Shown: one piece after another, positions 1 through 64,000 of the stretch | Layout of the letters: the number at the start of each line of letters is the position of its first letter | How positions within the stretch are numbered: the stretch's first letter is position 1 | Source: a bacterium | GTDB taxonomy: Bacteria > Patescibacteriota > Dojkabacteria > JAOAGR01 > JBAXGO01 | DNA length: 64,000 nt | Assembly: GCA_037139335.1 (NCBI GenBank) | Contig: JBAXGO010000002.1 | Span: forward strand, 851-64,850 | Reading direction: 5' to 3' | Program-made: the position numbers and the translations under genes | Notes under the pieces: model-generated | Databases searched by the model: none | The model's input: only the letters and a program-made list of their open reading frames with translations | Told to the model about the DNA's origin: nothing

Positions 1-13
1 TTGAATAGTAATA

Positions 14-1006
14 ATGATAACACTAATCCACGGTTCTGATGTATATTTTTCATACCTTAAACTTAATAAGCTAAAACAAGAATATATTGACAAGGGTTAT
101 GAAGTGAAGATAATCAATGTTGATGATGAATTTGAAGTAAGTGATCCATCTAGCTTATTTGCAATATTATCAGAACAAGATTTATTCGCTACTAACAAAG
201 TACTTATTTTAAAAAGAATAGCATCTGCTGATTATTTTTATAAATTAGGAAAAGCATTAAAAGAGTCAACTAAACTTTTTGATGCTTTGAAATCAAGTCC
301 TCACGAAATCATTTTATGGGAAGACAAAATTATTACAACAGCCAATCCTCTTTCAAAATTATCTAAACATATAATACCATTCAATGCACCTTCAAAAGAT
401 TATGAAGTAATGGGTTATATTTTGAAAAATTTTCCAGACTTATCACAAGAAATAAAAACAATAATGTCAAAGTTTTCTAAAGCTATGTTTCCAAAAGATA
501 AGAAATTATTTTTTAATACATGGGAATTAGCCACTGAAATTGAAAAATTAAAGATTATGCCAAAACAATATATTAGCAACGATGTAATGGCTGTTCAACA
601 AAATCAATCTTTATGGATGCTTGGTGATTATATTACAGCATATTTATTAGATTCTAAAGATGATAATTTAAAGAAGTTATTTGCATTTATAGATAATTTG
701 GATGAGGAAGTTATTTTTAAATTAAACGCAATTCAGAATCATATTTCAGATATTATCGCTACGAAAAGATCTAAAAATGATAGTAGTGTAAAAGATGTAT
801 TTTTCAAACCAAACAGAAATTTTATATATTCTAATATTCTACGATACTGCGATAAAATTAATATGAATACATTATATGAACTTTATAAAAACAGCTTAAT
901 TGTTGAATATTATTTGAAAAACGGCTTAATCTCAGAGAAAGTAGCATTGATGAGTATATTCTTATACGATTCTAAATCAATGAGTTTGGAATTGCTCTCT
1001 GAGTAG
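14..1006 (+). CDS. holA: DNA polymerase III delta subunit (HolA)-like protein
   Basis: 330 aa. N-terminus MITLIHGSDxY...LF resembles the HolA clamp-loader delta N-terminal domain. Size and C-terminal helical region are consistent. Its 3-prime end overlaps the convergent VirB4-like gene. Confidence 0.45.
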   Translation: MITLIHGSDVYFSYLKLNKLKQEYIDKGYEVKIINVDDEFEVSDPSSLFAILSEQDLFATNKVLILKRIASADYFYKLGKALKESTKLFDALKSSPHEIILWEDKIITTANPLSKLSKHIIPFNAPSKDYEVMGYILKNFPDLSQEIKTIMSKFSKAMFPKDKKLFFNTWELATEIEKLKIMPKQYISNDVMAVQQNQSLWMLGDYITAYLLDSKDDNLKKLFAFIDNLDEEVIFKLNAIQNHISDIIATKRSKNDSSVKDVFFKPNRNFIYSNILRYCDKINMNTLYELYKNSLIVEYYLKNGLISEKVALMSIFLYDSKSMSLELLSE

Positions 1007-3329
1007 GTTGTTGAGATTCGATAAATTCTTCCTTCTTATCATGTGTTTCCTGAGGACGAGTACTACATAATTTATATTCTTGATCGCTAGCTTTAATTTC
1101 TATAGCTACATGGTTATTGTCGGCAAAGAAAAGCCCCATTCCGACACCCGCACCAAGAAGTAAACTTTTTTCTCCATCAGAAAGATAAAATACCTTTTGT
1201 AATTTATCAATTGCTGTAGGATGTTGTTTCAGAAGTACTTGAATAGAAGAATTTGTAACAACTGCAACACCAATATCTGACTGCAAAAAGTCTTCAACAT
1301 TTTGAGAAATTACAGTAAGTCCTAAATAATATTTTCTAGCTCTTTTGGCAATAGAGTTAATAAATAAAGCACTTTCTGGATATCTCATTAGAAGCCATGC
1401 TTCATCAACAATTAGTATTCTTTTTCGAGGCTCTCTTTTCACCTTATTCCATATGAAATCCATCATAAAGTACATCGCCAATGGTTTGAGCTCATCAGAA
1501 AGATCTCGGATACTAAATACGGTAAAGGGATTATTAAGATCTACATTAGTTTTCTTGTCAAAAATTCCAGATGCAGAACCTATGATAAATTTTTCTAATC
1601 TATCAGCAAGTCCCAAAGCTTCTGGCTCAATCATTGCTTTGAAAACTTTGTATAAATCCTCCATTCTAGGAGCCTCTAATTTATGTGTTGCAGGATTATT
1701 TGTAATTCCTTTCTCAAAATATGCCTGACGAATAGCTCTTTCTAATATCGCCATTTCTGAATTGGTCATTTGACCAAAAGCAAGTTTGAAAAATCCAATC
1801 AATGATAATTCTTTAAGTTTCAGCTCGTCCTCATTACTATCCATAATTCCAGATAATTCAAATGGATTTACTTTATTTGAACCATCTTGAGAAAATGAAA
1901 TAAAAGCTCCACCAATAGATCTAGCTAATCCTTGATACTCATTTTCAGGATCAATAACAATGACTTCTGTACCAAGCATCAAACTTCTAATAGCTTCAAG
2001 TTTAACCATAAAACTTTTACCAGCACCCGAAGTTGCAAATACAACCATATTTGCATTCGGCATTGCAAAACGATCAAAAATTACTAATGACCTGTTATAT
2101 GTATTGATACCATACATTATTCCTTTGTCCATTGATAAATCTGAAGATGTAAATGGAAAAGTATTAGCAATTGATGTAGTATCCATATTCCTTACTTTGA
2201 AAAGCTTATCTACACCAACAGGGATAGAGGATTGAAAAGCTTTTTCCATAGCAAGTGATGACGTTTTTGCTGATATTTCTTTAGATGCTAATATAGATAG
2301 AAGGGCTTGTGTCATATTATTTAATTCTTTGACACTATCTGCTTTCATAGTTATATACAAAGCAAAGTTAAACCATTTTTCTATTCCAGAAGCTAATAAT
2401 TCTTGTTGTCGTATAGCATCTTGAAGTGAAACTTTGATATAGGCATCAGGAACACGACCTCTTTCCAAATCTAAATTTAAACTTGCTTCAAATTCTGAAA
2501 TTTTTTGTCTTAATTTTTTAACAATTTCACCAGAATTAATTGGATAATAAAACATACTTATATCCAATGCTTCTTCGTAATTTACAATTTGCTCAAGCAT
2601 TCCTGGATTAGAGAATTTATAATCAATTGCGAAAATAGTTCGAATAAATTTATTTCCAATTCTCATTTCATTAAAATCGACTTCAATAGCTGATGGTGCA
2701 ATGAAATCTTGTACACTAATAGATCCTTCATCAACAATAGAAAAATCATCATCTTGACCTGTTGTTGAGTTATTTGTTTTAAATATTTTATCTCCTAAAC
2801 CAAATGGAATAACACCAGCTAAAATTTCTTTCATAACCGAGTTTTTTCCACCCGATGACTTATTAGATTTTGATTCCTCTGGTGTTGAAATTTTATTCAT
2901 AGGAACCATATGATTCCTATTCGTATATACTTTGTCTGGCATTTGATTCTGAGCTGGTAAGTTCTGAACCATTCTTGTATTTGAAGCCATACCCGGTCTA
3001 GGTATTTGATTATTTTGATTTTGAACAGGAGCTTGCTGAATTGGCCTCTGATATGTAGGCATGTTATTTGGCAAAGGCTGATTATATGTTTCTGAAGGTT
3101 GATTCGAATAAACATTTTGATTAACCTGATTCAATGGCGCATAATTTTGTTGCTGTGGAATATTTTGTCCTGAATTATATGCTGAAGAATTGTAAGTGCT
3201 TGGATCAGCTTGTTCAAAAGGTCCAGAAGAATTTGTATTTCTAGATCCAGGATTAAAAGCTCCTACTGGATTAGGTAAAACCGAAGACGGGTTATCGTTT
3301 TTATTTTTTGTTTTATCAAATAATCCCAT
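972..3329 (-). CDS. VirB4/TrbE/CagE-family (type IV secretion/conjugation) ATPase with Q/N/P-rich low-complexity N-terminal extension
   Basis: 785 aa. Walker A FATSGAGKSF, Walker B RILIVDEAW and VirB4-type C-terminal motifs (GLTVISQNVEDF, YLSDGEKSLLLGAG) are present. The first ~170-200 residues are a Q/N/P/S-rich low-complexity region with no stop codons despite the AT-rich genome. Confidence 0.75.
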   Translation of the reverse strand: MGLFDKTKNKNDNPSSVLPNPVGAFNPGSRNTNSSGPFEQADPSTYNSSAYNSGQNIPQQQNYAPLNQVNQNVYSNQPSETYNQPLPNNMPTYQRPIQQAPVQNQNNQIPRPGMASNTRMVQNLPAQNQMPDKVYTNRNHMVPMNKISTPEESKSNKSSGGKNSVMKEILAGVIPFGLGDKIFKTNNSTTGQDDDFSIVDEGSISVQDFIAPSAIEVDFNEMRIGNKFIRTIFAIDYKFSNPGMLEQIVNYEEALDISMFYYPINSGEIVKKLRQKISEFEASLNLDLERGRVPDAYIKVSLQDAIRQQELLASGIEKWFNFALYITMKADSVKELNNMTQALLSILASKEISAKTSSLAMEKAFQSSIPVGVDKLFKVRNMDTTSIANTFPFTSSDLSMDKGIMYGINTYNRSLVIFDRFAMPNANMVVFATSGAGKSFMVKLEAIRSLMLGTEVIVIDPENEYQGLARSIGGAFISFSQDGSNKVNPFELSGIMDSNEDELKLKELSLIGFFKLAFGQMTNSEMAILERAIRQAYFEKGITNNPATHKLEAPRMEDLYKVFKAMIEPEALGLADRLEKFIIGSASGIFDKKTNVDLNNPFTVFSIRDLSDELKPLAMYFMMDFIWNKVKREPRKRILIVDEAWLLMRYPESALFINSIAKRARKYYLGLTVISQNVEDFLQSDIGVAVVTNSSIQVLLKQHPTAIDKLQKVFYLSDGEKSLLLGAGVGMGLFFADNNHVAIEIKASDQEYKLCSTRPQETHDKKEEFIESQQPTQRAIPNSLI

Positions 3330-3345
3330 CTGGCAGTAAATTAGT

Positions 3346-3843
3346 TTATTTCTTTGTAACCGAAACTATAATCTTTGCAGTCTTTATTATATTACCATTC
3401 ATTTCATATGCTGGCGAGAGAACAGTCAGTATTTTATTATCTTCACCATTTTCTTGAGTAGCTACAACTTCAGCTAGGTTAGGATCATAATTCTCCCCAA
3501 TTTTTAATTCAACACGTCGAACTCCTTCTGTTGCTATTAAAATATCTAACTGCTGAAGAATATTATTTAGAATTTGAACATGTTCATCTTCTCCTTCATG
3601 ATTTTCAATAACTACATTATAAGTATCAATAATATTTATAATTTTTAATATTATCGATATCTTACCTTTTTGTTTATCCAAATCAACATTTCTTCTAACA
3701 TTCACCAACTCTGCTAATACTCTAATATATGAATCTTGAATTTTGTTATATTCTTCTTCAGTATATGTTTTTTCTTCTTTTTGCAAAACTTCTTCAGAGC
3801 CTTCAATATTTTCAATATCTATATTTTGTTTATCATCCGACAT
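3346..3843 (-). CDS. grpE: GrpE nucleotide-exchange factor homolog (orphan, no dnaK adjacent)
   Basis: 165 aa. Aligns by eye to GrpE: [21 protein letters not shown] matches [29 protein letters not shown] matches DPNVHQAI; C-terminal [20 protein letters not shown] matches [20 protein letters not shown]. Stop lies 16 nt upstream of the VirB4-like start. Confidence 0.7.
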   Translation of the reverse strand: [165 protein letters not shown]

Positions 3844-3847
3844 AATA

Positions 3848-3961
3848 TCAAGCTAATATTAATAAAATAATTGTTGTTGATACGACAACTCCAAGGAAAA
3901 CAAAGGCTAGTGGTAATACAACATCAACTTGTTCGTCCTGAATTTTCAACTTAACAGGCAT
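3848..3961 (-). CDS. Unannotated 37-aa single-TM micro-protein (MPVKLKIQDEQVDVVLPLAFVFLGVVVSTTIILLILA)
   Basis: Found by hand translation of the 130-nt gap between the 63-aa gene and grpE; it is below the ORF-track length cutoff. Hydrophobic C-terminal helix. Its TGA stop sits 4 nt from the grpE start and its start is 12 nt from the upstream gene stop. Confidence 0.3.
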   Translation of the reverse strand: MPVKLKIQDEQVDVVLPLAFVFLGVVVSTTIILLILA

Positions 3962-3972
3962 ACTAATTTTTT

Positions 3973-4164
3973 TCATTGCGCTTTCTTATTTTTATATATA
4001 TTCGAAATATAATCGATATCAAAAGTTTTTTCAATCGCTGTAATATTTTCATTGACATCATCAGGAATATGAGAACTTGTTACTTCTCTCCATATTGAAA
4101 AAAATACCCAAGATATTATAGTAATAAGCGTTAGGATTGTAAACATTAGTACAGACTTAGACAT
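3973..4164 (-). CDS. Small (63 aa) single-TM membrane protein
   Basis: N-terminal hydrophobic helix LMFTILTLITIISWVFFSIW. Overlaps the upstream gene by 8 nt, which suggests translational coupling. Confidence 0.4.
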   Translation of the reverse strand: MSKSVLMFTILTLITIISWVFFSIWREVTSSHIPDDVNENITAIEKTFDIDYISNIYKNKKAQ

Positions 4165-4906
4165 AATTATAGGCTAAGAAATTAATTGTTGCTGTGAATT
4201 GCGATGCTTCTTGAGCTTGGACATTCATTTGAGATGGAGATATTATAGAAATCCTCTCTATCGTATATAAATGACTCGAACTAGATATAGATTTAATTAG
4301 TTTTATTATATTATCGTGAGTTATAGATTTTACTATTATCTGATATGAAGAAGCCTTTGATTTCCCAGATTTTGGCTCTCCTGGTGTATTTTGAACCCCC
4401 AAAAATTTTAGAACTTCTACTTGTGTAGATGTTTTATTAGAAAATGAAATTATATCTCGATAAACGACTTCTTCATTTAAAGAATCAGGAAAATACTTAT
4501 TAATAAAAAAATCTACATATTCATTTGCTCCTCCAGCTGAGATCGGATTTTCAACTGTATATTTTAGATTATTTAAATTTGACAGCTTTTCATCTTGTTT
4601 TTCCTTAACAACCTTATAATCTTCAATTTTTTTAGCAATCTGAGTTATAGATGTTACCGTAGGCAAAATTGCAAAAAAAATAAGAATTGCTATAAAAGCA
4701 AATGTTAATGTCATCAAAGTATATGTTTTACCTGCTTTACTGCCCGATATTAGAGAATAAGCAGCTTTGAAAGGATTGCCTTTTAGAAATCGTTTCGTAG
4801 AAAAAGTAGACTCCTGTTTAACAGTTTGTTCTGTCAAATTTGAATCATTTGCAATTTCTTCTTTATTTTCTTTAATTATTTTTTCTTTTTTCGCCTTATC
4901 ATCCAT
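4157..4906 (-). CDS. Bitopic membrane protein (cytoplasmic N-terminus, one TM, coiled-coil, C-terminal extracytoplasmic domain); PilO/VirB8-like topology
   Basis: 249 aa. K/E-rich N-terminus, TM segment LMTLTFAFIAILIFFAILPTV, then heptad-like KKIEDYKVVKEKQDEKLSNLNNLK. Start overlaps the stop of the upstream gene (TAATG). Confidence 0.5.
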   Translation of the reverse strand: MDDKAKKEKIIKENKEEIANDSNLTEQTVKQESTFSTKRFLKGNPFKAAYSLISGSKAGKTYTLMTLTFAFIAILIFFAILPTVTSITQIAKKIEDYKVVKEKQDEKLSNLNNLKYTVENPISAGGANEYVDFFINKYFPDSLNEEVVYRDIISFSNKTSTQVEVLKFLGVQNTPGEPKSGKSKASSYQIIVKSITHDNIIKLIKSISSSSHLYTIERISIISPSQMNVQAQEASQFTATINFLAYNYV

Positions 4907-5502
4907 TATTTTCTAGTAATTTTAAAAGTAAAATCAGAAAGACCATCAGATGCAGTACTTACCGTTTGCTCTAAAATTGAGATACCACTAGAATTTGGTG
5001 TACTAGCTAATATATTTTTACTCAAAGAACTTTTATATTCAATTAAAGCATCACTAGTTCCACGTCCATTAATATTTATAGCTTCAGTTTTAATCAAAGG
5101 CTGATCTGTAGAACTTAAAAGACTGTAGCTTACTGCAGAAACGATAACATTTTTAGGAGCTAGACTAAAGAATTTTGACATTTCGCCCATAAGGACACCA
5201 GAATACGTTGAATCTAAATTTTTTGAAATTTGAATTTTGGAAAATATACCTAAGTATATTTTTTCTTCGCTACTTTTACTTTTAATAATAAGATTTCTAT
5301 CATTAATTTTTTCTGTTAAATCATTTAAATTTTGATCTAGAAAAAATCTAGCTACAAAAGCTGACAAAACGACCATTTCTACACCGATAACAATATAACG
5401 CCCAACAGACACAATCCATTTATATAATTTATCTACAAATGGTTCTTCTGCGTTATACGTATAAAATAAGTTAAAAGTTTTATATGGCAGTTTAGTTTTC
5501 AT
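4906..5502 (-). CDS. Bitopic membrane protein (short cytoplasmic N-terminus, one TM, extracytoplasmic S/T-rich domain); PilN/VirB8-like topology
   Basis: 198 aa. TM segment GRYIVIGVEMVVLSAFVARFFL followed by a coiled-coil-like segment and a Ser/Thr-rich domain. First gene of the minus-strand operon. Confidence 0.5.
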   Translation of the reverse strand: MKTKLPYKTFNLFYTYNAEEPFVDKLYKWIVSVGRYIVIGVEMVVLSAFVARFFLDQNLNDLTEKINDRNLIIKSKSSEEKIYLGIFSKIQISKNLDSTYSGVLMGEMSKFFSLAPKNVIVSAVSYSLLSSTDQPLIKTEAININGRGTSDALIEYKSSLSKNILASTPNSSGISILEQTVSTASDGLSDFTFKITRK

Positions 5503-6111
5503 ACATATTTATAACATCAAAGTATGGTGATATTCAATGTTAAAATTTTTAAAATAGTTTGAATAAACTCAGACTACCATAGGGAGATTGTCGATATAGT
5601 GTTTATATAAGGCTTTTATGGTAAAATTGTCGTTGATGTAATTTTTTATACTAAATATATGGCTAAGAGAATAAGAGAACTAGGGGCGAAGCATCTACGA
5701 CAAAAGATTTGAAGAACAAAGAATTAAATTCGTATGTAACAAAAAGAGCACTAGCACATTTAGTAATTATACCTACAGTTGTATATAACGCCTATGGTTG
5801 TATATCCCCGTTTGGCGAAAAACTATATAATACTATTTTTTATAAATGGGCATCAGAACCTGAAACATAAATGACATATTCAGCAGTAGGCTTAGTTTTT
5901 TCACTAGGTGCTTTTTGCCTAAGTTTTGCACACCTTGATTCAAGATTTCATCGTTCATATCGTAATCATTTAAATGATACTATAGAATCAACATCTGCTA
6001 AAAGATCAAGCCTAAAAGAATGAAATTATCTTTTAACATCTTTTAATTCTACGATATATAACTTTTTGACATTCATGATAGAATACGGAATATTAAATTT
6101 GAAGATCTGAT

Positions 6112-7602
6112 ATGTCGTCTACTAAATATATTCCTATAATAGGACTTGAAATTCACGTTCAGTTATCTACCGATACAAAACTTTTCTGCGGTTGTCCACG
6201 AAAAATATCTCAAGATATTTATGGTACTGATGCAGCAGCGAACACCGCTATTTGCCCTATTTGTATGGGTTATCCTGGAGCTATGCCAAATTTGAACGAA
6301 AAAGCTGTAGAAAAAGCTGTAAAAATTGGATTAGGACTTGGTTGTTCAATAAGTAAATTCTCCGTATGGGATAGAAAAAATTATATTTATCCAGATCTTT
6401 TTACTGGTTACCAGATTTCCCAACTTGATAATCCTATCAATTACACAGGAAAAATAGAATTATCAAATGGAAAAGTAATACGAGTGAATAGAGCTCATTT
6501 GGAAAATGATGCCGCGAAATCACAACATAGCGGTGATTCAACCATGCTTGATGGCAATAAATCAGGTTCACCATTAGTTGAGATAGTATCGGAGCCAGAT
6601 TTACGCTCTGCCGATGAAGCCAAAGAATATGCTGAAAAAATTAGAGAGATTGTAAGATGGGTTGATGCGACAGATGCTGATATGTATAGAGGTGAAATGA
6701 GATTTGATATCAATATTAGTCTTTGTGTGGAAGGAGATCCAGACAATGATTTCAAAAATATTAAACATACACCCATAGTAGAAGTAAAAAATAGGAATTC
6801 TTTCAAAGAGCTTTATGATGTAATTAATTACGAAATAAAAAGGCAAACAGAAGAATACGAGAAGAATGGAAAAATTTATAACAAAGGTAATAAAGTAACT
6901 ATGGGATGGAATGAGGCAAAGGGAGCCACTTTTTTACAAAGAGAAAAAGAAGAATCTGATGATTACAGATATTTCCATGAACCAGATGTTCCACCTGTAA
7001 TTGTTTCTGATGAATGGTTAAATAAGATAAAAAATTCAATGCCACAGCCTATGAGCGAAGTTATTGAGTCATTAGTTGAAAAATATTCTGTAGATAGGAG
7101 AACAGCCTCATATTTAGTTAGTGATCGAGATAAATATAAATTATTTGTAAAATGCTCGGAACTAGATCCTAAATATGCAAAAAACTATATTAACTGGATT
7201 GCTAGCGAATTAGCTGGAATATTATCAGCTCTAGAAAAAGATTTAACAAATGTAAATATAGAAGCTAAGACTTTGGTAGACCTAGTTTCATTAGTTACTG
7301 AAGGAAAAATAAGTCAGGCTGTAGGGAAAGAATTATTAAAAGAATTCATAGAGAAAAACATCAATCCAGATGTGTTGAAATTAATTGAAGAAAGAAGCTT
7401 GGGAAAAGTATCAGATACTGGATTTATAGAAGAAATTGTGAAAAAAGCAATCGAAGCAAATCCCAAAGCTGTAGAAGACATAAAAAAAGGTAAAGAAAAC
7501 GCAAAAATGTCAATAATAGGCTATGTAATGAGAGAGAGCAAAGGGAAAGCCGATGTAAATGTTGTAAAAGAAATTCTGGATAAAAATATTGAATTGCTAT
7601 AA
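6112..7602 (+). CDS. gatB: Asp-tRNA(Asn)/Glu-tRNA(Gln) amidotransferase subunit B
   Basis: 496 aa. N-terminal IGLEIHVQL...KLFCGCP is a GatB hallmark. C-terminal YqeY/GatB helical domain is present. Confidence 0.9.
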   Translation: MSSTKYIPIIGLEIHVQLSTDTKLFCGCPRKISQDIYGTDAAANTAICPICMGYPGAMPNLNEKAVEKAVKIGLGLGCSISKFSVWDRKNYIYPDLFTGYQISQLDNPINYTGKIELSNGKVIRVNRAHLENDAAKSQHSGDSTMLDGNKSGSPLVEIVSEPDLRSADEAKEYAEKIREIVRWVDATDADMYRGEMRFDINISLCVEGDPDNDFKNIKHTPIVEVKNRNSFKELYDVINYEIKRQTEEYEKNGKIYNKGNKVTMGWNEAKGATFLQREKEESDDYRYFHEPDVPPVIVSDEWLNKIKNSMPQPMSEVIESLVEKYSVDRRTASYLVSDRDKYKLFVKCSELDPKYAKNYINWIASELAGILSALEKDLTNVNIEAKTLVDLVSLVTEGKISQAVGKELLKEFIEKNINPDVLKLIEERSLGKVSDTGFIEEIVKKAIEANPKAVEDIKKGKENAKMSIIGYVMRESKGKADVNVVKEILDKNIELL

Positions 7603-7607
7603 TTTTT

Positions 7608-7650
7608 AGACTCTAATTTAATAAAGAAGTTAGATTAGAGTCTTTACTTT
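7608..7650. terminator. Bidirectional intrinsic terminator between gatB and the convergent XRE gene
   Basis: Perfect 10-bp inverted repeat AGACTCTAAT...ATTAGAGTCT (7608-7617 / 7634-7643) followed by a T-rich run. Confidence 0.55.
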
Positions 7651-7744
7651 CTTTCGAAACTCCACTTATTTTAGGTATTAATATTTCAATAAAGGTATCG
7701 CATCTATAACGATAAAAATAATAATCCGAAATTGTTGGCGGTAT

Positions 7745-8185
7745 TTATTTGAAATCTTTGTTCCAAATTTTTTTCATATCCAAATTATACAGTTCACATA
7801 AGTACTCTAAAGTTAATTCCAAATCATCTATAAAGTCATCCGATGCGTTTATGTTTTTTAAAAATTCATTTATTTTCCATTTATCTACTATTTTTGTAAG
7901 TTCCTCAGGATTAGACCTCAATTTGATTTCACTAAAATATTTAGATTCATCTCCAACAAAGTAAGAGACGGGTTTCTTCAGTATTTCCGCATATTTTCGC
8001 AAAGTGTTATGTTTGATTTTATTTCGTCCCATTTCGAATTGCGTAACATTACCTCTCGTTACTCCGAGTTTTTTAGCTACTTGCTCTTGAGTTAACTTCA
8101 ATTCGAGCCTTCTTTTCCTAATTTTTCGAGCCACCTCGATATCAATAGGTTTCATATTATATTTTTTTATGTGATGTTCAAGCAT
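7745..8185 (-). CDS. XRE-family helix-turn-helix transcriptional regulator
   Basis: HTH_3 core LTQEQVAKKLGVTRGNVTQFEMG. True start is probably the internal MKPIDIEV. Divergent from the CYTH operon. Confidence 0.7.
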   Translation of the reverse strand: MLEHHIKKYNMKPIDIEVARKIRKRRLELKLTQEQVAKKLGVTRGNVTQFEMGRNKIKHNTLRKYAEILKKPVSYFVGDESKYFSEIKLRSNPEELTKIVDKWKINEFLKNINASDDFIDDLELTLEYLCELYNLDMKKIWNKDFK

Positions 8186-8267
8186 AGAATTACGACTACT
8201 TCTTATTATACATCGAACAGAGAATATAAGTTAAATGATATACTCAAACAATTAATTTTTCATATAA

Positions 8268-8918
8268 ATGTCAGGTAACGAAAATAATATTGAACTCGAA
8301 TTACGTAGTGAAGTTAACGATATAGAGCTAATATTGTCAAAGTTGAATAGCTTTGGAAAATTAATATCACAAACCAATAGATTAGCCGTAATGAATTTCG
8401 GACAAATTAATAATATGGATTTCGACATTAGAATCAGAATAACCAATGGAGAAAGCGAAGTTGTGATAAAGAAAGGAGATTTCCATTCTCATAACAGAGA
8501 AGAAATATCTCAAAGAATTTGCATAGAGGAGTTTATCGGTTTTGTAAAAATTTTTGCTAGCATGGATTTCCATATAAAAGTTGGTGAAAGAATAAGTTAT
8601 AACTATGATTTAGGAAATAATATTATTGCAACATTAGTAAAAGCAGGAGATACATCATACATTGAGATCGAAAAAATGACCAATAAACAAGAAGAACAAG
8701 CTGTAAGGAAAGAATTGGATATAATTTTAAATATATTAGAATTAAGACCTATAGAGAGTAGGGAAAAATTTGATAAATTATGCAACAAAATAAATAATGG
8801 TCCTTCAGACTGGAGGTTTAATGGAAAAGAAGAGGATTACGAAAAATTAAAGTCTCTATTAAGCAATTATGTGCTATTATATAAGCTACAGGATAATGTC
8901 TTAGCATCACAAAAATGA
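8268..8918 (+). CDS. CYTH-domain (triphosphate tunnel metalloenzyme / CyaB-like) protein
   Basis: 216 aa. N-terminal ExExR (IELELRSEV), RIRI, and C-terminal EIEKM acidic motifs are typical of CYTH beta-barrel enzymes. Stop overlaps the next gene start. Confidence 0.45.
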   Translation: MSGNENNIELELRSEVNDIELILSKLNSFGKLISQTNRLAVMNFGQINNMDFDIRIRITNGESEVVIKKGDFHSHNREEISQRICIEEFIGFVKIFASMDFHIKVGERISYNYDLGNNIIATLVKAGDTSYIEIEKMTNKQEEQAVRKELDIILNILELRPIESREKFDKLCNKINNGPSDWRFNGKEEDYEKLKSLLSNYVLLYKLQDNVLASQK

Positions 8919-9538
8919 CAATAAATACGTACAAATCAAAAGTATTACCAATTTTTGCATTTTTTATAGCAATATCAGGAATTGGTGCATACTTTTCACA
9001 ATTTTTATCTCCTAACACTCAACGTATAGCATTAATATCTTGGATATTCATTGTTGTTTTATCACTCATTGTTAGAGTCTTTTTAAAAAAGTTATCAGGA
9101 ATAATTTGTACAGTTTTAGTAGTTTTGACTGGAATCATCCTAGGTCCTGGTATAAACTATATTGCAAATACTTTAGGCGGAGAAATGCTAATAGCTCAGG
9201 CATTGGGAATAACTGCTTTGGCATTCATAGTACTATCAGTCGTAGCTATAAGATCTGGGGATCAATACTTAAGCTGGGGAAAATATTTATTCTTTTCATT
9301 AATTATCGCGATCCTTGCCTCTATTGTTAATGTATTTATTCTTTCCAATATGCTTCAGGCTATAATAAGTACAGTAATTCTGGTAATATTCCTTGGCTTC
9401 GTTTTGTATGATACACAGAATATATTGAAAAATTATTCTGATGACGATTATTTTAATGCGGCTACGACGTTATATTTTGACTTTGTAAATATATTTATAT
9501 ATGTGTTGGATTTTTTAGATAGTATAAGAGGAAGATAA
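8915..9538 (+). CDS. Bax-inhibitor-1/YccA-family membrane protein
   Basis: 207 aa with 7 predicted TM helices. C-terminal LYFDFVNIFIYVLDFL matches the BI-1 family C-terminal signature. Confidence 0.75.
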   Translation: MTINTYKSKVLPIFAFFIAISGIGAYFSQFLSPNTQRIALISWIFIVVLSLIVRVFLKKLSGIICTVLVVLTGIILGPGINYIANTLGGEMLIAQALGITALAFIVLSVVAIRSGDQYLSWGKYLFFSLIIAILASIVNVFILSNMLQAIISTVILVIFLGFVLYDTQNILKNYSDDDYFNAATTLYFDFVNIFIYVLDFLDSIRGR

Positions 9539-9540
9539 TT

Positions 9541-10332
9541 ATGATAATATGCTTTTCAAATCAAAAAGGTGGTGTAGGCAAGACGACAACAGCCTTGAAT
9601 GTTGGCTCTATCATTGCTACTTTGGGTTATAAGGTTCTTTTGATAGATATGGATCCACAAGGAAATCTAACTTCTGGGCTTGGTCACTATACTTCTGCAG
9701 ATGAGAATACATTGACGATTTACGACATTTTAATAAATGATAAAAGTGCTGAATCTGTCTATATAACAACAGATATTAAAAATTTATTTCTAATACCATC
9801 AAATATTGAGCTTGCTGGTGCAGAAATTGAGCTCGTATCAAAATTCTCAAGAGAACAAATTTTGAAAAATACAATAAATAGTATTAAAGATCAGTTTGAT
9901 TATATTTTGATTGATTGTCCTCCATCATTAGGACTAATTACGATAAATGCACTAACTGCAGCAGATATGGTATATATTCCAGTCCAATGTGAATATTATG
10001 CACTAGAGGGGATTACACAGCTGACTAATACCATAAATTTAGTTAAAAAAGGATTAAATAAAGATCTAGAAATTGGTGGTGTAATATTAACAATGTTTGA
10101 TGCGAGAACTAAATTATCATCAGACGTGGTAGGAGAAGTAAAAAGAGTTTTTGGGCAAAAAGTATTCGACACTGTAATCCCAAGAAGTGTAAGATTATCT
10201 GAAGCTCCCTCATATGGCAAACCCATAAATATGTATGAAAATGCGTCAAAAGGAGCTAAATCCTATGATGCACTAGCAAAAGAAATTGTAAAAAGACATC
10301 CCGCAAAAGCATCAAAAAAATCAAAAAAGTGA
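9541..10332 (+). CDS. parA: ParA/Soj-family partition ATPase with Lys-rich C-terminal tail; no ParB follows
   Basis: Deviant Walker A KGGVGKTT, LIDMDPQGNLT and LIDCPPSLG motifs. C-terminal tail KRHPAKASKKSKK. Confidence 0.85.
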   Translation: MIICFSNQKGGVGKTTTALNVGSIIATLGYKVLLIDMDPQGNLTSGLGHYTSADENTLTIYDILINDKSAESVYITTDIKNLFLIPSNIELAGAEIELVSKFSREQILKNTINSIKDQFDYILIDCPPSLGLITINALTAADMVYIPVQCEYYALEGITQLTNTINLVKKGLNKDLEIGGVILTMFDARTKLSSDVVGEVKRVFGQKVFDTVIPRSVRLSEAPSYGKPINMYENASKGAKSYDALAKEIVKRHPAKASKKSKK

Positions 10333-10356
10333 TAAAATTTATTATATATAAATAAT

Positions 10357-11088
10357 ATGCCGGCAAAAAAAAACATAACAATCACAACTAATCAGCCCGT
10401 ACCTCCATCCGTAATGACTGAAACAACAGTAATAAAGAAAAAGAAAGGCTGGTTAAGACACCCAATTAGGAATACAACGGGATGCTTGATATCCCTACTA
10501 GGTCTTGGAGTAATTGTTTTTTTCGTCACATCACTAATATTTATGGGATTATGGATTAGAACGTGGTCTGTATTCACACAAGAAAGGACGGTAGGATATG
10601 TAACAGTAAGTGCATTGAAAGTAGATTCTTCTGGAAACAAGACATTTTCTCTAACTTATGAAGGGTTAGATCAGGAAGCTGCTTTTGGGCGTTTCTTTCC
10701 TTGGGGAGATAAACAGATTAAGAAAGAGAAATTTACCGTAGATAATTTACAAGGCGACTCTTTCCGAGTTTACACGTCTTTTTTCAAATGGAAGGATTGG
10801 TTAACATTTTTGGGAACACCACCGCTGTATAAAATATCGTCTATCAGAAGCGATTATTATTATTCAAACGAATTTAACCAAAATAACAGTAACTTACGAG
10901 CAATTGCAGTAAATGGAGGAGAGGATGAATTTTGGAGATCTGTAATGGAAGGTAAAAGTTTCTGGAATTTCGGAGCTAATGCAACCTACATTTCAAGCCC
11001 TGGTCAATTAGTAACAAACAAAGATAAAAAATTCGCGATTGTAGTCACAGAAGATTCCATGATTTTACAAGAAGTCCCAAACGTATAA
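10357..11088 (+). CDS. Hypothetical single-TM membrane protein (not ParB)
   Basis: 243 aa with one TM (LISLLGLGVIVFFVTSLIFMGLWI). No HTH or ParB motifs. An A9 homopolymer sits at codons 3-5. Confidence 0.5.
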   Translation: MPAKKNITITTNQPVPPSVMTETTVIKKKKGWLRHPIRNTTGCLISLLGLGVIVFFVTSLIFMGLWIRTWSVFTQERTVGYVTVSALKVDSSGNKTFSLTYEGLDQEAAFGRFFPWGDKQIKKEKFTVDNLQGDSFRVYTSFFKWKDWLTFLGTPPLYKISSIRSDYYYSNEFNQNNSNLRAIAVNGGEDEFWRSVMEGKSFWNFGANATYISSPGQLVTNKDKKFAIVVTEDSMILQEVPNV

Positions 11089-11259
11089 AATTGGTGTACA
11101 TACATATAAAAAGGTAGGCATCATCAATTTTGCCTAGTCATCTTAATATTTGCTTTTTACTCATCATATATAATATAATGTTGTGAATTGGTATCCACGG
11201 AGACTTTAGATTCCCTGAAGCTACCTATTTAAGATAATTAATTTATTTAGTCGAAACAG

Positions 11260-11532
11260 ATGGAAGAAAACAGATCAAGATTATTTGTAGGTGGTGTCGC
11301 ATGGGCATCAACAGAAGATTCACTTCGTGACGCATTCTCAGCAGCAGGTACAGTAGTATCCGTTAGAATCATCAAAGATAAAAGAACCGGTAAATCAAAA
11401 GGTTACGCATTTGTAGAAATGTCAACACCTGACGAAGCACAAAAGGCAATTGAACTCTTTAATGGTCAACAGATTGACGGCAGAGTAGTTACAGTAAATG
11501 TAGCTAGACCAATGGAACAAAGAAGTTTCTAA
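11260..11532 (+). CDS. RRM-type RNA-binding protein
   Basis: 90 aa. RNP2 LFVGGV and RNP1 KGYAFVEM are present. Confidence 0.85.
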   Translation: MEENRSRLFVGGVAWASTEDSLRDAFSAAGTVVSVRIIKDKRTGKSKGYAFVEMSTPDEAQKAIELFNGQQIDGRVVTVNVARPMEQRSF

Positions 11533-11551
11533 ACCTCAAATCAAAAATTAA

Positions 11552-11579
11552 AAAGGAGCTGAAAGGCTCCTTTTTTTTT
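11552..11579 (+). terminator. Intrinsic terminator after the RRM gene
   Basis: GGAGC-TGAAAG-GCTCC hairpin followed by T9. Confidence 0.7.
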
Positions 11580-11609
11580 CGTTGTTTTTTTCCGATTCTT
11601 AGAAGTAAA

Positions 11610-12345
11610 GTTAAAAATTTGTCACCCTGAGTACTTCGGCAAGCTCAGTATATGCTTTATTGAAAGGAATTCCCCCTAATGTCATTCCTGCGAAAGCAGG
11701 AATCCATGTAATCTCTTATCACTTTCTATGTCATGCCGCACTTCCTTTCTATGTCATCCCGAATGAAATGAGGGATCTCGTCGGATTAAAGCTTAGCAAC
11801 ATATCGTCTTATTAATTAACGAGATTTCTCACTAACGTTCGAAATGACATAGATCTTCGAAGAGCACACCACAGGCTCATCCCCTTAATCTGTCATTCCT
11901 GCGAAAGCAGGAATCCATGCATTCTTGTTGTCACCCTGAGCTTGTCGAAGGGAGACTGTCGGAAAATTTCAAAACAAAGAACGGAATGAACACACCCCGC
12001 CTCTTCTTTCGCTAAAGCTACAGAAGACAAGTTCGGCACCCCTCTTCCCAGAGGGGAATTTTAAAAATGAAACAAAAAAATATGTCACCCTGAGCTTGTC
12101 GAAGGGCGACTGTAGGATTTTTTCCCTCCTTACCGAGGAGGAAACCAAGGGGGGCAAACCCCTAAACTGACCTCACTGCCTCGCTTTGCTCAGCACCTCT
12201 CCTTTCGAAGGAGAGGATTGGGGAATGAATACAATAACCTCTCTTTCCCGCAAGCGGGACATCTCCCCTTTTGTAAAAGGAGAGAATAATAAGAGCTCAC
12301 CACAGAATCCTCCAACGGTAAGGGATTTTTAGAAGACAAGTTAGG
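11610..12345. repeat. GC-enriched ORF-free island of related short hairpin/direct repeats (REP/MITE-like or structured RNA)
   Basis: A 28-mer GTCATTCCTGCGAAAGCAGGAATCCATG (8-bp stem plus GAAA loop) occurs identically at 11681-11708 and 11892-11919. GTCACCCTGAGCTTGTCGAAGGG(A/C)GACTGT occurs at 11930 and 12084, with a variant at 11622. AGAAGACAAGTT(C/A)GGCA occurs at 12022 and 12331. Multiple further GC hairpins are present. Confidence 0.5.
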
Positions 12346-12586
12346 CAACCTTCTTTACAACCATAGATTTAATAAAATGTACTATTTGTAAAAGTACTAA
12401 TGGGAAAAGTATAACTGCATTGATGAATCCAGCGATAAAGACAAGATATAAGTATTCATCACCATTACAGAATTCCGAACATATAGGTCTATTAACACTA
12501 ATAATGGAAAAAACAATAATCAAAACGATAAGTGTGAACGTTAGAATTATAGTTAAAATATTTATAACTTTATCAATTTTTTTCAT
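12341..12586 (-). CDS. Small two-TM membrane protein
   Basis: 81 aa with two hydrophobic helices. Confidence 0.4.
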   Translation of the reverse strand: MKKIDKVINILTIILTFTLIVLIIVFSIISVNRPICSEFCNGDEYLYLVFIAGFINAVILFPLVLLQIVHFIKSMVVKKVA

Positions 12587-12605
12587 TTTACAATAATTAA
12601 TTCAC

Positions 12606-13505
12606 TTATAATAACATTCTCTCCACATATGGCCTATATTTCAATATATCATTTCCAATAAGGACTATTTTGTTTTTTTGTGGTAGTAATTTATCAGTTT
12701 CTTTAAAAGATACCTTACCTGCAACTGAATTTAAAATATACTTATGATCAGAAATATCAGTAAAGAAGCCTTTACTTCTATATATGTTTTTTGGAAGATT
12801 TTCTAATTTATTTTGTAATTCTTGAATATTTAAAACTTCGTAATTTTCTATCGAAAAAGATTGATATTCATATATTTCATGTTCATAATTTTCTACTACA
12901 TTTAATTCAGAATCTATAAAACTATCGTGTAAACCTATTATTACACTTGCTGGAATATTAGCATCACTTGTTTCAATGATTCTAGCTGTTGGATAAATAC
13001 CTAAAATATCATCTTTTATCAAATCAATTGTTTCCTCATCTGATTGATCTACTTTATTAATTATATATAAATCTACAAAGCTAGCTTGACTTTGAGCAGC
13101 CCAGGACTTCTCAATTTCTTTTAATTTTTTGAAATTCAGAGCATCAATGACAACTATAGCGCCATCGATATAAACATTTTTTACCAATTCTAATGATATT
13201 ATTATTTGTGCTGGTTTAGCTAATCCAGAAGCCTCGATAAAGATTCTGTCTGGTTTGTAATCTTGAATAATTTTATCTAACGCTTCGTTCAAAGCCCCCA
13301 CTAATGTACAGCAAATACAACCATTAGCTAGCTCTGTAACTGTTAATTTGGGACTTGAAAGTTCCAAGGCATCTACACCTACATCCCCAATTTCATTTTT
13401 AATAATTGCAACTTTCTCTTTATCCCAAATGCTTTTTACAGCATTTTGAATCAAAGTAGTTTTACCACTTCCCAGAAAACCAGTAATAATTGTTACGGGA
13501 ATCAT
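12606..13505 (-). CDS. CobW/COG0523-family G3E P-loop GTPase (metallochaperone-like)
   Basis: GFLGSGKTT P-loop and the GCICCT (CxCC) metal-binding motif are present. Confidence 0.8.
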   Translation of the reverse strand: MIPVTIITGFLGSGKTTLIQNAVKSIWDKEKVAIIKNEIGDVGVDALELSSPKLTVTELANGCICCTLVGALNEALDKIIQDYKPDRIFIEASGLAKPAQIIISLELVKNVYIDGAIVVIDALNFKKLKEIEKSWAAQSQASFVDLYIINKVDQSDEETIDLIKDDILGIYPTARIIETSDANIPASVIIGLHDSFIDSELNVVENYEHEIYEYQSFSIENYEVLNIQELQNKLENLPKNIYRSKGFFTDISDHKYILNSVAGKVSFKETDKLLPQKNKIVLIGNDILKYRPYVERMLL

Positions 13506-13561
13506 ATTTTATCTTTCAGTTAACAATGGTTATAATATCATTATTCGGTGATTATAAATAT

Positions 13562-14158
13562 ATGGAGAAAAAAGAAGTATTAGCTATTTTCGATTTTGAT
13601 AAAACAATTACAGTTAAAGATTCGCTAATTGATTTCACAATATACAGCTTTGGTCTATTTACATTTATGAAAGGGATTGTATTATTAATTCCGATTTTAA
13701 TAAAGTGGAAACTCGGCTTAACAAGCAATAATATTGTTAAAGAGAAATACTTTACTTTATTTTTCAAAAATATCGAAAATGATAAGTTTAATAATATGTG
13801 CAAAAGATACTGCGAGAAAAAACTTACTAAAATATTGAATAAAGATGCAATTGAAAAGATCAAATGGCATAAAGAGATGCAACATCATTTAATAATAATC
13901 AGTGCATCTATGGAAAATTGGATTTCGCCATGGGCGGAAAGAAATGGTTTTGAAAAAGTTATTGGAACAATCCCTGAAATCGCTAATGATAAACTAACTG
14001 GTTTGTTTATAGGAAAAAACTGCTATGGAGTAGAGAAGTATGATAGATTGAAGAAACTATACGATATAAATAATTATAAAATATATGTTTATACTGACAG
14101 TATGAGTGATAGACCTATCATGGATTTAGCTGAAAAAAAATATTACAGAAATTTTTAA
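13562..14158 (+). CDS. HAD-superfamily (IB-like) hydrolase
   Basis: Motif I FDFDKTIT and motif IV YTDSMSDRP are present. Start moved to the MEKKEV ATG (13562) to avoid a divergent overlap with the CobW start. Confidence 0.6.
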   Translation: MEKKEVLAIFDFDKTITVKDSLIDFTIYSFGLFTFMKGIVLLIPILIKWKLGLTSNNIVKEKYFTLFFKNIENDKFNNMCKRYCEKKLTKILNKDAIEKIKWHKEMQHHLIIISASMENWISPWAERNGFEKVIGTIPEIANDKLTGLFIGKNCYGVEKYDRLKKLYDINNYKIYVYTDSMSDRPIMDLAEKKYYRNF

Positions 14159-14162
14159 TTTC

Positions 14163-15008
14163 CTATCTAACATAAACTAGAAAAGCGCTATACGAAACAA
14201 ACAATACTACCATTGCAAAAAGCTGCTTATCCGAAAAAAACATAAATTCAGGTTTTTCACCTTTTGATTCTGTTTCAACGATATAATAATATCTAAATAA
14301 TATAAGCGTAAACAACACAATCGAAGGCATATGTAATAAGCCTAAATTTATTGAATAAGTAGTAAATGCAGTAATTGTAATCCCAAGACTAATTAATAAT
14401 AATGAATGTAGAAATTCTGGTGTATACTTTTTTAAAACAAATCTAGTTTGATTATTTCTAATTTCACAATATCTCTTGGAAATAATTAATATTAACGATC
14501 CAAAAAAAACCGTTGTAAAAAGCCACCCAGAGACTGAAATATCTGTTGCAGCAGATCCACTATATAAGCGAAATAAATACATTCCAGAAACGAATATAAT
14601 GTCCCAAAGCGCTATTTTTTTCAAATAAAACGTATATAACAAATTTGTTATTAAATACGCAATAAGTATTAAAACGATTTTGTAATTATAAACATATACA
14701 CTTAGTAAAGCATCAGAAATAAAAAAGAATAAAATAAGTAAATACGCTTCCATATTGCTTATTTGACCTGATGCTAGTGGACGATTTTTCTTTGATGGAT
14801 GTTGTCGGTCTTCTTCGACATCTTTTATATCATTTATTAAGTAAACAATACTAGCTGTAAAAGAGAATAAAATAAAAACTAAACTAGATATAAATAAATT
14901 TTGTGAAGTAAAAATTGCTCCTCCAAAAAATATAGGAAAAAAGATTATCAAATTTTTTATCCAATGATGGACTCTAATTTCTTCAATTATACTAAATGTT
15001 TTATTCAT
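14163..15008 (-). CDS. UbiA-family prenyltransferase, decaprenyl-phosphate phosphoribosyltransferase (DPPR synthase)-like
   Basis: N-terminal HWIKNLIIFFP, Asp-rich motif NDIKDVEEDRQHPSKKNRPLASG and ~8 TM helices are present. Confidence 0.55.
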   Translation of the reverse strand: MNKTFSIIEEIRVHHWIKNLIIFFPIFFGGAIFTSQNLFISSLVFILFSFTASIVYLINDIKDVEEDRQHPSKKNRPLASGQISNMEAYLLILFFFISDALLSVYVYNYKIVLILIAYLITNLLYTFYLKKIALWDIIFVSGMYLFRLYSGSAATDISVSGWLFTTVFFGSLILIISKRYCEIRNNQTRFVLKKYTPEFLHSLLLISLGITITAFTTYSINLGLLHMPSIVLFTLILFRYYYIVETESKGEKPEFMFFSDKQLFAMVVLFVSYSAFLVYVR

Positions 15009-16101
15009 AATTTTTAAATAACTTTCCCCATCTATTTTTCTTAATCCATGTTTTATAAATCTTATTATACTTTCTAGGCCACATTATTTTATCGTGATAA
15101 ATTTCTGACGCAAATATAAATAGTTTAACTAGAGGTGTTCGGAAAAATAATTTTTGGGTACTTTTCAATGGTCCAAACCAAAACATATCTCCACCAACAC
15201 GTTTTACTAAATTTTTGCCAACCTCAAAATGCCAATTTTCTTTCATAACATCAATATCTCCAACAATTTCAATTTCATCCATAATTCCTGTACCTAAACC
15301 GAGTTCCGTACCAAGTTGAATATATTTAATCCCCATAGGATCAAATCCCATAAGTTTAGCGGCAACTGCGTCTATCGCAACTTGATCAGATGATGCAAGA
15401 ATTATACCTTTGTCTTCCGGAGTCATGGTTCTAGGCCCAGGTCCATTACCTGCCATTGTTCCATCCATTACTGCAAAAAGACCAGGATGAATTTCCTTTT
15501 GAATAGCTAGCAAATCGATTATGGTTTCATGAATGAAGGAATGAGTATAGTGTCGTTTGGTACTTAATAATCCGCCAAATGCGTTCTTAATAGCACCTGT
15601 AGTAGTTGTATAAATGTGACATTTAACTGTTGGCAAATGAACTATATTTTTTCCAACAAAATAATCTGGTATACGTATACCTTCTGGAAATATTTTATCC
15701 AATACAAGCATCTTTGCTTTTGGTTTGTATATTATCCATTTCATATCTTCTTTTTCACCAATTTTGAAATTGAATAATACAGGAATTTTATATTTTTTAA
15801 ATATTGAAACATATTTATTAAGATCTTCACCAAGAAAGGCATCTGTAACAACAGTTTTGTTTTGAACAGCCACAATATCGTTAAAACCATTTTCATTCAA
15901 ACTCTGAATTGTCCCCTCTAACTGCCAAGGAGTCGTATTTGCAGCAGGCATTGGCATATGCCAAGATATATTGTCTTTTAAAATAGTAGTCTTTGTTTTA
16001 TCTAATGTTTCATTAACTCCTGCAAGGAGCAGTAGTTTTTTATAGTCAGCAAGGACTGTTTCCGGTTTAGTTCTCAATACTGCAACTTTTGATTTAACCA
16101 T
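15001..16101 (-). CDS. Hypothetical protein (DUF362-like)
   Basis: 366 aa soluble protein. The assignment is weak. Confidence 0.3.
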   Translation of the reverse strand: MVKSKVAVLRTKPETVLADYKKLLLLAGVNETLDKTKTTILKDNISWHMPMPAANTTPWQLEGTIQSLNENGFNDIVAVQNKTVVTDAFLGEDLNKYVSIFKKYKIPVLFNFKIGEKEDMKWIIYKPKAKMLVLDKIFPEGIRIPDYFVGKNIVHLPTVKCHIYTTTTGAIKNAFGGLLSTKRHYTHSFIHETIIDLLAIQKEIHPGLFAVMDGTMAGNGPGPRTMTPEDKGIILASSDQVAIDAVAAKLMGFDPMGIKYIQLGTELGLGTGIMDEIEIVGDIDVMKENWHFEVGKNLVKRVGGDMFWFGPLKSTQKLFFRTPLVKLFIFASEIYHDKIMWPRKYNKIYKTWIKKNRWGKLFKNYE

Positions 16102-16105
16102 AATA

Positions 16106-16546
16106 TTATTTATTATCTATTTTTTTGAATACAAAATATTTGTACATAACGAAGCTCCAAAACATCTGGAATGTCGTTGAAACTATTTTAGCAACTGGAG
16201 GAATTAAACCCAAATTTGAAAACATTCCATATAAGATTCCATTGAAGAATACAAGATTTATAGAATGTACAAATAAAAATTTCCATGCTTGATGCAGAAT
16301 ATTACCTTCTTTATGATTAAAAGACCATATTCTTTGTAAACCAAAATTAAATATAATACTAATAGATGCAGATATTATGTTTGCAGTTGAAAATAATCCA
16401 AAAAAGAATGGATTAAACTTCAATACATAAACTTGATAATTAAGAATTAAAAAATCTATTAAAACAGCTGTTGCTGATATGATAAAGAATCGTAAGAATT
16501 CATAAGTAAAAATAGTATTTTTTATTTTTATGGCTTTCTCCTTCAT
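16106..16546 (-). CDS. GtrA-family membrane protein (polyprenyl-P-sugar translocation associated)
   Basis: 146 aa with 4 TM. N-terminal LRFFIISATAVLIDFLILN is typical of GtrA. Confidence 0.6.
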   Translation of the reverse strand: MKEKAIKIKNTIFTYEFLRFFIISATAVLIDFLILNYQVYVLKFNPFFFGLFSTANIISASISIIFNFGLQRIWSFNHKEGNILHQAWKFLFVHSINLVFFNGILYGMFSNLGLIPPVAKIVSTTFQMFWSFVMYKYFVFKKIDNK

Positions 16547-18249
16547 TTCCCCAAATATAGTATGTTAAATAAATCATTTTGAGTCATCTTACCTTCATTT
16601 TTCAAAATATATACAGGAGAATGATCATAAACTTGAAATGATTCATCCGCAGCATTATCGTTAATTTCCCAAGGGCCAAGACGTGGATATGAAGTAATAT
16701 GCTGTACAACTGTATAACCTAATTTGCCGCTAAATAATTTATCATAATATTTTGACATTATTGGATATGCAATTTCATCTTCTCTAGGTATTGAATCAGT
16801 CAATCTCTTACTAGCAATTATCATGTAATCTCCTTTTGACAATGTTAGTGCCATCTCTCTGTATTTTTGATCAGTTTCAGCATCATATCCTTTCACTTGT
16901 GCAAATCTATATTTTCCAGGAAATAATCCCGGCAAGGCATGCGGTAAGGAATAATCCCAATGTTCAGTAACGATGTTGCTTCCTGCAGGAACATTATAAT
17001 AAACCCATTCTGTGGTTGTCCTCCAAGTATGTTCATTCGTGTATACCGACATATACATAAATGCCCAAATAAAGGGAATAAAAAGAACAATAAAGACAGG
17101 AATAATTTTGAGTCGAACATCTTTGATATATTCAGTAATTTTTACAGTAAACCATGCAGCACCTATAATTATTACTGGTACAAGCGGCAATGTATATCTC
17201 ATAAACTTTGTATATTGAACTCCGATGTACAGAAAAAATAATATACAAAATAATAGTATTGGAAAGGCCTTATATTTTTCTTTTTTAATAAAGATAGAAA
17301 ATAACCACCAAATAATACCTATGAATCCAATCGTTGGTATAATGAAACTTAAAGACCAATTAAGATTATAAAACTGATACCAAAATGGTTCTGTATTAAA
17401 ATATTGAACAGTATAAGGAACAGGAATAGTTCCTGATACCATACCGTTTTCATATTTCAAAGCATCCATAAATTTATCAAATTTTAATAGCGAATATGGA
17501 CTAGAAAGAAACGCAAATGTAAATGTTATAGCTAAAAAATAAATTCCTTCTATAATATAATTTAATCCATGTGTGAAAAGTTTTCTCTCTCTTTTGACAT
17601 CTTCCATAAATTTAACAAAGATAGTTAATGCTGGAATTATCAGAAAAAAAGCACCTGTCATTTTCGTTCCAATAGATAGTCCTGAAAAAATAGCTGCTAA
17701 TAGCCAATACATTTTTTTATTACTTTCTATAATTTTTATAGAAAAAATCATTACTAACAATAGAAAAAATATTAGTGCTGTTTCTGTAACTATGTAATGA
17801 GCATGCTGAATAAAGATTACAGAACATGCCGCAATAAATGCAGATATTAATGCAATTCTTTTTCCTTTTAGCATTTTAGCTAAAATGTATATAAGAATTA
17901 TTGTTGCGGTAGATAAAGTAGCTGAAACAACACGACCAATCAATGTTATTTTGACTATATCGCTTAGCCAAGTTGGATCATTTGTAACCACAGAAACAAC
18001 TTGTACAACAGCCCTATCCATATATGGAGCAAAAGAATTATACGAATAAAACTGAGGATCTAGTTTATCTGGAATAGAAATTTTGGAAACCATGTTTGCA
18101 ACTGTAATTTCATCAGGATGATAAAAATAGCCTCCATCCCATTCCAAATTATAAAATCTGAATATTCCTCCCATAATCACTATGATAAACATTACCCATA
18201 ATGAAAAATATTTTGATTTAATTAACGAAGAATTAAGTATTTTTTTCAT
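16543..18249 (-). CDS. GT-C fold membrane glycosyltransferase (PMT/ArnT-like, GT39/GT83-type)
   Basis: 568 aa with ~11 TM. HPDE acidic motif in the first extracytoplasmic loop and a C-terminal soluble domain are present. Confidence 0.6.
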   Translation of the reverse strand: MKKILNSSLIKSKYFSLWVMFIIVIMGGIFRFYNLEWDGGYFYHPDEITVANMVSKISIPDKLDPQFYSYNSFAPYMDRAVVQVVSVVTNDPTWLSDIVKITLIGRVVSATLSTATIILIYILAKMLKGKRIALISAFIAACSVIFIQHAHYIVTETALIFFLLLVMIFSIKIIESNKKMYWLLAAIFSGLSIGTKMTGAFFLIIPALTIFVKFMEDVKRERKLFTHGLNYIIEGIYFLAITFTFAFLSSPYSLLKFDKFMDALKYENGMVSGTIPVPYTVQYFNTEPFWYQFYNLNWSLSFIIPTIGFIGIIWWLFSIFIKKEKYKAFPILLFCILFFLYIGVQYTKFMRYTLPLVPVIIIGAAWFTVKITEYIKDVRLKIIPVFIVLFIPFIWAFMYMSVYTNEHTWRTTTEWVYYNVPAGSNIVTEHWDYSLPHALPGLFPGKYRFAQVKGYDAETDQKYREMALTLSKGDYMIIASKRLTDSIPREDEIAYPIMSKYYDKLFSGKLGYTVVQHITSYPRLGPWEINDNAADESFQVYDHSPVYILKNEGKMTQNDLFNILYLGK

Positions 18250-18250
18250 T

Positions 18251-18961
18251 TTAATTATTTGTAAATTTTAATTGAGTAATTGCCTTGAACATTGCGAATG
18301 AAGAACGAGATAATTTAACTTTTGAATGTGGTTTGTCTTCCCATTCTATAGGATATTCCAATATTGTAAACCCTTTATTTTTTACCTCAACTAATAAATT
18401 TACATCAAATGCCATATTCATAATTGATAACTGAAAAAGTATACTATTCATAACCTTTCTCGTGATTATCTTTGCACCACATTGAGTATCTTTAATATTC
18501 AATTGAAAATATATATTCACTATTAAATTAAAAACCCTACTAGTTATCCTTCTAATAATGGGTTGTTTTTTTACTATTGCACCTTTCAACCAACGAGATC
18601 CTGCTATACAATCAACTTTTTTCTCTATCATCTTATCAAATAATTTATTCAGTATTTCAGGGCGTATAGAATTATCGGCATCAACATAGGCAATATTATC
18701 AAATCTAGAATTTTCAAATCCTCGCATAATTGCACCACCTTTACCAATAGCTTCAGGATAAACTAAATATCTAGTTTTCAAATCGGATTGTATATATTTT
18801 TTAACTACAGCTTCCGTATTATCTGTACATCCATTTAAGATAACTAAGATCTCATAATTTTGAATGTCTGAGTTTTTATAATATTCTGTATATGATTTTA
18901 AAGTTTCATCAATTCGATTTTCTTCGTTATGCGCAGGAATAATTATTGATAAATTTTTCAT
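18251..18961 (-). CDS. GT2 polyprenyl-phosphate glycosyltransferase (DPM1/GtrB/ArnC-like)
   Basis: IIIPAHNEE, YVDADNS (DxD) and GSRW motifs are present. Confidence 0.8.
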   Translation of the reverse strand: MKNLSIIIPAHNEENRIDETLKSYTEYYKNSDIQNYEILVILNGCTDNTEAVVKKYIQSDLKTRYLVYPEAIGKGGAIMRGFENSRFDNIAYVDADNSIRPEILNKLFDKMIEKKVDCIAGSRWLKGAIVKKQPIIRRITSRVFNLIVNIYFQLNIKDTQCGAKIITRKVMNSILFQLSIMNMAFDVNLLVEVKNKGFTILEYPIEWEDKPHSKVKLSRSSFAMFKAITQLKFTNN

Positions 18962-19515
18962 TATAAATTAAGCCGTTTTTTTAATATATCTATAATTTCT
19001 GGAAAATCAAGTTTCGGCTTGTAAATACCAAAATGTTCTTGATCATTATATTCATAATACTCCGTATCAAGCATTTTATGAATATAACGGGCTTCTTCAA
19101 TTGGGATAAATGGATCATCAGTAGAATGAAATTGAGCAATCCATTTTTGATTATTCTTTATTAAATCCCATTTCCATTCATCATCATAGTATCCACTCAA
19201 TCTTTCTTCTTCGATTCCAAGATCTGTATAACATGCTGAAACTAGTATAGAACCTAATATTTGATGACTTTCAGCATATTTCATAGCAGCTACGGCTCCT
19301 GATGAATGACCTATTAGAATAGTATTTTCATCAACACCTAATTTATCTAAATATGGAAACCAATATTCTTTACGAGCTAATTCAGGATCTGGAAAATTCT
19401 TAATAACAACTTCAATTCCATAAACAAACATGTGTTCTTTAATATAATTAAACCATGATATTGAGGAGGTTCCTCCGCCATTTCCTGGAATCATTATAAT
19501 TTTAATATTACTCAT
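18961..19515 (-). CDS. Alpha/beta-hydrolase (RBBP9/YdeN-like serine hydrolase)
   Basis: GHSSG nucleophile elbow is present. Start moved to MSNIKII (19515), which overlaps the upstream stop in ATGA fashion. Confidence 0.55.
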   Translation of the reverse strand: MSNIKIIMIPGNGGGTSSISWFNYIKEHMFVYGIEVVIKNFPDPELARKEYWFPYLDKLGVDENTILIGHSSGAVAAMKYAESHQILGSILVSACYTDLGIEEERLSGYYDDEWKWDLIKNNQKWIAQFHSTDDPFIPIEEARYIHKMLDTEYYEYNDQEHFGIYKPKLDFPEIIDILKKRLNL

Positions 19516-19516
19516 T

Positions 19517-21238
19517 TCAGTTATATAAGATATTAAATAACTTGTCTTTAGGATAATGTTTGTCGTTTTTAAATATATATACTGTAGGATGATCAAATAT
19601 TTCAAAGGTCTCTTCAGCTTTTTCATCTGATAATTCTATCGGTCCTAAATGAGGATATGAAGATATTTTTTGTACAAGTGTATATCCAAGCTGTTCTTCA
19701 AATAATCTTGTGTAATATTTGCTAGTCAAAGGATATATTTTTGGTTGTTGACCTATAGAATTAACAAGTCTCTTACTTGATAAAATCATATAGTCCCCTC
19801 TAGCTAAATTATCTGACATAGTATCAAACTTAATTCTATTTTCTGGATCATAATTTTTCATTTCCAAAAAAGTATATTGCTTAGAGGGAAGCCCTTTAAT
19901 ACCATGAGGTAGGGAATAGTCCCAATGTTCTTTCAAAACAACACTCCCAGAGGGAATATTATTATAAATCCATTCTGATGCGGTAAATCTTGTTTGAGGT
20001 GTCGTGTAAATAGACATAAAAGCAATAACCCATATAATGGAGAACGAAACTACCAAAAGCAATAATATCTTACCAACCTTTTTGAATTTTATTGATGATA
20101 TTAATTTATCTATTAACCATGCAGATAATATTATAATAATCGGCAACATTGGCAACATATACCTAATAAATTTCGCATACCACCCCCCCGTATATACGAA
20201 ATAGAGGATACTAAATATTATCAACGGAAAAATATAAATAGTCTCTTTCTTTTTAATTATTAAAAAAAGACAAAGTAATATAGCGATGAAACCAACTATA
20301 GGAAGAATAATACTAGTATGCCACATCATATTAGTGAATGGATATACATATGGTAGTGTATCAAAAAATTGCCATGTATAAGGTACTTTAACAGTACCTG
20401 CAACCACACCACCTTCATACGTCATTGACGATTGGAATCTCTCAAGTCCAATCAAAGTATATGGCGACACAGCAAAAGCGATCACTGCGGTTACAAAAAG
20501 AAAACCTAGACCTTTGATAAAATGATGGATTAAAGCTAATTTATTTTTTCTATTTTTAAAAAAATTTATTAACCATACAGTACCAGGTATAGATAAAAAT
20601 GCTATGGAAGCTGTTTTTGAACCAATGGCGAGTCCACAAACAAGCGCCATGATACACCACAAATACGTTTTATTGCCTTTGATTAAATCAACTGATATTA
20701 ATGAAATCAGCATTAAAAAGAAAACTAGCATGCTTTCTGTAACTGAATAATGTGCATCTTGGATAAATCCCACGCAAAAAGAAGCTAATAATGCAGCAAA
20801 TAAAGCAGCACGTTTATTAAATACTTTGCGTGTAAATAAATATATTAAAATAATAGTTAATGTAGAAAAAATCGCCGAATATGTTCTTCCAATGATATTT
20901 ACTTTTGCAATATCAGTTTTCCATGTTATATCATTCGTAACAGTAGAAACTACTTGTGCTGTTCCCTTATATAAATAAATTGGAAAACCACCGTATGCAA
21001 AAAAATCTGGATCTAATTTATCGGGTATATTCACTTTATTGGCAGAAATCATCACATTTAGTTCATCTGGATGATAACTAAGTCCATTATCCCAATTCAA
21101 ATTGTAAAATCTGAAAAAACCACCTACTAATATTATTAGCAAAATTAGTACTAAGTGTGCTTTATCACTACTTAATTTCTTTATTATTAAACTATATATT
21201 TCTAGTGTTTTTTTAATAACTGGTTGAAGATCTTTCAT
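19517..21238 (-). CDS. GT-C fold membrane glycosyltransferase, paralog of 16543-18249
   Basis: 573 aa. Same architecture and HPDE motif. Clearly paralogous, with conserved YGGFP/YNSFAPY-type blocks. Confidence 0.6.
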   Translation of the reverse strand: MKDLQPVIKKTLEIYSLIIKKLSSDKAHLVLILLIILVGGFFRFYNLNWDNGLSYHPDELNVMISANKVNIPDKLDPDFFAYGGFPIYLYKGTAQVVSTVTNDITWKTDIAKVNIIGRTYSAIFSTLTIILIYLFTRKVFNKRAALFAALLASFCVGFIQDAHYSVTESMLVFFLMLISLISVDLIKGNKTYLWCIMALVCGLAIGSKTASIAFLSIPGTVWLINFFKNRKNKLALIHHFIKGLGFLFVTAVIAFAVSPYTLIGLERFQSSMTYEGGVVAGTVKVPYTWQFFDTLPYVYPFTNMMWHTSIILPIVGFIAILLCLFLIIKKKETIYIFPLIIFSILYFVYTGGWYAKFIRYMLPMLPIIIILSAWLIDKLISSIKFKKVGKILLLLVVSFSIIWVIAFMSIYTTPQTRFTASEWIYNNIPSGSVVLKEHWDYSLPHGIKGLPSKQYTFLEMKNYDPENRIKFDTMSDNLARGDYMILSSKRLVNSIGQQPKIYPLTSKYYTRLFEEQLGYTLVQKISSYPHLGPIELSDEKAEETFEIFDHPTVYIFKNDKHYPKDKLFNILYN

Positions 21239-21268
21239 ATTTTTATTTTACTGTAAATGGTACATAAA

Positions 21269-21297
21269 TTGACAAGATCTTGCAATATTTAATATTA
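21269..21297 (+). promoter_or_regulatory. Sigma-70-like promoter of the serS leader
   Basis: TTGACA, 17 nt spacer, ATATTA. Confidence 0.4.
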
Positions 21298-21299
21298 GT

Positions 21300-21483
21300 G
21301 ATATTATTCATTTAAGCAACAACGGATACTGTGAGCGTTGAAAGATACTTTCCGACAACTAAATATCGACTAAAAGTGAAATTAAAGGTGGCACCGTCTT
21401 GAATTTGTATTGCGAAATACATTGAAAAAACCATAGGACCCTTTTTACAGAGCAGTAATAATGTTTTGTAAAAAGGGTTTTTT
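21300..21483 (+). promoter_or_regulatory. T-box-like riboswitch leader upstream of serS
   Basis: AAATTAAAGGTGGCACCGTC (21379-21399) resembles the T-box consensus AATTAGGGTGGNACCGCG. The architecture AAAGG-[UGGCACC 7-nt bulge]-GUC...GAC-CCUUU is compatible with an antiterminator. The competing perfect 11-bp terminator CCCTTTTTACA...TGTAAAAAGGG plus T6 lies at 21439-21483. Confidence 0.4.
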
Positions 21484-21536
21484 ACTTTTGTTAATTATAA
21501 AGAAGTAATAAATTTAAACCTAATCAACTTATTAAA

Positions 21537-21598
21537 CTTACTTAACTTACTTAACCTACTTAACCTACTTAACCTACTTAACCTACTTAACCTACACC
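21537..21598. repeat. Tandem 9-bp repeat (CYTACTTAA x ~6.7) between the serS leader terminator and the serS start
   Basis: The sequence reads cttacttaa cttacttaa cctacttaa cctacttaa cctacttaa cctacttaa cctacacc. Confidence 0.85.
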
Positions 21599-21614
21599 TA
21601 TTAAACCAACTACC

Positions 21615-22973
21615 ATGTTAGATCCAAAATTTATAAGAGAAAATCCAGAACAAATAAAAACAATTGTTAAAAATAAAGGAACAAATCCAGAAAAAGCAAA
21701 TGTTGAAAAATGGCTTGAACTAGATAAAACTAGAACTGACTTATCAAACCAACTTGAAGAGGCTAACAGAAGAAGAAATGAGATAGCCAAACAATTATCT
21801 GGTGGAAATATTACTGATGATTTAAAAGAAGAAGGAAAAGCATTAAAACAAAAAGAACAGGAATTAAGAAATAAACTTACTGAAGTTGAAAACGAATGGA
21901 ATGAAATTGCAGCATGGTTTCCAAATGTTCCTTTTGACGATATAAAAGTCGGAAAAGACGATACGGAAAATCCTGAAATATTTGCATGGAGACCAGATAC
22001 TGGTGAGATTGATAAAAATAAACTTGGTGAAAATATGGATTCAGCTAAATATATGCCTGATAACCTACTTTATGCTGATAAAGAATTTACACCAAAACAT
22101 CATATCGATATACTGGAAGATTTAGGAATGGCCGATGTGGCACAAGGTGCAAAAATTGCAGGGACTAGATTCGTTTATCTAATGGGCGATATAGTAAGAC
22201 TTCAAAAAGCTGTTCATGCCTATATAATGAACCATTTGTATACAAAAGATTTTACTCCAGTTAATCCACCTTTGTTGGTTAAAGAAAAAGTTCTTTTTGG
22301 TACAAGTCATTTTCCTGAAGGAAGAGATCAAGTATATGAAATAAAAAATGAATTTCTTGAAGATAAAGATTCATTATTTTTAGTTGGAAGCAGTGAACCT
22401 TCAAATTTTGCTTATGGAATTGATAGAGTTTTTAAAGAAGAAGATTTACCATTAAAAATGGTTGCTATAACTCCGTGTTTTAGATCTGAAGTAGGAAGCT
22501 GGGGCAAAGATGTTCGCGGAATAAAAAGAGTTCACCAATTCGATAAATTAGAAATGGATATAATTTGCACTCAAGACCAGAGCAGCGATATTTATAATGA
22601 ATTATTGAATGTTAATCACTGGATATTACAAAGTTTAAAACTACCATACCATATTGTAGAAAAATGTACTGGAGATAGTGGTTATGCTGCTTCAGCTAGA
22701 CAAGCAGATCCAGAAGTATGGTTGCCTGGGCAAAAAACTTTTATGGAAGTAGGTACTGATACAAATGCTACTGATTTTCAAGCTAGAAGAATGAACATGA
22801 AATATATTGATAAAGATGGTAATAGAAAATTATGCCATACGGTAAACGATACAGGTGTTTCTGACAGAATATTGATTGCTATCATTGAAAATTATCAACA
22901 AAGTGACGGCTCTGTGCTCGTTCCTGAAGTACTAATTCCATTCATGGGAAAAGATAGAATAGTAAAGAAATAA
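21615..22973 (+). CDS. serS: Seryl-tRNA synthetase
   Basis: 452 aa. N-terminal MLDPKFIRENPE coiled-coil arm and class II aaRS core motifs are present. Confidence 0.9.
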   Translation: MLDPKFIRENPEQIKTIVKNKGTNPEKANVEKWLELDKTRTDLSNQLEEANRRRNEIAKQLSGGNITDDLKEEGKALKQKEQELRNKLTEVENEWNEIAAWFPNVPFDDIKVGKDDTENPEIFAWRPDTGEIDKNKLGENMDSAKYMPDNLLYADKEFTPKHHIDILEDLGMADVAQGAKIAGTRFVYLMGDIVRLQKAVHAYIMNHLYTKDFTPVNPPLLVKEKVLFGTSHFPEGRDQVYEIKNEFLEDKDSLFLVGSSEPSNFAYGIDRVFKEEDLPLKMVAITPCFRSEVGSWGKDVRGIKRVHQFDKLEMDIICTQDQSSDIYNELLNVNHWILQSLKLPYHIVEKCTGDSGYAASARQADPEVWLPGQKTFMEVGTDTNATDFQARRMNMKYIDKDGNRKLCHTVNDTGVSDRILIAIIENYQQSDGSVLVPEVLIPFMGKDRIVKK

Positions 22974-23028
22974 ATTGTTCTATTCCTCACTTAGTTTATA
23001 GTATAAGAGACAATATTATTAATAAAAA

Positions 23029-23059
23029 ACACCCCAGCGAAAGTTGGTGGTGTTTTTTT
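23029..23059. terminator. Bidirectional intrinsic terminator (serS / anti-sigma gene)
   Basis: AACACCCCAGC-GAAA-GTTGGTGGTGTT hairpin followed by a T-run. Confidence 0.6.
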
Positions 23060-23094
23060 CTTTAGTGAAAAATTTATACTTTACTTGGAAGAAA

Positions 23095-24969
23095 CTATAA
23101 ATCTACAACTATTGAATTAGAGTATATTGAAATACCGTCATGGTAGAAACCAATAATTCTGACATAATAAACACCTACTCCAGATAATGGTGAAAGATTT
23201 GCCGACAAAAGATCGGTATCAGTTATATAAACACCATAATCTCCTAATCTATACGGATCTTCTGGATTAGGATTTTTTGACCACAACACTTTAAATGAAT
23301 TTGGTTTTTCACCATTGAATGACCATTTAACATTAGTAAAACCATCATAATTCAAGGTTATCGATGATGGAACTACTGTAGCCGTAGGTAACGGCGTAGG
23401 CGTTGGCGTTAGAATTGGTGCTGTAATTGTAACAGTATTGCTATATATACCACATTTATTACCAATATACTGACAAATCCTAGCATAGTAGACCTTACCA
23501 TCAGAAACCAACCATTTATAACTTCTTAAATCACCATCGTCAAGATATATGAAATTACTACCAGGATAAACTGGTGATGGTTTGGAATCTAATAATACTT
23601 TATATCCTTTACTTACATTTGCACCATATACACTCCATTCAAAATTTAAACCATCTGATGATTTTGTTACTACTAAAGTTAACGTTCCCAAATTCGGTAT
23701 CGGTGTTGAAGTGGGCTTAGGTGTTGGGGTAACTTTCTTTGTAATACTAGGTGTTGGAGAAGGTGACGACATTATAATTCGACTCTTAATAGTAGGATTA
23801 ATAACGTCTGTTATTTTTGGCGATTTAGTTACATATATATTCTTAATTGTTTTATGATTCTGATCTGAAACGGCTTCTACTAAAATTATGTTATTTCCAT
23901 CATGTAATGTCACTGAGAATTCAAAATATCCATTTTTAGTAGCAATTTCATTATTATTAATATATATTTTTGTATTTATATCAGTGCTACCTTTAATGAC
24001 AATATTATCTTCATTCGTAATAGTATTATTTGAGGGTGAACTTATTGTTAATGTAGGAACGGATATGTTAACCAAAACACCCATATTTTTATTATAATTC
24101 GGATTTTGTTCATCCTCTTGCTTATTCCATACTACAAAATTATTCTTTAACATTTCTTCTGATGAAATAGGATCTATAATACCAATTGCTGTTTGATCAT
24201 CGTTATTTTCAAAATAATATTTATTGCCTTGATCTACAGAAACTTCACTATTTAATGGTTTTCCCGATATATTTACGACATTATCATAGACCTCAACGCC
24301 TTTTTTACCAACTCTATTTATTGTTAAATATGCAGTTCCCAAGGAAATATAACTTATATCATTACTTTTGACTTGAAAACTTCGATCTAGCTTTATTACT
24401 CTAGAATATATTTCCCCTGTATTATTAGTAAAGATTAGATCATGAGGATTCAAAGATGTTATTTCTAATTCAGTATCATCGCCAAGACGCAAAGAACTAC
24501 CTTCACCGAGTCTCACCACAGCCTTTCCTTTTCCATTAACTCTTAAAGTATCACCTTCCGCAAGCGTTGATTGTTCATCAAGTTTTAACCAAGCCCCATC
24601 TAATTGTTTTCTTTCAACTTCCCCTTCAACATATTCTAAACTAGCTGTCGTATTATTATCTAGATTACCTTTTGGACTTTCTTTATTTGGTAATAATAAT
24701 AATATAGAAACAGCTAAAAGTAAAAAAAAGAACATAAAAGAAATAGCAATAGTTCCGTATAAGAAATTTTTATTTTTGTATAAGCAAACTATTTTTCTTA
24801 GTATGGAGGCTTCTGTATTTAAGTTAATACTTTGTATATGTATTTTATTTAGTAGTGAATCTTCAAAACCTCCGGACATAAACTCCATACAGTCTTTTTC
24901 TTCAATCCTTGCAGACTTAAGCAATTTTTCTGCTGTTATATTATATTTTTGTTTATTTTTTTCTGTCAT
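23095..24969 (-). CDS. Anti-sigma factor with FecR-like domain and large extracytoplasmic Ig/beta-rich region
   Basis: 624 aa. Cytoplasmic N-terminus, one TM, FecR-like LRVNGKGKAVVRLGEGSSLRLGDDTELEI, and PTPTP-type linkers. Immediately downstream of the ECF sigma gene. Confidence 0.55.
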   Translation of the reverse strand: MTEKNKQKYNITAEKLLKSARIEEKDCMEFMSGGFEDSLLNKIHIQSINLNTEASILRKIVCLYKNKNFLYGTIAISFMFFFLLLAVSILLLLPNKESPKGNLDNNTTASLEYVEGEVERKQLDGAWLKLDEQSTLAEGDTLRVNGKGKAVVRLGEGSSLRLGDDTELEITSLNPHDLIFTNNTGEIYSRVIKLDRSFQVKSNDISYISLGTAYLTINRVGKKGVEVYDNVVNISGKPLNSEVSVDQGNKYYFENNDDQTAIGIIDPISSEEMLKNNFVVWNKQEDEQNPNYNKNMGVLVNISVPTLTISSPSNNTITNEDNIVIKGSTDINTKIYINNNEIATKNGYFEFSVTLHDGNNIILVEAVSDQNHKTIKNIYVTKSPKITDVINPTIKSRIIMSSPSPTPSITKKVTPTPKPTSTPIPNLGTLTLVVTKSSDGLNFEWSVYGANVSKGYKVLLDSKPSPVYPGSNFIYLDDGDLRSYKWLVSDGKVYYARICQYIGNKCGIYSNTVTITAPILTPTPTPLPTATVVPSSITLNYDGFTNVKWSFNGEKPNSFKVLWSKNPNPEDPYRLGDYGVYITDTDLLSANLSPLSGVGVYYVRIIGFYHDGISIYSNSIVVDL

Positions 24970-24984
24970 TTCAGTATTATAACG

Positions 24985-25560
24985 TTAAGTCATATCGAAT
25001 ATTTCAATACCAGGGAAATTTTTATTATACTTGTCCCTGAAGGATTTTAAGGCTCTGTGAGTAAGTAACGCTACATTCGATTTAGTCATTCCAAGAATTT
25101 CTGCTATCTCTTCGTTATCTCTTTCCATAAAATATTTTAAACTAATTACTTCTTGGTATCTAGGTTTAAGTTTTTTCATGACTTCAGCAATCATTTTTTG
25201 GGATTCTGTAATATACGCTTGTTTCTCTGTATTTGTTTTTTCATCAATAATTTCATCGTCCTCATTGGAAGAAACATAGTGATATTTTTTATTTTTTCTA
25301 TAAAAATCAATAATTAGGTTATGCGCAACTCTGTATAACCATGAACCAAAACGAATATTTTCTTGAAGCTTGTATTTACTCAAATCTCGAGTTACTTTCA
25401 AAAACACTTCGCTTGTAATATCTTCTGCCAATTCTTTATTAGCCAATCTATTTAAACAATAGCCAAATATTTTTGGAAAATAATACCTATATACTTCATC
25501 AAAATAATGAATATCTTCTTTAGACTTTTCTATAAGTTGTAATTCTTTTTCAAAATCCAC
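24985..25560 (-). CDS. ECF (sigma-70 family, group 4) RNA polymerase sigma factor
   Basis: Sigma-70 region 2 (FGYCLNRL...DITSEVFLKV) and region 4 HTH (EIAEILGMTKSNVALLTHRA) are present. Confidence 0.8.
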   Translation of the reverse strand: MDFEKELQLIEKSKEDIHYFDEVYRYYFPKIFGYCLNRLANKELAEDITSEVFLKVTRDLSKYKLQENIRFGSWLYRVAHNLIIDFYRKNKKYHYVSSNEDDEIIDEKTNTEKQAYITESQKMIAEVMKKLKPRYQEVISLKYFMERDNEEIAEILGMTKSNVALLTHRALKSFRDKYNKNFPGIEIFDMT

Positions 25561-25824
25561 TTTGGAATAATAAATTTATATATAAGCGCCCCGATCTAAA
25601 GATTATACCTTTTTATATAAAGACACTCTGCATATCATAATATTTTATTAATTATTGTTTTCAAACATATAATTTGCAAACAATAATTATACCTCATATA
25701 TATAGCTTTGGCACTCTCTCGGACAGATTCATTATACTACCCAAGCTTTCTTGCCAAGCCATTGACAGGCGAGCCCCGTCTAATATATATTTAGACATTC
25801 AAGTAAATATTAAATTAACTATGT

Positions 25825-26439
25825 ATGGCAGATATACTTCATCCAATACAACAAAAAATATATGATTTAATAAAAAAAGGATATCAAGATCCTTTATCGT
25901 TACGAGAAATTGCCATATTGATAGGTGAAAAAAATCATCAAAATGTAGCTCACCATATAAAACAGCTTGAGAAAAAAGGATATCTCAGAAAAAACCCTCA
26001 AAATGCACAAGAAATTGAGGTTTTAAAAGATCCCGTCGAAAATGCTGTCTATTTAAATGTATTTGGATTTGCACAATGTGGACCAAGTGGTCTTTTGGCA
26101 CAAGATAATATCTTTGATAAAGTAATAATTTCATCAAAGATGTTTGGAATGGGTAATTCTGATGATTTTTTCTGTGTTAAGGCAAGAGGAGAATCGATGG
26201 AACCGCAAATTTATGAAAAAGACTTAGTAATAGCCAAAAAACAAATGGATGTAGAGAATAATCAAATTGCAATAATAGTCCATAATGAAATGCCAAAAAT
26301 AAAGAAAATATTAAAAACAGGTGATAACATCGTTCTTTTTTCGCTCAATCCATCTTTTTCACCAGAACAGGTGAAAGATAATGATACCTTTCAAATTTAT
26401 GGTTTGGTAAAACATGTGATACGCTTTAATGTATCATGA
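25825..26439 (+). CDS. lexA: LexA-like S24 repressor
   Basis: N-terminal wHTH and C-terminal S24 peptidase with ARGESM (Ser) and downstream Lys are present. Overlaps the dinB start. Confidence 0.75.
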   Translation: MADILHPIQQKIYDLIKKGYQDPLSLREIAILIGEKNHQNVAHHIKQLEKKGYLRKNPQNAQEIEVLKDPVENAVYLNVFGFAQCGPSGLLAQDNIFDKVIISSKMFGMGNSDDFFCVKARGESMEPQIYEKDLVIAKKQMDVENNQIAIIVHNEMPKIKKILKTGDNIVLFSLNPSFSPEQVKDNDTFQIYGLVKHVIRFNVS

Positions 26440-27725
26440 GTACAAAACCGCGTGTTATATTTCACGTGGATATGAATTCATATTTTGCCTCTGTAGCACA
26501 GCACTTTCACGAAGAGTTAAGAAATAAACCAATAGGAGTTATGGGCAAAGGGAAAGGAACGTTCGTAATTGCAGCATCCAAAGAAGCCAAAAGATATGGC
26601 GTAAAAACTGGAATGCATAAAAATGAAGCAACTAAACTATGCCCAAATATTATATTTTTTCCACCTGAATTTGAAAATTATGTTTTTATTACAGGAAAAA
26701 TACTAGAAATTTTCAATGATTTTTCACCTGTTATAGAACCATTTTCCATAGACGAAGCATTTTTGGATATGACAAATTCATATTGGATAAAAATAGGCAT
26801 GAATCCTGTCGATATTGCGTATAGATTGAAATTGGAGTTAAAAGAAAGACTAGGTGATGTAATTACGTGTTCTATAGGTATCGCAGATAATAAACTAATG
26901 GCAAAGTTTGGTTCTGATATGAAGAAACCCAATGGACTCGTATATCTACAACCAGATAATTACATAAATGTACTAGATCAATTCCCACTTGATGATATTT
27001 GCGGCATAGGAAGAAGGACTTTGGAGCATTTGCAATTTATAAATATCAATACATTTGCCGAACTACGGAATACTCATTTTTCTATTTTGAAAAGAGAATT
27101 TGGAAATGTAGAAGGACGTTTTCTTTACCTTGCATCTAGAGGTCTAGATTACCATCCTGTGGATACTGGTGCATTTTTTGAAGATCCCAAAAGTTTATCT
27201 AATAGCGAGACATTCACTGAAAATAAATCTGGAAGTGCTCTTCGATCAAGCATATATAAATTATGCGAAAAAGTCAGCTTAAGATTACGGATCAAAGGCT
27301 TATTCTGCAAAAACATTTCTTTTTTAATCAAAGATAAATCTTTTAACTGTTTCTCTTATGATCAAAAATTACCATCATATACCAATAATACACTGGATAT
27401 TTTTCATAGTGTAATAAAAAACATTCCGAATAATTATGTTTCTAAATTTGTTTGTATTGCTGCAACCAACCTATCCCGCCAAAAAGATCAAGATCTATTT
27501 GATGAAACAGAAAGAAAAGATAATTTACAAAAAGCACTTGATAATATAAACCAAAAATACGGACATTTTACGGTTATACCAGCATCAATCAACAAACCAG
27601 ATGGACCAGCTGTAGACGTGCCTTTTTCAGCATTAGATAATGATGCAAAGACAGGTAGAAATTTAGCAGAATTGGCAGAAAAGAATTTAGATAAAATAAA
27701 ACATAAAATTCTTCATAGCTCGTAA
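26436..27725 (+). CDS. dinB: Y-family DNA polymerase IV
   Basis: HVDMNSYFASV, SIDEAFLD and a little-finger domain are present. Confidence 0.85.
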   Translation: MSTKPRVIFHVDMNSYFASVAQHFHEELRNKPIGVMGKGKGTFVIAASKEAKRYGVKTGMHKNEATKLCPNIIFFPPEFENYVFITGKILEIFNDFSPVIEPFSIDEAFLDMTNSYWIKIGMNPVDIAYRLKLELKERLGDVITCSIGIADNKLMAKFGSDMKKPNGLVYLQPDNYINVLDQFPLDDICGIGRRTLEHLQFININTFAELRNTHFSILKREFGNVEGRFLYLASRGLDYHPVDTGAFFEDPKSLSNSETFTENKSGSALRSSIYKLCEKVSLRLRIKGLFCKNISFLIKDKSFNCFSYDQKLPSYTNNTLDIFHSVIKNIPNNYVSKFVCIAATNLSRQKDQDLFDETERKDNLQKALDNINQKYGHFTVIPASINKPDGPAVDVPFSALDNDAKTGRNLAELAEKNLDKIKHKILHSS

Positions 27726-27726
27726 A

Positions 27727-28572
27727 TTACAAACTACTTGAATTAGTCATCCTAACTGTAGATAATTCGAAAAGATTATTTTTTGTAATTTCAGTTCCAT
27801 ATTTAGTAGTTCTGGCTAATTTATAACCGCTTTCTAAAGCTATTTTTTCTACCAATTGATTATACTTACCACAAGGGTAGATTAAAGTCTCAGTATTTTG
27901 CCCAAGTATAGTATCTAAGTCTTTTTTCGACTGTCCTAATTGGTTTTTCAAAGATTCTTCAGATAAAGTAGAAAGATCTGCATGGCTTACAGTATGCGAT
28001 ATAATTTCATTACCATTATTCTTTAACTCTTTAATATTATCCCAACTCATATAGCCAGGATTACCGACATATCCAGTAATTATTGCAAAAGATCCTTTTT
28101 GATTATATTTTTTCATTATTGGATAAGCATTAATGTAATTATTGTCATAACCATCATCAAATGAAATAATTATCGGTTTGGTTGGAAGTGGAGCACCTTT
28201 TTGAACATGCTGAATCAATTCATTAAAGGATATCGTTGTATAACCAGAGGCTATTAATTCTTTTATATTTCTTTCAAAATTAGCCGGAGATACAGACAAT
28301 CCTGTCCCAATGGGATCTTTTGAATTATTATAATCTCTAATATGGTGATACATGAGTATAGGCATTTTTAGCGAATCAAAGGCAACGACCTTTATTTCTG
28401 GATCTTTCTTTTGAATTATGTTGTTTTCATTATATGTAATTCTTGAAATGGCGGTTAAAGATTCAGAATATACTTCGATATTTTGAGCTTCTACACTTCG
28501 AATTACTGATAAAATTATTGTTGAAATCAATAAAAATATTAAAAATATTGATGAAATATTGTGTTTTGTCAT
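27727..28572 (-). CDS. Polysaccharide deacetylase (CE4, NodB homology domain), membrane-anchored
   Basis: FDDGYDNNY motif, His motifs and N-terminal TM are present. Confidence 0.8.
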   Translation of the reverse strand: MTKHNISSIFLIFLLISTIILSVIRSVEAQNIEVYSESLTAISRITYNENNIIQKKDPEIKVVAFDSLKMPILMYHHIRDYNNSKDPIGTGLSVSPANFERNIKELIASGYTTISFNELIQHVQKGAPLPTKPIIISFDDGYDNNYINAYPIMKKYNQKGSFAIITGYVGNPGYMSWDNIKELKNNGNEIISHTVSHADLSTLSEESLKNQLGQSKKDLDTILGQNTETLIYPCGKYNQLVEKIALESGYKLARTTKYGTEITKNNLFELSTVRMTNSSSL

Positions 28573-28628
28573 AGAAAATAAATACCATATACATATATGT
28601 ATAGAGGGGGACAGTATTTATTTAAATT

Positions 28629-29318
28629 TTATTGGCCGCATTGGTTCAAACCGCTATAGTCGAATAAACAATTGTTGCTTTTATTCAAGATTACGACTGA
28701 AGTAACACTAGAAAACTGCTTCAGATTTGACTCAATAGCCATTGACAACAAGGCATCAGTACCAATGCCAACTAACGAAATCTCTCGGCAAAGACGGAAA
28801 ACTGCTTTGCCATTGGTAATAGTTATTGTAAAATCTTTTCCAGAACAATCAGAAGTCCCAGATAAATTTATATTATTAGTGTATCCTTGTGCTTTTTCAG
28901 CAGCCGTTGGACCAGAAATATATTGTTCCATAGAGAAAGCAGCTACATCCACTCTCTCTGTATATCTATCTACAGGAAAGACCTTATATTCAGAACCTTC
29001 TTTGGAAAAATATACAGAAACTTTTGCTAACTTTGCGGTTGCTGTAACAGATGGAGAAGAGGGTGATGCAGAAGCAACAATTTGTTTTACTGTTTCAGTA
29101 ACACCTTTAGTGGCAGTTGCAATTGGTGTATTTGTGACTAACGACGTTTGTTTATCTGATGAACCATTATTTTTACTTAATAATAAAAACAATAATATGG
29201 ATATAACAACCAATAAAACGATTGTAACAATTGATAAAATAATAATTAATATTTTATTCTTATTGGATGGTACAACAGGAGTAAGATTTGGTTGTGGTTG
29301 GATTTCAATTTCAGGCAT
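28629..29318 (-). CDS. GerMN-domain bitopic envelope protein
   Basis: N-terminal TM and S/T-rich linker. VSVYFSKEGSEYKVFPVDR...YISGPTAAEKAQGYT resembles the GerMN fold signature. Confidence 0.4.
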   Translation of the reverse strand: MPEIEIQPQPNLTPVVPSNKNKILIIILSIVTIVLLVVISILLFLLLSKNNGSSDKQTSLVTNTPIATATKGVTETVKQIVASASPSSPSVTATAKLAKVSVYFSKEGSEYKVFPVDRYTERVDVAAFSMEQYISGPTAAEKAQGYTNNINLSGTSDCSGKDFTITITNGKAVFRLCREISLVGIGTDALLSMAIESNLKQFSSVTSVVILNKSNNCLFDYSGLNQCGQ

Positions 29319-29423
29319 ATTATTTTATAATATATGAAAATACTACCATTATATTGTTTTAATTCCAATTACCTATTAATTAATATAAAGTTTTTTGTGA
29401 ATAATAGTGAATAATGTTTAATA

Positions 29424-30704
29424 TTATTTATTAAAAAATGTTAAAAATATTCCTAATGCAGCAAGTGCCATAACGGAGAAAGTTATAATTCCAATAATAT
29501 TCGTGAATTTTCCATTTGTATATTTTCCCATTATCTTTTTGTTATTCGTGATTAAAAGAATCATACCAATTAATGGCACTGAAATTATTCCATTCAATAC
29601 AGCGGTATATACAAGAGCCTGCATAGGATTAATACCAATAAAGTTAATAACTAAGCCAACTAGTGTTGATATTAAGATTATTAAATAAAAAGCGCGAGCT
29701 TGAGTAAATTTTTTATTCAAGCCTTCATTTAAATTAAAAACTTCACAAACAGCATAAGAAGCACCACCGGCAAAAATTGGTACTGCAAGGAGTCCAGTTC
29801 CAATAATACCTAGTGCAAATAAAATTCTAGCTACTTCGCCAGAATATGGAAAAGTTTGGACCAAAGGTTCCAATGCCTGAGCCGCCTGTGCTGCAGTTTG
29901 AATATCTGTAATCCCATTTTTATTTAATGTTGCAGCAGTCGTAACTATAATAAACCAAGTAGTAACTTCAGAAAATAACATACCAATAAATGTATCGATT
30001 CTCATTTTGCCAATGTATTTTATATTAATACGTGGCATACCTTTTTTATTCATGGAAAGTTTTCCCTTAATTTCTTCCTCAACTTCCTCATTAGCTTGCC
30101 AGAACATCATGTATGGCGAAATCGTAGTACCTAAAATACCTACTATCAGGAATAAATATTCATAAGTAAAATTTATTTTTGGTGTAATAGATTCAATTAA
30201 TAATTGCCCCCAATCATTTTGAACAAATAAACCTGTTAAGATATATGCAAACAAAGAAAGTGTTAGCCATTTCAAAATCTTTGCATACTGTCTATATGGC
30301 ATAAATATTTCTAAGAATAATATTATCAGCGTAAACGACAATAATAAAAACCTAGTATCCATAGGCACAAGTAGTTGAGCAGCAGCAGCCATAGCACCAA
30401 GATCGGTTCCAAGATTTATAACATTTGCTATTACTAGAAGCGAAACCATGAAATACAGTAAATATTTCGAATAGTGTTGTTTTATATTCTTTGCTATTCC
30501 TTGTCCTGTTACTATACCAATTCTTGCAGACATTTCTTGAATAACATACATCATTGGCAGCATAAATAATGCTGTCCAGAGGAGGTTAAAGCCATATTTA
30601 GCACCAGTTTGAGAATATGTTGCTATGCCAGAAGGATCATCATCAGCAGCACCTGTAATAACACCAGGTCCGAGTATTTTAAAAATACGTTTAAATTTTT
30701 TCAT
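29424..30704 (-). CDS. mntH: NRAMP-family divalent metal (Mn2+/Fe2+) transporter
   Basis: GPGVITGAADDDPSGIATYSQ and MPxMYxIQEMSARxG motifs with ~11 TM are present. Confidence 0.85.
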   Translation of the reverse strand: MKKFKRIFKILGPGVITGAADDDPSGIATYSQTGAKYGFNLLWTALFMLPMMYVIQEMSARIGIVTGQGIAKNIKQHYSKYLLYFMVSLLVIANVINLGTDLGAMAAAAQLLVPMDTRFLLLSFTLIILFLEIFMPYRQYAKILKWLTLSLFAYILTGLFVQNDWGQLLIESITPKINFTYEYLFLIVGILGTTISPYMMFWQANEEVEEEIKGKLSMNKKGMPRINIKYIGKMRIDTFIGMLFSEVTTWFIIVTTAATLNKNGITDIQTAAQAAQALEPLVQTFPYSGEVARILFALGIIGTGLLAVPIFAGGASYAVCEVFNLNEGLNKKFTQARAFYLIILISTLVGLVINFIGINPMQALVYTAVLNGIISVPLIGMILLITNNKKIMGKYTNGKFTNIIGIITFSVMALAALGIFLTFFNK

Positions 30705-30771
30705 TTTTTTATCTCAAATACTGACGATTATTTGTGACATAATAACTGTTGCAATGTAAAAAGAAAAGAGA

Positions 30772-31557
30772 TTAACTAACTTGTGACGAACGAATAGAAT
30801 TATTGAAAATCTTTATTTTTGGTAGTTTCAAGACTTCCCATAAATTACTAAAATGAGTAATGTGACAGATATTCATTGCAGTATTTTCTGCACTAGACTC
30901 AATGTCTTTTTCACCAATTAGCTTTTTTTTATAATTTAGATAATTTTTCCAAGCTTCTGCACGCCATCTCTTTACAATAATGTTAAAGAATAGAGAATAT
31001 GAAATATTTGTTTTTTTCGAATAATCATTTTCTATAATATCTTTATCCGCAGTCTGAAGAACAATCTCATTAATACTCTCACTAATAATATCATTAACTT
31101 TTTCATAATCTGTTAAGAATGAACCATCTTTGTGAACATCATTTAATGTATAAATATAATCGCTATTAATATGTGCATTCATTCCTAGAATTAAATTTAT
31201 GAAGGAAGGAGATGTACTTTTTTTACACTTATCAAAAAATATTTTCCATGGTCTAGAACACTTTAACCCAGTTACATAATTTTTTAATGAATAAAAATAA
31301 TAATCTGCGGATCGGACAAAGAAATATTCGATTTGCGAAAATTCTATAAATGCTCCTGACAAAGCTTTCTTTTTAATATTTTTAAGAATAATAATAAATG
31401 TTTTATTAAACGAAGAAAGACCCGATAGGTCAGTATTTTCAATTTCCTGATTGAGACTTTCAGAGGCTTCTATAATACCATCAATAGTATTAATATTATC
31501 CCTGTATGATTTGAATAAAAAATTATATGTTTGCATAAAAAAACGCCATCGTGCCAT
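30772..31557 (-). CDS. Hypothetical protein
   Basis: 261 aa soluble protein with no recognisable motif. Confidence 0.35.
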   Translation of the reverse strand: MARWRFFMQTYNFLFKSYRDNINTIDGIIEASESLNQEIENTDLSGLSSFNKTFIIILKNIKKKALSGAFIEFSQIEYFFVRSADYYFYSLKNYVTGLKCSRPWKIFFDKCKKSTSPSFINLILGMNAHINSDYIYTLNDVHKDGSFLTDYEKVNDIISESINEIVLQTADKDIIENDYSKKTNISYSLFFNIIVKRWRAEAWKNYLNYKKKLIGEKDIESSAENTAMNICHITHFSNLWEVLKLPKIKIFNNSIRSSQVS

Positions 31558-31648
31558 TTTACACCTATAATGACTTTTTCAGTAGTCCCCAGATAATGTA
31601 CGCTTTATCAGGACATAATTGTATAATGTTAATAGATTTTGAAATACC

Positions 31649-31927
31649 ATGCATTACAGACGTAACAATGTAAAAAGAGAACATAGCACTATAAAAGGAA
31701 TTATTCCCATATTGGAGAAAATAGCAGAACTAGATTATGTAAAATCCATAGTGCCAGGAAGGATTAAACCAATATCTGGTAGTTATCCCAAATGTGTTTT
31801 GGAATATAAAACAAAAACAGATACTGGAATAAAATGTCTTGCAAAATCAGAAAGAGCAACACAAGAAGTCTTTATTGTGACCTCTAATACTGAAGAATTG
31901 ATAAAATTCATTATGAATTTAGCTTAA
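31649..31927 (+). CDS. Hypothetical small protein
   Basis: 92 aa. Confidence 0.3.
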   Translation: MHYRRNNVKREHSTIKGIIPILEKIAELDYVKSIVPGRIKPISGSYPKCVLEYKTKTDTGIKCLAKSERATQEVFIVTSNTEELIKFIMNLA

Positions 31928-32092
31928 AAACCAGTTTTACTTTTTTCTACCTCAAGGAAATTAATGTTACGATAATAGGAACGACAGCCGCCATTAAGAG
32001 CGTCTGTCAATATCTTTTTAAGATTTAAAGGTTATTTACCCACATTTATGTTATAATACGCATCACTGCTCTTAAGTTTTTTTTAATTTTAT

Positions 32093-32683
32093 ATGCATGA
32101 GCTAAAATTAGCTTTTTTCGTACTCCCTCTTTGGTTAAAAATTATCGTTATTGTCCTTTTTATGCCTATAACGCTTGTTTTCTTGCCAATAATAATCGGT
32201 TATATCGGTATTTTCCTTATTTCAAAGGAGATTTCATCTTCGACGATAAGAACTTTTACAAATATTACTATTATTTTACTTGCTATTACAATAAATACCT
32301 TATTAGCATATTGTTTTGTAGAAATCCCTGAAGGAAAATTAAATATTGAACAAATTTATTATTCTATAACACCTAAACAAAATGCTGATAATACCGTAAT
32401 ATCAAAAAACAACATTTATAAAGCTGAAGAAACTAAACTAGAGCCTACTACTCAAATACCAACACCGACACAAGAAATAACAAAGACACCTATAAGTTCA
32501 CCAATTATAGAAACTACAGCCCCGACTCAACAAAGAGAGAAGTCCGTATTGGTAAAACCTGCCGTAAATATTAATAAATGTTCAGGAAAGATCGCTATTT
32601 GCTGTGATGGAACTTGTGGTGAAGAGACGAGTAAACAAAATATTTGTAGTAATAACAATGGCGTTTGCCAGTGGAATCCTTAA
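32093..32683 (+). CDS. Membrane protein with Thr/Pro-rich linker and C-terminal Cys-rich module
   Basis: 2 TM, a PTxxxT linker, and a C-terminus with 8 Cys (CSGKIAICCDGTCGEETSKQNICSNNNGVCQW). Confidence 0.4.
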   Translation: MHELKLAFFVLPLWLKIIVIVLFMPITLVFLPIIIGYIGIFLISKEISSSTIRTFTNITIILLAITINTLLAYCFVEIPEGKLNIEQIYYSITPKQNADNTVISKNNIYKAEETKLEPTTQIPTPTQEITKTPISSPIIETTAPTQQREKSVLVKPAVNINKCSGKIAICCDGTCGEETSKQNICSNNNGVCQWNP

Positions 32684-32775
32684 TCTTGTAAAAAGCCCTT
32701 TAATATATGCCATGGGATTAATGTATTTAATCAAAATATAGATCATTAAAAAGTACCTTCCTGAATAGCATGTGG

Positions 32776-33465
32776 TTATATTAAGTCTTGTTCTTTAAAG
32801 CTGTAATATTTGTTTTCACCTACAATTATATGATCTATAATATCAATTCCTAATATTGTTCCTGCCTGAATTAATTGATTTGTAGTTTCAATATCTGTAT
32901 CAGATGGAGTAACATCACCCGTTGGATGATTGTGTGCCAATATTATTTGCACAGCAAGCTTGCTAACAGCTGGTTCAAAAACTTCTCTAGGATGTATTAC
33001 ACTCATATTTATAGTTCCAACAGATACAATTTCTTTGTGAATGACCTGATTTCTAGCGTTTAAATAAAGTGCAATTAAATGTTCCTTCCTATATTCTGAC
33101 ATTCCAATCAATAGAGCTAATACATCTTCTGTATTTTCAATTATCGGAATAATTGGATCTGGCTTAATAAATATTCGTTTTGATAATTCAATAGCGGATA
33201 AAATAGTGCACGCTTTGGAAGAATCTATACCCATAATTTTCAAATAATCTTCATATGTAAGGTTTAATAGTTGCTTTTTGGGATATTTTTGCAATAAAGT
33301 CTTTGCTATATCCATTGAACTAAAACCTTTACGACCTGTTCTAATCAGTATTGCCAATAATTCCGCATCTGTTAAATTAGCAACACCTTTGGATATAAGT
33401 TTTTCTCTGGGACGCATGTGTTTGGGGAGATCTTTTATCTTCATGTATTTTTGAGGATAAATCAT
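32776..33465 (-). CDS. radC: RadC-like JAB-domain protein
   Basis: N-terminal HhH region (LTDAELLAILIRTG) and JAMM motif HNHPTG are present. Confidence 0.8.
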   Translation of the reverse strand: MIYPQKYMKIKDLPKHMRPREKLISKGVANLTDAELLAILIRTGRKGFSSMDIAKTLLQKYPKKQLLNLTYEDYLKIMGIDSSKACTILSAIELSKRIFIKPDPIIPIIENTEDVLALLIGMSEYRKEHLIALYLNARNQVIHKEIVSVGTINMSVIHPREVFEPAVSKLAVQIILAHNHPTGDVTPSDTDIETTNQLIQAGTILGIDIIDHIIVGENKYYSFKEQDLI

Positions 33466-33656
33466 TATAAATCATAGAGAAAAAAATGGATAGTGTAATT
33501 TACAAAATATATTATTAAATATCTTATTAACAAAAGAACCTTTGTTGCTAATCATTATCCGTGTATGAGAATGTTAATATTGCAGAAAGAAGGCTCGCAA
33601 TATTTAAGAAGTTTTATCTCAATAACGAGAAATTATTGCCCATATAAAATGGTGTT

Positions 33657-34115
33657 TTATGATTTCGTTTTTGATTCTATAGACTGAAGAATTTTGTCAA
33701 TTAATTTTTCCTGATTTTCTAGATGAGCAATAATAGTTTCAACTTCTCTTTCTACTTTTAAATTAACATGGTATTCATCCTCGGATCTTCTTTCCGCATA
33801 TTTACTTTGCAGATTTTGTCCAACCATAATTAAAGGAAGTAAAGACAATTGAATCATATTTGATAAAAATAGCCACAAGACAAATGCTGGAAATGGGTCG
33901 AATCTTAAATCTGAAGGCCCCAATGTATTCCAACCAAGCCAAGATAGTGTCCATACTGCAATAATAAAGAAAAAGCCCATTGTGCCAACGCTTTCTGTAA
34001 TCCATATTGCAAACTTTTGGACATTACTAAGACTATACTTATGAACTTTATAAGTATCTGTAACTGGTTTTCTTAAATTTTTTATTTCATCGAGTGAAAG
34101 AATATCTTTTGACAT
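33657..34115 (-). CDS. DUF1003-family membrane protein
   Basis: 2 TM followed by a conserved FDPFPAF..LFLSN..QLSLLPLIMVGQN block. Confidence 0.55.
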   Translation of the reverse strand: MSKDILSLDEIKNLRKPVTDTYKVHKYSLSNVQKFAIWITESVGTMGFFFIIAVWTLSWLGWNTLGPSDLRFDPFPAFVLWLFLSNMIQLSLLPLIMVGQNLQSKYAERRSEDEYHVNLKVEREVETIIAHLENQEKLIDKILQSIESKTKS

Positions 34116-34388
34116 AATATATTATACTGTCTAATAGTATAACAAAAATTACTGTAAAAAAATTATTTCTTCTCAATATTTTGTATATTTTTATCAATAT
34201 TACAAGTAATCTTTCTAATGTTTTGAATGATGTCAAAATTTCTTTGACTTTCTGAAACAAGCCTTCTCGAAAGTATTTCTATATCAGCATCATTAAAATT
34301 TAATTGAATATTCATAATTTTTTTTATTAAAAAATAATTTTATGTTGTAATTGTTATAAAACAAAGGATATAAAGAAGATGTGAAGAT

Positions 34389-36899
34389 TTATGGAGTGCA
34401 GTAACCAGGACTAAAATTTGGTATTGATTTCCCTGCAAAATTATCTATTTGAGATTGTATCCATGGATTACCAGTATTGGTTTCATATCGAACTGAATAT
34501 ATAGGATATGCTTTTTTATCTTGAATATCCTTTGCCGATGCTAATTTAATAGAGCCATTACAATCAACTACCATAATTGTATTATGATTATTATCAACTT
34601 TTGGAAATTCGCCATCAACAAATAATGCACTAGATCGTGGACAACTTGAATTTGACGTTGCAAGAAATCCTGTATCTGAGCATACAATCCTGCTCACAAT
34701 ACCTGAGGGCATGTTAAAATTATTGTTTTTAAATTTTGGAAGAACTTCTCTCATATATGGAGTCCACAAAACTTGCCCAAGTTTTTCACCCACTGCATAT
34801 GTTTTCAAAGGTTGATTATTACTATTACCAGCCCAAACTCCAGTTACTAGATCTGGTGTAAATCCCCAAAAAACAATTGATGTTGGCAACCCATTAATTC
34901 CAAAATCATTTGTACCAGTTTTACCTGCCGCATCATAACCTTCTCGTCTAATTTGCTGAACTGTAGTGTACTTTTGCAGTATTTGTAAGACAAGCCAATC
35001 ATGTTGTTCATCTATTACTCGAATTCCAGGATTATCTTGTTTTTCATATATAATATTTCCTTCTCTATCAGTGATTCTTTGAATAGTATAAAAATCTTTT
35101 TTTACGCCACCATTAGCTAATGTTTGATAAGCTTGAGCATGACTATATGGAGGAACTACTGCAGCTCCTAAAGTGGCTGTTATACCTGCCTTATCAATCT
35201 CTTCAAGCTCAGGTTCTTTATAGCCTAATGATTTCATCAATATTTTATAATTATCTACACCCCCAGCCATTAATGTTTGAACAGCAGGAATATTTAATGA
35301 ATTATTCAATGCCCACTCTGAAGAAACAGACACTGCAGGTTTATCGCCAATTGAAAAATTACGAGGTATATAACCACCTCCCATATCGATAGGGAAATTA
35401 GCCCATACAGTACTAGGAGAAAATCCTCTATTTATAAATGCATTTAGATATGTAAATGGTTTCATAGAAGATCCCTGAGAAACTGGTCTTTGAAGCACAT
35501 CAACTTGGCCATTAATAAAAGCTCCATCATCAGCATTGAAATCTTTCGAACCAACATATGCCATAACCGCTCCTGTTTTGGTATTCACTGATATCATAGA
35601 TGCATTTTTTGCACCAAATGTTCCCCAGCGTGAATTATTTCCACAATATGGACATATTGACGCAACATTTTCATTATCATCGTCTATAAGCGAAACATAT
35701 TTTTCTGCCTTTTGCTGCATATCATAATCAAGCGTAGTATAAACACGTAGACCACCTGTACTTATATATAAATCTGGATTTTCCTTTTCTTTAAAAATAG
35801 ATTTTAATTCCTCGTATACAACACCTCCGTTCTTCACGAAATGTGGAGCTTTATCAGCTGTTTTCGGCATATTGTATATGATGGGTTCAATTAAAGCAGA
35901 TTTTATTTTTACTTGATCTAATTTAAAATTATGAAATTCATTTAAATTTTCATAAATTTCATCCATCCTAGATAAAATATCTCTTTGTCTTCTAATATTA
36001 GCTTTTATGACGGTACCGTCTGGTAAAATATCGTCAGTATTTTTATCAGAATTATAAGGCTCTGGTGCAAGTCGAGCTGGTTCATTTGGAATTCCTGCTA
36101 ATAATGCAGCTTCGCCATAAGTTAAATCTTTTGGATCTTTATTGAAATAAGCGTTGGAGGCACGTTTTATTCCCACGAAGTTACTCCCGAATGATATTGT
36201 GTTTAAATATAATTGCAAAATCTCATCTTTGGAATATCTTTGAGCAATTTGAGCCGATAAAATAATTTCTTTAATTTTTCTTTTTAAATCTTTTTTATCA
36301 CCGATTAAATTCACCTTCACAACTTGTTGCGTTATAGTACTTCCTCCTTGATAAACATTTTTAGAAAAAAGTGTTGTTAAAAAGGCACGAAATAATGAAC
36401 CAATATTAATGCCTTTATTATCATAAAAAGTCTTATCCTCAGCTGCTATAAATGCGGCTTTAACATGATTTGGAATTTCATCAATTTTTATAAATTCTTT
36501 ACTTTCGAAACCTGACAATCTTCGCAGTTCAATACCATCAGATGAATAAATAATACTATCTCCGTATTTAGCCACATTTTCAAAAGGAGAAGATGGATCA
36601 ATCTTTATAATATCTTTTGAGACTTCACTTATCAAAGATGCTATATAAACTAGAAAGACAAGAGCTATTAATAATAAGACAAAGATAACAGACAAAAATA
36701 TATTTCTAATTATATTTATTCTTTTTTTTATTTTAATTTTTTCGATTGCAATTTTTTTCTTTTTGCGAGAGCGTATTTCTTTGAGGGCAATGTATTTAAC
36801 TATTGTAGGATTTGCCATACGACTCCGGTGAAGATTTTTAATTACATCCGCATTGGATAAATTACTCATAGGAATCTTATTATTTAGGCGATTATACAA
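34389..36899 (-). CDS. Class A penicillin-binding protein (GT51 transglycosylase + transpeptidase)
   Basis: AAEDKTFYDNKGIN (GT51), SMKP (SxxK) and KTGT motifs plus an N-terminal TM anchor are present. Confidence 0.85.
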   Translation of the reverse strand: MYNRLNNKIPMSNLSNADVIKNLHRSRMANPTIVKYIALKEIRSRKKKKIAIEKIKIKKRINIIRNIFLSVIFVLLLIALVFLVYIASLISEVSKDIIKIDPSSPFENVAKYGDSIIYSSDGIELRRLSGFESKEFIKIDEIPNHVKAAFIAAEDKTFYDNKGINIGSLFRAFLTTLFSKNVYQGGSTITQQVVKVNLIGDKKDLKRKIKEIILSAQIAQRYSKDEILQLYLNTISFGSNFVGIKRASNAYFNKDPKDLTYGEAALLAGIPNEPARLAPEPYNSDKNTDDILPDGTVIKANIRRQRDILSRMDEIYENLNEFHNFKLDQVKIKSALIEPIIYNMPKTADKAPHFVKNGGVVYEELKSIFKEKENPDLYISTGGLRVYTTLDYDMQQKAEKYVSLIDDDNENVASICPYCGNNSRWGTFGAKNASMISVNTKTGAVMAYVGSKDFNADDGAFINGQVDVLQRPVSQGSSMKPFTYLNAFINRGFSPSTVWANFPIDMGGGYIPRNFSIGDKPAVSVSSEWALNNSLNIPAVQTLMAGGVDNYKILMKSLGYKEPELEEIDKAGITATLGAAVVPPYSHAQAYQTLANGGVKKDFYTIQRITDREGNIIYEKQDNPGIRVIDEQHDWLVLQILQKYTTVQQIRREGYDAAGKTGTNDFGINGLPTSIVFWGFTPDLVTGVWAGNSNNQPLKTYAVGEKLGQVLWTPYMREVLPKFKNNNFNMPSGIVSRIVCSDTGFLATSNSSCPRSSALFVDGEFPKVDNNHNTIMVVDCNGSIKLASAKDIQDKKAYPIYSVRYETNTGNPWIQSQIDNFAGKSIPNFSPGYCTP

Positions 36900-37106
36900 T
36901 AAATATATATTATGTATACACCATATTTTTGCCTTAATAACCTTATTTTCTCAACATCAGTGTTTTATCTATTATTTTAAGACTGTATTTTTACGTAATC
37001 CATAGATAATATTGAAAAAAAAATTCATACTTGATGATGTGTTTATACAATTCTTTTTACTTGTACATACTATTTTGTGCTATACTATCCTTTTTAATAG
37101 TATACT

Positions 37107-37424
37107 ATGAGTTGTGATTCAACATCATCTCCAGTTCATACAACATTAGATGTTATTGGAGGAAAATGGAAACCTGTAATTTTGTGGTATTTATCGAAGG
37201 AAACAGTACGTTTCAATGAGTTAGGACGCTTGATAAATGGTATCACGCAAAAGATGTTAACACAACAATTACGTGAATTAGAAAAAGATGGATTAATCAA
37301 ACGAGTAGTCTATCCAGAAGTGCCGCCAAAAGTTGAATATTCTATTACTAAATATGGTAAAACGCTTGAGCCAGTTTTAAAAGCTATGGCTATGTGGGGA
37401 CAAAAGCATAAGAAAAGAAGATAA
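37107..37424 (+). CDS. HxlR-family winged-helix transcriptional regulator
   Basis: [15 protein letters not shown] is a hallmark of HxlR/DUF24. Confidence 0.8.
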
Positions 37425-37441
37425 TTTATTTACTAAAAAAT

Positions 37442-40126
37442 TCAATTCCATAAATTAATCATTTTTGCAGAATAGAAGGCTGTCGTAAACCAAGCCCAAT
37501 TTTGAGAATAATAGTCATTTTCATTACCCCAATATTTTTCATCAATTAAACTTGAAGCAAATCTATTTTCATAAATATTTCTAGCTATTTCTTTATTGTC
37601 AAAATATGTAGAAAATAATGCACCGCTCTCTGTACTCAAACTACTATAGTCAACATATTTATCTCCATTCAATTTATAAACAGCATATAGTTTTTTATCT
37701 TTTTCAATTGTGTTTTTATAAAAAGAAGAAATCTTTTGTAAATATATTTTTGCATTTGAGTTTTCATACCATTGCGCATCCCACGATAATCGTATGTTTA
37801 AGCGAAATGCGTCAAATCCATAAACATCACTTTTGTTATCATCAGCTTTTAAATAGTTTTCGTTAGTTGTGACGATAAACCAGTCTGGTAATAAATATGT
37901 ATTATTATCAAAAGTGTGTAAGGAAACTACTTTATTAATAATCGTATAAACGTCATCAGCAAGTTGATTCCATGGATGTTCTTTATCAATATTAGAAAAT
38001 ATTCTATATGATGCAGGTGAGAAATATGAAGGATTTATTAAATAATTTCCATTAATTTCTGAATTGGCTCTCGATGTCATGTAATACGTTCCATTAATTT
38101 GTACTGCTTCCTTAGTCCAAATGTCATTTATTATATTTTTCGCTAAGCTATAATACCTTTGATCTCCCCATTTTTTATATGCGAATAAAAGACTTAATGC
38201 TATGTCTTCATCAGAATCTGATGCTGATGAAGTATCAAGTATATTCAAATTTCCTAAATTATCAGTACCATAAACCCATGAAAATAAATTCTCCTCTTTT
38301 CTTTTTAAATTATTTAGAGACCATCGTAAAACCAAATCAAAATATTCTTTATCATTCATATAGACAGACCTTAATAGAGAATAGGCTTGCCCTTCTGATG
38401 TAGTTCTATTATTTTGCTCTGGATCTATTGTTCTGCCTTCAGACAAAATAAATTTTCCTTTATACCAATTCCATGTAGAGTTCAAAATATTGCTTTTATT
38501 ATTTACCGCCCTTATTTCTACAGGATAATCTTGACCTGATAAGTTATTTTCTTCAAATTTTTTTATAATTATTGAATTCTCATAAGCACTTTGTACAATT
38601 GGCATTTTTTCTTTCATTACAGTATCGTGAAATGCCGGTGTAACAATCAAATAGTCTATATTTTGCCAATCATTTTTCAATACTACATTTTTAATTTCGG
38701 GATCATTATCAACCTTCCAATAATATTGAGCTTTCACTTCCTGTATATCTTTTGTAGATTTATTGAGATCCAAAAATGCATAATTATCAATAACAATTAT
38801 TGATTTTTCATCTATATTATTTTTCACCCATTCTATCGCACTATTTTGATTATTTGTTTGTGCTAAAGTAAAAATATCTTTTGAGACTATCAATTCGAAA
38901 CAGAATACTGATAATAAAAAAGTTATAAATACAAATTTGAATATATAAGGAAAAAAAATTTTTTTATTTATAATAAATTTGATAAATTCAGAATAAAACA
39001 AACCAATATTTATAGCACTTAAAGGTATTATTGGTAACATATACCAATCTAATGTTTGTGCATAAAGTAAATATCCTATATATATTATTGAAAGAAAACT
39101 AAAGAATAATAAATATTTTTTTCTGAATATTATGTTTAATATTGTTATTACTGGTATTAAGATAATAAGATATGGATCAAATTTTAACCATGTATTCCAT
39201 AAAGATAATTCAAATGTACTATCTGTCGATAAGAAAAAGCTCCCATTCCTAGATGATTGAAAGGTAAAAGCTTCTAATAAACTTACATGAGGTGCATTAC
39301 CTCCAAAGATAGTTCCAGAAGGAAATAATTCACCACGTAAAAAAGCAAATACTGGATATAGTGATATTAGAAATAATGAAACTCCGCCCCAAATAAACGC
39401 ATTATATTTTTTATTTATTTTATCTGAATTAATTATGACAAAGATTAAAATTATAGGAAAAAATATTATTGCAGATTCTTTTGATAACACGGCAGCACCA
39501 AATAATATTGACGAATACGCCATATTTTTTATTGATGATTTATGAATCAAAAAATATAAGGATGCTATTAAAAAACAAACCATGATGTTATCAAGAAAAA
39601 CTCTTCTTTGTAGAATTATTCCAAGAGGTGATAATGTAAAAACAAGTGAAGCTAACACGGCGGCATCTAATCTTTTTGTAATTTTTTTTACAATTTTAAA
39701 AAGAAAATATATAGTTATAATGTGAAGAATTAGCATCAAGACCCGTCCAGAATTTATTGAAGTACCAAACGCATAAAAACTTCCTAAAATGATATTCCAA
39801 AATCCTATTACTAACCAACCAAAAGGTGAGTGATCATACCAATATGTATATGGTGCCAATTTACCATCGCTAACTACTGACCATGCTTGAGACATGTATG
39901 TTCCTTCATCTTCCCTATATGACGGATATCCAAACATATTTGCACCATGAACAATAACAGCAATTATTATTACGAAAATTAAAATAATTGAACTTTTATG
40001 TATATTTAAATATTTGAAAATGTTGGCTAATAAATCTTTTTTTTGTATGAAAGCTTTTGAAGATAATATAATTTTATTTACTCTTTGTAGAAGTAAATGA
40101 AATTTTTGTTTTAATAATTTATTCAT
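37442..40126 (-). CDS. Fusion protein: N-terminal GT-C-like polytopic membrane domain + C-terminal glycoside hydrolase family 8 domain
   Basis: 894 aa with ~12 TM in the first ~420 residues and an YREDEGTY acidic loop. The C-terminus carries a GH8 signature ASDSDEDIALSLLFAYKKW (compare A-[ST]-D-[AG]-D-xx-[IM]-A-x-[SA]-[LIVM]-[LIVMG]-x-A-xxx-[FW]) and TSEGQAY. Confidence 0.65.
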   Translation of the reverse strand: MNKLLKQKFHLLLQRVNKIILSSKAFIQKKDLLANIFKYLNIHKSSIILIFVIIIAVIVHGANMFGYPSYREDEGTYMSQAWSVVSDGKLAPYTYWYDHSPFGWLVIGFWNIILGSFYAFGTSINSGRVLMLILHIITIYFLFKIVKKITKRLDAAVLASLVFTLSPLGIILQRRVFLDNIMVCFLIASLYFLIHKSSIKNMAYSSILFGAAVLSKESAIIFFPIILIFVIINSDKINKKYNAFIWGGVSLFLISLYPVFAFLRGELFPSGTIFGGNAPHVSLLEAFTFQSSRNGSFFLSTDSTFELSLWNTWLKFDPYLIILIPVITILNIIFRKKYLLFFSFLSIIYIGYLLYAQTLDWYMLPIIPLSAINIGLFYSEFIKFIINKKIFFPYIFKFVFITFLLSVFCFELIVSKDIFTLAQTNNQNSAIEWVKNNIDEKSIIVIDNYAFLDLNKSTKDIQEVKAQYYWKVDNDPEIKNVVLKNDWQNIDYLIVTPAFHDTVMKEKMPIVQSAYENSIIIKKFEENNLSGQDYPVEIRAVNNKSNILNSTWNWYKGKFILSEGRTIDPEQNNRTTSEGQAYSLLRSVYMNDKEYFDLVLRWSLNNLKRKEENLFSWVYGTDNLGNLNILDTSSASDSDEDIALSLLFAYKKWGDQRYYSLAKNIINDIWTKEAVQINGTYYMTSRANSEINGNYLINPSYFSPASYRIFSNIDKEHPWNQLADDVYTIINKVVSLHTFDNNTYLLPDWFIVTTNENYLKADDNKSDVYGFDAFRLNIRLSWDAQWYENSNAKIYLQKISSFYKNTIEKDKKLYAVYKLNGDKYVDYSSLSTESGALFSTYFDNKEIARNIYENRFASSLIDEKYWGNENDYYSQNWAWFTTAFYSAKMINLWN

Positions 40127-40127
40127 A

Positions 40128-41522
40128 CTATTTTTGCAACTCAGATAAAGGTATATTCATCTCATCTATTTCGTGCTGTCTGTGTGCATTAGTATGTTTT
40201 GTTTTTTCCCAACTGTTATTTTTTTTCAAATTTCTAAATATAGCTCTCATAGCACAGTAACTCAAAATTACTTGATAAGGAAAAAAAGTTAAAACTATAT
40301 TGAGAGGAACAAATATCGAATACTTAATTTTATACTGAGTTGTAAATTCATAAAGTCCTATATTATAGATTGCAATTTGTATAATTAAAATATACAAAGG
40401 TAGGATGGAAATTAATGCGATTGTTAGCGGAATTTTGACCATTATTATCATAAAAATAGAAAAGGGAATATAAACTAAAAAGAGTGCTTGAGCACGAGAA
40501 ATAGTTAATATATACAGTGCTAATATTTTATGAGTAAAGCTTGGTAATTTTTTCCATTCTTTTTTGTTTAAAACTTGTATGAAACCCTGTATCCAGCGTG
40601 TCCTTTGTTTTATAAATTGTTGTAAATCTGGAGGAGTTTCTTCTCTGGTTGCATGTTCTTCATCATATATTACATTTATCTTAGCCCCAATTTGACTTAA
40701 TCTAATACCAATATCCGCATCTTCTGCAAGACATTTAGGATCCCAGCCTCCTACTTTTTTTAATGTTTCTCTTTTAAAAAAAATTGTATTTCCCCCTAGG
40801 GGTATGACACCTTGATTTGCAAAAAATGGTAGCGACGATTTAAACCAAAAATAATATTCCAATACATTGAATACAGAAAACCAATTTGATTTATAGTTCA
40901 TTAACTGAACACCCGACTGAACTACATCTGATTTTTTTTGAATCATAACTGTATTTATAATTTCATATAGCTTTTTGTGAGGTTCATCTTCAGCATCAAA
41001 AACAGCTATAACATCATTTTTCGCATATTGAAGCGCATAGTTGAGAGCATGTGGTTTATTAATAGGTGGTTCAGAATAAATATGAAGACTTATATTTCTT
41101 TTCCCAATTTCTTTTATAACATCATTCACTTTATGAATTGTTCCTTTATCATCATCGGAACAAATGACGATAATCTCTTTCATATGCTCGGGATATACCA
41201 TATTTGAGACTGCAAGAATTGTATCTCTGATTACTACTTCTTCATGTCTTACAGGAATTAAAGCTGTGAAAGTTAATAAAGGCGAAATAATTTTTTTGGG
41301 AGATTTAAATCGCTTCATTTTTTTTGGACTATCCCAAGCATAGAGCATTAAAAAAATAGCAAATATTCCTTGAACTGTTAACAATAATGATACAATTAAT
41401 ACACAAATAACCAGCAAAGAATTTAACCTATTTCCCAGATTCTTATAAAGTAAGAGAGAAGTTACGATAATTATAAAACTAATTATTAATGTTGAAATAA
41501 CTTTCTTAAATCTTTTATTCAT
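40128..41522 (-). CDS. Processive family-2 glycosyltransferase (cellulose/chitin/PNAG-synthase-like, QxxRW)
   Basis: 2 N-terminal TM, a GT-A domain with CSDDD, DAED, AEDAD and QRTRW motifs, then 3-4 C-terminal TM. Stop overlaps the start of the GH8 fusion gene. Confidence 0.75.
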   Translation of the reverse strand: MNKRFKKVISTLIISFIIIVTSLLLYKNLGNRLNSLLVICVLIVSLLLTVQGIFAIFLMLYAWDSPKKMKRFKSPKKIISPLLTFTALIPVRHEEVVIRDTILAVSNMVYPEHMKEIIVICSDDDKGTIHKVNDVIKEIGKRNISLHIYSEPPINKPHALNYALQYAKNDVIAVFDAEDEPHKKLYEIINTVMIQKKSDVVQSGVQLMNYKSNWFSVFNVLEYYFWFKSSLPFFANQGVIPLGGNTIFFKRETLKKVGGWDPKCLAEDADIGIRLSQIGAKINVIYDEEHATREETPPDLQQFIKQRTRWIQGFIQVLNKKEWKKLPSFTHKILALYILTISRAQALFLVYIPFSIFMIIMVKIPLTIALISILPLYILIIQIAIYNIGLYEFTTQYKIKYSIFVPLNIVLTFFPYQVILSYCAMRAIFRNLKKNNSWEKTKHTNAHRQHEIDEMNIPLSELQK

Positions 41523-41535
41523 TTAATTGAAATAT

Positions 41536-42087
41536 TTAATTTATTTTTCGATTGTTTTTTTTAGTATTATTAAAACTTTTATTGTCTTTATTATCATTAT
41601 TTCCAAAATTCTTTTGGTTATTTAATGATGATTCATTATTTTGAATATTTTTAGATTTAGTAGTATTGACATCAGTTACAGGATTAAAAACAGTTTGTTT
41701 ATTAATACTAACTTTTTCTGCTTTTATGTTGATTTCATTTTGAACGTCAAACTGTGTTTTTATTTCATTTAAAATTTGTTTTTTTTGCAAATCGTTAATT
41801 TGACTAATAGTCGTTGAATATTTATCTATATATGATGTTTTTTCTGATGCTTTGATATTTGATATTAAAAATAATCTAGAGAAAGAGCCAATAAATAAAA
41901 TTGCTAAAAGTATTAATAATGAATTACGAATGAATTTACGATTAATATAATTTACAACAATATAAACTATGAATGTAAATAACAAGATAAAACCATACTC
42001 TCTTATGATTAGTAATAATAATATGAAACCAGTGGTAAATAAAATGTATGGATGCTTTAATGTATTTATTAAACTATTCATTGGCAA
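41536..42087 (-). CDS. Membrane protein (3 TM) with coiled-coil and Asn/Lys-rich tail
   Basis: 183 aa. First gene of the GT2/GH8 operon. Confidence 0.4.
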   Translation of the reverse strand: MPMNSLINTLKHPYILFTTGFILLLLIIREYGFILLFTFIVYIVVNYINRKFIRNSLLILLAILFIGSFSRLFLISNIKASEKTSYIDKYSTTISQINDLQKKQILNEIKTQFDVQNEINIKAEKVSINKQTVFNPVTDVNTTKSKNIQNNESSLNNQKNFGNNDNKDNKSFNNTKKNNRKIN

Positions 42088-42312
42088 TTAGTTTAGATTT
42101 ATTTTTTGGAGGTTTGTATATCCGAGGTATGGATTCTATAGTTATTATATACAAATGAATAAATTATATAAATACATAAATATTATTTAGTTAATTCATG
42201 TATTTTTGCATCTTTGTTTAATTTATTTGTTCGTTGTGTTTTTTTCTTGTGCACTAAATGGCTACAACAACATTATTACACTATCAAAGACAGTTATATA
42301 TCTATTTTTCTC

Positions 42313-42342
42313 TTGACATTATTCCTACACAGTTAGATTATA
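42313..42342 (+). promoter_or_regulatory. Sigma-70-like promoter for eno
   Basis: TTGACA (42313-42318), ~18 nt spacer, TATAAT ending at 42342 directly abutting the first in-frame ATG. The real start is therefore more likely the ATG at 42364. Confidence 0.4.
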
Positions 42343-42363
42343 ATGTTAATAAATAATAATATT

Positions 42364-43653
42364 ATGTCTGTAATCTCAAATTTACATGCCAGAGAAATAC
42401 TTGATTCAAGAGGAAATCCTACTGTTGAAGTAGATTTAGTAATTGATAATAAATTTTTGGGGAGAGCTTCAGTTCCATCAGGAGCATCTACCGGATCATA
42501 CGAAGCTATCGAATTAAGAGATGAGGAAAATAGATATGGAGGTAAAGGTGTTTTGAAAGCTATTAATAATGTAAATGATATTATTAATAAAAATTTATCA
42601 AATAAGAATTTTGACCAAAATTTATTAGATACATACTTAATCAATCTGGACGGAACTGAAAATAAGTCGAATCTTGGAGCTAATGCAATCTTAGGTGTCT
42701 CAATGGCTTTCGCGAAAGCACAGGCTTTATGTCAAAATATTCCTCTGTATCAATATTTTAATAATATAGGTGGTAGAAATTCTGTAATGAGAATTCCAGT
42801 TCCAATGATGAATATTTTGAATGGTGGTAAACATGCTGAAAATTCTACAGATTTGCAAGAATTTATGATAATGCCAATTGGTGCGCCTACTTTTAAAGAA
42901 GGATTACGATATGGTGCAGAAATTTTTCATAATTTAAAAAAACTTTTAAACGATAGAGGATTAAGTACAGGCGTTGGTGATGAGGGAGGATTTGCACCAT
43001 CCTTGGGAAAAAACTCAATGGCTATAGATGTAATTTTGGAAGCAATAGATAGATCTGGCTATGTTGCTGGAAAAGATATTTTTATCGCAATAGATGGAGC
43101 TGCATCAGAATTTTATGAAGACGGAAAATATAATTTAAAGTCAGAAAGTAAATTTTTAAACTCTGATGAGTTAATTGAATTTTATATTGATTGGGCGAAC
43201 AGATATCCTATAGTATCTATGGAGGATGTTTTTGACGAAGACGACTGGTCTAGCTTTCAAAAACTAACTGAAAGAATTGGTGATAAAGTTCAGATAGTAG
43301 GAGACGATTTATTTGTAACAAATGTAAAACGATTAGAAAGAGGTATTAGAGAAAGAGCTGCAAATTCAATATTAATAAAGGTAAATCAAATAGGTACAAT
43401 ATCTGAGAGTATTAATGCTATTAATATGGCTACTGATGCTGGTTTCACGAGCATTGTTTCTCACAGATCTGGTGAAACGGAAGATACTACAATTTCGGAT
43501 TTAGTCGTTGGACTAGGTACTGGACAGATAAAAACAGGATCATTAAGTAGAAGTGAACGAATTGCAAAATATAATCAATTATTAAGAATTGAAGAAGAGT
43601 TAGGGAATAAGGTAGAATACGCAGGTATTAATGCATTAAAGACTAACAAATGA
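42364..43653 (+). CDS. eno: Enolase (phosphopyruvate hydratase)
   Basis: [14 protein letters not shown] and SHRSGETED motifs are present. Start adjusted to MSVISN. Confidence 0.9.
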
Positions 43654-44114
43654 TAAACGCGATTTTATTGGATATAGCTAGATTAATTGTATTTTCAAAA
43701 AGTGATGCAATAGTTGGTAGCTTAAATAGTTTTTACCAAGAACATTCTAAAGATACTAACTTTGACTTCTTCAATTACTATAGGGTAAACGACGAACTTC
43801 TGAATTATTTAGAAAGGTTAAAAAATAAATATGAAATATTTGGCTTTACCAAAGGTATAATTCATTCTGTGCCTGAGATTAAAAATAAAATAGATAATAT
43901 ATTTGATGAAATATATACGGTAAATGAAATTGGGTTTGAAAAAGATCTTCCGAATAGTTATTTGAATGTATGTTCATTTATTCAGATAGAGCCCGAAGAA
44001 GTTATTTTTATTGATGATATTGAAAAAAATTTAGAAGCTGCAAAAGTAGCTGGATTAAATATTTATAAATATACAACTAACGAAGACTTATTTAATAAAT
44101 TAGGAACTTTGTAA
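43650..44114 (+). CDS. HAD-like protein with degenerate motif I
   Basis: C-terminal [19 protein letters not shown] resembles HAD motifs III/IV. N-terminal LLDIA replaces DxDGT. ATGA overlap with the eno stop. Confidence 0.35.
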
Positions 44115-44163
44115 TATTTTAACATTAAAAAGTAAATTAAACTTAAAGTAAATTTTTATAAAT

Positions 44164-44679
44164 ATGTCTAACGAAAAAGATTACGCAAAAAATATTGAAT
44201 TATCATCAGTAATATTTATATATTGTAAAAATAAATATTTGTTTTTAAAAAGAGCGTCACATAAAAGAATTGACCCGAACAAATTAAACGGAGTAGGAGG
44301 TCGATTAGAAGAAGGTGAAAATTTTTTACAAGGGGCTATTAGGGAAACCGAAGAAGAAACTGGATATGTGATTACACCTGAGAATATCTTTTTTTCTGGA
44401 ATAATAGAATTAAACGGAGGCTATGAACATAACCACATAATAGGACTTTTCAAAGCAGAAGTCTTTGATTTCGACATTCCAAAGAAAGACACAACCGACG
44501 ATGGTGAACTTATATGGATAGATAAAGAAGAAATAATGAATTTCGAAAATGAAATTGTAGATGATGTCAAATATTACTTTAAAGACATCATGGAAGGTAA
44601 TATCATCAATTTCGTAAATGCCAAATTAGATGACAATCAGAAAGTATATGAGATTACGATGGATAAATTAACGGTATAA
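44164..44679 (+). CDS. NUDIX hydrolase
   Basis: Nudix box GGRLEEGENFLQGAIRETEEETGY is present. Confidence 0.8.
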   Translation: MSNEKDYAKNIELSSVIFIYCKNKYLFLKRASHKRIDPNKLNGVGGRLEEGENFLQGAIRETEEETGYVITPENIFFSGIIELNGGYEHNHIIGLFKAEVFDFDIPKKDTTDDGELIWIDKEEIMNFENEIVDDVKYYFKDIMEGNIINFVNAKLDDNQKVYEITMDKLTV

Positions 44680-44700
44680 TGCCATAAATAGAATATTAAA

Positions 44701-45285
44701 ATGATAGTAGATCAAGAGGAATATACAAAAAAGACATTCTCAGAAGAAGATTTTGCTGAACAAGAAATAAGATCAATAACTTTTGAAGGATGTACATTCA
44801 AAAGCTGCAACTTCACAGATACAAATCTATCAGCAAGCAAATTTACTTCATGCTCTTTTAATAATTGCAACTTCAGTATGACGAGAATGGACAACGTCAG
44901 ATTCCAAAGAATTAAATTTGAAAAATGTAAAATACTTGGAGTAAACTTCTGTCTATGCGATACACATTTAGCTTTTACTGATTTAGAATTTTTGAAATGT
45001 AATATCAACATGTCATATTTTTCAGACATGGCATGCAAAGGATTCAAATTCAGCGAGAGTAATATACTTGACACAGATTTTACAAAATCCATATTAATAT
45101 CAGCAGATTTTACAGGATGTAATCTAAGTAAAAGTATATTCAAAGGATCAGATCTCAGCAAAGCCGATTTCACGAATGCAAAAAACTACTCAATAGATCC
45201 AACAATCAACAATATCAAAAAAACTAAATTCTCCATGCCGGAAGTAATGACACTAATTAACTTTTTCGATATTTTAATAGAGTAA
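44701..45285 (+). CDS. Pentapeptide-repeat protein
   Basis: Many consecutive A(D/N)LxX-type pentapeptides (CNFTDTNLSASKFTSCSFNNCNFSM...). Confidence 0.8.
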   Translation: MIVDQEEYTKKTFSEEDFAEQEIRSITFEGCTFKSCNFTDTNLSASKFTSCSFNNCNFSMTRMDNVRFQRIKFEKCKILGVNFCLCDTHLAFTDLEFLKCNINMSYFSDMACKGFKFSESNILDTDFTKSILISADFTGCNLSKSIFKGSDLSKADFTNAKNYSIDPTINNIKKTKFSMPEVMTLINFFDILIE

Positions 45286-45795
45286 AATAATTAACTTACT
45301 AGTTTCGAGTTCTAAAGGTTCTGTAGATATTGCAATAGGGGTTTTAAGAGGTCCTTTATTAACAGGACAATATTCATGAACCGTAGTCCCAGAAAATAAG
45401 ATTTTTTGTCTTCTTGCAGCTAATCTTTGCATTTCTCTTAATTGCCGTTGATCTTCATAGCTTCCTATTTCACTAAATTCTATTTTATGTATTTCTGAAG
45501 AATCATCGTCCATCCAAACAAATGGTGCAAAGTCATATTTCATTGAAGAATCAAATTTTGGACCTCCATCACGATAATCTTCAATATTTTGAAGTGTAGT
45601 TAATTCGGGGTCAGGAGATAAATTATTCAAATTATTTGTATTTCCAGATAATAAACGTAGCAATGCACTTGAGCCAGCGTTATGTAATTGAATCATCTTA
45701 GTAAAATCTTCTCGACCTCGCCTATCATACGTTTTCAATACTTTAAAAGCTTCATTAAATGTATGAACTAAAAAAGATTCAGGTGCAGTTTTCAT
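45274..45795 (-). CDS. Hypothetical protein
   Basis: 173 aa acidic soluble protein. Overlaps the convergent pentapeptide gene by 12 nt. Confidence 0.35.
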   Translation of the reverse strand: MKTAPESFLVHTFNEAFKVLKTYDRRGREDFTKMIQLHNAGSSALLRLLSGNTNNLNNLSPDPELTTLQNIEDYRDGGPKFDSSMKYDFAPFVWMDDDSSEIHKIEFSEIGSYEDQRQLREMQRLAARRQKILFSGTTVHEYCPVNKGPLKTPIAISTEPLELETSKLIILLY

Positions 45796-46167
45796 AAAAT
45801 TATAAAATTAATAAATTTTTGAATATATCAAAGATATCACTATACGTGTAACGACGGGTTAAAGCAAATATTTCACTTTTGTACACGACTTGGTTTTTGT
45901 TAATGGTATCAGGCACTCTTGTCATTTCCATATATTATTTTTTGAACATTCACATTTTTTCATCATTGTTTTTTTTAATTTATTAAAAATATTTCTTGTT
46001 CAATTATCTCGACAATTATTATTTACGTTGTAGAAGAAAAGTGGTTACATTTTTTGATTTATAAAAATTTATGTAAAGTAGTGCTCAAATAGTAGACACA
46101 TTAATCATAGTATATATAATGAGGTATTTTATTTGCGAATCTATTACTCGATAGCAAGAGTTATTTT

Positions 46168-47895
46168 ATGAATTATTATACATATACAATCAAGCTTATC
46201 TTTGGATATATAAGTAAATACCCATCTTTTTGGTTTTGGATATTTTGCAGAATTGTATATGTAGTTATGATAATTTCGGCTCCGGTATTATTAGGTACAA
46301 TTATAAATATTTTAGCAAATAATTCTAATTCAATAAGTGATCTACAATGGCCATTAATTGCATACATTATTTTAACAGTCTCTATCCCAATAATTGACAT
46401 TTATACAATTTTCAAAGGATGGGTAATAGGTTTCAAGATAGCTAATGATTTCAGACAAGATCTTGTACATAAATTAAGATTTGCTGGATTAGATTATTGG
46501 CAAGACCAAAAAAAAGGGAATGTATTACGAATAATTGATAAATCATACGAAAGTATGAGTCACATATGCGGTCTAATGATTCATGCATATCTGCCAATGG
46601 TAGGAAAATTAATTGGTATTCTAGTAGTTAGCGCATTTATTACTCCATTCACACTACTTATTTTTGCTTTAGATATTTTAATTTTTGCACTTAATTTAAT
46701 TTATCTATCAAAAAAACAAAGTAAGGCTGGTGTTATAGAAAATATTTCTCAAGAAAATGTGAACGGCAGTATCAATGAATATATTCAAAATTATAAAACA
46801 GTAGTTTATCTCAATATGTATGATAAACAAGAAACTGAGATTTTGAAAAAAAATAATATGTCATTTAAGAAATATTATATTAGAGAAAAATTATCAATGT
46901 GGAAATGGTTTAATAACAATATGATCCATAGCATAGCATTAGGAATAATTCTGATATATGGAATTACACAAGTATTTGATGGAAATTTAACCATAGGAGC
47001 TCTTACAACATTAATGCTTTTTAGTTCTTCATTTTCTGAAAGTTTAAGTAACATTGTGTGGAATTCTCAAGAATTTATTAAATATGTCAATTATATTCAA
47101 AGATATCATGAAGTATTTTCTAATATTAATAATAACAAAAGAATTACAAATGATAATGAAAAAATAATTTTTTTCCATTCATTAATTTCTAAAAATTTAT
47201 CTTATGAACGAAAGGGATATGACGCCCTCTCAAATATAGATTTCAATATTAAAAGTGGTGAGAAAGTAGCAATTGTTGGTTATACAGGCAGTGGTAAATC
47301 CACCATGTTGGATATTTTATTAAAAGTGATTACAAAATACAAAGGCGATATCTTCATTAATGACATAAATTATAATGATCTTGACGTAGATAATATTACT
47401 GGGATTTTTAGCATCGTTCCTCAAGATGTACAGTTATTCAGAGATAGTATAAAAAATAATATATTTATATCAGGTATAAATATTGAAGAAAACCATGATA
47501 ATTTAATTAAAATATCATGCCTAGAGCCATTAATAAAAAGATTAAAAAAGGGCATTGACAGTCGAATTACAGAAGGTTCAATAAATGTATCAGGTGGAGA
47601 AAGACAACGCATTGGTATAGCTAGGGCTTTGGCTCAAAATAGACCAGTCTTAATTCTAGATGAAGCTACAGCAAGCTTAGATCCTAAGACAGAAAGAGCG
47701 GTTATTACAAATATTATAGATTCTTATCCAAATATTACACTAATTTATGTCACACATAAATATTTTTTATTAAATTATTTTGATCATATTCTAGTACTAA
47801 ATGAAGGAAAAATAGTGGAGCAGGGGAGTTTCGAGGAATTAAAGCAAAGGGGTGGATTATTTTTAGATTTATACACAGCTAGTAAAACGGAATGA
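46168..47895 (+). CDS. ABC exporter, fused permease/ATPase (type I exporter half-transporter)
   Basis: 6 TM, then Walker A GYTGSGKST, signature SGGERQRIGIARAL and Walker B ILDEATASLD. Confidence 0.8.
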   Translation: MNYYTYTIKLIFGYISKYPSFWFWIFCRIVYVVMIISAPVLLGTIINILANNSNSISDLQWPLIAYIILTVSIPIIDIYTIFKGWVIGFKIANDFRQDLVHKLRFAGLDYWQDQKKGNVLRIIDKSYESMSHICGLMIHAYLPMVGKLIGILVVSAFITPFTLLIFALDILIFALNLIYLSKKQSKAGVIENISQENVNGSINEYIQNYKTVVYLNMYDKQETEILKKNNMSFKKYYIREKLSMWKWFNNNMIHSIALGIILIYGITQVFDGNLTIGALTTLMLFSSSFSESLSNIVWNSQEFIKYVNYIQRYHEVFSNINNNKRITNDNEKIIFFHSLISKNLSYERKGYDALSNIDFNIKSGEKVAIVGYTGSGKSTMLDILLKVITKYKGDIFINDINYNDLDVDNITGIFSIVPQDVQLFRDSIKNNIFISGINIEENHDNLIKISCLEPLIKRLKKGIDSRITEGSINVSGGERQRIGIARALAQNRPVLILDEATASLDPKTERAVITNIIDSYPNITLIYVTHKYFLLNYFDHILVLNEGKIVEQGSFEELKQRGGLFLDLYTASKTE

Positions 47896-48126
47896 AAAAT
47901 TTTTTAATAACAAGGGGACTTTTCTTTTTTGCATCAATAATTTCGTCAATGTTTTTTAGTTTTATATATTTCAAAATTCTAATAATCCCAAAACAGCTTT
48001 TATCTATAATTTAATTATTTGCATACTACTACCATTTTTCGCAGCCTTAGGTGCATATTTAGTACAGATTATGCCGAACTGTCATACCGCTGAGTGGCAT
48101 GATATATAAGTAATTATTTATAAAAC

Positions 48127-49437
48127 TTATAAATATCTAGATATAACAGACTTATTACATTCTTTAATTTTAGTTATCGGACCAGAATACAAAATTTGTC
48201 CACCGTCATCACCACCGCCAGGTCCCATATCAATTATCCAATCAGCACTTTTAATAATATCTAAATTATGTTCAATTACTAATACGCTATTACCAGCATC
48301 AACTATTTTATTAATTAAATTAATTATTTTTTCAATATCATGGAAGTGCAATCCCCTAGACGGTTCATCAAGTATAAAAAAGTTACCTTTGCTGCCCAAC
48401 TTACCCGCAATTTTTAATCTCTGAGCTTCACCGCCGGATAATGTAGTTACTGACCTATTTAAAGTTAGATAACCAAGTCCAAGCTGAATTAAAACATTTG
48501 TACCTTCAATAATAAATGGAATAATTTCAACAGCAAGTTTATGATCAATTTTTTTTATCTCATTATTTAAATCTATTAAAGATAAATTAATATAATAATT
48601 AATATTTTTTCCATTTAACAAAGACTTCAAAACATTTTTATTCAATCTAGATCCATGACATTCATTACATGTAACTTCAATCCTGTATTTATTATTCAAA
48701 TCTTTATTCAAATTTCGCTCATCCTTGCAACGATCTTCTAATTGTCTAATAATTCCTTTGAATGAGAAGCTTTGAACATAACCTTCGCCAGAGGTTAATA
48801 CTTCTTTGGGAGAGTAGAGAAGATAATTTAATTCATCAGCAGACATGGCATTAATTTTTTTATCCATATCTACCTTTTTCGTAGCTTTAATAATATTCCA
48901 ATATCTGCTTCCAGGTTTAAAATTTCTATGCTTACACGCTCCTTCATTTAATGTTTTATCAAAGTCAAATAATAATTTAGGATCAATAACATAATCGATA
49001 CCTCTACCAATGCATTTTCGACACATCCCCTCAGGATTATTAAAAGAAAAATTTCCTGCATCAAATTTTTCACTACCACATCTTGAGAATAATAGCCTAA
49101 TATAGGTATAAATATCTGTATAAGTTCCAATTGTAGATCTAATATTACCATGAAGACTTTTTTGATCTATCAAAATAGTAGGTGATAATCCACTTATTTT
49201 ATCAACTATAGGTTTATCCGGCCTTCTAAGAAATTTTGAAGCGTAACTGCCAATTGACTCAATATATTCTCTTTGTGCTTCTTCATGCAAGATATCAAAT
49301 GCTATAGTAGATTTTCCAGATCCCGACACACCGATAAAAGTAACAATTTTATTAAAAGGTATTTCCAAATCTATATTTTTCAAATTATGCTCTCTTGCAC
49401 CTTTAATGCTAATATTCATATGTACTAATCTATTCAA
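48127..49437 (-). CDS. Stand-alone single-module UvrA-like ABC ATPase (half-UvrA)
   Basis: 436 aa. GAREHNLKNIDLEIP, GVSGSGKST, Zn-finger-like CRKC...CNECHG, LSGGEAQRLK, ILDEPSRGLHFHD and VIEHNLDIIKSADWIIDMGPGGGDDGG all match one UvrA ABC module, closest to the C-terminal half of UvrA. Confidence 0.7.
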   Translation of the reverse strand: MNRLVHMNISIKGAREHNLKNIDLEIPFNKIVTFIGVSGSGKSTIAFDILHEEAQREYIESIGSYASKFLRRPDKPIVDKISGLSPTILIDQKSLHGNIRSTIGTYTDIYTYIRLLFSRCGSEKFDAGNFSFNNPEGMCRKCIGRGIDYVIDPKLLFDFDKTLNEGACKHRNFKPGSRYWNIIKATKKVDMDKKINAMSADELNYLLYSPKEVLTSGEGYVQSFSFKGIIRQLEDRCKDERNLNKDLNNKYRIEVTCNECHGSRLNKNVLKSLLNGKNINYYINLSLIDLNNEIKKIDHKLAVEIIPFIIEGTNVLIQLGLGYLTLNRSVTTLSGGEAQRLKIAGKLGSKGNFFILDEPSRGLHFHDIEKIINLINKIVDAGNSVLVIEHNLDIIKSADWIIDMGPGGGDDGGQILYSGPITKIKECNKSVISRYL

Positions 49438-49468
49438 GATTTTAATCTATTACGCTGCGTCACAGTCA

Positions 49469-50281
49469 ATGAATAATTATTTAACAGCGGGAGAATTCGC
49501 AAAACTCGCAAGAACTACAAAAAGAACAATTTTATTTTACGATGAGAAAGACATTTTGAAACCTTTTCAAAAAACGTCAAATAAATATAGATTTTATAAA
49601 TCAGAACAAATCCTTGATTTTCAAATTATTTCATTAATGAGAAGGTTAGGATTATCATTAGAAGATATAAGTGGTTATTTGAAAGAAAATTACAGTCTTC
49701 ATGATATTTTTCAGATTAAAAAAAAATCTATTGAAGAAGAAATAAATTTTCTGAATAATTCATTAATTAATATCGATGAGTATAATAAGAATCTTGAAGA
49801 AACTGGTTTTATAATTAAGCCAGAGATCAAAACGATCAATCCTTATGAAATTTATTATATTGTAAGGAAAGGATCCTACGCTGGTATTAAAGATTTTTGT
49901 TTTGAATTAAAGAATTATTTTTCTAAAATTTCGTCGAATGCAACATTTCTAACAATTTTTATTGAGCATGGATACAATCCCAAAGATTCAGAAATGAAGA
50001 TTGGAGTTATTAAAAACGAAGTAATGGAATTAAATGATGAAGGATCAAAAAAAGTAAAAAGTGAAAAATTCCCTCTGCACCAAGCTTTAACATATACATA
50101 CAAAGGTTCAGGTAGTTTATTATCTATTCATTGGAAATATCTCGAAGAATATCAAGCTGAAAAAGGAATTAAGGATAATGTACTGATTAGTCCACGAGAA
50201 TTATACTTAACAACATCATTAAATGGAGAGAGGGATGAGAACAAGCACATATTCGAGATACAAATACCAGTCAATAATTAA
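49469..50281 (+). CDS. MerR-family regulator with C-terminal GyrI-like (effector-binding) domain
   Basis: N-terminal LTAGEFAKLARTTKRTILFYDEKDIL HTH. Start set at MNNYL. Divergent from the half-UvrA gene. Confidence 0.65.
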   Translation: MNNYLTAGEFAKLARTTKRTILFYDEKDILKPFQKTSNKYRFYKSEQILDFQIISLMRRLGLSLEDISGYLKENYSLHDIFQIKKKSIEEEINFLNNSLINIDEYNKNLEETGFIIKPEIKTINPYEIYYIVRKGSYAGIKDFCFELKNYFSKISSNATFLTIFIEHGYNPKDSEMKIGVIKNEVMELNDEGSKKVKSEKFPLHQALTYTYKGSGSLLSIHWKYLEEYQAEKGIKDNVLISPRELYLTTSLNGERDENKHIFEIQIPVNN

Positions 50282-50593
50282 CATACATTCTATATAACTA
50301 TTTGGCGTAGCAGATATTATTTGTTTTATAATAAAAATATTTGAATTGAAATGAAACCTGTAAAAGATTTACCCGATGATATTAAGGAAGATATTGAAGC
50401 TGTAAAAGAGACTCAAACAGGACACAAATTTAACTATTTTTTATTATTTTTACTAATATCCTTCATTGCGATAGTAATTATATTAACTCTTGTTTTTTTC
50501 ATAAATAAATAATTTAGTAAAACACTTGAAATTTAGAAATAACTTTACATTTATTTCTAAAGTATTTATATTGTATACATTTAATATCTAAAA

Positions 50594-52564
50594 ATGTCAG
50601 ATAACGTAGAAAAAGTTGTTTCCGACGAAAATATTATTGTGAATGATGTGAATGATATAGAGAAAGAGAACATTTCTAATCCGCCTAGCGAAAATATAAT
50701 TCCTCAATTTTCACCTGACGTATTGCCTAGTAATAAAGCACCTTTAACACCACATAAAAAAAATATACTAACATTATCCATAATTGGTGGAACATTAGTT
50801 GTTTTGGCATCTGTTGCAGTAATACTCGCTATATTAATGACTAACAAAACTGTAAAAAAAGAAGATGTGATAATTTCGCCAACTACCAGTGTATATAGCC
50901 CTTATACTGAAGTAGTGTTTCCAACAGATATTAAAGTTACAGAGACTATTACACCTTCAAATACTCCAATCCCAGAGTCACTAAATTTAGGCAGTGTACC
51001 TGTTAAATTATTGGATAAACCTATAAGACTTTATAATATTAATGCATTCAAATATGTAAGTTCTAACGATTATCAAGGACCTGGTATGGGATATCCACCA
51101 GCAAATGTAGATATTGACTCTATAAATGAATATTACAAAATTGGTACTATTACAGATGGTGGATACAAAGATTATAATTTAATTTATACTTTCTCAAATG
51201 GTAGTTTTGGAACATCAAGTTTTCCAACATTAGAATTTGTAATGTTATCAAAAGACAATAAATTTATTGTTGCTAACTACATGAATTATTCATATACAGA
51301 CTCTGATGGAAAAACGATATCAAATGATTATCAAATTTTAGCTCCAAATAATTTTGGAGATTCAACATCAGAAATTAAAGATACTGAAATTTATAAAACT
51401 TTAAATAAAAGTAATATCTCTGTAAAAAAAATAAATTTTACAAATGCAACTATTACATCAATATCGGATCCTAGTTATTTCAAAGAATCAATGAAATCAG
51501 ACAATGGTGTGCAAATATATGTATCGAGTTCTGATATAAAAAGTCCCATATATACAAAAACGAAAGAAGGATTCTTCATGATTAATGGCTTTGCTCCAAA
51601 TTTTTATAGTAGTTCGGAACCACCAAACATTTCATGGACATTAGGAAATACTGGTAAAAATAAATATCAATATGATTATATTTCAATTGGTTCTTGCGGT
51701 ATGGGAAGTAATGGTATGGGAAGTTATGGCGTAGAAATTACAGATCTTTCAATGGATTTATTAAAACAAACCGGTACAACATCAGATAATGATCCTGTTT
51801 ATGAATTCAAAGATCCAAATGCTGATACATACACGAAAAAAATATATGTTGAAGATTATCCCAATATAAATAAATACAATACAATAACAGAAGATGATGC
51901 CTCATTATTGCCTTATAATGATTTTGTAAAATATCATCCTGTATTTTATTGGAAAGATCCTTTTGGAAGATTAATTAAATTTGCCAGCCGTGAATTCATA
52001 ATGACTGGAGGTTGTGCTAAACCAGCGGTATATTTATACCCAACAAAAGATACGAAAGTTAATGTAAAATTATCGATTGATGGTGCATTAACATATTCTG
52101 AACCAAGATATGATCAAGGATGGAATGTATTAGCCAAACCAAACGGCGATTTAGTAATTAATGATAAAACATTTGATTATTTATTTTGGGAAGGTAAATT
52201 CAACACGAATTTTGAAAATTTAAATAATGGATGGGTTATTCTGAAATCTGATGTAAAAATATTCCTAGCACAGAAATTAGACGAATTGGGATTTAATGAG
52301 AAAGAAAAAGCTCAATTTCTAGAATATTGGATTCCTCGATTAGATAAAGAAAATAATAAATATATATATATAAATTTTGTTGATGAAAAATTCTTGGACA
52401 GATATGCTCCATTAACTATCACTCCAAAACCAGAAAATTATAAACGTTACTTCATGCTATATAGAGGTGAGGATAGTGAAAGAAAAACTACTGAGCCTGT
52501 ACTAAGTAAAGTAAATAGAAGTGGATTCTTCATGTTTGAATGGGGTGGAGCGAGAATTAATTAA
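50594..52564 (+). CDS. Large membrane-anchored extracytoplasmic protein
   Basis: 656 aa. N-terminal acidic segment, one TM, Tyr/Asn-rich extracellular region with a GMGSNGMGSYG duplication. Confidence 0.5.
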   Translation: MSDNVEKVVSDENIIVNDVNDIEKENISNPPSENIIPQFSPDVLPSNKAPLTPHKKNILTLSIIGGTLVVLASVAVILAILMTNKTVKKEDVIISPTTSVYSPYTEVVFPTDIKVTETITPSNTPIPESLNLGSVPVKLLDKPIRLYNINAFKYVSSNDYQGPGMGYPPANVDIDSINEYYKIGTITDGGYKDYNLIYTFSNGSFGTSSFPTLEFVMLSKDNKFIVANYMNYSYTDSDGKTISNDYQILAPNNFGDSTSEIKDTEIYKTLNKSNISVKKINFTNATITSISDPSYFKESMKSDNGVQIYVSSSDIKSPIYTKTKEGFFMINGFAPNFYSSSEPPNISWTLGNTGKNKYQYDYISIGSCGMGSNGMGSYGVEITDLSMDLLKQTGTTSDNDPVYEFKDPNADTYTKKIYVEDYPNINKYNTITEDDASLLPYNDFVKYHPVFYWKDPFGRLIKFASREFIMTGGCAKPAVYLYPTKDTKVNVKLSIDGALTYSEPRYDQGWNVLAKPNGDLVINDKTFDYLFWEGKFNTNFENLNNGWVILKSDVKIFLAQKLDELGFNEKEKAQFLEYWIPRLDKENNKYIYINFVDEKFLDRYAPLTITPKPENYKRYFMLYRGEDSERKTTEPVLSKVNRSGFFMFEWGGARIN

Positions 52565-52586
52565 CTTTTATAAGTTATAAATTTTA

Positions 52587-52614
52587 AGAGGGATGAAAAA
52601 GTCCCTCTTTTTTT
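52587..52614 (+). terminator. Intrinsic terminator
   Basis: AGAGGGA-TGAAAAAG-TCCCTCT hairpin followed by T7. Confidence 0.65.
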
Positions 52615-52789
52615 ACAATAAAGTTCACTTTTTTTATCATACGCTATTTTTTCCCCATATCTATTACATTATTATAGTGCTATACTCTCGTCAATATATT
52701 GAAAAAGATAGTATGGTATAATCTATATATCCACGTTATATAAATATATGTGGTGTTGGTACAGTGGTCTTATTTCACTGAAAAATCCC

Positions 52790-53980
52790 ATGAATAATAA
52801 AAAGGTTAACTATACAAGTTTCCTCAACGAAAAAGAAAAGGCTGTCAGAAGTATTTACATCAGTAGTTATATCCCTAGAAAGTGTGGTATAGCCACATTT
52901 ACAAAAGATTTAACTAATGCCATTAATCACCAAAATCCTGAAGCCATAGCGGAAATTATTGCATTAAATGACAATGGTGAAAATTATGACTATCCATGGG
53001 AAGTAAAATATAGAATTAGTCAGAATAATCCAGAAGATTATATTTCCGCATGTAATTATATTAATCAATCCTCTGCAGATATTGTAAATTTGCAGCATGA
53101 ATTTGGACTATTTGGCGGTGTAGATGGTGATTATATATTACCAATGATCGATATGTTAGAAAAAAAGCTAGTATCGTGTTTTCATAGCATTTTACAAGAA
53201 CCAGACGAACATAAAAAATATATTATAAAAAGAATTATAGAAAAATCAGAAGCTGTTATCGCAATGAGTGAAAATAGTAGACAAATATTGATTAATGTAT
53301 ATGATTGTCCTGAAGAAAAAGCAGTATTAATTTATCACGGCGTTCCGGATTTCACTTTTGAAGATACAATTAAATATAAGGAAAGATTAAATATCGAGAC
53401 AGAAAGGATGCTTCTTATGTCAGGATTATTGGGACCTGGTAAAGGAATTGAATATGTTATTAACTCTATGCCAAAAATTATCGAGATTTTTCCAAATACT
53501 AAATTTTATATTGTTGGTCAGACTCATCCATCATTATTAAGATCCGAAAAAGAAGCATATAGAGAGAAATTACAAGAAATAATTGAAGAATTAAATTTAT
53601 CAAATAATATAATCTTTATAAATAAATATTTAACTCTTGAAGAATTAAAAGATTATTATCTTGCGGCAGATATTTTTTTGACACCTCATTTAGATCCACA
53701 ACAACCAACATCAGGAACATTGGCATATGCACTGGGAGCAGGAAAGATTTGTATTTCAACACCATATAATTACGCTAAAGAAATGTTGGCCAATGGTACA
53801 GGCATCATAGTTCAATTCAAAAATTCGGATGATATTTCGAAATCGGTAATAGAAGTTTTTTCAGATAACGCTTTGTATAACAAATATCGAAATAGTTCAT
53901 TCCAATTGGGTAAACAAATGCAGTGGCCGCGTGTAGCAAGAAGAAATCTGAATTTATTCAGATTTATTTCTGAAAATTAA
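52790..53980 (+). CDS. GT4-family (GT-B) glycosyltransferase
   Basis: C-terminal E-x7-E-type region (LAADIFLTPHLDPQQPTSGTLAYALGAGKICIST). Start moved to MNNKK. Confidence 0.65.
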   Translation: MNNKKVNYTSFLNEKEKAVRSIYISSYIPRKCGIATFTKDLTNAINHQNPEAIAEIIALNDNGENYDYPWEVKYRISQNNPEDYISACNYINQSSADIVNLQHEFGLFGGVDGDYILPMIDMLEKKLVSCFHSILQEPDEHKKYIIKRIIEKSEAVIAMSENSRQILINVYDCPEEKAVLIYHGVPDFTFEDTIKYKERLNIETERMLLMSGLLGPGKGIEYVINSMPKIIEIFPNTKFYIVGQTHPSLLRSEKEAYREKLQEIIEELNLSNNIIFINKYLTLEELKDYYLAADIFLTPHLDPQQPTSGTLAYALGAGKICISTPYNYAKEMLANGTGIIVQFKNSDDISKSVIEVFSDNALYNKYRNSSFQLGKQMQWPRVARRNLNLFRFISEN

Positions 53981-53983
53981 ATT

Positions 53984-54946
53984 ATGAAAGATGATGTTAC
54001 AAAATATTTAGAGTTATTAACCGATGATTTTGGAGTATGGCAACATGCGGATAAATACAATATTTTGAAAGAAGAAGGTTATGCACTGGATGATTCAGCT
54101 CGTGCTTTAATAGTATTTTTGTATTATAAAAAATTTGAAAAAGCATCAGTATGTTTAAAATATATTGAAAATTCAATCATAAATAATAGATTAGTTTTAT
54201 ATTTTAATAAAGAAAGAAAACCTATTTTAGAATCTACTTCTCTTGATGCCCAAGGATTAGCTTTGTGGGCATTAACTTTTTCGATGAGTTCAAATTTTGA
54301 AGTGGTAAAATGTTTATCTTTATATAATTTAATCAATAAAGATGTTTTGGACAATACAGAATATGTCAGGCCAATAGCTTATTATTTATTAAGTTCAATA
54401 TATTTAAATTCAAAAGATAAAGCGGATATTAGCTTAAATAAGTTAATAGAGAAATTTGATTTTAAAAACGGCTGGTTTGAAAATAAACTAATTTATGCGA
54501 ATGCCGTTATTCCATTTTCGTTGATTTCTTACTGTCATCATTTCAATATTCAAGATGAAAATTTATTTACAATAATTTTACAATCCATATCGATACTAGA
54601 AAAGAACATGAGAATTGGGATAATACCTGCACCTGTCGGCAATAGGATATGGCAAGATATTGGCTCTGTTACTAAAGATATCTATGGTCAACAACCTATA
54701 GATGTAGCATTTATGGTTTTGTTATTAGTAAAAGCTTATAAATTTTTTAACGATACTATTTTTTTAACAAAGGCTGAAGAGTGGATGAGCTGGTTTTATG
54801 GAAATAATATTTTACACGAATTAATAATCAGCTGTGACGGATCTTGTTATGATGGGATTGAAGAATTCGGTGTTAATACACATAAAGGTGCTGAATCAAC
54901 AATAATGTATCTATGGGCGAAATATTATTTTGATAATGCTTATTAA
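53984..54946 (+). CDS. Hypothetical protein, possibly alpha/alpha-toroid glycosidase-like
   Basis: 320 aa, follows the GT4 gene by 4 nt. Weak resemblance only. Confidence 0.3.
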   Translation: MKDDVTKYLELLTDDFGVWQHADKYNILKEEGYALDDSARALIVFLYYKKFEKASVCLKYIENSIINNRLVLYFNKERKPILESTSLDAQGLALWALTFSMSSNFEVVKCLSLYNLINKDVLDNTEYVRPIAYYLLSSIYLNSKDKADISLNKLIEKFDFKNGWFENKLIYANAVIPFSLISYCHHFNIQDENLFTIILQSISILEKNMRIGIIPAPVGNRIWQDIGSVTKDIYGQQPIDVAFMVLLLVKAYKFFNDTIFLTKAEEWMSWFYGNNILHELIISCDGSCYDGIEEFGVNTHKGAESTIMYLWAKYYFDNAY

Positions 54947-55029
54947 TGGGAAATTATTATCTCATACTTACAACAGAGCTTTATTTTATATTGATATTCA
55001 TTATGTATAGAATTTACTAAGTCTACAAA

Positions 55030-55605
55030 TTAATAATTTAAAGAAAGTGCTTTTAGAAATGATATCCTATAACTTTCATCTTTTTCTCTAACTTCAATTA
55101 CATGTCGTGGCAAATCAATATAGATATATACTTCACCGTATTCGTCTAAATTTTTATAATTTGTAAATAGCTTAATATTAATACGCCTTTTTTCAAATTC
55201 AATTTTATTTGATTCCATTGGTAACGCAGTAAAACTAGCACCGTCTTTAAATATCAAATTATATCTTTGTAAACCATATATTTTGCTAATTGCATTGATA
55301 AATAAATCACTCATTTTTCCATATGAATGAAATGCTACACCATTTTGACAAAAAGATTTCTTTCTTACAGAATCATAAGCGAAACCAGCAGTCAATTTAC
55401 TATTGATGGATAAATTAAGCCCAACATCATTACCGTCGAATTTTCCTACTGTATCAAATGAGTAAGTTCCATCCGAATATTTATGATAAGCATTTATTTT
55501 CAGAATAAAATCTGACATATTACTATCACATATATTAGGAATTTCAGTATCGGGGAATTTTATGCACACTGGTTTTTTGTATAACTTCACACCCAGCATA
55601 GGCAT
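55030..55605 (-). CDS. Hypothetical protein
   Basis: 191 aa. Confidence 0.35.
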   Translation of the reverse strand: MPMLGVKLYKKPVCIKFPDTEIPNICDSNMSDFILKINAYHKYSDGTYSFDTVGKFDGNDVGLNLSINSKLTAGFAYDSVRKKSFCQNGVAFHSYGKMSDLFINAISKIYGLQRYNLIFKDGASFTALPMESNKIEFEKRRINIKLFTNYKNLDEYGEVYIYIDLPRHVIEVREKDESYRISFLKALSLNY

Positions 55606-55763
55606 TCAGTTTAAGTACTTGGAATAATACACCTGATTATTTTTTTCTTCAAATATAAATATAGTAAATATATTATAGGATAAAAAATTAGTCATTATTA
55701 GCATAGCTTTTTTGAAAAAGATTCGCATTATTAGTACGAAATCTTTTCTATAAGCTATATAAA

Positions 55764-57395
55764 TTATTCCATTCCAGGAACTTCTTCTTTATGTATATTC
55801 TTGGTATTTGGTAGACTGAACGATACTGCCAAAGCCAATACAGACACGATAATTGCTACAACCTGTGCGCTTTTACCAGCATCAACAGTTGCTTGATTAC
55901 GTTCAAAAACAATGTCAGACGCAACATTTTCGGGCATATTTTTTGCCATTTGAGCTTGAAAGTATTGATATTTCGATGGATTTTTTTCTACATCTGCAGC
56001 ATATTCAGTTTTCTGCTCTGCACTTATTACACTACTATTATTAATTCCATTCATCATAGATGATGTAAATCCAGCAAGGAAAACCGCACCAATAATTGCA
56101 GAACCAAGACTGGCTCCTAACTGTCTAATTGTTGAATTCAAACCTGAAGCCTCACCTGCATATTTGATATCTACTGCTGAAAGTGTAATATTTGTAATTT
56201 GCGCTGATATAAGCCCAAATCCAATGCCAAACAATATTTGTCCAGGTGCAAACTGCAAAACATCGGAGTTAACATTAAGTCCTAAATATAATAAAAATGA
56301 ACCAATAATATTGAAGACCAATCCAATTTGAACAAGTACTCTTGGCTTAACCTTCTTACTCAATGCTCCTGATAATGGTGCAGCTATAAGTAAACTTAAC
56401 GACATAGGCAATAGAGATAGACCTGTCCCCAGAGCATCTTTACCTTTCACAGCTTGATAAAAAACAGGAATAGAAAAGATCAAACCCGCTTGTCCCAAAG
56501 CCATGATTGCAGTAGTAACAGAACCAGAAACAAACTGTTTATTTTGAAATATGTGCATTGAAATCAAAGGCTGTTGGCCATCATTTTCTCTTTTTCTTTC
56601 CCATAGTATAAATAAACCAATAATTATTAACCCAAAAATTATTGCGTAAGGTGTTATAGAAAGTCCCAATAAATCGTAACTATTGCCAAATATTTCATAC
56701 GGCATTTTGGCTTGTAACCAACCAAATGTTGATGACTCAATAATTCCATATACTAGAGTTGCCATTCCCACTGCAGATAATATTACACCTACAATATCTA
56801 GTTGTGGTTTATGATATTTATCTTTGACTTCTTTAATTAAAAAAGCTCCTGCAATCAATACTAATGTAACAATTACATTTATTCTAAATGCCCAATGCCA
56901 AGTATAATTTGTAGTTATAAGACCTCCCACAATTGGACCAAATGCTGCGGCAGCTCCTGCAATTCCACCCCAGACACCAAATGCAATTGCTCTCTCTCTG
57001 CCTTTAAAAGTAGAGACAAGCAATGAAGCTGTTGCAGGCATCATTAATGCAGCACCTGTGCCTTCAATCAAAGCCATACTTGTTATTAGCATCGTTGCAC
57101 TATTGCTTATTGAAACCATGAAAGAACCAAGTGCAAATATCACAGCACCTATTACGAACATTTTTTTCCTACCGAATAAATCTCCCAATCTACCGCCTGT
57201 TATTGTTAAAGCCGCCACTATTAATGAATATAATGTTGTTGCCCATTGTATGGTTTTGAGATCTGTATTTAGATCCTTAACAACATATGCCATAGAAACA
57301 TTAAGAATTGTACTATCTAAAATTATTATAAATAGTGCCAAACTCAACGTAACTAATACTCCCCATTTTTTTATCGGATTTACATGTACTTCCAT
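55764..57395 (-). CDS. MFS transporter, DHA2 (EmrB/QacA) drug:H+ antiporter family, 14 TM
   Basis: Motif GGRLGDLFGRKKMF and 14 hydrophobic segments are present. Confidence 0.8.
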   Translation of the reverse strand: MEVHVNPIKKWGVLVTLSLALFIIILDSTILNVSMAYVVKDLNTDLKTIQWATTLYSLIVAALTITGGRLGDLFGRKKMFVIGAVIFALGSFMVSISNSATMLITSMALIEGTGAALMMPATASLLVSTFKGRERAIAFGVWGGIAGAAAAFGPIVGGLITTNYTWHWAFRINVIVTLVLIAGAFLIKEVKDKYHKPQLDIVGVILSAVGMATLVYGIIESSTFGWLQAKMPYEIFGNSYDLLGLSITPYAIIFGLIIIGLFILWERKRENDGQQPLISMHIFQNKQFVSGSVTTAIMALGQAGLIFSIPVFYQAVKGKDALGTGLSLLPMSLSLLIAAPLSGALSKKVKPRVLVQIGLVFNIIGSFLLYLGLNVNSDVLQFAPGQILFGIGFGLISAQITNITLSAVDIKYAGEASGLNSTIRQLGASLGSAIIGAVFLAGFTSSMMNGINNSSVISAEQKTEYAADVEKNPSKYQYFQAQMAKNMPENVASDIVFERNQATVDAGKSAQVVAIIVSVLALAVSFSLPNTKNIHKEEVPGME

Positions 57396-57424
57396 AATTA
57401 TATTTCTTAAATATTTATTACAAA

Positions 57425-57850
57425 TTAAACTAACTTCTCAAATATCTTCAGCATTATTTCAATTTCATGATCTGAAATATTTATCATTTTTTTTGACACT
57501 AACTCAACATATTCTTTTTTAATTTCATTATTTTTTTTCTTTCCACTAACTGTTAGCTTTAGGAAAATAATTCTCCTATCCTGACTATTTTGTTCACGAA
57601 TGATATAACCTTCTATTACTAACGGATCTATTATTTGTGTTATTGCAGATAATGTATGTCCTGAATGTTTGGCTATCATTGAGGTCGTTACTTCTTCTCC
57701 AGAGTCTAATACAGAAAGAATTTTCATCTGTGCAGAAGTTATGTTATGTTTTTCTAAAAAAGAAACATTTCTGCGCCATACACAATTACTCATTTCAGTC
57801 ATTTGACGGAAAAGTTTATCTATATTTTTTCTTCTTTGAGATCTAGACAT
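57425..57850 (-). CDS. MarR-family transcriptional regulator
   Basis: wHTH region ITSAQMKILSVL...TTSMIAKHSGHTLSAITQIIDPLVIEGYIIR. Confidence 0.75.
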   Translation of the reverse strand: MSRSQRRKNIDKLFRQMTEMSNCVWRRNVSFLEKHNITSAQMKILSVLDSGEEVTTSMIAKHSGHTLSAITQIIDPLVIEGYIIREQNSQDRRIIFLKLTVSGKKKNNEIKKEYVELVSKKMINISDHEIEIMLKIFEKLV

Positions 57851-58096
57851 TTATTAAGTTACTTAACCATTTAGAACATTAATTATCTTTTAAAACACTT
57901 TTTATGTCAAGTTTTAGACTTAATTGTATGGTTATTGTCCGATTAAACATACAAACTTCATATAAAACTCCCGATTACGAATGAAAACATGATTTATAAA
58001 ACATAGCGAAATCAAATTATTGTAAAATAATATGATATAAAATATCATGACACGGTACGAGACTAGTTTGAAACATTTTATAATTACACCTTATCA

Positions 58097-59671
58097 ATGA
58101 GAGAAATAAAGCTTGATGAATATAAACCCACTATAGATCGAAAAAAGAAGTCTAAAGAAGTACCTTCATTCAAAAGAAATATTACACCCGATTTCAAAAG
58201 TATTTCTGGAAATGAGATAAATAAGATAAAGAAGAAAAAAGGTAAGAAGAAATGGATTTTTTTACTTATATTTATAATTATGATTGGTGGAATATATTTA
58301 TATTTTTCTGGAACGATCGGTGCTTTGACGAAATCATTTGATTTAAATCCAATACCAGCATTGGTAAATACATTAACAGGAAAAAAGAATGAACTTAATT
58401 CTACAGATGGCAGAACCAATATTTTAATATTAGGAGTAGATAATAGGGCTAATACACTAACAAATGACTTAAAGCAAGTAGGAAATACTGACAGCATAAT
58501 GGTTATTTCATATGATTCGAAGAATGATAATGTTGAATTTATTTCAATTCCTAGAGATATTGGATTAAATTTCACATTTCCCGATGGGACAAAAACTGAT
58601 TTTGAAAAAATAAATGCCGCAGTAAACATAGGGGCTAATAAGAATTATCCTGGTGGTGGTGCTCAATTATTACGCGATACTATAAATAAAATGACAGGAT
58701 TACAAATTCATTATACTGCCATTATTAATTTCGATGCATTCAGACAGGTTATTGATAGCGTGGGCGGTATTGATATAGAAGTAGAAAATTCATTTTGTGA
58801 TGCTGGTTATCCTATAGAAGGTGATAAAGGTGTTGAGACTATAAAATTTTATAAAGGTCTTCAACACATGGACGGAGGCACAGCTTTGAAATTTGCGAGA
58901 TCTAGAGTGCATAATGTATGTTATAGTATGACAAGTGGTGATCCGATATTTGAAGGTACAGACTTCAGAAGAGCATATAGACAACAACAAGTTATTAAAG
59001 CTATTCAAGAAAAAGTTATAAATGAAGGGCTTGATGTAAATAAAATTCAAAACATAATTCAGGCTGTTGGAAATAACATGTTAACTCAAATTGGTGATGG
59101 TGAATTATCTAGTTCAAATAAAGTTAATTTGGAGACATTACTTGCTGCTTATGATTTAAAAAATAAGGTTAGTAAAGATAAACAATATAGTTTAGTAACA
59201 AGTTTCACAGCTTGCGGTGGAAATGCTATGAAAGAATATAACGAAAGTGATGGATATTATATTTTACCAATGAAAAATAATGATTTTACACTTTTGCAAA
59301 ATTGTATAAATTTTTATTTGAATAATCCGAAAGTGATAACAGAAAATGCGAAAATAAATATTTATAATACCGGGAGGGGGTATACGAAAACGTCCTCTTT
59401 TTCTGAAGAAATAGGTGCTTCATATTGGGTAAAGACTACTTTTTCTGGGACCATTTTCGTAAAAGAAATAACTGATCCTAATTCAAAAGATATTGGAACC
59501 GGAAATTATATAGTAGATTTAACAGGAAATAAGACAGCAACTGTTGAATTTCTAAAAGAAAAAATAAACGCACAGGTATTAAATAAAGAAGATTTACCAA
59601 GCAATATTGAACCACCTTATGGCAGTGATATTCTGATATTAGCTGGAGCGGAGAAAACTTCAGTGAATTAA
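58097..59671 (+). CDS. LytR-CpsA-Psr (LCP) family protein with C-terminal extension
   Basis: N-terminal TM. The LCP core reads TNILILGVDNR...DSIMVISYD...ISIPRDI. Confidence 0.8.
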   Translation: MREIKLDEYKPTIDRKKKSKEVPSFKRNITPDFKSISGNEINKIKKKKGKKKWIFLLIFIIMIGGIYLYFSGTIGALTKSFDLNPIPALVNTLTGKKNELNSTDGRTNILILGVDNRANTLTNDLKQVGNTDSIMVISYDSKNDNVEFISIPRDIGLNFTFPDGTKTDFEKINAAVNIGANKNYPGGGAQLLRDTINKMTGLQIHYTAIINFDAFRQVIDSVGGIDIEVENSFCDAGYPIEGDKGVETIKFYKGLQHMDGGTALKFARSRVHNVCYSMTSGDPIFEGTDFRRAYRQQQVIKAIQEKVINEGLDVNKIQNIIQAVGNNMLTQIGDGELSSSNKVNLETLLAAYDLKNKVSKDKQYSLVTSFTACGGNAMKEYNESDGYYILPMKNNDFTLLQNCINFYLNNPKVITENAKINIYNTGRGYTKTSSFSEEIGASYWVKTTFSGTIFVKEITDPNSKDIGTGNYIVDLTGNKTATVEFLKEKINAQVLNKEDLPSNIEPPYGSDILILAGAEKTSVN

Positions 59672-59845
59672 GAATTTGACTTAGTATAGAGATAAGGTTT
59701 GAAACATCATCATGTATAACTTGTGTAAGCTACAATGTTTTATTTATATAGAATGAGTTTATTGATAATTTGAAATTTTGGAAATCTAAAAAATCTTATT
59801 AATGCTTTTTCCTATATTCGTTTTTTAGTGCTCGATATCTACTAC

Positions 59846-60028
59846 TCATTTTTTCTTTATTTTTTTTACGACATTCTTAATATCGTCTTTGTTTATTCGA
59901 TCTTTTTTCGCATCATATACATTATCGAACATTAATTCATCAGGTCTATTTTTGTAACTTGTATATGTACCTCCTACAGATCCGAATCTTATTATTCCTA
60001 ATTTTCTTAGTATGTCTATTATTTTCAT
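59846..60028 (-). CDS. Small hypothetical protein
   Basis: 60 aa, Lys-rich C-terminus. Confidence 0.25.
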   Translation of the reverse strand: MKIIDILRKLGIIRFGSVGGTYTSYKNRPDELMFDNVYDAKKDRINKDDIKNVVKKIKKK

Positions 60029-61071
60029 ATTTTTACATCAATGTTTTTTAAAATATTTTCAAAATCAGAATTTAATTCTGGATTTGCTTTTTGCTGTTCT
60101 TGTTCTATCATTCCGATATTAGTTATTAATAATGACTTAGTACCTTTGAAATATACTTCAGCAAAATTTTTATTTGGATATCCATCTTGGGCATATTGTA
60201 TTTTTTTACCAGTCATATTAAATCTAGTAACATTCTTGATCGCGTCTGTTGACTTAATTCCATTCTTGCCATCTTTAAAGAATTTAGTAGTCCACGAACT
60301 AATATCTGAAGATTCAATATTATCGCAAATATAAAAACTTACAGCAGGCTGTCCGCTATATTCATTCATTTTTACATTATATGCTGTTATTTTTCCCAAA
60401 CAGGATAAACTATCCGCTCTAATATTATTGTTAATTTTTGCAGCAACATATTTGCCGAAACCTTTGAACGTAATATTTTCATCATCATATAATTCTGAGT
60501 ATTCTTTCACTACTAATTTCATTGACGAAATTATTTTTTCTATATCGCCCTTATTTTTTATTATTTCATCTTCTGTTGAGAAACAAATAATGCTGACTCC
60601 ACCGTTAATTTCTTGCTTGCTATCCAAATCCATCGTTGTATAATAAAATTTCGCATTTCCTTGCACATCAGCAGAATAATTATCTATCTTCTTATCAAGT
60701 AAAGTAGCATTTAAATCTATTTTTGATTTAGCATCAGCAGAGGGCAAAGAGGTCTTACTGAAACCAAATGAATCGGTTATAGTAATATTCAAATTTCCCT
60801 TTGATAATTTATAAATAGTTTTGTTTCCAATCTCTTTAACCAAATACCAGCCACCAGGAAGAACAAATTGATATGTATCATTAAAAACATATTCTTTATC
60901 TGTTTGAGAAACTGTCTGTGATGGATTAAATGTTGTATTTGCATCACTAGACTTATTACCGCTTAATAAAAAACCTATTAAAAAAGCAGCAGCAGGTATA
61001 GTAATAAGTAGTATGAGAGCTATAATTTTCGATACTGGTGTTACAGTAACAGCCCATTTTGGAAGTTTCAT
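60025..61071 (-). CDS. Membrane-anchored hypothetical extracytoplasmic protein
   Basis: 348 aa with N-terminal TM. Confidence 0.45.
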   Translation of the reverse strand: MKLPKWAVTVTPVSKIIALILLITIPAAAFLIGFLLSGNKSSDANTTFNPSQTVSQTDKEYVFNDTYQFVLPGGWYLVKEIGNKTIYKLSKGNLNITITDSFGFSKTSLPSADAKSKIDLNATLLDKKIDNYSADVQGNAKFYYTTMDLDSKQEINGGVSIICFSTEDEIIKNKGDIEKIISSMKLVVKEYSELYDDENITFKGFGKYVAAKINNNIRADSLSCLGKITAYNVKMNEYSGQPAVSFYICDNIESSDISSWTTKFFKDGKNGIKSTDAIKNVTRFNMTGKKIQYAQDGYPNKNFAEVYFKGTKSLLITNIGMIEQEQQKANPELNSDFENILKNIDVKI

Positions 61072-61243
61072 AATAAAAAAGTATAAATTTGGTAAATAAT
61101 AATGTTTTTTTTATAAAAAAGGAAGAAGACCTCTTTACAAATTAAATATATTTTTGTAATATTTATTGTAACATTTTTTTATACAATTTTTCGCTAGATT
61201 CGTTTTCACCGCACCCGCGGTCTTATTCTATTAATCTATTAAT

Positions 61244-61477
61244 ATGGGAAACAAACCTTCAAGCAAAGAAGAAGCTCATTCTGTTTTTAATCAATTTCAA
61301 GCATTAGAAGCTGGAAAACCACTTGTAGTTAATGGTGAAGTTGTACGACCATCGCTTAGTCAAATTTTAGCTGATTCCAAAACGCCTGAAGAAGCATACG
61401 AAAGAGCTAAACTTTTAGGTTTTACACAAGAAATGATAGCTAAAATAGCCAGTGGAGTTAGTAGACTAGTTTTATAA
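61244..61477 (+). CDS. Small hypothetical protein
   Basis: 77 aa. Confidence 0.3.
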   Translation: MGNKPSSKEEAHSVFNQFQALEAGKPLVVNGEVVRPSLSQILADSKTPEEAYERAKLLGFTQEMIAKIASGVSRLVL

Positions 61478-61657
61478 AATATCATTATTTAAATTTTATA
61501 CCTCTGAAATATCTAAGCCGAAGACTTGTATAGCTCATATCCATAAGTCCTGATTCGACTAATCGCCGAGTCATACCATGAGTTTCCTGAGAGGATAAAA
61601 ACTTTTCATTTCATCTTCATTTTAGTATTCTACAATGATTGAAATTATTTAAAAAAC

Positions 61658-62188
61658 ATGATGAAAAAAATACTTATTCCAGCAGGAGTGATCTCCTTTA
61701 TTATTACAGTTACAGTAATTATAATAGCCATTTACACAGTTCCAGCGGATAATAATCAAATTGCCAATATTCAGCCAACATCAACGCAAACACAAAAAGT
61801 TCCAACAATAACTCCTATTCCTGCGACATCCATCCCCTTAACTCAGGGTAATGGAACTACCGTCATAACTCCCACACCGACGATAATACCTTCACCAACT
61901 CCATCTGGAAAGTATAAGGACGGTACATATACTGGAACTGCGTACACTCATAGATACGGAACTGTACAAATACAGGCAGTTATTACAAATTCGAAAATAT
62001 CAGATGTAGTATTTTTGAAATTACCCAGCGGAGGAGAGTCTTCAAGCATTAGTTCTTATGTAAGCCCAATACTGAAGCAAGACACCATACAATCCCAAAG
62101 TGCAAATGTAAATGTAATTAGCGGTGCAACATTAACCAGCAATGCATTTATAAAATCATTAAGCTCAGCTCTAAGCCAAGCAATATGA
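61658..62188 (+). CDS. FMN-binding domain protein (membrane-anchored, extracytoplasmic)
   Basis: N-terminal TM, T/P-rich linker, and FMN_bind motif VISGATLTSNAFIKSL with the flavinylated Thr/Ser context. Confidence 0.6.
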   Translation: MMKKILIPAGVISFIITVTVIIIAIYTVPADNNQIANIQPTSTQTQKVPTITPIPATSIPLTQGNGTTVITPTPTIIPSPTPSGKYKDGTYTGTAYTHRYGTVQIQAVITNSKISDVVFLKLPSGGESSSISSYVSPILKQDTIQSQSANVNVISGATLTSNAFIKSLSSALSQAI

Positions 62189-62922
62189 CAAAAGAAACAA
62201 GACTGATAATGGGAATGCCCATAACTATCTGCATAGTTGATAAAGAAATTAGTAATAAAATAGTAGATGAAGTCTTTGATTATTTCATTCATATTGACGA
62301 AACATTCAGCCCGTATAAAGAAAGTAGCGAAGTATCAAAAATTAATAGAAAAGAAATTTCGGAAAAAGATTATAGCGAAGAAATGAAGGAAGTGCTTAAC
62401 CTTTCTGAATTAACGAAACAAGAAAGCCACGGATATTTCGATGTTTTTTATAATAATAAATTTAACCCAAGTGGTTTGGTCAAAGGCTGGGCAATATGGA
62501 AGGCATCAAAAATTTTGGACAAACATAATGTTAAAAATTATTTCATTGATGCAGGTGGAGACATACAAACCAAAGGATTTAATGATGAAGGGAAAAAATG
62601 GAGTGTCGGAATCAAAGATCCTTGGAAGCAGGAAAATATCGTGAAAACAGTTTACCTCAGCGGAGAAGGCATAGCCACTTCAGGCACATATATTAGAGGT
62701 GAACATATTTACGATCCAATAAATAAAAAGAATTGTACTGAAATAGCTAGTATTTCTATCATAGCTAAAAATATTTATGAAGCAGATAGAATGGCTACAT
62801 CTGCATTTGTAATGGGAGAACAGGGGATATATTTTATTGAAAATTTACCAGGCTTCGAAGGATTTCAAATCAACAATGATAAAATCGGAATAATGACAAC
62901 TGATTTCGAAAATTTCACATAA
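62185..62922 (+). CDS. apbE: ApbE-family FAD:protein FMN transferase
   Basis: ApbE-like N-terminus (MGMPITI...FSPYKESSEVSKINRK). ATGA overlap with the upstream FMN-binding gene. Confidence 0.7.
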   Translation: MTKETRLIMGMPITICIVDKEISNKIVDEVFDYFIHIDETFSPYKESSEVSKINRKEISEKDYSEEMKEVLNLSELTKQESHGYFDVFYNNKFNPSGLVKGWAIWKASKILDKHNVKNYFIDAGGDIQTKGFNDEGKKWSVGIKDPWKQENIVKTVYLSGEGIATSGTYIRGEHIYDPINKKNCTEIASISIIAKNIYEADRMATSAFVMGEQGIYFIENLPGFEGFQINNDKIGIMTTDFENFT

Positions 62923-63258
62923 TATATATCTGATATCTCATAGCATTAACAATTGAGGAAATTTATAGTACACTTTTTTGTATCATATTCTTATATAATT
63001 TTTTTATTATGGCAGGAAAAATAACACCCGAACACGTAAGACAAAAACAATTAGCAGAAATGAACCCCGATGATTTAGATTTTGCAAAAAGAGTAGCGAG
63101 AGAAGAACTTTACCAGGGTCAGAAAACAAGTTGAACAATATAAAGAAACTCAAAAGGCACAAGTTGAAGCGGCTAAAGAACGAAAAGTGAAAGAGAATAG
63201 ATAATAAGCAAGATTTTTCTGCCAATATATTCTATAATCCATTAGATTTATTAATATC

Positions 63259-63825
63259 ATGGATAAGTTGTTACGCAAAAGGTATCTATACGCATTAGTA
63301 CTTGCAGTATTATTGGTTGTATTGTTAACAATTATATTCCGTCCATCAAATTCGGCTAAGGCTGAAGTGAAGGACCCGTACAATATTACAGGCATCAAGC
63401 CATGTGAATTATTATCTCAGAAAGAAGCCAAAGAAATATTGGAAGAAGAGACTACAGTTGGAATACCTGGCGATTCCACAAATTCCATAGGAATGGTAAC
63501 GTGCAAATATTCAGTAAATGACGCGAATCTTCCCGCCCGATTCATACAACTCACAATAGTTCAGGATTCAAATATCACAGAAGAACAAAAGAAAACAGGA
63601 TTAACTTCGAAATCTATATACGATAACGCCAAAAAGCTGGCTACAAAAAGTAAATCAGGAATAGTCATTATGGATAAAGATAAATATGAAGCTTTTTATT
63701 CTGACAAAATGCTAGTGCTTTATAAAAATAATGTTAAGTTAAACATCGCAATATCTGGAAAGAACAGAGATGATGCTCAAAAATATGAGTCGAAAGCTTT
63801 GAGCTTAATAGCCCCGAGACTATAA
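63259..63825 (+). CDS. Secreted/lipoprotein-like hypothetical protein
   Basis: Signal/TM segment LYALVLAVLLVVLLTIIF followed by a soluble domain. Confidence 0.45.
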   Translation: MDKLLRKRYLYALVLAVLLVVLLTIIFRPSNSAKAEVKDPYNITGIKPCELLSQKEAKEILEEETTVGIPGDSTNSIGMVTCKYSVNDANLPARFIQLTIVQDSNITEEQKKTGLTSKSIYDNAKKLATKSKSGIVIMDKDKYEAFYSDKMLVLYKNNVKLNIAISGKNRDDAQKYESKALSLIAPRL

Positions 63826-63864
63826 ATGAAAAAATATGTTAAATTATAAATATTTATAAATCAT

Positions 63865-64000
63865 ATGAGTATAGAAAAAAAATATTCTTGGGCAATGTTA
63901 ATTACACTTGCTGTATCTTTTGTATTGGGAATGATAGTAAATTTATTTATTGAATTTCCAGAAGCAGTAGACGAAAAGCCATGGGCTTTCGCAATGAAAA
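63865..64000 (+). CDS. Partial (5-prime end) membrane protein, runs off the window
   Basis: ATG at 63865, MSIEKKYSWAMLITLAVSFVLGMIVNLF... with no stop before the window end. Confidence 0.3.
   Translation, partial: MSIEKKYSWAMLITLAVSFVLGMIVNLFIEFPEAVDEKPWAFAMK

Follow-up and report, generated by a model that had tools for sequence, protein, structure and literature searches.

Do six tightly packed genes on a bacterial chromosome encode a single translocation machine, or do they bring together parts that belong to several? The question is raised by an array in a 64,000-nucleotide stretch of bacterial DNA (the window), where six co-directional minus-strand genes run from position 5502 to position 972. 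An earlier note on this DNA, whose open reading frame coordinates match ours exactly, described a tightly packed and partly overlapping operon. That description is borne out by junctions of -1, -8, -4, +4 and +16 nt, so that neighbouring genes overlap by at most 8 nt and lie at most 16 nt apart, and by the recurrence of the gene order at five independent loci. No terminator-like sites were found inside the array, and its genes are probably co-transcribed. The only sizeable non-coding gap beside it is a 609-bp intergenic region (5503-6111) separating it from the divergent gatB, which is presumed to be the promoter region; a sigma-70 scan was uninformative in such AT-rich DNA (34 sites vs 32.8 expected). 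Housekeeping genes flank the array, gatB at one end and holA followed by GtrA at the other, and GC content is uniform across the window at about 30%. Apart from the array itself, no type IV secretion system (T4SS) gene besides virB4, no type IV pilus gene and no dnaK is detectable in the 64 kb.

Four of the six products, p198, p249, p63 and p42, have one hydrophobic segment each. In type IV pilus machines, PilN/PilO heterodimers form a membrane "alignment" scaffold, and the first two proteins resemble this pair. In p198 (4906-5502), a transmembrane segment at about residues 33-55 is followed by a long helix and an alpha/beta domain. This layout of short cytoplasmic N-terminus, single membrane span, coiled coil and ferredoxin-like domain fits PilN, as does the position directly upstream of pilO. 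The protein itself has no Pfam match, yet a profile built from three orthologues retrieves two proteins, P0130 and P0131, at E 1e-15, both with a Pfam PF05137 (PilN) match and an INLLP motif. Four of ten aligned family members match Pfam PilN directly (best E 1.1e-12). The AlphaFold2 model of p198 (pLDDT 74.6) gives PilO 3jc8_Oa as its first-ranked Foldseek match, with PilN 4bhq and PilO 2rjz also near the top, although collagenase entries of similar E-value are interleaved among them. The N-terminal motif reads FNLF rather than the canonical INLLP; FNLF or FNLL is typical of the operon clade, while distant PilN members keep INLLP. No pilM adjacent to pilN occurs at any locus examined.

The evidence for p249 (4157-4906) runs in parallel. 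A disordered N-terminus of about 60 residues precedes a transmembrane segment (residues 63-81), after which come a coiled coil and then a ferredoxin-like domain. Alone, p249 has no Pfam match, but an exhaustive search yielded 71 homologues, and PF04350 (PilO) was found in 31 of the 50 that were scanned (best E 2.8e-16). Its model is better (pLDDT 84.6), and the top Foldseek matches are PilO structures (3jc8_Oa at E 7.5e-7; 2rjz with an rmsd of 2.6 Å). The earlier note had left the choice between PilN/PilO-like and VirB8-like identities undecided. The first is supported by the family Pfam matches and by Foldseek, whereas no VirB8, TraM or PrgL entry appears among the top 50 PDB matches of either model, whose top ranks include PilN/PilO entries. 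From homology and predicted structure, p198 is a putative PilN-like protein and p249 a putative PilO-like protein, neither being VirB8-like. Both PilN and PilO are among the type IV pilus components enriched in CPR (PMC6744442).

The next two genes encode small membrane proteins that match no curated family in Pfam or NCBIfam. The 63-residue membrane protein of the earlier note, p63 (3973-4164), has an N-terminal transmembrane segment. Its homologues share 22-46% identity by BLAST, with further positional members recognised through alignment. They sit directly after PilO across the mapped metagenome loci and keep a conserved Trp in the membrane span; p63 is the third member of a conserved trio of PilN, PilO and a small transmembrane protein. 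The following gene, p42 (3848-3976), was previously given as a 37-residue transmembrane peptide. The gene is conserved, but the length is 42 residues from the first ATG and 37 only from the second Met; public assemblies call the gene at 42 residues, and one orthologue (L016) has the first Met only. An LPLA motif followed by a C-terminal membrane segment is kept, in position and sequence, in the window and at L010, L011 and L016. Since p42 was not seen at distant loci of the trio, it appears to be conserved within the clade only.

Downstream lies the gene for a 165-residue GrpE, the DnaK nucleotide exchange factor (3346-3843). The claim of a bona fide homologue is upheld by a full-length Pfam match (PF01025, 65.2 bits, cut-off 25.8, covering positions 12-164 of the 165 in the profile) and by alignment of residues 9-163 to the solved GrpEs 3a6m, 1dkg and 4ani. 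It is nevertheless divergent. Every NCBIfam equivalog model of the PRK141xx series scores below its cut-off (best 46.5 bits, cut-off 231), and GrpE of the window clade lacks several canonical residues, namely the His of DPxxHEA, GY and RPA. The copy at L011, in the same operon position, retains the canonical C-terminal GY...RPARV motif. Strong GrpE divergence is common in CPR, and the divergence of GrpE between the window and L010 (52%) is similar to that of the housekeeping holA (48%). The protein is best regarded as a genuine, divergent, full-length GrpE, as judged from these alignments. No HSP70 (DnaK), DnaJ or HrcA is encoded in the 64-kb window, and the gene is probably the cell's only, housekeeping copy.

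The last gene (972-3329) encodes a 785-residue ATPase. It matches the NCBIfam family NF045971 (VirB4-like, CD1110 family) at 352 bits against a cut-off of 325 over residues 201-759, and the PDB entry that it matches best is the VirB4 of Thermoanaerobacter (4ag5, E 4.6e-48). Both nucleotide-binding motifs are intact: Walker A, ATSGAGKS, at residues 432-439 (window 2013-2036), and Walker B, ILIVDE, at residues 638-643 (window 1401-1418). Pfam PF03135 (CagE_TrbE_VirB) falls just short of its gathering score (20.2 bits vs 21; E 6e-4; residues 224-370), and close homologues list this family among their precomputed matches. Matches to HerA/DUF87 score far below the VirB4 models, in keeping with the assignment to VirB4 rather than FtsK/HerA. 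The protein is a VirB4 ATPase, and its family, CD1110, belongs to the monoderm MPF-FATA class. Most of the nearest homologues listed have no source name; all those that have one come from Dojkabacteria, WS6 or other Patescibacteria, or carry a generic bacterium/JGI label. The conserved core spans residues from about 200 to 760, preceded by an apparently disordered Q/N/P/S-rich extension to about residue 190. Low-complexity N-termini of 150-200 residues were gained by VirB4 proteins of the operon type, while the neighbouring PrgI and TrsD were lost. By Pfam and NCBIfam, the 64-kb window holds no VirB3/PrgI, TrsD, VirB6/PrgH, VirB8/PrgL, VirB1, VirD4 or relaxase, and tblastn with relatives' PrgI and TraC-like proteins as queries found nothing.

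Gene order was also compared in relatives, a check that the earlier note had asked for. The six-gene order recurs at L010, L011, L016 and L019/L020, the last of which resemble L010, and it is confined to loci whose VirB4 core shows 71% identity or more, which form a narrow clade. Within that clade it persists at divergence down to 46% gatB identity, which, together with the tight junctions, is compatible with a functional link. Synteny at these loci also takes in gatB, ParA, HTH or holA, which means that conservation covers the region as a whole and not the operon alone. Outside the clade the modules occur apart. VirB4 proteins at 63-65% identity are encoded by solitary genes among housekeeping genes, and those at 53-57% lie within operons of PrgI, a TraC-like protein (TrsD) and VirB4. 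PilO directly follows PilN at 28 of 33 PilN-like loci, and at the longer ones a p63-like gene could be placed behind PilO. Apart from the close relatives L019/L020, and from L018, whose sequence is not long enough to tell, no distant PilN-PilO-p63 trio lies within 8 kb of a VirB4 gene; Fn3/Ig-like surface proteins come next instead. At all six loci with at least 5 kb of upstream sequence, hrcA-grpE-dnaK lies 3-6.5 kb upstream of the trio on the opposite strand, so the proximity of GrpE to the trio looks like inherited synteny.

With the identities of the parts established, the array is probably a lineage-specific operon of a Dojkabacteria-related clade of the ultra-small Patescibacteria, in which three separately conserved modules of known parts have been joined, rather than a new machine. 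The first module would be the PilN-PilO-p63 trio with the clade-specific p42, without pilM, pilB or pilC nearby. The second would be the cell's GrpE, split from hrcA-grpE-dnaK-dnaJ by a local rearrangement of the ancestral neighbourhood, and the third a VirB4 of Patescibacteria type, a hexameric ATPase that would power a chromosomal, relaxase-less, T4SS-like translocon. The modules presumably work in their usual separate machines, and a common promoter may do no more than express envelope and host-interaction functions together in a highly compact genome. The proposal of one minimal translocation or uptake machine built from VirB4, GrpE and mini membrane proteins does not fit modules that occur apart outside the clade.

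A different possibility, which we regard as unlikely, is that the PilN/PilO-like proteins, p63 and p42 replaced PrgI (VirB3-like), TrsD and VirB8 as the docking scaffold of the VirB4 hexamer, giving a minimal chimera of type IV pilus and T4SS that imports or exports macromolecules at the host contact site. The persistence of the tight operon over such divergence speaks for this, as do the absence of PrgI and TrsD beside the operon-type VirB4, unlike the 53-57% group, and the degenerate PilM-binding motif of a PilN with no adjacent pilM. The new N-terminal extension and an unusually strong constraint on the VirB4 core, which is 91% identical where gatB is 72%, point the same way; new partners could explain both the loss of PrgI/TrsD and gain of an N-terminus in VirB4 and the altered motif in PilN. 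However, the solitary VirB4 proteins at 63-65% identity have equally long N-termini with no PilN/PilO nearby, the distant trios are followed by surface proteins and have no VirB4 within 8 kb, and synteny in the clade extends beyond the operon. More doubtful still is the full scenario, in which VirB4 exchanged PrgI/VirB3 and TrsD for a PilN/PilO scaffold and two mini membrane proteins, GrpE/DnaK handle unfolded cargo, and the resulting chimera, of a sort not seen before, exchanges macromolecules with the host.

It is improbable that this GrpE is a specialised copy coupling the DnaK cycle to VirB4-driven translocation, whether VirB4 itself is its target or it helps to unfold or pull substrates, as Mge1/mtHsp70 do at the import motor of mitochondria. 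The gene lies immediately upstream of virB4 at all five operon loci, overlapping it at L011 by 4 nt (ATGA), and is detached from dnaK and hrcA, while the window-clade copy scores below every NCBIfam equivalog cut-off and differs at several canonical residues. Against this, GrpE is not found beside VirB4 in any relative outside the clade, and its proximity is most simply inherited, given hrcA-grpE-dnaK a few kilobases from the trio in distant relatives. The L011 copy is canonical in its motifs, the divergence is on a par with that of other fast-evolving housekeeping genes such as holA, and two grpE genes would be unlikely in a genome of roughly 1 Mb. A reading of the array as part of an integrated conjugative element with an ordinary Gram-positive-type T4SS is essentially refuted: the top curated match is to the CD1110 family, named a "VirB4-like conjugal transfer ATPase" in NCBIfam, and the second to a Mycoplasma ICE VirB4 family, but relaxase, VirD4, VirB6, VirB1 and integrase are absent from the 64 kb, holA, GtrA and gatB flank the array, GC is uniform, and virB4 shows vertical conservation, with relatives carrying it at the same chromosomal site. 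The earlier note had likewise seen no canonical conjugative system, and VirD4, relaxase, VirB6 and pilin are absent from the window and from the sequence just beyond it.

How, then, does this lineage-specific operon relate to systems already described? The earlier note held that the combination matches none, yet both chromosomal VirB4 systems (PMC12102498) and CPR PilN/PilO (PMC6744442) are on record. Relaxase-less chromosomal VirB4 systems of monoderm MPF-FATA derivation occur in 2,417 of 3,035 Patescibacteria genomes (PMC12102498), and this chromosomal T4SS is reported to be essential for epibiotic growth in Saccharimonadia (Ca. Southlakia epibionticum; Quinonero-Coronel et al. 2025, PMC12102498). 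The array resembles these systems in the monoderm MPF-FATA ancestry of its VirB4, in its chromosomal setting with housekeeping flanks and no relaxase or coupling protein nearby, and in nearest named homologues from Dojkabacteria/WS6 and other Patescibacteria. It differs in lacking their usual neighbours, TrsD/TraC-like and PrgI/VirB3 as well as VirB6 and arrays of VirB2-like pilins, in having pilN, pilO, two mini transmembrane proteins and grpE upstream, and in the 190-residue Q/N-rich N-terminal extension of VirB4. That study makes no mention of GrpE, PilN or PilO near virB4 (PMC12102498).

The pilus-like half was compared with the PilM-PilN-PilO subcomplex of type IVa pili (M. xanthus 3jc8, P. 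aeruginosa PilO 2rjz, T. thermophilus PilN 4bhq) and with CPR pili (PMC6744442, PMC12206443). Shared features are an adjacent pilN-pilO pair, whose bitopic products combine a coiled coil with a ferredoxin-like domain, Pfam PilN/PilO matches among family members, and PilN/PilO as the best structural matches. Unlike the subcomplex, the array has no pilM, pilB, pilC, pilT, pilD or pilin genes nearby, its PilN carries FNLF in place of the PilM-binding INLLP, and the pair is followed by the conserved p63, undescribed in model systems. Similarly, its GrpE has the full-length architecture of GrpE in the hrcA-grpE-dnaK-dnaJ operon, but the gene lies between p42 and virB4, away from hrcA, dnaK and dnaJ. 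In Sulfolobales, the Ced system imports DNA with CedA, CedA1, CedA2 and the VirB4-like ATPase CedB, and depends on Ups type IV pili. The parallel is conceptual only: small membrane proteins with a VirB4-like ATPase and no relaxase, together with functional ties to type IV pili. Unlike Ced, the array has small proteins without a curated-family match and an ATPase that is not CedB (NF041017, 43.8 bits against a cut-off of 700). The family of every larger protein was already known, and what looks new is the lineage-specific arrangement of these parts.

Patescibacteria depend on host cells, and, to our knowledge, two of their envelope machines have so far been tied to this lifestyle by experiment, the chromosomal VirB4 system and type IV pili. 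An operon joining parts of both with a chaperone cofactor is a natural test of whether the two are co-regulated or share components in some lineages. Even if the array is merely composite, VirB4 is under exceptional constraint here, with a core that evolves more slowly than gatB, and the T4SS gene neighbourhood of Patescibacteria is far more fluid than published class-level pictures suggest.

The array at window positions 5502 to 972 is probably a lineage-specific composite operon assembled from three known CPR modules. It consists of six co-directional minus-strand genes, with open reading frames exactly where the earlier note had placed them. First come p198 (4906-5502), p249 (4157-4906) and p63 (3973-4164), small membrane proteins named by length in residues, followed by p42 (3848-3976; 42 aa, or 37 aa counting from the second Met), a 165-aa GrpE homologue (3346-3843) and a 785-aa VirB4 ATPase (972-3329). 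The junctions from p198 to virB4 measure -1, -8, -4, +4 and +16 nt, a terminator scan found no terminator-like site within the array, and the contig's public gene annotation, made independently, includes all six genes, down to the 63- and 42-aa ones. Co-transcription seems likely; a promoter scan was uninformative in this 30% GC DNA, returning 34 sites against 32.8 expected. Housekeeping genes flank the operon: holA converges with virB4 and overlaps its 3' end by 35 nt, a GtrA gene lies beyond holA, and gatB diverges from the operon 609 bp upstream.

Singly, p198, p249, p63 and p42 match nothing in Pfam or NCBIfam, three-sequence profiles of p198 and p249 retrieve nothing meaningful from PDB sequences, and a word-indexed homology search with p249 returns p249 alone. 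HMMER, run exhaustively over 1.84 billion representative sequences, yields 71 p249 homologues, and Pfam PilO matches 31 of the 50 scanned (best E 2.8e-16). In structure comparison, the AlphaFold model of p249, built with the homologue alignment as input (pLDDT 84.6), aligns with PilO from the pilus machine of M. xanthus (3jc8_Oa, E 7.5e-7) and superposes on P. aeruginosa PilO (2rjz) with an rmsd of 2.6 A. For p198, a three-orthologue profile pulls out proteins with a Pfam PilN match and, at their N-terminus, the canonical INLLP motif, which is degenerate in the operon clade (FNLF/FNLL); Pfam PilN matches four of ten family members. In the p198 model (pLDDT 74.6) a single long TM/coiled-coil helix leads into a beta-beta-alpha-beta-beta domain; PilO and PilN structures are among its top structural matches, mixed with clostridial collagenase entries of similarly weak E-value. 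The earlier note had offered PilN/PilO or VirB8 as models for the two bitopic proteins; given the Pfam matches among homologues and the structural matches, the first guess is right and the VirB8-like reading is rejected on both fold and family. The small protein p63, with an N-terminal TM segment and a conserved Trp, completes a conserved PilN-PilO-p63 trio. The sequence and position of p42 are kept in four close loci (the window and its relatives L010, L011 and L016) and were not seen further out.

Every larger protein of the operon (VirB4, GrpE, PilN, PilO) belongs to a known family. The ATPase scores 352 bits against a cut-off of 325 on NCBIfam NF045971 ('VirB4-like conjugal transfer ATPase, CD1110 family') and matches other NCBIfam VirB4/TraC/TrbE models more weakly. 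Its closest solved relative is Thermoanaerobacter VirB4 (4ag5, E 4.6e-48), and its Walker motifs are intact (A, ATSGAGKS; B, ILIVDE). It is therefore a VirB4, as first proposed, and not an FtsK/HerA protein. A CedB identity was also rejected, at 43.8 bits against an NCBIfam cut-off of 700. Residues 1 to ~190 (2763-3329) form a Q/N/P/S-rich low-complexity extension. Long prion-like N-termini of this kind (150-200 aa) also occur in the VirB4 homologues P0003, P0005, P0006, P0008, P0010 and P0022, with a Q+N+P+S share of about 37-60% in the window's subgroup. VirB4s beside PrgI and TraC-like genes have merely ~40 extra N-terminal residues, and the long N-terminus coincides with lost PrgI/TrsD adjacency.

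Relaxase-free chromosomal VirB4 systems of MPF-FATA ancestry are widespread in Patescibacteria, with VirB4 in 2,417 of 3,035 genomes, and are reported as indispensable to the epibiotic growth of a Saccharimonadia strain (PMC12102498). The usual VirB4 neighbours there are TrsD, PrgI/VirB3, VirB6 and VirB2-like pilins; that survey makes no mention of GrpE, PilN or PilO near virB4. Among type IV pilus components, PilN and PilO are recognised as enriched in CPR (PMC6744442). Model Saccharibacteria hold pilM-pilN-pilO within their pilus loci (PMC12206443); the pilN-pilO of this operon stands without pilM in 64 kb. As far as found, the order pilN-pilO-mini TM-mini TM-grpE-virB4 has no published description and is restricted to a small clade.

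Within that clade, the six-gene order beside gatB recurs in L010, L016, L011 and L019/L020. Since gatB identity between the window and L011 is a mere 46%, the order has outlasted considerable divergence. Conservation covers the whole region rather than the operon alone, as gatB, an HTH gene and ParA are also syntenic, and holA is so in three loci. The accessory proteins evolve fast: against L010, identity is 40-42% for PilN, 39% for PilO, 46% for p63 and 52% for GrpE. In the same pair the VirB4 core (972-2762) is 91% identical, against 72% for gatB and 48% for holA, and is thus more constrained than gatB; against L011 the core reaches 71%, with ParA at 66%. That the core evolves more slowly than housekeeping genes of the same genomes implies that purifying selection on it is very strong.

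Just outside the clade, the six-gene linkage is gone. VirB4s of 63-65% identity also have the long low-complexity N-terminus and sit solitary among housekeeping genes, such as secE-nusG or greA/serS. Those of 53-57% identity lie in PrgI-TraC-like(TrsD)-VirB4 operons, the arrangement published for Patescibacteria, and a VirB4 scan of genome contigs returned solely this type (53-55%) and no operon relatives. A metagenome scan with a PilN alignment found 33 loci, 28 of them with PilO directly after PilN and the others truncated; longer loci continue with a p63-like gene and then membrane-anchored Fn3/Ig-like/LPXTG surface proteins. Of the 33 loci, the distant ones have no VirB4 within 8 kb. The main rival explanation, that PilN, PilO, p63 and p42 now serve VirB4 as its membrane scaffold in the operon clade, is rather unlikely. 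In its favour are the loss of neighbouring PrgI/TrsD, a new N-terminus on VirB4, a degenerate PilM-binding motif in PilN and an operon that is tight and persistent; against it, long VirB4s elsewhere are solitary and trios elsewhere occur without VirB4.

The 165-aa protein, called a bona fide GrpE in the earlier note, does appear from its sequence to be genuine, if divergent. It scores 65 bits on Pfam with a match across the whole model and aligns end to end with solved GrpEs from Thermus, E. coli and Geobacillus; it falls far under every NCBIfam equivalog cut-off. The L011 copy, at the same operon position, retains the canonical C-terminal motifs, and those of the window, L010 and L016 are more derived. 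In titles and abstracts, a literature search for a GrpE-VirB4 link met solely incidental co-mentions. All six distant loci whose sequence extends 5 kb or more upstream have a canonical hrcA-grpE-dnaK(-dnaJ) cluster 3-6.5 kb upstream of the trio on the opposite strand, then murJ (preceded in some by lepA or another gene) and rpsT; the closeness of grpE to the trio is therefore old. In the clade of the window, grpE has come away from dnaK and now sits on the trio's opposite side. The window holds no DnaK, DnaJ or HrcA by Pfam scan, and no second GrpE, PilN or PilO. The operon grpE is presumably the single copy, and a dedicated GrpE paralogue is quite improbable.

This conserved CPR neighbourhood has dnaJ-dnaK-grpE-hrcA and murJ on one strand (L021, L029, L030, L035, L040 and L046; for example L029:382-12875). 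The other strand carries rpsT, pilN, pilO, a p63-like gene and 2-3 membrane-anchored Fn3/Ig-like/CarboxypepD_reg or LPXTG-type surface proteins. Loci L023, L031, L032, L036 and L047 share the dnaJ-dnaK-grpE-hrcA/pilN-pilO neighbourhood. No pilM, pilB or pilC adjoins pilN-pilO in those loci, and the module looks like an 'orphan' PilN-PilO-small-protein unit linked with surface proteins and not with a pilus locus.

The Pfam scan, which took almost all window ORFs of at least 90 aa (those omitted being mainly short ORFs nested in larger genes), detected no VirD4, relaxase, VirB6, VirB1, PrgI or TrsD and no pilin or PilB/C/T/M/D in the 64 kb, bearing out the earlier note on VirD4, relaxase, VirB6 and pilin. 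The relatives' PrgI and TraC-like proteins have no tblastn matches in the window, and no tRNA gene or Rfam family reaches threshold across positions 1-64000. GC is about 30% throughout, and its nearest homologues mark the window as Patescibacteria (CPR) chromosomal DNA close to Dojkabacteria/WS6. An ICE remnant is extremely improbable; as far as 66 kb of contig shows, the flanking genes, the gene content and the uniform GC exclude it.

Elsewhere in the window, a ~1-kb non-coding stretch (11550-12600; 36% GC in the 10-12 kb bin) bears several short GC-rich repeat copies (TGTCACCCTGAGCTTGTCGAAGGG, TGTCATTCCTGCGAAAGCAGGAATCCATG), direct and inverted, like REP or MITE-type elements, with no Rfam match. 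At 37442-41522, a GT2 (cellulose/chitin-synthase-like) gene directly precedes one for an 894-aa fusion of a PMT_2 glycosyltransferase membrane domain to a glycoside hydrolase family 8 domain; the two may be an exopolysaccharide synthesis/trimming pair. Two regulatory cassettes adjoin at 23095-27725: an ECF-type sigma factor (24985-25560) with a FecR/glucodextranase-domain protein (23095-24969), and a LexA-like repressor (25825-26439) overlapped by a Y-family polymerase gene (26436-27725).

The observation of the earlier note holds, and its interpretation as a non-canonical VirB4 machine does so in part. Under the preferred explanation, a lineage-specific composite operon, the array would unite an orphan PilN-PilO-p63(+p42) scaffold, a housekeeping GrpE and a Patescibacteria-clade VirB4 motor, and these modules would function independently of one another.

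Follow-up and report, generated by a model that had tools for sequence, protein, structure and literature searches.

The 765-nt stretch at positions 11581-12345 of the 64-kb window (the whole stretch of 64,000 nucleotides analyzed here) is probably a mosaic of Ssn-related hairpin repeats resembling the NTS/dRS3 arrays of Neisseria. The partnership between repeats of this type and small GIY-YIG nucleases that act on single strands (Ssn) is already known, having been reported in 2025, and we regard the island, although real, as in essence a selfish repeat island of a known type. A name and a likely protein partner are thereby given to a GC-rich spacer crowded with repeats, an otherwise puzzling feature in the genome of a low-GC uncultivated bacterium.

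A GC-rich spacer with no credible gene

A sequence-only reading of this DNA had singled out the spacer as a GC-rich, ORF-free island, and the composition of the window bears this out. No other 765-nt stretch of the window is as rich in GC: the island has a GC content of 0.438 versus 0.296 ± 0.026 elsewhere (z = 5.4); the next-highest value in any 765-nt window elsewhere was 0.369. No credible gene was found in 11581-12345. The ORFs that overlap it are five frames of 48 to 62 amino acids (aa) composed of the repeats; the two of these five that were tested had no Pfam match, and GIY-YIG profiles matched none of the island ORFs. Scanning the 64-kb window for tRNA and tmRNA genes likewise returned nothing.

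The island is located in the spacer between convergent genes, with a gene encoding an RRM protein on one side and an 81-aa ORF plus cobW on the other, and a strong terminator stands between the RRM gene and the island. The best named relatives of CobW are from Patescibacteria and Pacearchaeota (35 to 37% identity). By exact-sequence search, the short oriented hairpin repeats of the island are confined to it within the 64 kb. For 11581-11960, the order of the elements is backed by the window assembly only. In two further, independent assemblies of this organism, the sequence breaks off or diverges within the island, which hints at further copies or variants.

Inventory of the elements

Classes A, B, and C of the hairpin repeats have a common layout, consisting of a 5'-(T)GTC, an A-stem...stem-T palindrome, and a 3' C. 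Class A is represented by two identical copies and classes B and C together by about six full or truncated copies. The copies designated A1, A2, B1, B2, C1, and C2 all open with TGTCA(Y). A C residue lies directly 3' of the palindrome in A1 and A2 (GGAAT-C), B1 (GGGAT-C), and B2 (GAAAT-C); C1 and C2 have AGGG(A/C)-GAC in place of the T-C at this point, and other class C copies have AGGGT-C. TGTCACCCTGAG is present in three copies versus 0.09 expected, all three of them inside the island. A structural scan, seeking GTCA with a Y-closed hairpin directly after it, gave 14 matches in the window, 6 of which fall in the island, a region that makes up 1.2% of the window.

The two class A copies, A1 (11680-11708) and A2 (11891-11919), are both on the plus strand and share the sequence TGTCATTCCTGCGAAAGCAGGAATCCATG, whose 25-mer core has 2 matches versus 0.00 expected. 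Their NTS-like structure, TGTC-ATTCCTGC-GAAA-GCAGGAAT-CCATG, has an 8-bp stem and a GAAA loop, and they correspond to the 28-nt hairpin that had been reported as occurring twice in identical form. Folded as DNA, A1 reached -8.5 kcal/mol (z = -5.7) and A2 reached -7.8 kcal/mol (z = -3.3). Class B and C hairpins folded alone were thermodynamically weak, with z about 0.

The first class C copy, at 11620-11631 on the plus strand, is truncated and consists of the 5' half only (TGTCACCCTGAG, an exact 12-mer). It is followed on the minus strand by an inverted partial class C copy at 11634-11648 (CTTCGGCAAGCTCAG, the reverse complement of CTGAGCTTGcCGAAG), which is 93% complementary to 11936-11950 and 12090-12104 and produces a CTGAG/CTCAG hairpin together with the preceding half-copy. 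C1 (TGTC-ACCCT-GAGCTTGTCGA-AGGGa-GACTGTC) is at 11929-11960 and C2 (TGTC-ACCCT-GAGCTTGTCGA-AGGGc-GACTGTA), recovered both as an exact repeat and in the structural scan, at 12083-12114, each on the plus strand. Three GTCACCCTGAG...GGG(A/C)GAC hairpins had been described from the sequence. Two of them do have the 3' half, whereas the one at 11620 is a 5' half joined to the inverted partial copy.

Class B begins with a truncated plus-strand copy at 11729-11741 (TGTCATGCCGCAC), of which the near-identical strain L001 has the full version, TGTCATGCCGCTTAGGAGCATCTCGTT. B1, TCTA-TGTC-ATCCC-GAATGAAATGA-GGGAT-CTCGTCGG, is at 11748-11784 on the plus strand; it was found in the structural scan and belongs to a family whose stems covary. 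B2, on the minus strand at 11820-11853, has the reverse complement TCTA-TGTC-ATTTC-GAACGTTAGTGA-GAAAT-CTCG and a 29-nt match in a Winogradskyella locus (L089). This full copy was absent from the earlier list, and the GTCATGCCGCAC variant on that list is present as a truncated copy. B1 and B2 are mutually inverted with 35 nt between them and so form a gene-less copy of a "hairpin > gene < hairpin" layout.

The further GC hairpins noted previously are also present. Hairpins listed for neither strand are CCCCTCT-TCCC-AGAGGGG at 12036-12060 (z = -3.4; no relatives in 1.7 Mb of loci) and three that are left unassigned, namely, CCTCCT-TACCG-AGGAGG at 12124-12142 (z = -2.1), CCTCTCCTT-TCG-AAGGAGAGG at 12196-12216 (z = -3.8; no exact match in viral contigs), and TCTCCCCTTTT-GT-AAAAGGAGAGA at 12261-12284, from the fold scan. 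A putative degenerate class C-like core without the GTCA head lies on the minus strand at 12179-12193 (reverse complement CTGAGCAAAGCGAGG), judged by comparison with the copy TGTCATTCTGAGCAAAGCGAAGAATCT of locus L081. At 12240-12262 on the plus strand is a decayed NTS-like core, TCCCGC-AA-GCGGGA followed by C, in which the 5' GTCAT has become CTCTT; it is the sole island match to the published pattern of the Ssn-related motif (SRM) at 1 mismatch. The GC hairpins of the right third (12115-12345) had no relatives in about 1.7 Mb of loci or in viral contigs, and we count this third with the hairpin island by context. In viral-contig scans, CCTCTCCTTTCGAAGGAGAGG gave 0 matches; the 12 matches to AGAAGACAAGTTMGGCA were discarded as approximately the chance level for 16 specified bases, by a rough estimate.

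Direct repeats are interspersed with the hairpins. The repeat AGAAGACAAGTT(C/A)GGCA occurs in two copies 309 nt apart, in agreement with the spacing of about 310 bp given in the sequence-only reading. Repeat D5 is found at 11860-11882 (plus strand) and 12291-12313, and repeat D4 at 12022-12046 and, as AGAAGACAAGTTAGGCAACCTTCTT on the plus strand, at 12331-12355, where it marks the right edge of the island and overlaps the stop of the 81-aa ORF. The D5-to-D4 spacing is 162 nt in copy 1 versus 40 nt in copy 2, which suggests that D4 and D5 belong to a backbone duplicated at an earlier time, which may later have received A2 and C1 as insertions.

Class A closely resembles the NTS and is widely distributed

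SsnA of Neisseria is a 94-aa single-domain GIY-YIG nuclease that binds its hairpin solely when the DNA is single-stranded; its cut falls a few nucleotides upstream of the hairpin (Chenal et al. 2025, PMC11893778). The GTC located 5' of the palindrome governs cleavage, and the 3' C is the most critical base for binding (PMC11893778). Of the 28 positions of the published NTS (CGTCATTCCCGCGMAVGCGGGAATCYRG), class A matches 24, and it keeps both the GTC head and the post-palindrome C. Two of the four differences constitute a single compensatory change of a stem pair from C:G to T:A.

With 4 of 28 positions different, class A fails the published NTS pattern, which allows at most 1 mismatch. The published strict SRM pattern, HGTCWYN(0-2)YYVSBRHN(0-5)WNVSBRGN(0-2)RNCYNB, had 0 matches in the window. 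Loosened to 2 mismatches, it gave 17 window matches versus 14.4 in shuffles and missed obvious copies. Because the strict expression was empty and the loosened one was at the level of shuffled sequence, we replaced it with the structural scan for GTCA-Y hairpins described above.

The exact class A 25-mer is present at no fewer than 120 loci (at least 120) in GTDB representative genomes. Among the matches listed, its hosts are Rickettsia (several genomes), Flavobacteriia, Nitrospirota, Dehalococcoidia, Planctomycetota, Patescibacteria, and two archaeal MAGs. The part shared between these loci is the unit of about 30 nt only; the flanks differ, and the units adjoin unrelated genes in many phyla. 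The base-for-base identity of one hairpin across Rickettsia, Flavobacteriia, Patescibacteria, and archaeal MAGs is readily explained only by a conserved protein reader or by frequent transfer.

The island differs between strains and relatives

In L136, the sole syntenic relative compared, 27 nt separate cobW from the orthologue of the RRM gene (protein identity 78%), and the island is absent. Strain L001, which is 99.65% identical to the window over 11.6 kb, matches it down to 11961; from there on, starting at the 3' end of C1, the divergence is complete. The relative L139 has an A-like and a B-like copy in another intergenic region; gene order in L139 and L140 differs from that of the window, and the ORF adjoining cobW in L137 is not the RRM gene. 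The absence of the island from L136, together with its different form in L001 with a breakpoint at an element boundary, points to mobile repeats rather than a conserved RNA.

A large structured noncoding RNA had nonetheless been one of the options raised from the sequence, and a 3'-UTR element of the RRM gene is a related one. The island does lie directly downstream of that gene and folds well below shuffled controls (z = -6.6). However, the opposite strand folds equally (z = -6.2), as palindromic DNA would, and the strong terminator sets the RRM gene apart from the island. The search of Rfam 15 that had been suggested for this option gave 0 matches at gathering score in the window, and a permissive run returned no family, only sub-threshold noise. 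Moreover, SsnA does not bind the RNA form of the NTS (PMC11893778). As the island is also missing in a syntenic relative and rearranged in a near-identical strain, we consider either RNA to be highly improbable.

Repeated short palindromes in noncoding DNA beside a gene for an RNA-binding protein could also be taken for a degenerate CRISPR or for an array of binding sites for the RRM protein or a nucleoid protein. In this case, however, the spacing is irregular, the units are of three types and in both orientations, some copies are truncated, and Tandem Repeats Finder reports no array in the island; the initial rejection of a CRISPR was therefore correct. The proposal of an RRM-protein binding array does not survive the comparison with L136, whose RRM orthologue has no island beside it, and the same units stand beside unrelated genes in many phyla. 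The chance that the island is an array of either kind appears to us to be minute.

Hairpins adjoin small GIY-YIG nuclease genes in other genomes

A GIY-YIG gene of about 100 aa was found in 4 of the 120 class A loci listed (Pfam PF01541, E 1e-14 to 1e-19), and the element abuts the gene in 3 of these. At L106, a stop-to-stop GIY-YIG ORF is bracketed by inverted class A copies, one ending 2 nt ahead of it and the other starting 8 nt beyond it. At L089, a class A copy is 25 nt downstream of the GIY-YIG gene, and at L092 the gene is within a 1.5-kb array of alternating hairpins, class A included. For class C, a GIY-YIG gene was present in 1 of the 120 pattern-scan loci listed. Inverted flanking class C copies were found at all five gene loci examined, namely, L176 and four homologue loci (L278-286, L287, L288, and L289/290). 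The plus-strand copy is at most about 80 nt upstream of the GIY-YIG gene, and the minus-strand copy overlaps the stop or follows within about 30 nt. The link to nuclease genes thus rests on tight adjacency in a few pattern-scan loci and four further gene-anchored loci.

The class-C-linked GIY-YIG protein is 42% identical to the class-A-linked one and matches the solved UPF0213 GIY-YIG proteins 1zg2 and 1ywl. A literature search for the class C sequence, or for GIY-YIG with UPF0213, found nothing. In an all-against-all clustering of ORFs from about 1.7 Mb around about 240 copies, GIY-YIG was the sole recurrent family of the small-nuclease or mobile type; the other recurrent families were abundant housekeeping and signaling genes only.

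REP elements have a conserved GTAG head. A pile-up of REP- or MITE-like hairpins without their mobilizing gene, possibly the ends of IS200/IS605-type elements, had been proposed from the sequence, and this idea was right in kind. The palindromes are short and extragenic, share a conserved tetranucleotide on the 5' side, and form clusters of mixed orientation, and the analogy with REP/BIME elements is drawn in PMC11893778. However, the IS200/IS605 partner is unsupported. The head is GTCA and not GTAG, the ORF clusters from the same loci, an indirect test, contained no recurrent transposase family, and the genes that inverted copies directly abut are small single-domain GIY-YIG genes of the Ssn type. 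Mobilization by an IS200/IS605-like Y1 transposase (RAYT) is therefore very unlikely.

In the window, no GIY-YIG gene or remnant was detected below E 0.1 by tblastn with a GIY-YIG consensus or by two HMMs built from the GIY-YIG matches of the present analysis. This absence raises the alternative that the repeats are orphans or fossils, brought in by horizontal transfer or past activity, in a genome that lost or never had a cognate Ssn nuclease, and are now inert junk between convergent gene ends. Confinement of the elements to a single locus of the window and the truncated or decayed state of the copies at 11620, 11729, 12179, and 12240 are consistent with this alternative, as is the finding that about 19% of genomes with >200 SRM copies have no detected SsnA homologue (PMC11893778). 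On the other hand, A1 does not differ from A2, and over the 25-mer core both are the same as copies from distant phyla despite a host of 30% GC, which argues for recent arrival or selection. Further, near-identical strain L001 is already arranged differently, and the related L139 has A-like and B-like copies at another locus. We therefore think it rather unlikely that the repeats are fossils.

The stem of classes B and C covaries

Across 95 distinct class B/C copies collected without requiring pairing, the outer stem pairs covary: 76% of cells were paired and 103 cells were changed on both sides. The covariation score was 0.433 versus 0.179 in shuffles, 0 of 500 of which reached the observed value, and all slid controls scored lower. 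Tandem G.A mismatches may lengthen the stem. Clustering is not peculiar to the island: at distances of up to 500 nt from a seed copy, the density of additional GTCA-Y hairpins was about 3 times that at greater distances. Between 44 and 55% of seed copies lie inside ORFs; this crude test, in which the ORF mask covers 90% of bases, is only suggestive of a preference of the copies for intergenic DNA.

A more far-reaching interpretation is conceivable, although we are inclined to doubt it. Classes B and C could be hairpin types outside the published SRM definition, with a short covarying stem, maybe two G.A mismatches, and a triloop, each matched to its own clade of small GIY-YIG nucleases. The "hairpin > GIY-YIG < hairpin" units would then be autonomous, IS-like mobile units whose gene-less derivatives, such as B1/B2 (11748-11853), would have reached phyla of both bacteria and archaea, among them reduced genomes of the Patescibacteria type, in which turnover between strains would still be under way. 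An IS-like mobile class driven by a GIY-YIG protein has not been demonstrated so far. The hairpins of classes B and C, together with the way inverted copies flank GIY-YIG genes, offer a lead for widening the Ssn recognition repertoire, which is of interest as a source of site-specific tools for cutting single-stranded DNA, and the hairpin-gene-hairpin layout bears on the mobility of the nuclease genes themselves.

Discussion

The preferred interpretation, a mosaic of Ssn-related hairpin repeats, suggests how the island could have formed. Oriented, hairpin-forming repeats of about 30 nt would have accreted in the dispensable spacer of two convergent genes. When the DNA becomes single-stranded, during replication, recombination, or uptake, each element could fold into a target for a matching Ssn-type nuclease supplied in trans. 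Spread may occur alongside, or through, "hairpin > ssn < hairpin" units, and solo or paired gene-less copies would persist in the manner of MITEs. New copies landing beside or inside old ones would generate truncated and nested copies and a local excess of GC. An Ssn enzyme may be present and acting in the organism; the route of spread is equally presumptive, as would be any effect on the host. Islands of this kind break metagenome assemblies, yield spurious small ORFs ("...VIPAKAGIH..."), and can be mistaken for CRISPR arrays or noncoding RNAs.

Several known systems resemble the island. Like REP/BIME elements with their RAYT, the repeats are short palindromes located outside genes and headed by a conserved tetranucleotide, arranged in alternating clusters and often as inverted copies around a mobilizing gene. 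REP elements are recognized as single-stranded DNA hairpins, as the island elements would be. In contrast, the tetranucleotide is GTCA and not GTAG, and the associated gene encodes a GIY-YIG nuclease, for which transposition has not been demonstrated, and not a Y1 transposase. The elements also share with MITEs and Rickettsia palindromic elements a non-autonomous, multicopy, structure-forming character, and several Rickettsia genomes contain the exact class A 25-mer; the island units differ in being only about 30 nt long and in having no target-site duplications.

The nearest parallels are from Neisseria. The dRS3 repeat, ATTCCC-N8-GGGAAT, is present in hundreds of copies (PMC11893778), and its arrays, like the island, are intergenic mosaics of short palindromes and other repeat blocks beside ordinary genes, with an ATTCC-N-GGAAT core. 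Here, however, there is one small island and not hundreds of arrays, and the repeat classes are mixed. The NTS/SRM system with SsnA (PMC11893778) differs from the island in four respects: the class A stem has a compensatory T:A pair and fails the published patterns; the B/C hairpin has a short covarying stem, possibly with tandem G.A, and a triloop; no ssn gene lies within the 64-kb window; and the host is an uncultivated bacterium of 30% GC and not Neisseria, Wolbachia, or Rickettsia. Both systems share the class A 5' GTC, ATTCC...GGAAT palindrome, and 3' C. In both, the elements are oriented, extragenic, and clustered, and in other genomes GIY-YIG genes of about 100 aa have identical copies at their flanks.

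A GC-rich island between convergent gene ends

The island (window 11581-12345) lies directly after the terminator hairpin (11550-11575) of a gene for an RRM protein (11260-11532; Pfam RRM_1, E 2e-22). Downstream, it borders on the 3' end of an ORF of 81 aa, which lies ahead of cobW on the minus strand. The GC enrichment described in the sequence-only reading is clear, at 0.438 compared with a mean of 0.296 +/- 0.026 for all other 765-nt windows, none of which exceeded 0.369. The island also lacks a credible gene, as had been proposed: just five ORFs overlap it, each of 48 to 62 aa and composed of repeats, and neither of the two ORFs tested had a Pfam match.

The 81-aa ORF (12341-12586, minus strand) is hydrophobic and has no Pfam match, and the nearest named relatives of the host CobW are from Patescibacteria and Pacearchaeota (35 to 37% identity). 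On the minus strand of the island, a terminator-like hairpin and T-run (GGCGGGGTGTGTTCATTCCGTT + CTTTGTTTTG) at 11980-12001 could stop read-through from the side of the 81-aa ORF and cobW. Elsewhere in the window, an intergenic 9-nt tandem repeat (AACCTACTT x 8.8, 91% matches, 21517-21595) sits just upstream of the seryl-tRNA synthetase gene (start 21615).

Class A repeats resemble the Neisseria NTS

About half of the dRS3 palindromes of Neisseria are part of a longer, oriented motif called NTS (CGTCATTCCCGCGMAVGCGGGAATCYRG), which the 94-aa single-domain GIY-YIG nuclease SsnA binds and cuts only as single-stranded DNA (Chenal et al. 2025, PMC11893778). Cleavage is governed by the GTC before the palindrome and binding by the C after it, and in Neisseria the system limits transformation with DNA that carries NTS. 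In many phyla, ssn homologues have looser Ssn-related motifs (SRM) at their flanks, and the CDD family cd10448 is equated with Ssn (PMC11893778).

The hairpin reported to occur twice in the island, a 29-nt unit (TGTCATTCCTGCGAAAGCAGGAATCCATG) that we call class A, is indeed present in two copies, with 0 expected by chance. It matches NTS at 24 of 28 positions, with the GTC and 3' C both kept; of the four mismatches, two make up a compensatory C:G to T:A stem change. Because of this pair, the strict published SRM pattern has no match anywhere in the window. Folded as DNA, class A forms an 8-bp stem closed by a GAAA loop (-8.5 kcal/mol, z -5.7).

Classes B and C form one covarying hairpin type

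The other units with a GTCA head grade into one another and share the form TGTC-A-Y-NNN-GA-NN-nnn-NN-GA-N'N'N'-R-T-C. Three occurrences of TGTCACCCTGAG had been claimed and were found (0.09 expected), but only two of the three are complete GTCACCCTGAG copies; the GTCATGCCGCAC variant exists but is a truncated copy. We add to the list a complete minus-strand copy at 11820-11853. Neither TGTCATTCCTGCGAAAGCAGGAATCCATG nor TGTCACCCTGAG occurs elsewhere in the 64 kb.

These hairpins are weak when folded alone, so covariation is the main evidence that they matter. The set comprised 95 distinct B/C copies from all fetched loci, anchored on TGTCAY and the two GA dinucleotides only. The four outer pairs covary (for example, CCCT/AGGG, TGCT/AGCA, TCCT/AGGA, TGGT/ACCA, TTCT/AGAA, and TTTC/GAAA): 76% of cells are paired, and both sides have changed in 103 cells across the 95 copies. 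The covariation score was 0.433 versus 0.179 in shuffles, with 0 of 500 shuffles reaching 0.433 and all slid controls lower. Inner pair 12-18 covaries too, and 13-17 is mostly unpaired (C.T). The invariant GA...GA could lengthen the stem by forming tandem G.A pairs.

Arrangement of units in the island

From left to right, the island contains a class C half-copy joined to an inverted, partial one (11620-11648), A1 (class A, 11680-11708), a truncated class B copy (11729-11741), B1 (class B, 11748-11784), B2 (class B, inverted relative to B1, 11820-11853), A2 (class A, 11891-11919), C1 (class C, 11929-11960), and C2 (class C, 12083-12114). The internal order of 11581-11960 is supported by one assembly. 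Further right are a decayed class C-like core (12179-12193, minus strand) and a decayed NTS-like TCCCGC-AA-GCGGGA-C that lacks the GTCA head (12240-12262). No relatives were found for four GC hairpins (12036-12060, 12124-12142, 12196-12216, and 12261-12284); we give these no class and leave the right third of the island unassigned. The units show no periodicity and are mixed in type and orientation, in agreement with the earlier view that this is not a CRISPR array.

B1 and the inverted B2 bracket 35 nt, the layout of a gene between facing hairpins minus the gene. The spacing between the direct repeats D4 and D5 is 40 nt in one copy and 162 nt in the other. It is the longer interval that holds A2 and C1, which suggests that they were inserted into an older duplicated backbone.

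Related hairpins flank small GIY-YIG genes elsewhere

The exact class A 25-mer occurs at at least 120 loci in species-representative genomes, with hosts among the matches listed that include Rickettsia, Flavobacteriia, Nitrospirota, Dehalococcoidia, Planctomycetota, Thermodesulfobacteriota, and two Patescibacteria metagenome-assembled genomes (MAGs). It was also seen in Nanoarchaeota (L005, 1559-1583) and Bathyarchaeum (L099) MAG contigs; either the element crosses domains or these contigs are mis-binned. The loci have just the ~30-nt unit in common, in unrelated flanks, and neither transposases nor any other family of mobile-type genes turn up repeatedly around the copies. Among the matches listed, four 8-kb loci carry a GIY-YIG ORF of ~100 aa (PF01541), which the element touches in three. 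A Hyphomicrobiales locus (L106) has inverted copies 2 nt before and 8 nt after a stop-to-stop GIY-YIG ORF, and in Winogradskyella (L089) a copy lies 25 nt downstream of the gene. In Thermodesulfobacteriota (L092, OZ245366.1, 4676-6237), the gene lies within a ~1.5-kb array of two alternating hairpin types. These alternate in orientation ~56 nt apart, with plus-strand TGCGRAAGCA and minus-strand GTGCYTGACAC loops, resembling a BIME superstructure.

Exact matches to the class C 23-mer were found in 13 contigs of a viral collection and in at least 120 contigs from metagenomes. One contig among the matches listed (L176) bears a GIY-YIG gene, with plus-strand class C copies upstream and a minus-strand copy starting 2 nt after the stop. 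Four homologues of the L176 protein (L278-286, L287, L288, and L289/290) all share this layout, with a plus-strand copy within ~80 nt upstream and a minus-strand copy that overlaps the stop or follows within ~30 nt. The L176 nuclease is 42% identical to the class A-linked enzyme of L089 and matches the solved UPF0213 proteins 1zg2 and 1ywl. In all, the association comprises ~8 independent loci. We found no report of the class C sequence in the literature searched, and the B/C hairpin type with its consistent inverted placement around GIY-YIG genes may go beyond published work.

Most of the L176 homologues listed (P0121-P0240), genes of ~100 aa, are on contigs of <2 kb, and several predicted products are 110 to 150 aa, which suggests assembly breaks at flanking repeats and gene-caller read-through. 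In L085, a GC-rich Patescibacteria MAG, class C-like hairpin clusters (2521-2691 and 3480-3669) bracket one ordinary-looking gene (2780-3457), the "repeat-gene-repeat" layout reported around Neisseria surface-protein genes.

Turnover of the island among relatives

In the only syntenic relative (L136; 65% identity for CobW and 78% for the RRM protein), cobW and the RRM gene converge across a gap of 27 nt that holds neither the island nor the 81-aa ORF. The ORF may therefore have come with the island or been created beside it. The adjacent RRM gene had suggested a binding-site array for its product; that its ortholog occurs without the island argues against this idea.

A second, independently assembled sequence from what is essentially this strain (L001, 99.65% identity across 11.6 kb) agrees with the window, read leftward, from 12400 as far as 11961, beyond which the two diverge completely. 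In the window, the breakpoint comes after the 3' end of C1; in L001, it comes after the 3' end of a full-length class B copy that has nested partial heads before it (TGTCACCCT-AA-TGTCATTCCTG-TGTCATTCCTGCTAAAG...). A large structured RNA, also proposed earlier, fits poorly with an island neither conserved nor stable between strains; moreover, folding is just as good on one strand as on the other (z -6.6 and -6.2), and there is no Rfam match.

In a more distant relative (L139/L140), A-like and inverted B-like copies form a second island within the broad lineage, independent of the first and located in another intergenic region, 400 nt long. This region (L139, 3212-3610) lies between an HMA/DsbD_2 gene and tsaD and contains an A-like copy (TGTCATTCCCGTGAAGACTGGAATCC), an inverted B-like copy with a long loop, and GC-rich filler; the CobW is 54% identical. 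Across the fetched loci, the density of extra GTCA-Y hairpins is ~3-fold higher inside 500 nt of a seed copy than beyond that distance; these elements therefore cluster as a general rule.

A probable mosaic of Ssn-type repeats

Taken together, we consider the island a probable mosaic of Ssn-type hairpin repeats, accumulated where two genes converge and insertions into the spacer cost little. Most likely, the units would fold once the DNA is single-stranded and be recognized in trans by a small GIY-YIG nuclease. They would spread together with nuclease genes that have inverted hairpins on either side, or by means of those genes, and new copies would land beside or within old ones. The existence and activity of an Ssn enzyme here, how the repeats spread, and any consequence for the host are inferences. 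A profile search found no GIY-YIG gene within the 64-kb window, which makes an orphan or fossil state of the repeats the main alternative.

The REP/MITE-like accumulation suggested earlier holds as a pile-up of hairpin repeats; a REP/RAYT partnership does not, given the wrong head sequence and the lack of a recurrent transposase. As a mosaic of Ssn-type repeats, the island is of a kind known since 2025, and the underlying dRS3 palindrome has been known for much longer. It is a fresh example in an unusual host, an uncultivated bacterium of 30% GC, comparable to the NTS/dRS3 arrays of Neisseria and analogous to REP/BIME clusters.

Follow-up and report, generated by a model that had tools for sequence, protein, structure and literature searches.

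In all bacterial cellulose systems characterised so far, the synthase gene is followed first by the gene of a membrane partner, non-homologous between systems, and then by that of a Z hydrolase (PMC11022532). In E. coli the activity of the hydrolase BcsZ, and not the protein itself, is needed for secretion, and the polytopic phosphoethanolamine transferase BcsG is recruited to the synthase, where it uses a lipid donor to modify the nascent glucan outside the membrane (PMC11379886). For the apical cellulose system of Streptomyces (CslA-GlxA-CslZ, with LpmP), the accessible parts of PMC11022532 and PMC9040799 describe a synthase, CslA, that is 27% identical to BcsA and has a gating loop and a partial PilZ domain; those parts make no mention of a GT-C partner.

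The window – the whole stretch of 64,000 nucleotides analysed here, from a Dojkabacteria contig – contains a module that resembles these systems in part. Like BcsA-BcsB-BcsZ of Proteobacteria, it has a GT2 of the BcsA fold with D/DxD/ED/QxxRW motifs, a BcsZ-type GH8 endoglucanase domain, and the gene order synthase, membrane partner, hydrolase. Unlike that system, it has no PilZ domain, FxVTxK loop or BcsB; the partner is a predicted GT-C enzyme to which the GH8 is fused, and both the GT2 and the GH8 score below the BcsA/CelA and BcsZ equivalog cutoffs. With the Streptomyces system it shares a Gram-positive or monoderm synthase, a partner other than BcsB and a cellulase. GlxA-like and GH6 (CslZ family) genes flank the GT2–GT-C pair in some relatives, but GlxA-like and GH6 probes had no tblastn match in the window, and the window GT2 is shorter than CslA, lacks the gating loop and partial PilZ domain described for it, and has a WEKTxH motif.

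Three further systems invite comparison. Many related loci have the parts of three-component glycosylation (GtrABC, CsbB-GtcA-YfhO, GacI-K-L), namely a GT-C with a catalytic loop, a DPMS/ArnC-like synthase and GtrA, but here a processive synthase and a glycoside hydrolase are added to this set, by fusion or by linkage, and the GtrB-like and GtrA-like genes of the window are outside the operon. The proposed role of the GT-C resembles that of BcsG, although BcsG is an alkaline-phosphatase-type pEtN transferase, unrelated in fold and chemistry. The PNAG synthases PgaC/IcaA give the best NCBIfam match of the GT2 and are similar in size and TM layout, but the score for the PNAG model (TIGR03937) is 69.5 against a cutoff of 422.3, the operon and the related loci have no PgaD/IcaD or PgaB/IcaB-type deacetylase partners, and the hydrolases found here (GH8, GH6, GH5) act on beta-1,4 rather than beta-1,6 linkages.

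Domains of the synthase and the fusion protein

All four open reading frames proposed by the first-pass annotation are present where it placed them, and independent public gene calls agree. The synthase gene (40128–41522, minus strand) encodes a membrane-embedded, processive-type GT2 of 464 aa with two N-terminal and about four C-terminal TM helices. One nucleotide separates its stop codon from the start of the fusion gene (37442–40126, minus strand), which encodes an 894-aa protein with an N-terminal GT-C and a C-terminal GH8. The three Pfam families that the annotation had named all gave matches: Glyco_tranf_2_3 in the synthase (113.6 bits, with Glyco_trans_2_3 at 87 bits), and in the fusion protein PMT_2 (PF13231; aa 112–259, 52.5 bits, cutoff 26.1) and GH8 (PF01270; aa 543–818, 159.6 bits, cutoff 24, E=1.4e-46).

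Every motif expected of a processive GT2 is in place on the minus strand, in agreement with the earlier claim: DDD (aa 123–125, 41148–41156), the DxD-type motif DAED (aa 176–179, 40986–40997, coordinates checked by translation), an ED motif resembling the TED catalytic base (aa 267–268, 40719–40724), and QRTRW, the acceptor-binding motif of processive GT2 synthases (aa 306–310, 40593–40607). These motifs are invariant among 30 homologs, D176, E178, D179, E267 and D268 included, and QRTRW is kept in 120 of 120. A family-specific C-terminal motif, WEKTKH (aa 438–443, 40194–40211, minus strand), runs on to NAHR448, and the protein ends only 16 residues past it. WEKTKH is invariant in one alignment (A2) and is found in 118 of the 120 homologs, across CPR, Chloroflexota, Dormibacterota and Actinobacteria. 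An FxVTxK motif is absent from the GT2 sequence, and WEKTKH is a candidate gating-loop equivalent, judged by sequence. No PilZ domain, the c-di-GMP-binding C-terminal part of the Bcs synthase, was matched in the GT2 by Pfam, and the sequence has no D/NxSxxG and only a single RxxxR; the lack of both PilZ and BcsB, already noted, was thus upheld for the operon by Pfam, NCBIfam and motif inspection.

The AF2 model of the GT2 (pLDDT 86.3, pTM 0.84) has BcsA as its best Foldseek match (4p00; E=1e-15, TMq 0.65, rmsd 4.8, 452 columns), followed by hyaluronan synthases (HAS 7sp9, TMq 0.61) and PcManGT. Some 450 of the 464 residues of this predicted model align to BcsA 4p00/4hg6, TM region included, and at the fold level the channel-forming TM helices appear contiguous with the active site. 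All scores against NCBIfam equivalogs are far under cutoff, including those for the CelA/BcsA models (TIGR03030, 47.5 against 699.1; NF008558, 34.7 against 992). Motifs and model support the assignment of the GT2 to the processive-synthase class, with polymerisation and translocation as its predicted activities.

The C-terminal GH8 domain (aa 546–894 plus the stop codon; 37442–38491, minus strand) is BcsZ/CelA-like and is predicted to be extracytoplasmic. It aligns to CelA (1cem, E=1.2e-26) with the catalytic residues in register: CelA E95, D152 and D278 correspond to the predicted acid E578 (38393–38395), D637 (38216–38218) and the predicted base D772 (37811–37813), all on the minus strand and with verified coordinates. 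Foldseek matched the model to BcsZ (9b87/3qxf; TM 0.85 on target, E=1e-16), and TM values of 0.81–0.89 on GH8 structures are those of an (alpha/alpha)6 fold. The PROSITE-type signature ASDSDEDIALSLLFAYKKW is matched except at S638, a position for which it calls for A/G, so that the signature was fairly described as near-perfect. The score against the BcsZ equivalog NF008305 is 134.9 (cutoff 299). These sequence and model comparisons, in which BcsZ and CelA rank first, support a genuine BcsZ/CelA-like GH8. At least 15 of 120 homologs have Asn in place of the base Asp, and not every member of the family may therefore be able to hydrolyse glycan.

The GT-C (PMT_2-like) membrane domain spans aa 1–416 (38879–40126, minus strand), and an extracytoplasmic alpha/beta domain (aa 417–545; 38492–38878, minus strand), recognised from AF2 secondary structure, completes the GT-C unit. 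Unfused GT-C proteins, 520–545 aa long, end with this alpha/beta domain. The membrane domain has about 11 TM helices in the AF2 model and not the approximately 12 first proposed, while its identity as a GT-C holds. The N-terminus is K/R-rich (10 K+R and 1 D+E) and is predicted to be cytoplasmic. Most homologs also match PF02366 (PMT) in precomputed annotation, and the Foldseek matches are STT3 proteins, though weak ones (E ~1e-7, TM ~0.36–0.49); with PMT_2 above cutoff, these matches identify the domain as a GT-C rather than an unrelated transporter. Profile search found no sequence-level relative of the GT-C in the PDB, so its acceptor is not inferable by homology.

The first extracytoplasmic loop, after TM1, carries a putative catalytic DE motif, D73-E74 (39905–39910, minus strand). 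Both residues are invariant in two alignments (A1 and A3) that include unfused homologs from Anaerolineae and Arthrobacter, and the DEG loop is kept in all 120 fusion homologs. R128, R174, D179, K216 and E217 of the membrane domain are invariant or nearly so across phyla. On this pattern of conservation the GT-C is predicted to be a catalytically competent glycosyltransferase and not a passive anchor.

Conservation of the gene pair and its neighbourhood

The fusion architecture, which was unfamiliar to the first-pass annotation, is not a one-off: relatives are found in at least 261 protein clusters and at least 594 species genomes. The family is large and automatically annotated yet uncharacterised, and no published description of the module was found. 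JGI auto-annotations use 'XagB', a KEGG-style name for PNAG synthases.

Of 69 informative loci from four phyla – Patescibacteria, Chloroflexota, Dormibacterota and Actinomycetota – 62 have a GT2 homolog (33–57% identity) directly upstream of the GT-C gene and in the same orientation, and in three more it is one gene or one paralog away. The gaps between the two genes are mostly –11 to +5 nt. No family other than GT2 and GT-C is conserved across the compared neighbourhoods, and the pairing holds in loci without a fused GH8. The hydrolase may be a fused GH8, a fused GH3, a separate gene or absent. Synthase and GH8 do occur together here, as the first-pass annotation stressed, but it is GT2 with GT-C that forms the conserved core, and the hydrolase is an accessory part of the module. 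No BcsB-like family recurs in the 79 related loci.

Neither of the other two genes that the first-pass annotation described here is a conserved neighbour in related loci. The small 3-TM protein (41536–42087, minus strand; 183 aa, or 181 aa in the public call) has three hydrophobic segments and an N/K-rich tail. It matches no Pfam or NCBIfam family and has no tblastn match in the 79 related loci, where no analogous small TM ORF is conserved upstream of the GT2. Only 13 nt separate the end of its gene from the start of the GT2 gene downstream, and the two probably share a transcript; the protein is lineage-specific and an uncertain member of the module. The HxlR-family regulator (37107–37424, plus strand; 118.8 bits in Pfam) is tail-to-tail with the fusion gene, the 3' ends 17 nt apart, and so is not a divergent regulator. 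It is absent from all related loci compared, and is a convergent neighbour outside the module.

A polyprenyl-phosphate sugar synthase domain, often with a GtrA flippase, is fused or adjacent to the pair in ca. 40–45% of loci (DPMS/GtrA in cis in ca. 29 related loci). A DPMS-like domain is fused to the GT2 in 50 of 120 homologs (42%); that of the long GT2 form matches 5mlz (E=2e-35) as well as ArnC, AglJ and PpgS. In ten loci the DPMS-like protein is encoded by a separate adjacent gene, and in 11 a GtrA is fused or adjacent. The window operon has neither in cis. Used as a tblastn query, the DPMS domain of that long form found 18287–18961 in the window, within a DPMS-like GT2 gene (18251–18961; Glycos_transf_2, 93.9 bits). 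A GtrA-like flippase gene (16106–16546; GtrA_DPMS_TM, 58.1 bits) and, between these two, another GT-C gene (16543–18249; PMT_2, 47.8 bits) are on the same minus strand. These DPMS-like and GtrA-like genes (16106–18961), which are beside other GT-C genes and outside the GT2–GT-C operon, could supply a lipid-linked sugar in trans.

Polymer identity and proposed mechanism

In four loci the GT-C gene has a GH6 gene immediately beside it, GH5 genes are nearby in others, and GlxA-like oxidases are found in four loci. The accessory components of the Streptomyces cellulose system are a match for this set (PMC11022532, PMC9040799). The most probable product is therefore a beta-1,4-glucan or something closely related to it. 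Because the best NCBIfam match of the GT2 is a PNAG model, and because GH8, GH3 and GH5 include chitosanases or hexosaminidases, the polymer could contain GlcNAc or GlcN.

The pair probably makes, decorates and trims a surface beta-glycan. At the cytoplasmic face the GT2 would use a nucleotide sugar to build a beta-linked glycan and would thread the chain through its own membrane channel, as in BcsA and hyaluronan synthase. The GT-C, as the obligate membrane partner of the synthase and perhaps in physical complex with it, would move a single sugar from a polyprenyl-phosphate-sugar at the outer face onto the emerging chain, as a branch, decoration or cap. Synthesis and flipping of the donor may fall to the DPMS-like and GtrA-like genes ca. 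20 kb away, whose counterparts are fused or adjacent to the pair in many relatives. The GH8, tethered to the GT-C outside the membrane, would cleave the beta-1,4 backbone for release, sizing or unjamming, the role of BcsZ. On this reading, which has about an even chance of being right, a synthase-dependent surface-glycan system that is widespread but uncharacterised – polymer by GT2, modification by GT-C through a lipid-sugar, trimming by GH8 – is represented here in minimal form. A bolder form of the proposal, which we offer only tentatively, is that the pair defines a new class of synthase complex in which a BcsA-like polymerase and exporter has merged with the lipid-linked pathway (DPMS, GtrA, GT-C). 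The GT-C would then be an obligate co-subunit that branches nascent beta-1,4-glucan into xyloglucan-like decorated cellulose, possibly a major unrecognised envelope polymer of Patescibacteria, Chloroflexota, Dormibacterota and some Actinobacteria.

The frequent fusion of a DPMS-like domain to the GT2 would also suit substrate channelling in the same leaflet, and so a different use of the same parts: a polyprenyl-P-sugar from the DPMS-like enzyme serves as primer, the GT2 extends it processively, the GT-C, in the manner of an oligosaccharyltransferase or ligase, passes the glycan en bloc from its lipid carrier to a protein, lipid anchor or cell wall, and the GH8 sets chain length. The match to AglJ, the starter of a Dol-P-linked glycan, and the place of STT3 oligosaccharyltransferases as the best listed structural matches of the GT-C are consistent with this scheme. 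It is unlikely nonetheless, since those STT3 matches are weak, GtrA-type flippases, known for monosaccharide-P-polyprenol, recur and would be superfluous if the synthase exports the chain, and in the Streptomyces locus L065 the DPMS::GtrA gene comes after the GT-C gene and not after the GT2.

Less likely again is the first-pass reading, in which the GT-C has no transferase function and is a scaffold of the BcsB or GlxA type that holds the GH8 by the synthase, the product being a plain cellulose- or chitosan-like homopolymer. The non-homologous partners of characterised cellulose systems (PMC11022532) offer a precedent for it. Genes for making the donor are missing in cis from the window operon and from about half of all loci, and the GT-C could therefore need no donor pathway of its own, or be mainly a structural partner. 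Against a mere scaffold or membrane anchor stand the DE(G) loop and the other (near-)invariant residues, the cis-linkage of DPMS and GtrA in many loci, and the retention of the GT-C in loci that lack a fused hydrolase. Independence from c-di-GMP and a part in episymbiont attachment, which the first-pass annotation also suggested, are speculative.

CPR bacteria live by fermentation and have many glycoside hydrolases, and several cellulase families cluster at related loci. It is nevertheless very improbable that the GH8 (or GH3, GH5 or GH6 in relatives) is a membrane-tethered enzyme by which the cell uses external cellulose, chitosan or host glycans as food, with GT2 and GT-C engaged in separate envelope glycosylation. 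The hydrolase forms one polypeptide with a biosynthetic GT-C, and the sole invariant neighbour of this GT-C is a synthase; genes for sugar transport or catabolism do not recur in the compared neighbourhoods; and in the Bcs and Csl systems the combination of a synthase with a cellulase is established (PMC11379886, PMC9040799).

Implications for Patescibacteria and related phyla

Patescibacteria (CPR) make up a large share of bacterial diversity, and to our knowledge almost nothing has been reported on their envelope polymers or on the attachment of episymbionts to their hosts. The module is one of few multi-domain, deeply conserved surface-glycan systems in this group. Its presence in cultivable Actinobacteria (Arthrobacter, Streptomyces, Microbacterium) opens it to genetics, and the family is a compact two-gene route to modified beta-glycans, of interest for biotechnology. 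If the GT-C is a co-subunit of the synthase, it would join BcsB, CcsB and GlxA as a fourth type of partner for such enzymes, and would be the first case of a lipid-linked sugar decoration built into a synthase-dependent exporter.

The operon and its two enzymes

The three ORFs of the module lie head to tail on the minus strand: first a 183-aa ORF (41536-42087) encoding a small membrane protein, second the 464-aa GT2 (40128-41522), and third the 894-aa GT-C::GH8 fusion (37442-40126). The GT2 start codon is 13 nt beyond the end of the 183-aa ORF, and the ATG of the 894-aa gene is 1 nt after the GT2 stop codon, TAG. The same operon genes are found in the public gene calls of two independent assemblies, and an identical 894-aa protein is on deposit under the title 'MAG: glycosyl hydrolase family 8 [bacterium]'. 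The window has a G+C content of ~29%. A promoter and terminator scan gave 48 sites against 43 +/- 7 expected, which is uninformative in DNA this AT-rich, and no riboswitch or other Rfam element was found near the operon.

The HxlR gene (37107-37424, plus strand), placed next to the module in the first-pass annotation, runs towards the 894-aa gene, and 17 nt separate the 3' ends of the two. Because it is convergent and is not conserved in the related loci, it was ruled out as the operon regulator. Neither HxlR, a class A PBP nor the 183-aa protein has a counterpart across the related loci, and none of the other loci has an analogous small membrane protein 5' of the GT2. The idea that the 183-aa protein is a conserved PgaD/IcaD-like subunit is thus unsupported.

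The GT2 matches Glyco_tranf_2_3 at 113.6 bits and contains the motifs DDD, DAED, ED and QRTRW. Its structure model (pLDDT 86.3, pTM 0.84) superposes on BcsA along nearly its whole length (~450 of 464 residues, with the transmembrane helices; TMq 0.65 and rmsd 4.8 A); hyaluronan synthases also superpose on it. It falls below every cutoff of the NCBIfam equivalogs (PgaC/IcaA, 69.5 vs 422; CelA, 47.5 vs 699), and domain and motif searches found neither a PilZ domain nor an FxVTxK loop. The domain, motif and model results therefore confirm the earlier observation of a GT2 of the processive synthase class without PilZ.

Besides QRTRW, the subfamily has a C-terminal signature, W-E-K-T-x-H-x-x-A-H-R, kept from Patescibacteria (CPR) to Actinobacteria, and we suspect that it takes the place of the gating loop. 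Directly ahead of WEKT is the sequence RAIFR (RxxxR; 40233-40247, GT2 aa 426-430), whose two arginines, R426 and R430, are nearly invariant (each kept in at least 90% of 30 homologs). Streptomyces CslA reportedly retains RxxxR as one half of the PilZ c-di-GMP site (PMC11022532). An FHA domain (57.8 bits) lies at the N-terminus of the GT2 homolog in an Aggregatilineales locus (L051:7560-9938), suggesting that Ser/Thr phosphorylation, and not c-di-GMP, is the means of control there. The c-di-GMP independence and the role in episymbiont attachment raised in the first-pass annotation are speculative: the lack of PilZ and of a riboswitch may still be compatible with other forms of regulation.

In the 894-aa protein, PF01270 (GH8) matches aa 543-818 (159.6 bits vs a cutoff of 24) and PF13231 (PMT_2) matches aa 112-259 (52.5 bits vs 26.1). 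Its closest solved sequence relatives are Clostridium thermocellum CelA (1cem, E=1.2e-26) and BcsZ-type enzymes. CelA residues E95/D152/D278 align to E578/D637/D772, all three present, and the PROSITE-type GH8 signature is matched with one deviation. The AlphaFold2 model, built with 24 homologs (mean pLDDT 87.2), has a K/R-rich cytoplasmic N-terminus and ~11 TM helices that reach residue ~416; residues 417-545 form an alpha/beta domain, and the GH8 barrel follows. Since the N-terminus is inside and the helices are odd in number, the model places the GH8 domain outside the cell. Foldseek aligned the GH8 part with BcsZ (TM 0.85, E=1e-16) and the membrane part with STT3 oligosaccharyltransferases (E about 1e-7). 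In a profile search the GT-C domain had no sequence relative in the PDB, even at E<=1, and its only NCBIfam match was sub-threshold ('AZOBR_p60025 cell surface glycopolymer formation', 28 bits vs 150). Pfam, catalytic residues and structure model agree with the first description of a GT-C-like domain fused to a GH8 with a near-perfect signature.

The conserved pair and its exchangeable hydrolase

The fusion is not the curiosity of unfamiliar architecture it first appeared to be, as it belongs to a large family. Full-length homologs that keep the PMT/PMT_2 + GH8 architecture form at least 261 clusters (36-48% identity), and the named homologs among them are nearly all Patescibacteria. With each species represented by one genome, a scan gave at least 594 relatives; among the best 79 of these loci, full-length fusions are also found in Chloroflexota and Dormibacterota. 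Many loci with CPR-like gene content come from TPA_asm MAG records titled 'uncultured Gammaproteobacteria', 'Bdellovibrionales' or 'Pseudomonadales bacterium' (L002, L009, L014, L016, L019, L020, L023-L025, L032, L034, L041, L063); these titles are probably placeholders or erroneous labels. In L017:6918-12583, L018:7308-12619 and L005:9962-14726 the GT-C::GH8 gene is duplicated in tandem behind one GT2.

In 62 of the 69 informative loci tblastn placed a GT2 homolog (33-57% identity) immediately 5' of the GT-C gene and in the same orientation; in 3 more it is one gene or one tandem paralog away. When 1115 neighbouring ORFs were clustered all against all, the GT-C (in 77 loci) and the GT2 (in 71) were the only majority families, and no other occurred in more than 7 loci. 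The gaps between the two genes are mainly -11 to +5 nt. The GT2 + GT-C pair is the conserved core of the module.

The hydrolase varies. The pair occurs with a hydrolase-free GT-C in Anaerolineae (L037, L048, L051) and in Actinobacteria (Streptomyces L065, Dactylosporangium L068, Arthrobacter L069/L072/L073, Pseudonocardiaceae L074). GH8 is a separate gene in Dormibacterota locus L054 and in L059, and Mycobacterium and Microbacteriaceae loci have a weak GH8-like gene downstream in another frame. In L041:9677-12313 (192 bits) and L053:9983-12409 (143 bits) the GT-C carries GH3 in place of GH8, and L063:2537-4810 is a GT-C::GH3 with a weak match. The GT-C is thus the conserved element, and the hydrolase an accessory that can be exchanged. 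Several loci have a second, chitin-synthase-like GT2 downstream of the fusion gene: L014:12642-13955 (Chitin_synth_2, 76 bits), L012:13016-14329, L023:9071-10450 and L080:17046-18308.

Probable GT-C activity and lipid-linked donors

About half of the Patescibacteria loci have a longer upstream GT2, of ~700 aa, and sequence matches identify its extra N-terminal domain as a polyprenyl-phosphate sugar synthase. Among solved structures this domain best matches Pyrococcus furiosus dolichol-P-mannose synthase (5mlz, E=2e-35) and then ArnC; among NCBIfam models it matches AglJ, ArnC, PpgS and PgfS. This DPMS-like domain is carried by 50 of the 120 best GT2 homologs, and it is a separate gene touching the pair in L023, L037, L038, L039, L040, L045, L047, L049, L054 and L065. 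Some long GT2 forms have 320-470 N-terminal residues without a Pfam match at E<1e-4 (L010:7766-9964, L011:7842-9959, L028:6833-8983, L063:1-2514); this stretch could be a DPMS-like domain that has diverged or degenerated, or else a new domain.

The flippase GtrA is also found at the module. L050 encodes a triple fusion, DPMS::GtrA::GT2; L049 has the order DPMS, GtrA, GT2, GT-C; DPMS::GtrA is immediately 3' of the GT-C::GH8 in L045, GtrA immediately 3' of the fusion gene in L082, and DPMS::GtrA or GtrA immediately 3' of the GT-C in L065 and L068. Apparent GT-C::DPMS::GtrA (L065) and GT-C::GtrA (L068) fusions were rejected, since frame analysis resolved them as adjacent genes that spurious high-GC ORFs had joined; a protein search with the Streptomyces ORF as query returned no matches. 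Together these fusions and adjacencies join donor synthesis, flipping, GT-C transfer, processive polymerisation and beta-glycan hydrolysis in one pathway. The DPMS::GT2 fusions and the STT3-like fold of the GT-C would also suit lipid-primed synthesis followed by en-bloc transfer by the GT-C, but the recurrence of GtrA in the loci argues against this.

Residues D73-E74 are in the first extracytoplasmic loop of the GT-C, at what we take to be the position of the catalytic DE motif of PMT-type GT-C enzymes. Both are invariant in the fusion alignment and in an alignment with unfused Anaerolineae and Arthrobacter proteins. 'DEG' is present in 120/120 fusion homologs; the loop is lost in none, unlike the GH8 base Asp (D772, 37811-37813 in the window), which gives way to Asn in at least 15 of these 120 (e.g. 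P0081, P0114, P0118, P0120). The GH8 may be inactive or use another base in some lineages. A purely structural GT-C is compatible with the loci that have no donor genes, but not easily with an invariant catalytic loop. Judged by sequence, the GT-C is probably an active enzyme with a link to lipid-linked sugar donors.

In the window the module has its minimal form. A DPMS-like GT2 (18251-18961) and a GtrA (16106-16546) are 20 kb off and might serve it in trans. They belong to a separate glycosylation cluster (14163-21238, minus strand) of genes for a UbiA-family prenyltransferase (14163-15008), DUF362 (15001-16101), the GtrA, a GT-C (16543-18249), the DPMS-like GT2, a serine hydrolase (18961-19626) and a second GT-C paralog (19517-21238). 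Its UbiA, GtrA and GT-C are reminiscent of the three-component pentofuranose-addition systems that PMC11127046 names in its title. In 7 related loci a flavin amine-oxidase-like oxidoreductase (PF01593, 104.7 bits) is beside the module, often GtrA-fused (L018:3280-5115, L022:5845-7623, L043:6609-8462; unfused in L017, L023, L036, L038), and a possible role for it is modification of the lipid-linked sugar, as by an epimerase or oxidase.

The polymer and the proposed mechanism

The GH8 is nearest to endoglucanases (CelA/BcsZ, E=1e-26 to 1e-24; chitosanases and xylanases reach about 1e-10). In L007, L011, L022 and L038 a GH6 gene adjoins the GT-C gene at its 3' end, GH5 cellulase genes are 2-3 kb upstream in L041, L053 and L059, and genes for GlxA-like radical copper oxidases border the pair in two Arthrobacter loci (L072, L073), a Pseudonocardiaceae locus (L074) and a Saccharibacteria MAG (L066). 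Streptomyces cellulose synthase CslA has GlxA and the GH6 enzyme CslZ as its partners (PMC11022532, PMC9040799). These matches and neighbours favour a beta-1,4-glucan backbone. Against a glucan, the best family-level match of the GT2 is a PNAG synthase model, and GH3, GH5 and GH8 also hold enzymes for GlcN and GlcNAc polymers.

In the proposed mechanism, the GT2 would polymerise the chain and export it, and the GT-C, coupled to it in production, would stand at the chain exit and add sugar from a polyprenyl-P donor. In known systems the donor is beta-linked and the GT-C inverting; if this applies here, the branch would be alpha-linked. The tethered GH8 would then cut the backbone, so that chains are released or cleared. 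This cleavage is likened to that of Escherichia coli BcsZ, whose hydrolytic activity, not the protein itself, is needed for secretion, and the GT-C step to BcsG, a lipid-donor-dependent modifier recruited to BcsA (PMC11379886). The order synthase, partner, hydrolase is that of bcsA-bcsB-bcsZ, ccsA-ccsB-ccsZ and cslA-glxA-cslZ, as given in PMC11022532. That the hydrolases are instead catabolic is made unlikely by the covalent fusion of the GH to a biosynthetic enzyme and by the lack of recurrent transport or catabolic genes among the neighbours.

A full-text literature search for GT-C::GH8, CPR cellulose synthases, GT-C/GtrA/synthase combinations and the GT2-GT-C pair found no description. The Actinoplanes gsf cluster (PMC13390465) was considered as a precedent and rejected, being a different cluster without a GT-C. 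Database labels for these proteins are only 'glycosyl hydrolase family 8', 'glycosyltransferase' and 'XagB'. Secretion of a beta-glycan by a synthase-dependent system with a Z-type hydrolase is known, and the module is of this kind; what is new is the kind of putative synthase partner and the built-in tie to lipid-linked glycosylation.

What the first reader, a model, noticed from the sequence alone, without database searches (positions are those of the whole stretch)
48127..50281. Stand-alone half-size UvrA-like ATPase divergent from a MerR/GyrI-like regulator
The 436-aa protein corresponds to a single UvrA ABC module, closest to UvrA's C-terminal half. It has the Zn-finger-like CxxC...CxxCH insert, LSGGEAQR and the terminal GPGGGDDGG motif. 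It has its own start codon, and no second module is anywhere nearby. Full-length UvrA paralogs such as DrrC, Ecm16 and class II UvrA2 confer resistance to DNA-binding antibiotics. They are often regulated by MerR/TipA-like drug-sensing regulators. Here a MerR with a GyrI-like ligand domain is divergently transcribed. A half-UvrA acting as a homodimer would be a minimal, apparently undescribed variant of that resistance or repair logic.
Basis: partly seen in the sequence, partly recalled or inferred. Interest (0 to 1): 0.55.

Follow-up and report, generated by a model that had tools for sequence, protein, structure and literature searches.

The report
Half-size UvrA made by internal deletion
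The half-size UvrA-like gene is real, but it is a one-off in-frame deletion that fused the front of module 1 to the back of module 2 of a normal two-module, UvrB-independent UvrA-like gene, and that gene type is paired in many candidate-phyla bacteria with a drug-sensor-type MerR regulator and a classic MerR promoter.

Summary
The ORF is real. Its likelier start is the ATG at 49419, giving 430 aa, and it appears in three assemblies. It is not "closest to UvrA's C-terminal half".

- **Residues 1-~323** are N-half type. They hold Walker A, signature domain I, the insertion domain and Zn module 2, with no UvrB-binding domain.
- **Residues ~339-430** are C-half type. They hold Walker B, the H-loop and the natural C-terminus.
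- **The switch** lies inside the ABC signature motif (VTTLSGGEAQRLKIA).

All 119 nearest homologues (45-53% identity) are 718-753 aa two-module proteins. In 33 full-length relatives the two signature sites lie about 310 codons apart and share 3-14 nt of in-register identity. The gene is therefore an in-frame internal-deletion hybrid and a singleton, not a family.

The MerR link holds. In 54 of 72 informative loci, homologues of the 270-aa EcmrR/BmrR-like regulator sit head-to-head with a two-module UvrA-like gene. All 37 distinct intergenic regions examined, and the window, carry TTGAC[T/A], a 19-nt spacer with a palindrome, and a -10 box. That is a MerR-type promoter facing the UvrA-like gene.

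Whether the hybrid works is unresolved. The deletion removed signature domain II, the main DNA-contacting part in UvrA. I lean towards an impaired, recent allele (about 60%) over a working homo-oligomer (about 30%).

The parts
48127..49419 (-). CDS of the 430-aa hybrid single-module UvrA-like ATPase. The start is ATG at 49417-49419 and the stop is TAA at 48127-48129.
   Evidence: ORF list. The identical 430-aa protein is P0001, NCBI WCJ19_00715, found in three assemblies. The stop codon was read directly. AF2 model has pLDDT 88.5.
48451..49419 (-). Residues 1-323, N-half (NBD-I) type. This part holds Walker A (49306-49332), signature domain I, the insertion (DNA-binding) domain, and the Zn module 2 cysteines (49012-49023 and 48658-48669). 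There is no UvrB-binding domain.
   Evidence: Aligns to T. maritima UvrA residues 4-117 and 264 onward, skipping 118-263. The N-half profile wins in every 15-residue window up to 330 except 301-315, which ties. At the diagnostic head positions, 9 are N-type, 2 are neither type and none is C-type. PF17755 UvrA_DNA-bind hit.
48406..48450 (-). Junction interval, residues 324-338 (VTTLSGGEAQRLKIA), which includes the ABC signature LSGGEAQR (48418-48441). The N-type to C-type switch lies here.
   Evidence: The upstream LNRS..TLS is N-diagnostic. The downstream A-G-KLGSKG lacks the N-type Arg and the 2-residue insert, so it is C-type.
48130..48405 (-). Residues 339-430, C-half (NBD-II) type tail. 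This part holds Walker B FFILDEP (48361-48381), the H-loop IEHN (48265-48276), GPGGGDDGG (48199-48225) and the natural C-terminus ..SRYL.
   Evidence: Residues 340-405 are 65.6% identical to C-half tails of 119 homologues and 41.7% identical to N-half tails. Profile bits for residues 346-405 are 126.8 (C) against 86.6 (N). The end coincides with the C-termini of full-length relatives.
49439..49469 (-). Predicted MerR-type promoter of the UvrA-like gene. The -35 is TTGACT (49464-49469, overlapping the merR ATG). The 19-nt spacer GTGACGCAGCGTAATAGAT (49445-49463) holds an imperfect palindrome GTGACGC-A-GCGTAAT. The -10 is TAAAAT (49439-49444).
   Evidence: All 37 distinct relatives share the same architecture, with consensus TTGACT ATaACGTaACGTtATActT TATtAT. 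Coordinates were checked. The site is unique in the window. It is a sequence prediction with no expression data.
49469..50281 (+). MerR-family regulator of 270 aa. It has an N-terminal MerR HTH and a C-terminal GyrI-like effector domain, of the EcmrR/BmrR type.
   Evidence: PF13411 scores 46 bits. PF06445 scores 23.4 bits, below the cut-off of 26 here, but 28 of 32 family members hit it. The family profile matches EcmrR 6xl5 over its full length (E = 1e-25) and BmrR.

Best explanation
The locus is a conserved two-gene module of Patescibacteria-like genomes.

**The module.** An EcmrR/BmrR-type MerR regulator (HTH plus GyrI-like ligand domain) sits head-to-head with a class-II-like UvrA paralogue. 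That paralogue normally has two ABC modules, is about 745 aa long and has no UvrB-binding domain. The regulator's palindromic operator lies in the 19-bp spacer of the UvrA-like gene's promoter. A ligand-bound regulator would therefore switch the gene on by the usual MerR DNA-untwisting mechanism. That step is inferred from promoter architecture and was not measured.

**The deletion.** In this genome the UvrA-like gene has lost about 310 codons. The deletion ran between the two homologous LSGGExQRxK-coding sites, which share short in-register nucleotide identity in relatives, so it is automatically in frame. The product is a Lepore-type hybrid. It joins the Walker A lobe, signature domain I, insertion domain and Zn module 2 of module 1 to the Walker B/H-loop lobe and C-terminus of module 2.

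**What was lost.** The Walker B lobe of module 1 is gone, including a loop that in canonical UvrA contributes to the dimer interface. So are Walker A of module 2, all of signature domain II and Zn module 3.

**Functional status.** I judge the hybrid to be most likely a recent, impaired or inactive allele that still sits behind an intact regulatory unit. If it is active at all, it must assemble head-to-tail as a homodimer or higher oligomer to rebuild composite ATP sites.
For: **Mosaic structure**
- The N-half profile wins for residues 1-330 and the C-half profile wins for 331-430.
- Tail residues 340-405 are 65.6% identical to C-half tails and 41.7% to N-half tails.
- The 2-residue indel and the motifs GLHFxDIEK, IEHNLD and DWIID are C-type.
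- The head has no C-type residue at any diagnostic position.

**Ancestral state**
- The 119 best hits are all 718-753 aa.
- The 33 complete MerR-linked genes are all 748-786 codons stop to stop.
- The distance between the two signature motifs is 309-311 codons (324 in one gene). In-register exact nucleotide runs are 3-14 nt, median 8.
- 430 + ~310 matches the family length.

**Not an artefact**
- The same gene appears in the NCBI MAG contig, an ENA k141 contig that differs by 2 SNPs elsewhere, and a Logan contig.

**Regulatory module**
- 54 of 72 informative MerR loci have a divergent UvrA-like gene directly upstream.
- None of 82 control UvrA loci has this MerR within 6 kb.
- The -35 / 19-nt palindromic spacer / -10 layout is present in 37 of 37 relatives and in the window.
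- The regulator profile matches EcmrR and BmrR.

**Reasons to expect impairment**
- Signature domain II makes the most extensive DNA contacts in UvrA.
- The UvrA dimer interface includes L507/M508/V510 of ATP-binding domain I (PMC12796330). In the hybrid that loop is replaced by the shorter C-type loop.
- Ecm16 needs ATPase activity and its full architecture (PMC10192343).
- Other loci show disrupted copies of this gene: L089, L093, L139 and L155.
Against: - All catalytic motifs and the four Zn module 2 cysteines are intact.
- The query keeps 47 of 49 head columns and 26 of 27 C-type tail columns that are at least 98% conserved. Its loss at 90%-conserved columns is within the range expected for so divergent a lineage (z = -1.4).
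- A 430-codon ORF stays open in a 29% GC genome.
- The promoter, operator and regulator are all intact.
- AlphaFold2 folds the hybrid confidently, with pLDDT 84-90 across the junction.
- None of these points separates 'recent' from 'selected'. The nearest relatives are only about 50% identical, so the deletion cannot be dated.
- The search for other half-size hybrids was not exhaustive.
Confidence: 0.6

Rival explanations
1. The deletion hybrid is a functional, selected minimal UvrA. Two hybrid modules pair head-to-tail to form two identical composite ATP sites, mimicking one UvrA protomer, and possibly a tetramer mimics the UvrA dimer. DNA is held by two insertion domains. The MerR sensor induces the protein, which clears DNA-bound drugs or marks lesions without UvrB.
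For: - The motifs, Zn module 2, ORF, promoter and regulator are intact.
- There is no clear excess of changes at conserved sites.
- The AF2 fold is confident and UvrA-like, with TMq 0.66-0.81.
- The allele is the consensus in two slightly different assemblies.
- The insertion domain, which Ecm16 needs for DNA binding and drug discrimination, is retained (PMC10192343).
- ABC modules generally work as head-to-tail dimers (established knowledge).
Against: - It is a singleton among all complete relatives seen.
- Being in frame follows from the deletion mechanism and is not evidence of selection.
- Signature domain II with the Zn module 3 hairpin and part of the ATP-binding-I dimer interface are lost.
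- The two lobes of the hybrid ATP-binding domain come from paralogous modules. Their matching segments are only about 41% identical to the query tail.
- No head-side compensation towards C-type residues was seen.
Confidence: 0.3
2. The half-size gene is an assembly or amplification artefact. The two internal repeats of a normal 745-aa gene were collapsed by the assembler or by chimeric reads.
For: The junction lies exactly at the one place where the two modules are most alike. All three assemblies may derive from the same or closely related read sets.
Against: - Three different assemblies give the same structure: the NCBI MAG, MEGAHIT k141 and Logan.
- In relatives the shared in-register identity is at most 14 nt. 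By my own knowledge of the assemblers, not a tool result, that is below the k-mer sizes they use.
- The Logan contig runs 6 kb straight through the junction.
Confidence: 0.04
3. It is a truncated pseudogene remnant of the genome's only canonical uvrA, or alternatively a relic of the ancestral single-module UvrA from before the internal duplication.
For: Half-size UvrA fragments do occur as remnants. L155 is a 3'-truncated N-half next to a contig end.
Against: - The protein has both the natural N-terminus and the natural C-terminus of the family.
- There are no leftover fragments in the flanks or elsewhere in the window.
- Its relatives are the class-II-like 745-aa family, not canonical 940-aa UvrA, and the UvrB-binding domain is absent.
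- A pre-duplication relic would be equidistant from both halves along its whole length. This protein is instead sharply N-type and then C-type.
Confidence: 0.02

Closest known systems
Class II UvrA / UvrA-like resistance proteins (D. radiodurans UvrA2, PDB 2VF7; Ecm16, PDB 7SH1; DrrC)
   Same: - The UvrB-binding domain and Zn module 1 are absent.
- The insertion domain and Zn module 2 are present.
- The ABC motifs are UvrA-type.
- Sequence matches reach E = 5e-117 (2vf7) and 8e-119 (7sh1). The predicted fold matches with TMq 0.66-0.75.
   Different: - Those proteins have two modules, signature domain II and Zn module 3. The window's protein has one hybrid module and lacks both.
- The parent ~745-aa Patescibacteria/DPANN family scores at least as well against canonical UvrA (E = 1e-142) as against UvrA2 or Ecm16. 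Its place among class II proteins rests on architecture, and I did not test descent.
- It is not inside a biosynthetic gene cluster.
Canonical UvrA (NER damage sensor; TIGR00630 / NF001503)
   Same: It gives the best overall sequence and fold matches. The same N-type/C-type distinctions (GLHxRD..VEHD against GLHFxD..IEHNLD) are visible in T. maritima UvrA.
   Different: There is no UvrB-binding domain. The protein is half size. It scores 429 and 388 bits against cut-offs of 1147 and 729.8.
EcmrR / BmrR multidrug-sensing MerR regulators and MerR-type promoters
   Same: - The regulator has an HTH plus a GyrI-like effector domain.
- The family profile matches EcmrR over its full length (E = 1e-25) and BmrR.
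- The target promoter has an over-long 19-bp spacer that holds a palindrome.
- The genes are arranged divergently with overlapping control regions.
   Different: - The known targets of EcmrR and BmrR are efflux pumps. Here the conserved target is a UvrA-like DNA-binding ATPase.
- The ligand is unknown.
- The window's GyrI-like match is just below Pfam's cut-off (23.4 against 26 bits).
Lepore-type fusion genes (deletion by recombination between tandem paralogous units)
   Same: The mechanism and outcome match. The head of unit 1 is joined in register to the tail of unit 2, and everything between them is lost.
   Different: Here the two units are the two ABC modules inside one gene. The shared nucleotide identity seen in relatives is only 3-14 nt, so slippage or illegitimate recombination is likelier than homologous crossing-over. 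That last step is my inference.

Membership tests
Canonical UvrA (excinuclease ABC subunit A) | Whole-protein score above the NCBIfam equivalog cut-offs | tested here: not met
   NF001503 scores 429 bits against a cut-off of 1147. TIGR00630 scores 388 bits against 729.8.
Canonical UvrA (excinuclease ABC subunit A) | UvrB-binding domain with Zn module 1 | tested here: not met
   The alignment to T. maritima UvrA skips residues 118-263. There is no PF17760 hit.
Canonical UvrA (excinuclease ABC subunit A) | Two tandem ABC modules (proximal and distal ATP sites) | tested here: not met
   There is one Walker A, one signature motif and one Walker B. No second module exists in the window.
Class II UvrA / UvrA-like (UvrA2, Ecm16, DrrC) | Lacks the UvrB-binding domain but keeps the insertion domain and Zn module 2 | tested here: met
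   C133/C136/C251/C254 are invariant in the family alignment. The definition is taken from PMC10192343.
Class II UvrA / UvrA-like (UvrA2, Ecm16, DrrC) | Two NBDs, with signature domain II and Zn module 3 | tested here: not met
   The segment equivalent to P0002 residues ~335-645 is absent. Only the parent family has it.
Class II UvrA / UvrA-like (UvrA2, Ecm16, DrrC) | ATP-dependent protection against DNA-binding drugs, independent of UvrB | not testable with these tools
   This needs expression and drug challenge.
ABC ATPase superfamily | Walker A, Q-loop region, LSGGQ-type signature, Walker B and H-loop in order | tested here: met
   GVSGSGKST (30-38), LIDQKS (83-88), LSGGEAQR (327-334), FFILDEP (347-353) and IEHN (382-385). 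PF00005 hit.
MerR family, EcmrR/BmrR-type (regulator at 49469-50281) | N-terminal MerR winged-helix HTH | tested here: met
   PF13411 scores 46.6 bits (cut-off 21.6) and PF00376 scores 35.5 bits (cut-off 28.2).
MerR family, EcmrR/BmrR-type (regulator at 49469-50281) | C-terminal GyrI-like effector-binding domain | tested here: inconclusive
   In the window's protein PF06445 scores 23.4 bits against a cut-off of 26, though the match covers 2-154 of 155 profile positions. Of 32 family members, 28 match at E <= 1e-3. The family profile matches EcmrR residues 3-265.
MerR family, EcmrR/BmrR-type (regulator at 49469-50281) | Target promoter with a 19-20-bp spacer that contains a dyad operator | tested here: met
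   The window has TTGACT-19 nt-TAAAAT, with 5 of 7 dyad pairs. All 37 relatives have a 19-nt spacer holding ATAACGT-N-ACGTTAT. Binding itself was not tested.

The most novel reading that the evidence does not exclude
A natural, functional single-module UvrA. In this reading, an in-frame fusion of the module-1 head to the module-2 tail homo-oligomerises to rebuild the ATP sandwich and still acts on DNA through its insertion domains. UvrA's ancient tandem duplication would then be reversible in nature. The hybrid would be the output of a previously undescribed drug-sensor (EcmrR/BmrR-like MerR) to UvrA-like regulon that is widespread in Patescibacteria.
Probability: 0.27. Interest if true: 0.7.

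Novelty: new variant of a known kind. Interest (0 to 1): 0.45.

Why it matters
There are two separate points.

**The hybrid.** It is a ready-made natural experiment on UvrA architecture. Does a single ABC module carrying only signature domain I and the insertion domain still dimerise, hydrolyse ATP and recognise DNA? The answer bears on how the tandem UvrA arose from a single module, and on what signature domain II and Zn module 3 contribute. If the hybrid is dead, it is simply an example of how internal repeats cause in-frame gene collapse in streamlined genomes.

**The module.** This point is more robust. The analysis uncovered a conserved module in which a multidrug-sensor-type MerR regulator and a textbook 19-bp-spacer promoter drive a UvrB-independent UvrA paralogue. 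I found no report of such a pairing in the papers I could search. The cellular role of class II UvrA proteins outside antibiotic producers is poorly understood. A ligand-gated promoter gives a direct experimental handle: find the inducer, and you find what the ATPase defends against.

Tried and rejected
- **Exhaustive representative search with the hybrid.** The top 150 hits are 749-2343 aa, all but one of them multi-module UvrA fusions of 1265 aa or more, because scores add up over modules. The search was useless for finding other half-size proteins.
- **Genome-contig scan.** It did not recover the window's own genome, so I could not name the organism or look for its canonical uvrA. The set did serve as a control for MerR adjacency, which was 0 of 82.
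- **Generic promoter/terminator scan.** It found nothing above chance. It allows only 16-18-nt spacers, so it missed the 19-nt MerR-type promoter that the comparison of relatives revealed.
- **Inverted-repeat search in the intergenic region.** It reported only a direct repeat (TAATCTATT, two copies). The window's dyad is too imperfect for the seed.
- **Rfam scan of the window.** No hits.
- **Test for head-side compensation towards C-type residues.** None was found.
- **Test for relaxed constraint.** Retention at conserved sites is slightly low but within the range for divergent family members, so the test is not decisive.
- **Neighbourhood enrichment around 17 distinct MerR/UvrA-like pairs.** No conserved third gene emerged. 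Alpha/beta hydrolases appeared 4 times and NUDIX 3 times. A larger 'resistance island' is therefore not supported.
- **MerR linkage of the closest full-length hits.** P0002, P0009 and P0027 (about 52% identity) are not MerR-linked. The MerR-linked copies are 46-48% identical. I did not resolve which sub-group the ancestor belonged to. Synteny and the shared operator favour the MerR-linked one.
- **Literature searches** for half-size or truncated UvrA, and for MerR or GyrI-like together with UvrA. Nothing relevant turned up.
Full report
**Observation**

The minus-strand ORF at 48127..49437 exists and ends in TAA. Gene callers in two other assemblies and the NCBI record start it at the ATG at 49419, which gives 430 aa. 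That start also fits the promoter described below, because the upstream TTG lies one base after the -10 box. Residue numbers below use the 430-aa form.

The protein matches solved UvrA structures at E = 1e-142. It matches the NCBIfam UvrA models strongly, but at about a third to half of their cut-off scores. It has one Walker A, one signature motif, one Walker B, one H-loop and the GPGGGDDGG motif. It also has two CxxC pairs.

The divergent plus-strand gene really starts at 49469 and encodes 270 aa. It is a MerR-HTH protein with a GyrI-like C-terminal domain. No ORF elsewhere in the 64-kb window is UvrA-like.

**What the protein is**

The alignment to T. maritima UvrA runs from residues 4-117 straight to 264-570. 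The UvrB-binding domain and Zn module 1 are therefore absent, as in class II UvrA proteins, and most of the protein is module 1, not module 2.

The 119 best database hits are 45-53% identical. Every one is a 718-753-aa two-module protein from Patescibacteria, Gracilibacteria or DPANN archaea. The only 430-aa entry is the query itself.

Pairwise comparison with the best hit showed the key point. The query aligns end to end with that protein's N-half. However, its last ~100 residues are much closer to the protein's C-terminal tail, and they lack the 2-residue insert of the N-type loop.

I built separate profiles of the N-halves and C-halves of the 119 homologues and scored the query in 15-residue windows.
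- The N profile wins in nearly every window up to residue 330.
- The C profile wins in nearly every window from 331 on. For residues 346-405 the scores are 126.8 against 86.6 bits.
- Residues 340-405 are 65.6% identical to C-tails and 41.7% identical to N-tails.
- At the head positions where the two half types differ and both are conserved, the query is N-type at 9, neither type at 2, and C-type at none.
- N-diagnostic residues (LNRS..TLS) reach residue 328 and C-diagnostic features begin by 339. The switch therefore lies within VTTLSGGEAQRLKIA, the ABC signature motif itself.

The protein also ends where full-length relatives end (..S.TG.YL). This mosaic excludes a plain truncation. It also excludes a pre-duplication relic.

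**How it arose**

In 33 distinct full-length relatives the two SGGE.QR motifs are 309-311 codons apart, with one at 324. The DNA around them shares in-register exact runs of 3-14 nt, with a median of 8. A deletion between these two sites is necessarily in frame. It would turn a ~740-aa protein into a ~430-aa one, which is what is seen. I infer slippage or short-homology recombination. The event itself cannot be observed.

An assembly collapse is unlikely for two reasons.
- An ENA MEGAHIT contig (2 SNPs away, both in the neighbouring ABC exporter gene) and a Logan contig (identical) carry the same gene.
- The shared identity seen in relatives is short. By my own knowledge of the assemblers, not a tool result, it is well below the k-mers they use.

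**The regulator link**

The MerR protein belongs to a small family of 89 hits, which are named Patescibacteria wherever a name is given.
- Three of four contexts looked up had a 743-754-aa UvrA-like gene directly divergent. The fourth had a 775-aa one two genes away.
- A metagenome scan with the family alignment returned 80 loci. Of the 72 with usable upstream sequence, 54 have a divergent UvrA-like gene immediately upstream and 3 have one nearby.
- All 33 complete copies are 748-786 codons stop to stop.
- As a control, none of 82 other UvrA loci, mostly canonical, has this MerR within 6 kb.
- The three closest full-length hits that I checked are not MerR-linked.
- Beyond the pair, neighbours are not conserved.

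**The promoter**

I aligned 37 distinct intergenic regions and found a shared element. Read in the direction of the UvrA-like gene, it has three parts: a -35 box TTGAC[T/A], then exactly 19 nt holding the dyad ATAACGT-N-ACGTTAT, then a -10 box, most often TATTAT.

The window has TTGACT, then GTGACGCAGCGTAATAGAT (19 nt), then TAAAAT at 49469-49439, followed 19 nt later by the ATG. The dyad centre has changed on both arms (ACGT.ACGT to ACGC.GCGT). The site is unique in the window.

A 19-bp spacer holding the operator is the hallmark of MerR-type activation. That is established knowledge for MerR, BmrR, CueR and EcmrR. The regulator profile matches EcmrR over its full length (E = 1e-25) and BmrR, and 28 of 32 family members hit the GyrI-like model. 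The regulatory reading is a strong sequence inference. No binding or expression data exist.

**How it probably works**

For the parent module I propose the following sequence.
1. A small-molecule ligand binds the GyrI-like domain.
2. The MerR dimer on the spacer realigns the -35 and -10 boxes.
3. The UvrB-independent UvrA-like ATPase is produced.
4. The ATPase acts on DNA carrying bound drug or bulky damage, by analogy with Ecm16 and DrrC.

Those two proteins lack the UvrB-binding domain, need ATPase activity, and use the insertion domain to bind and discriminate drug-loaded DNA (PMC10192343; PMC10413001).

For the hybrid, the retained parts are Walker A, signature domain I, the insertion domain, Zn module 2 and a C-type Walker B/H-loop lobe. 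The lost parts are signature domain II with the Zn module 3 hairpin, one whole ATP site type, and the N-type loop after the signature motif. In C. thermocellum UvrA, signature domain II makes the most extensive DNA contacts. [quoted passage not shown]

AlphaFold2 gives a confident single-module model (pLDDT 88.5). It superposes on half of UvrA, UvrA2 and Ecm16. Such a model does not test hybrid stability or oligomerisation.

Conserved-site retention is high, at 47 of 49 and 26 of 27 columns that are at least 98% conserved. It is only slightly below expectation for so divergent a lineage (z = -1.4). Because the nearest relatives are about 50% identical, I cannot tell a recent neutral deletion from a selected one.

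Several relatives show disrupted copies (L089, L093, L139, L155), which suggests the gene is often dispensable. On balance I put about 60% on an impaired, recent allele behind an intact switch. I put about 30% on a working homo-oligomeric minimal UvrA and a few percent on an artefact.

**Comparison and novelty**

The parent gene fits the architectural definition of class II UvrA. The hybrid fails the two-module, signature II and Zn module 3 features, so it is not a member in the full sense. It fails both canonical UvrA cut-offs.

The regulator fits the EcmrR/BmrR type, though its own GyrI-like score is just under Pfam's threshold. I found no paper in the held library describing a half-size UvrA or a MerR-UvrA-like pairing. 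That library is incomplete, so this is absence of evidence only.

I rate the hybrid a new variant of a known kind, with moderate interest. The conserved MerR-type regulon is the more solid and more generally useful result.

**Limits**

- The organism is labelled only 'bacterium'. A Patescibacteria origin is inferred from best hits.
- The rest of the genome could not be searched for canonical uvrA.
- The hunt for other hybrids was limited to the best 120 hits and to the MerR-linked loci.

Noticed in passing
window 44701-45285 (+), 46168-47895 (+), 55764-57850 (-): Several drug-tolerance-type genes lie near the locus. They are a pentapeptide-repeat protein (Pfam 93 bits), an ABC exporter with fused membrane and ATPase domains that is convergent with the hybrid gene, and a MarR-MFS transporter pair. 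Neighbourhoods of related MerR/UvrA-like pairs are not conserved, so this may be coincidence.
   Followed up: partly
L089, L093, L139, L155 (loci): Some MerR-linked UvrA-like genes look disrupted. L089 and L093 are split into two frames. L139 stops after 139 aa. L155 is an N-half cut at about residue 403, 77 bp from a contig end, with another ORF between it and merR. These may reflect recurrent decay of this gene or sequencing errors.
   Followed up: partly
L114, L129, L143, L149, L151, L158: In relatives with 41-45-nt intergenic regions, the -10 box of the UvrA-like promoter ends only 6-8 nt before the ATG. These mRNAs would be leaderless. In the same loci merR has a TGn-extended -10 (TGTGCTATAAT or TGTGATATAAT) in place of a -35 box.
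   Followed up: no
window 49426-49434 and 49443-49451: There is a perfect 9-nt direct repeat, TAATCTATT, in two copies 17 nt apart in the 49-nt intergenic region. The second copy overlaps the -10 box and the spacer of the predicted promoter. I could not find a convincing -35 box for merR itself in the window.
   Followed up: no
proteins P0210-P0359: The public protein set holds many 1265-2343-aa proteins with 6-11 UvrA-like stretches. These are fusions of UvrA modules well beyond the normal two-module size. They outrank all two-module proteins in summed score.
   Followed up: no
window 37442-40126 (-) and 40128-41522 (-): An 894-aa protein combines a PMT_2-type membrane glycosyltransferase region with a glycosyl hydrolase family 8 domain. 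It lies directly downstream of a family 2 glycosyltransferase, a layout that resembles a polysaccharide synthase operon.
   Followed up: no
window 972-3329 (-): A 785-aa protein has a TraG-type P-loop domain, which is a component of type IV secretion or conjugation. It hints at a mobile element or DNA-uptake system at the start of the window.
   Followed up: no
window 50594-52564 (+) and 53984-54946 (+): Two sizeable ORFs of 656 aa and 320 aa have no Pfam match. The first lies just downstream of merR, and the 320-aa ORF follows a group 1 glycosyltransferase gene.
   Followed up: no
window 47168 and 47175: The only two differences between the window and the ENA contig over 14.3 kb fall 7 nt apart inside the ABC exporter gene.
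   Followed up: no
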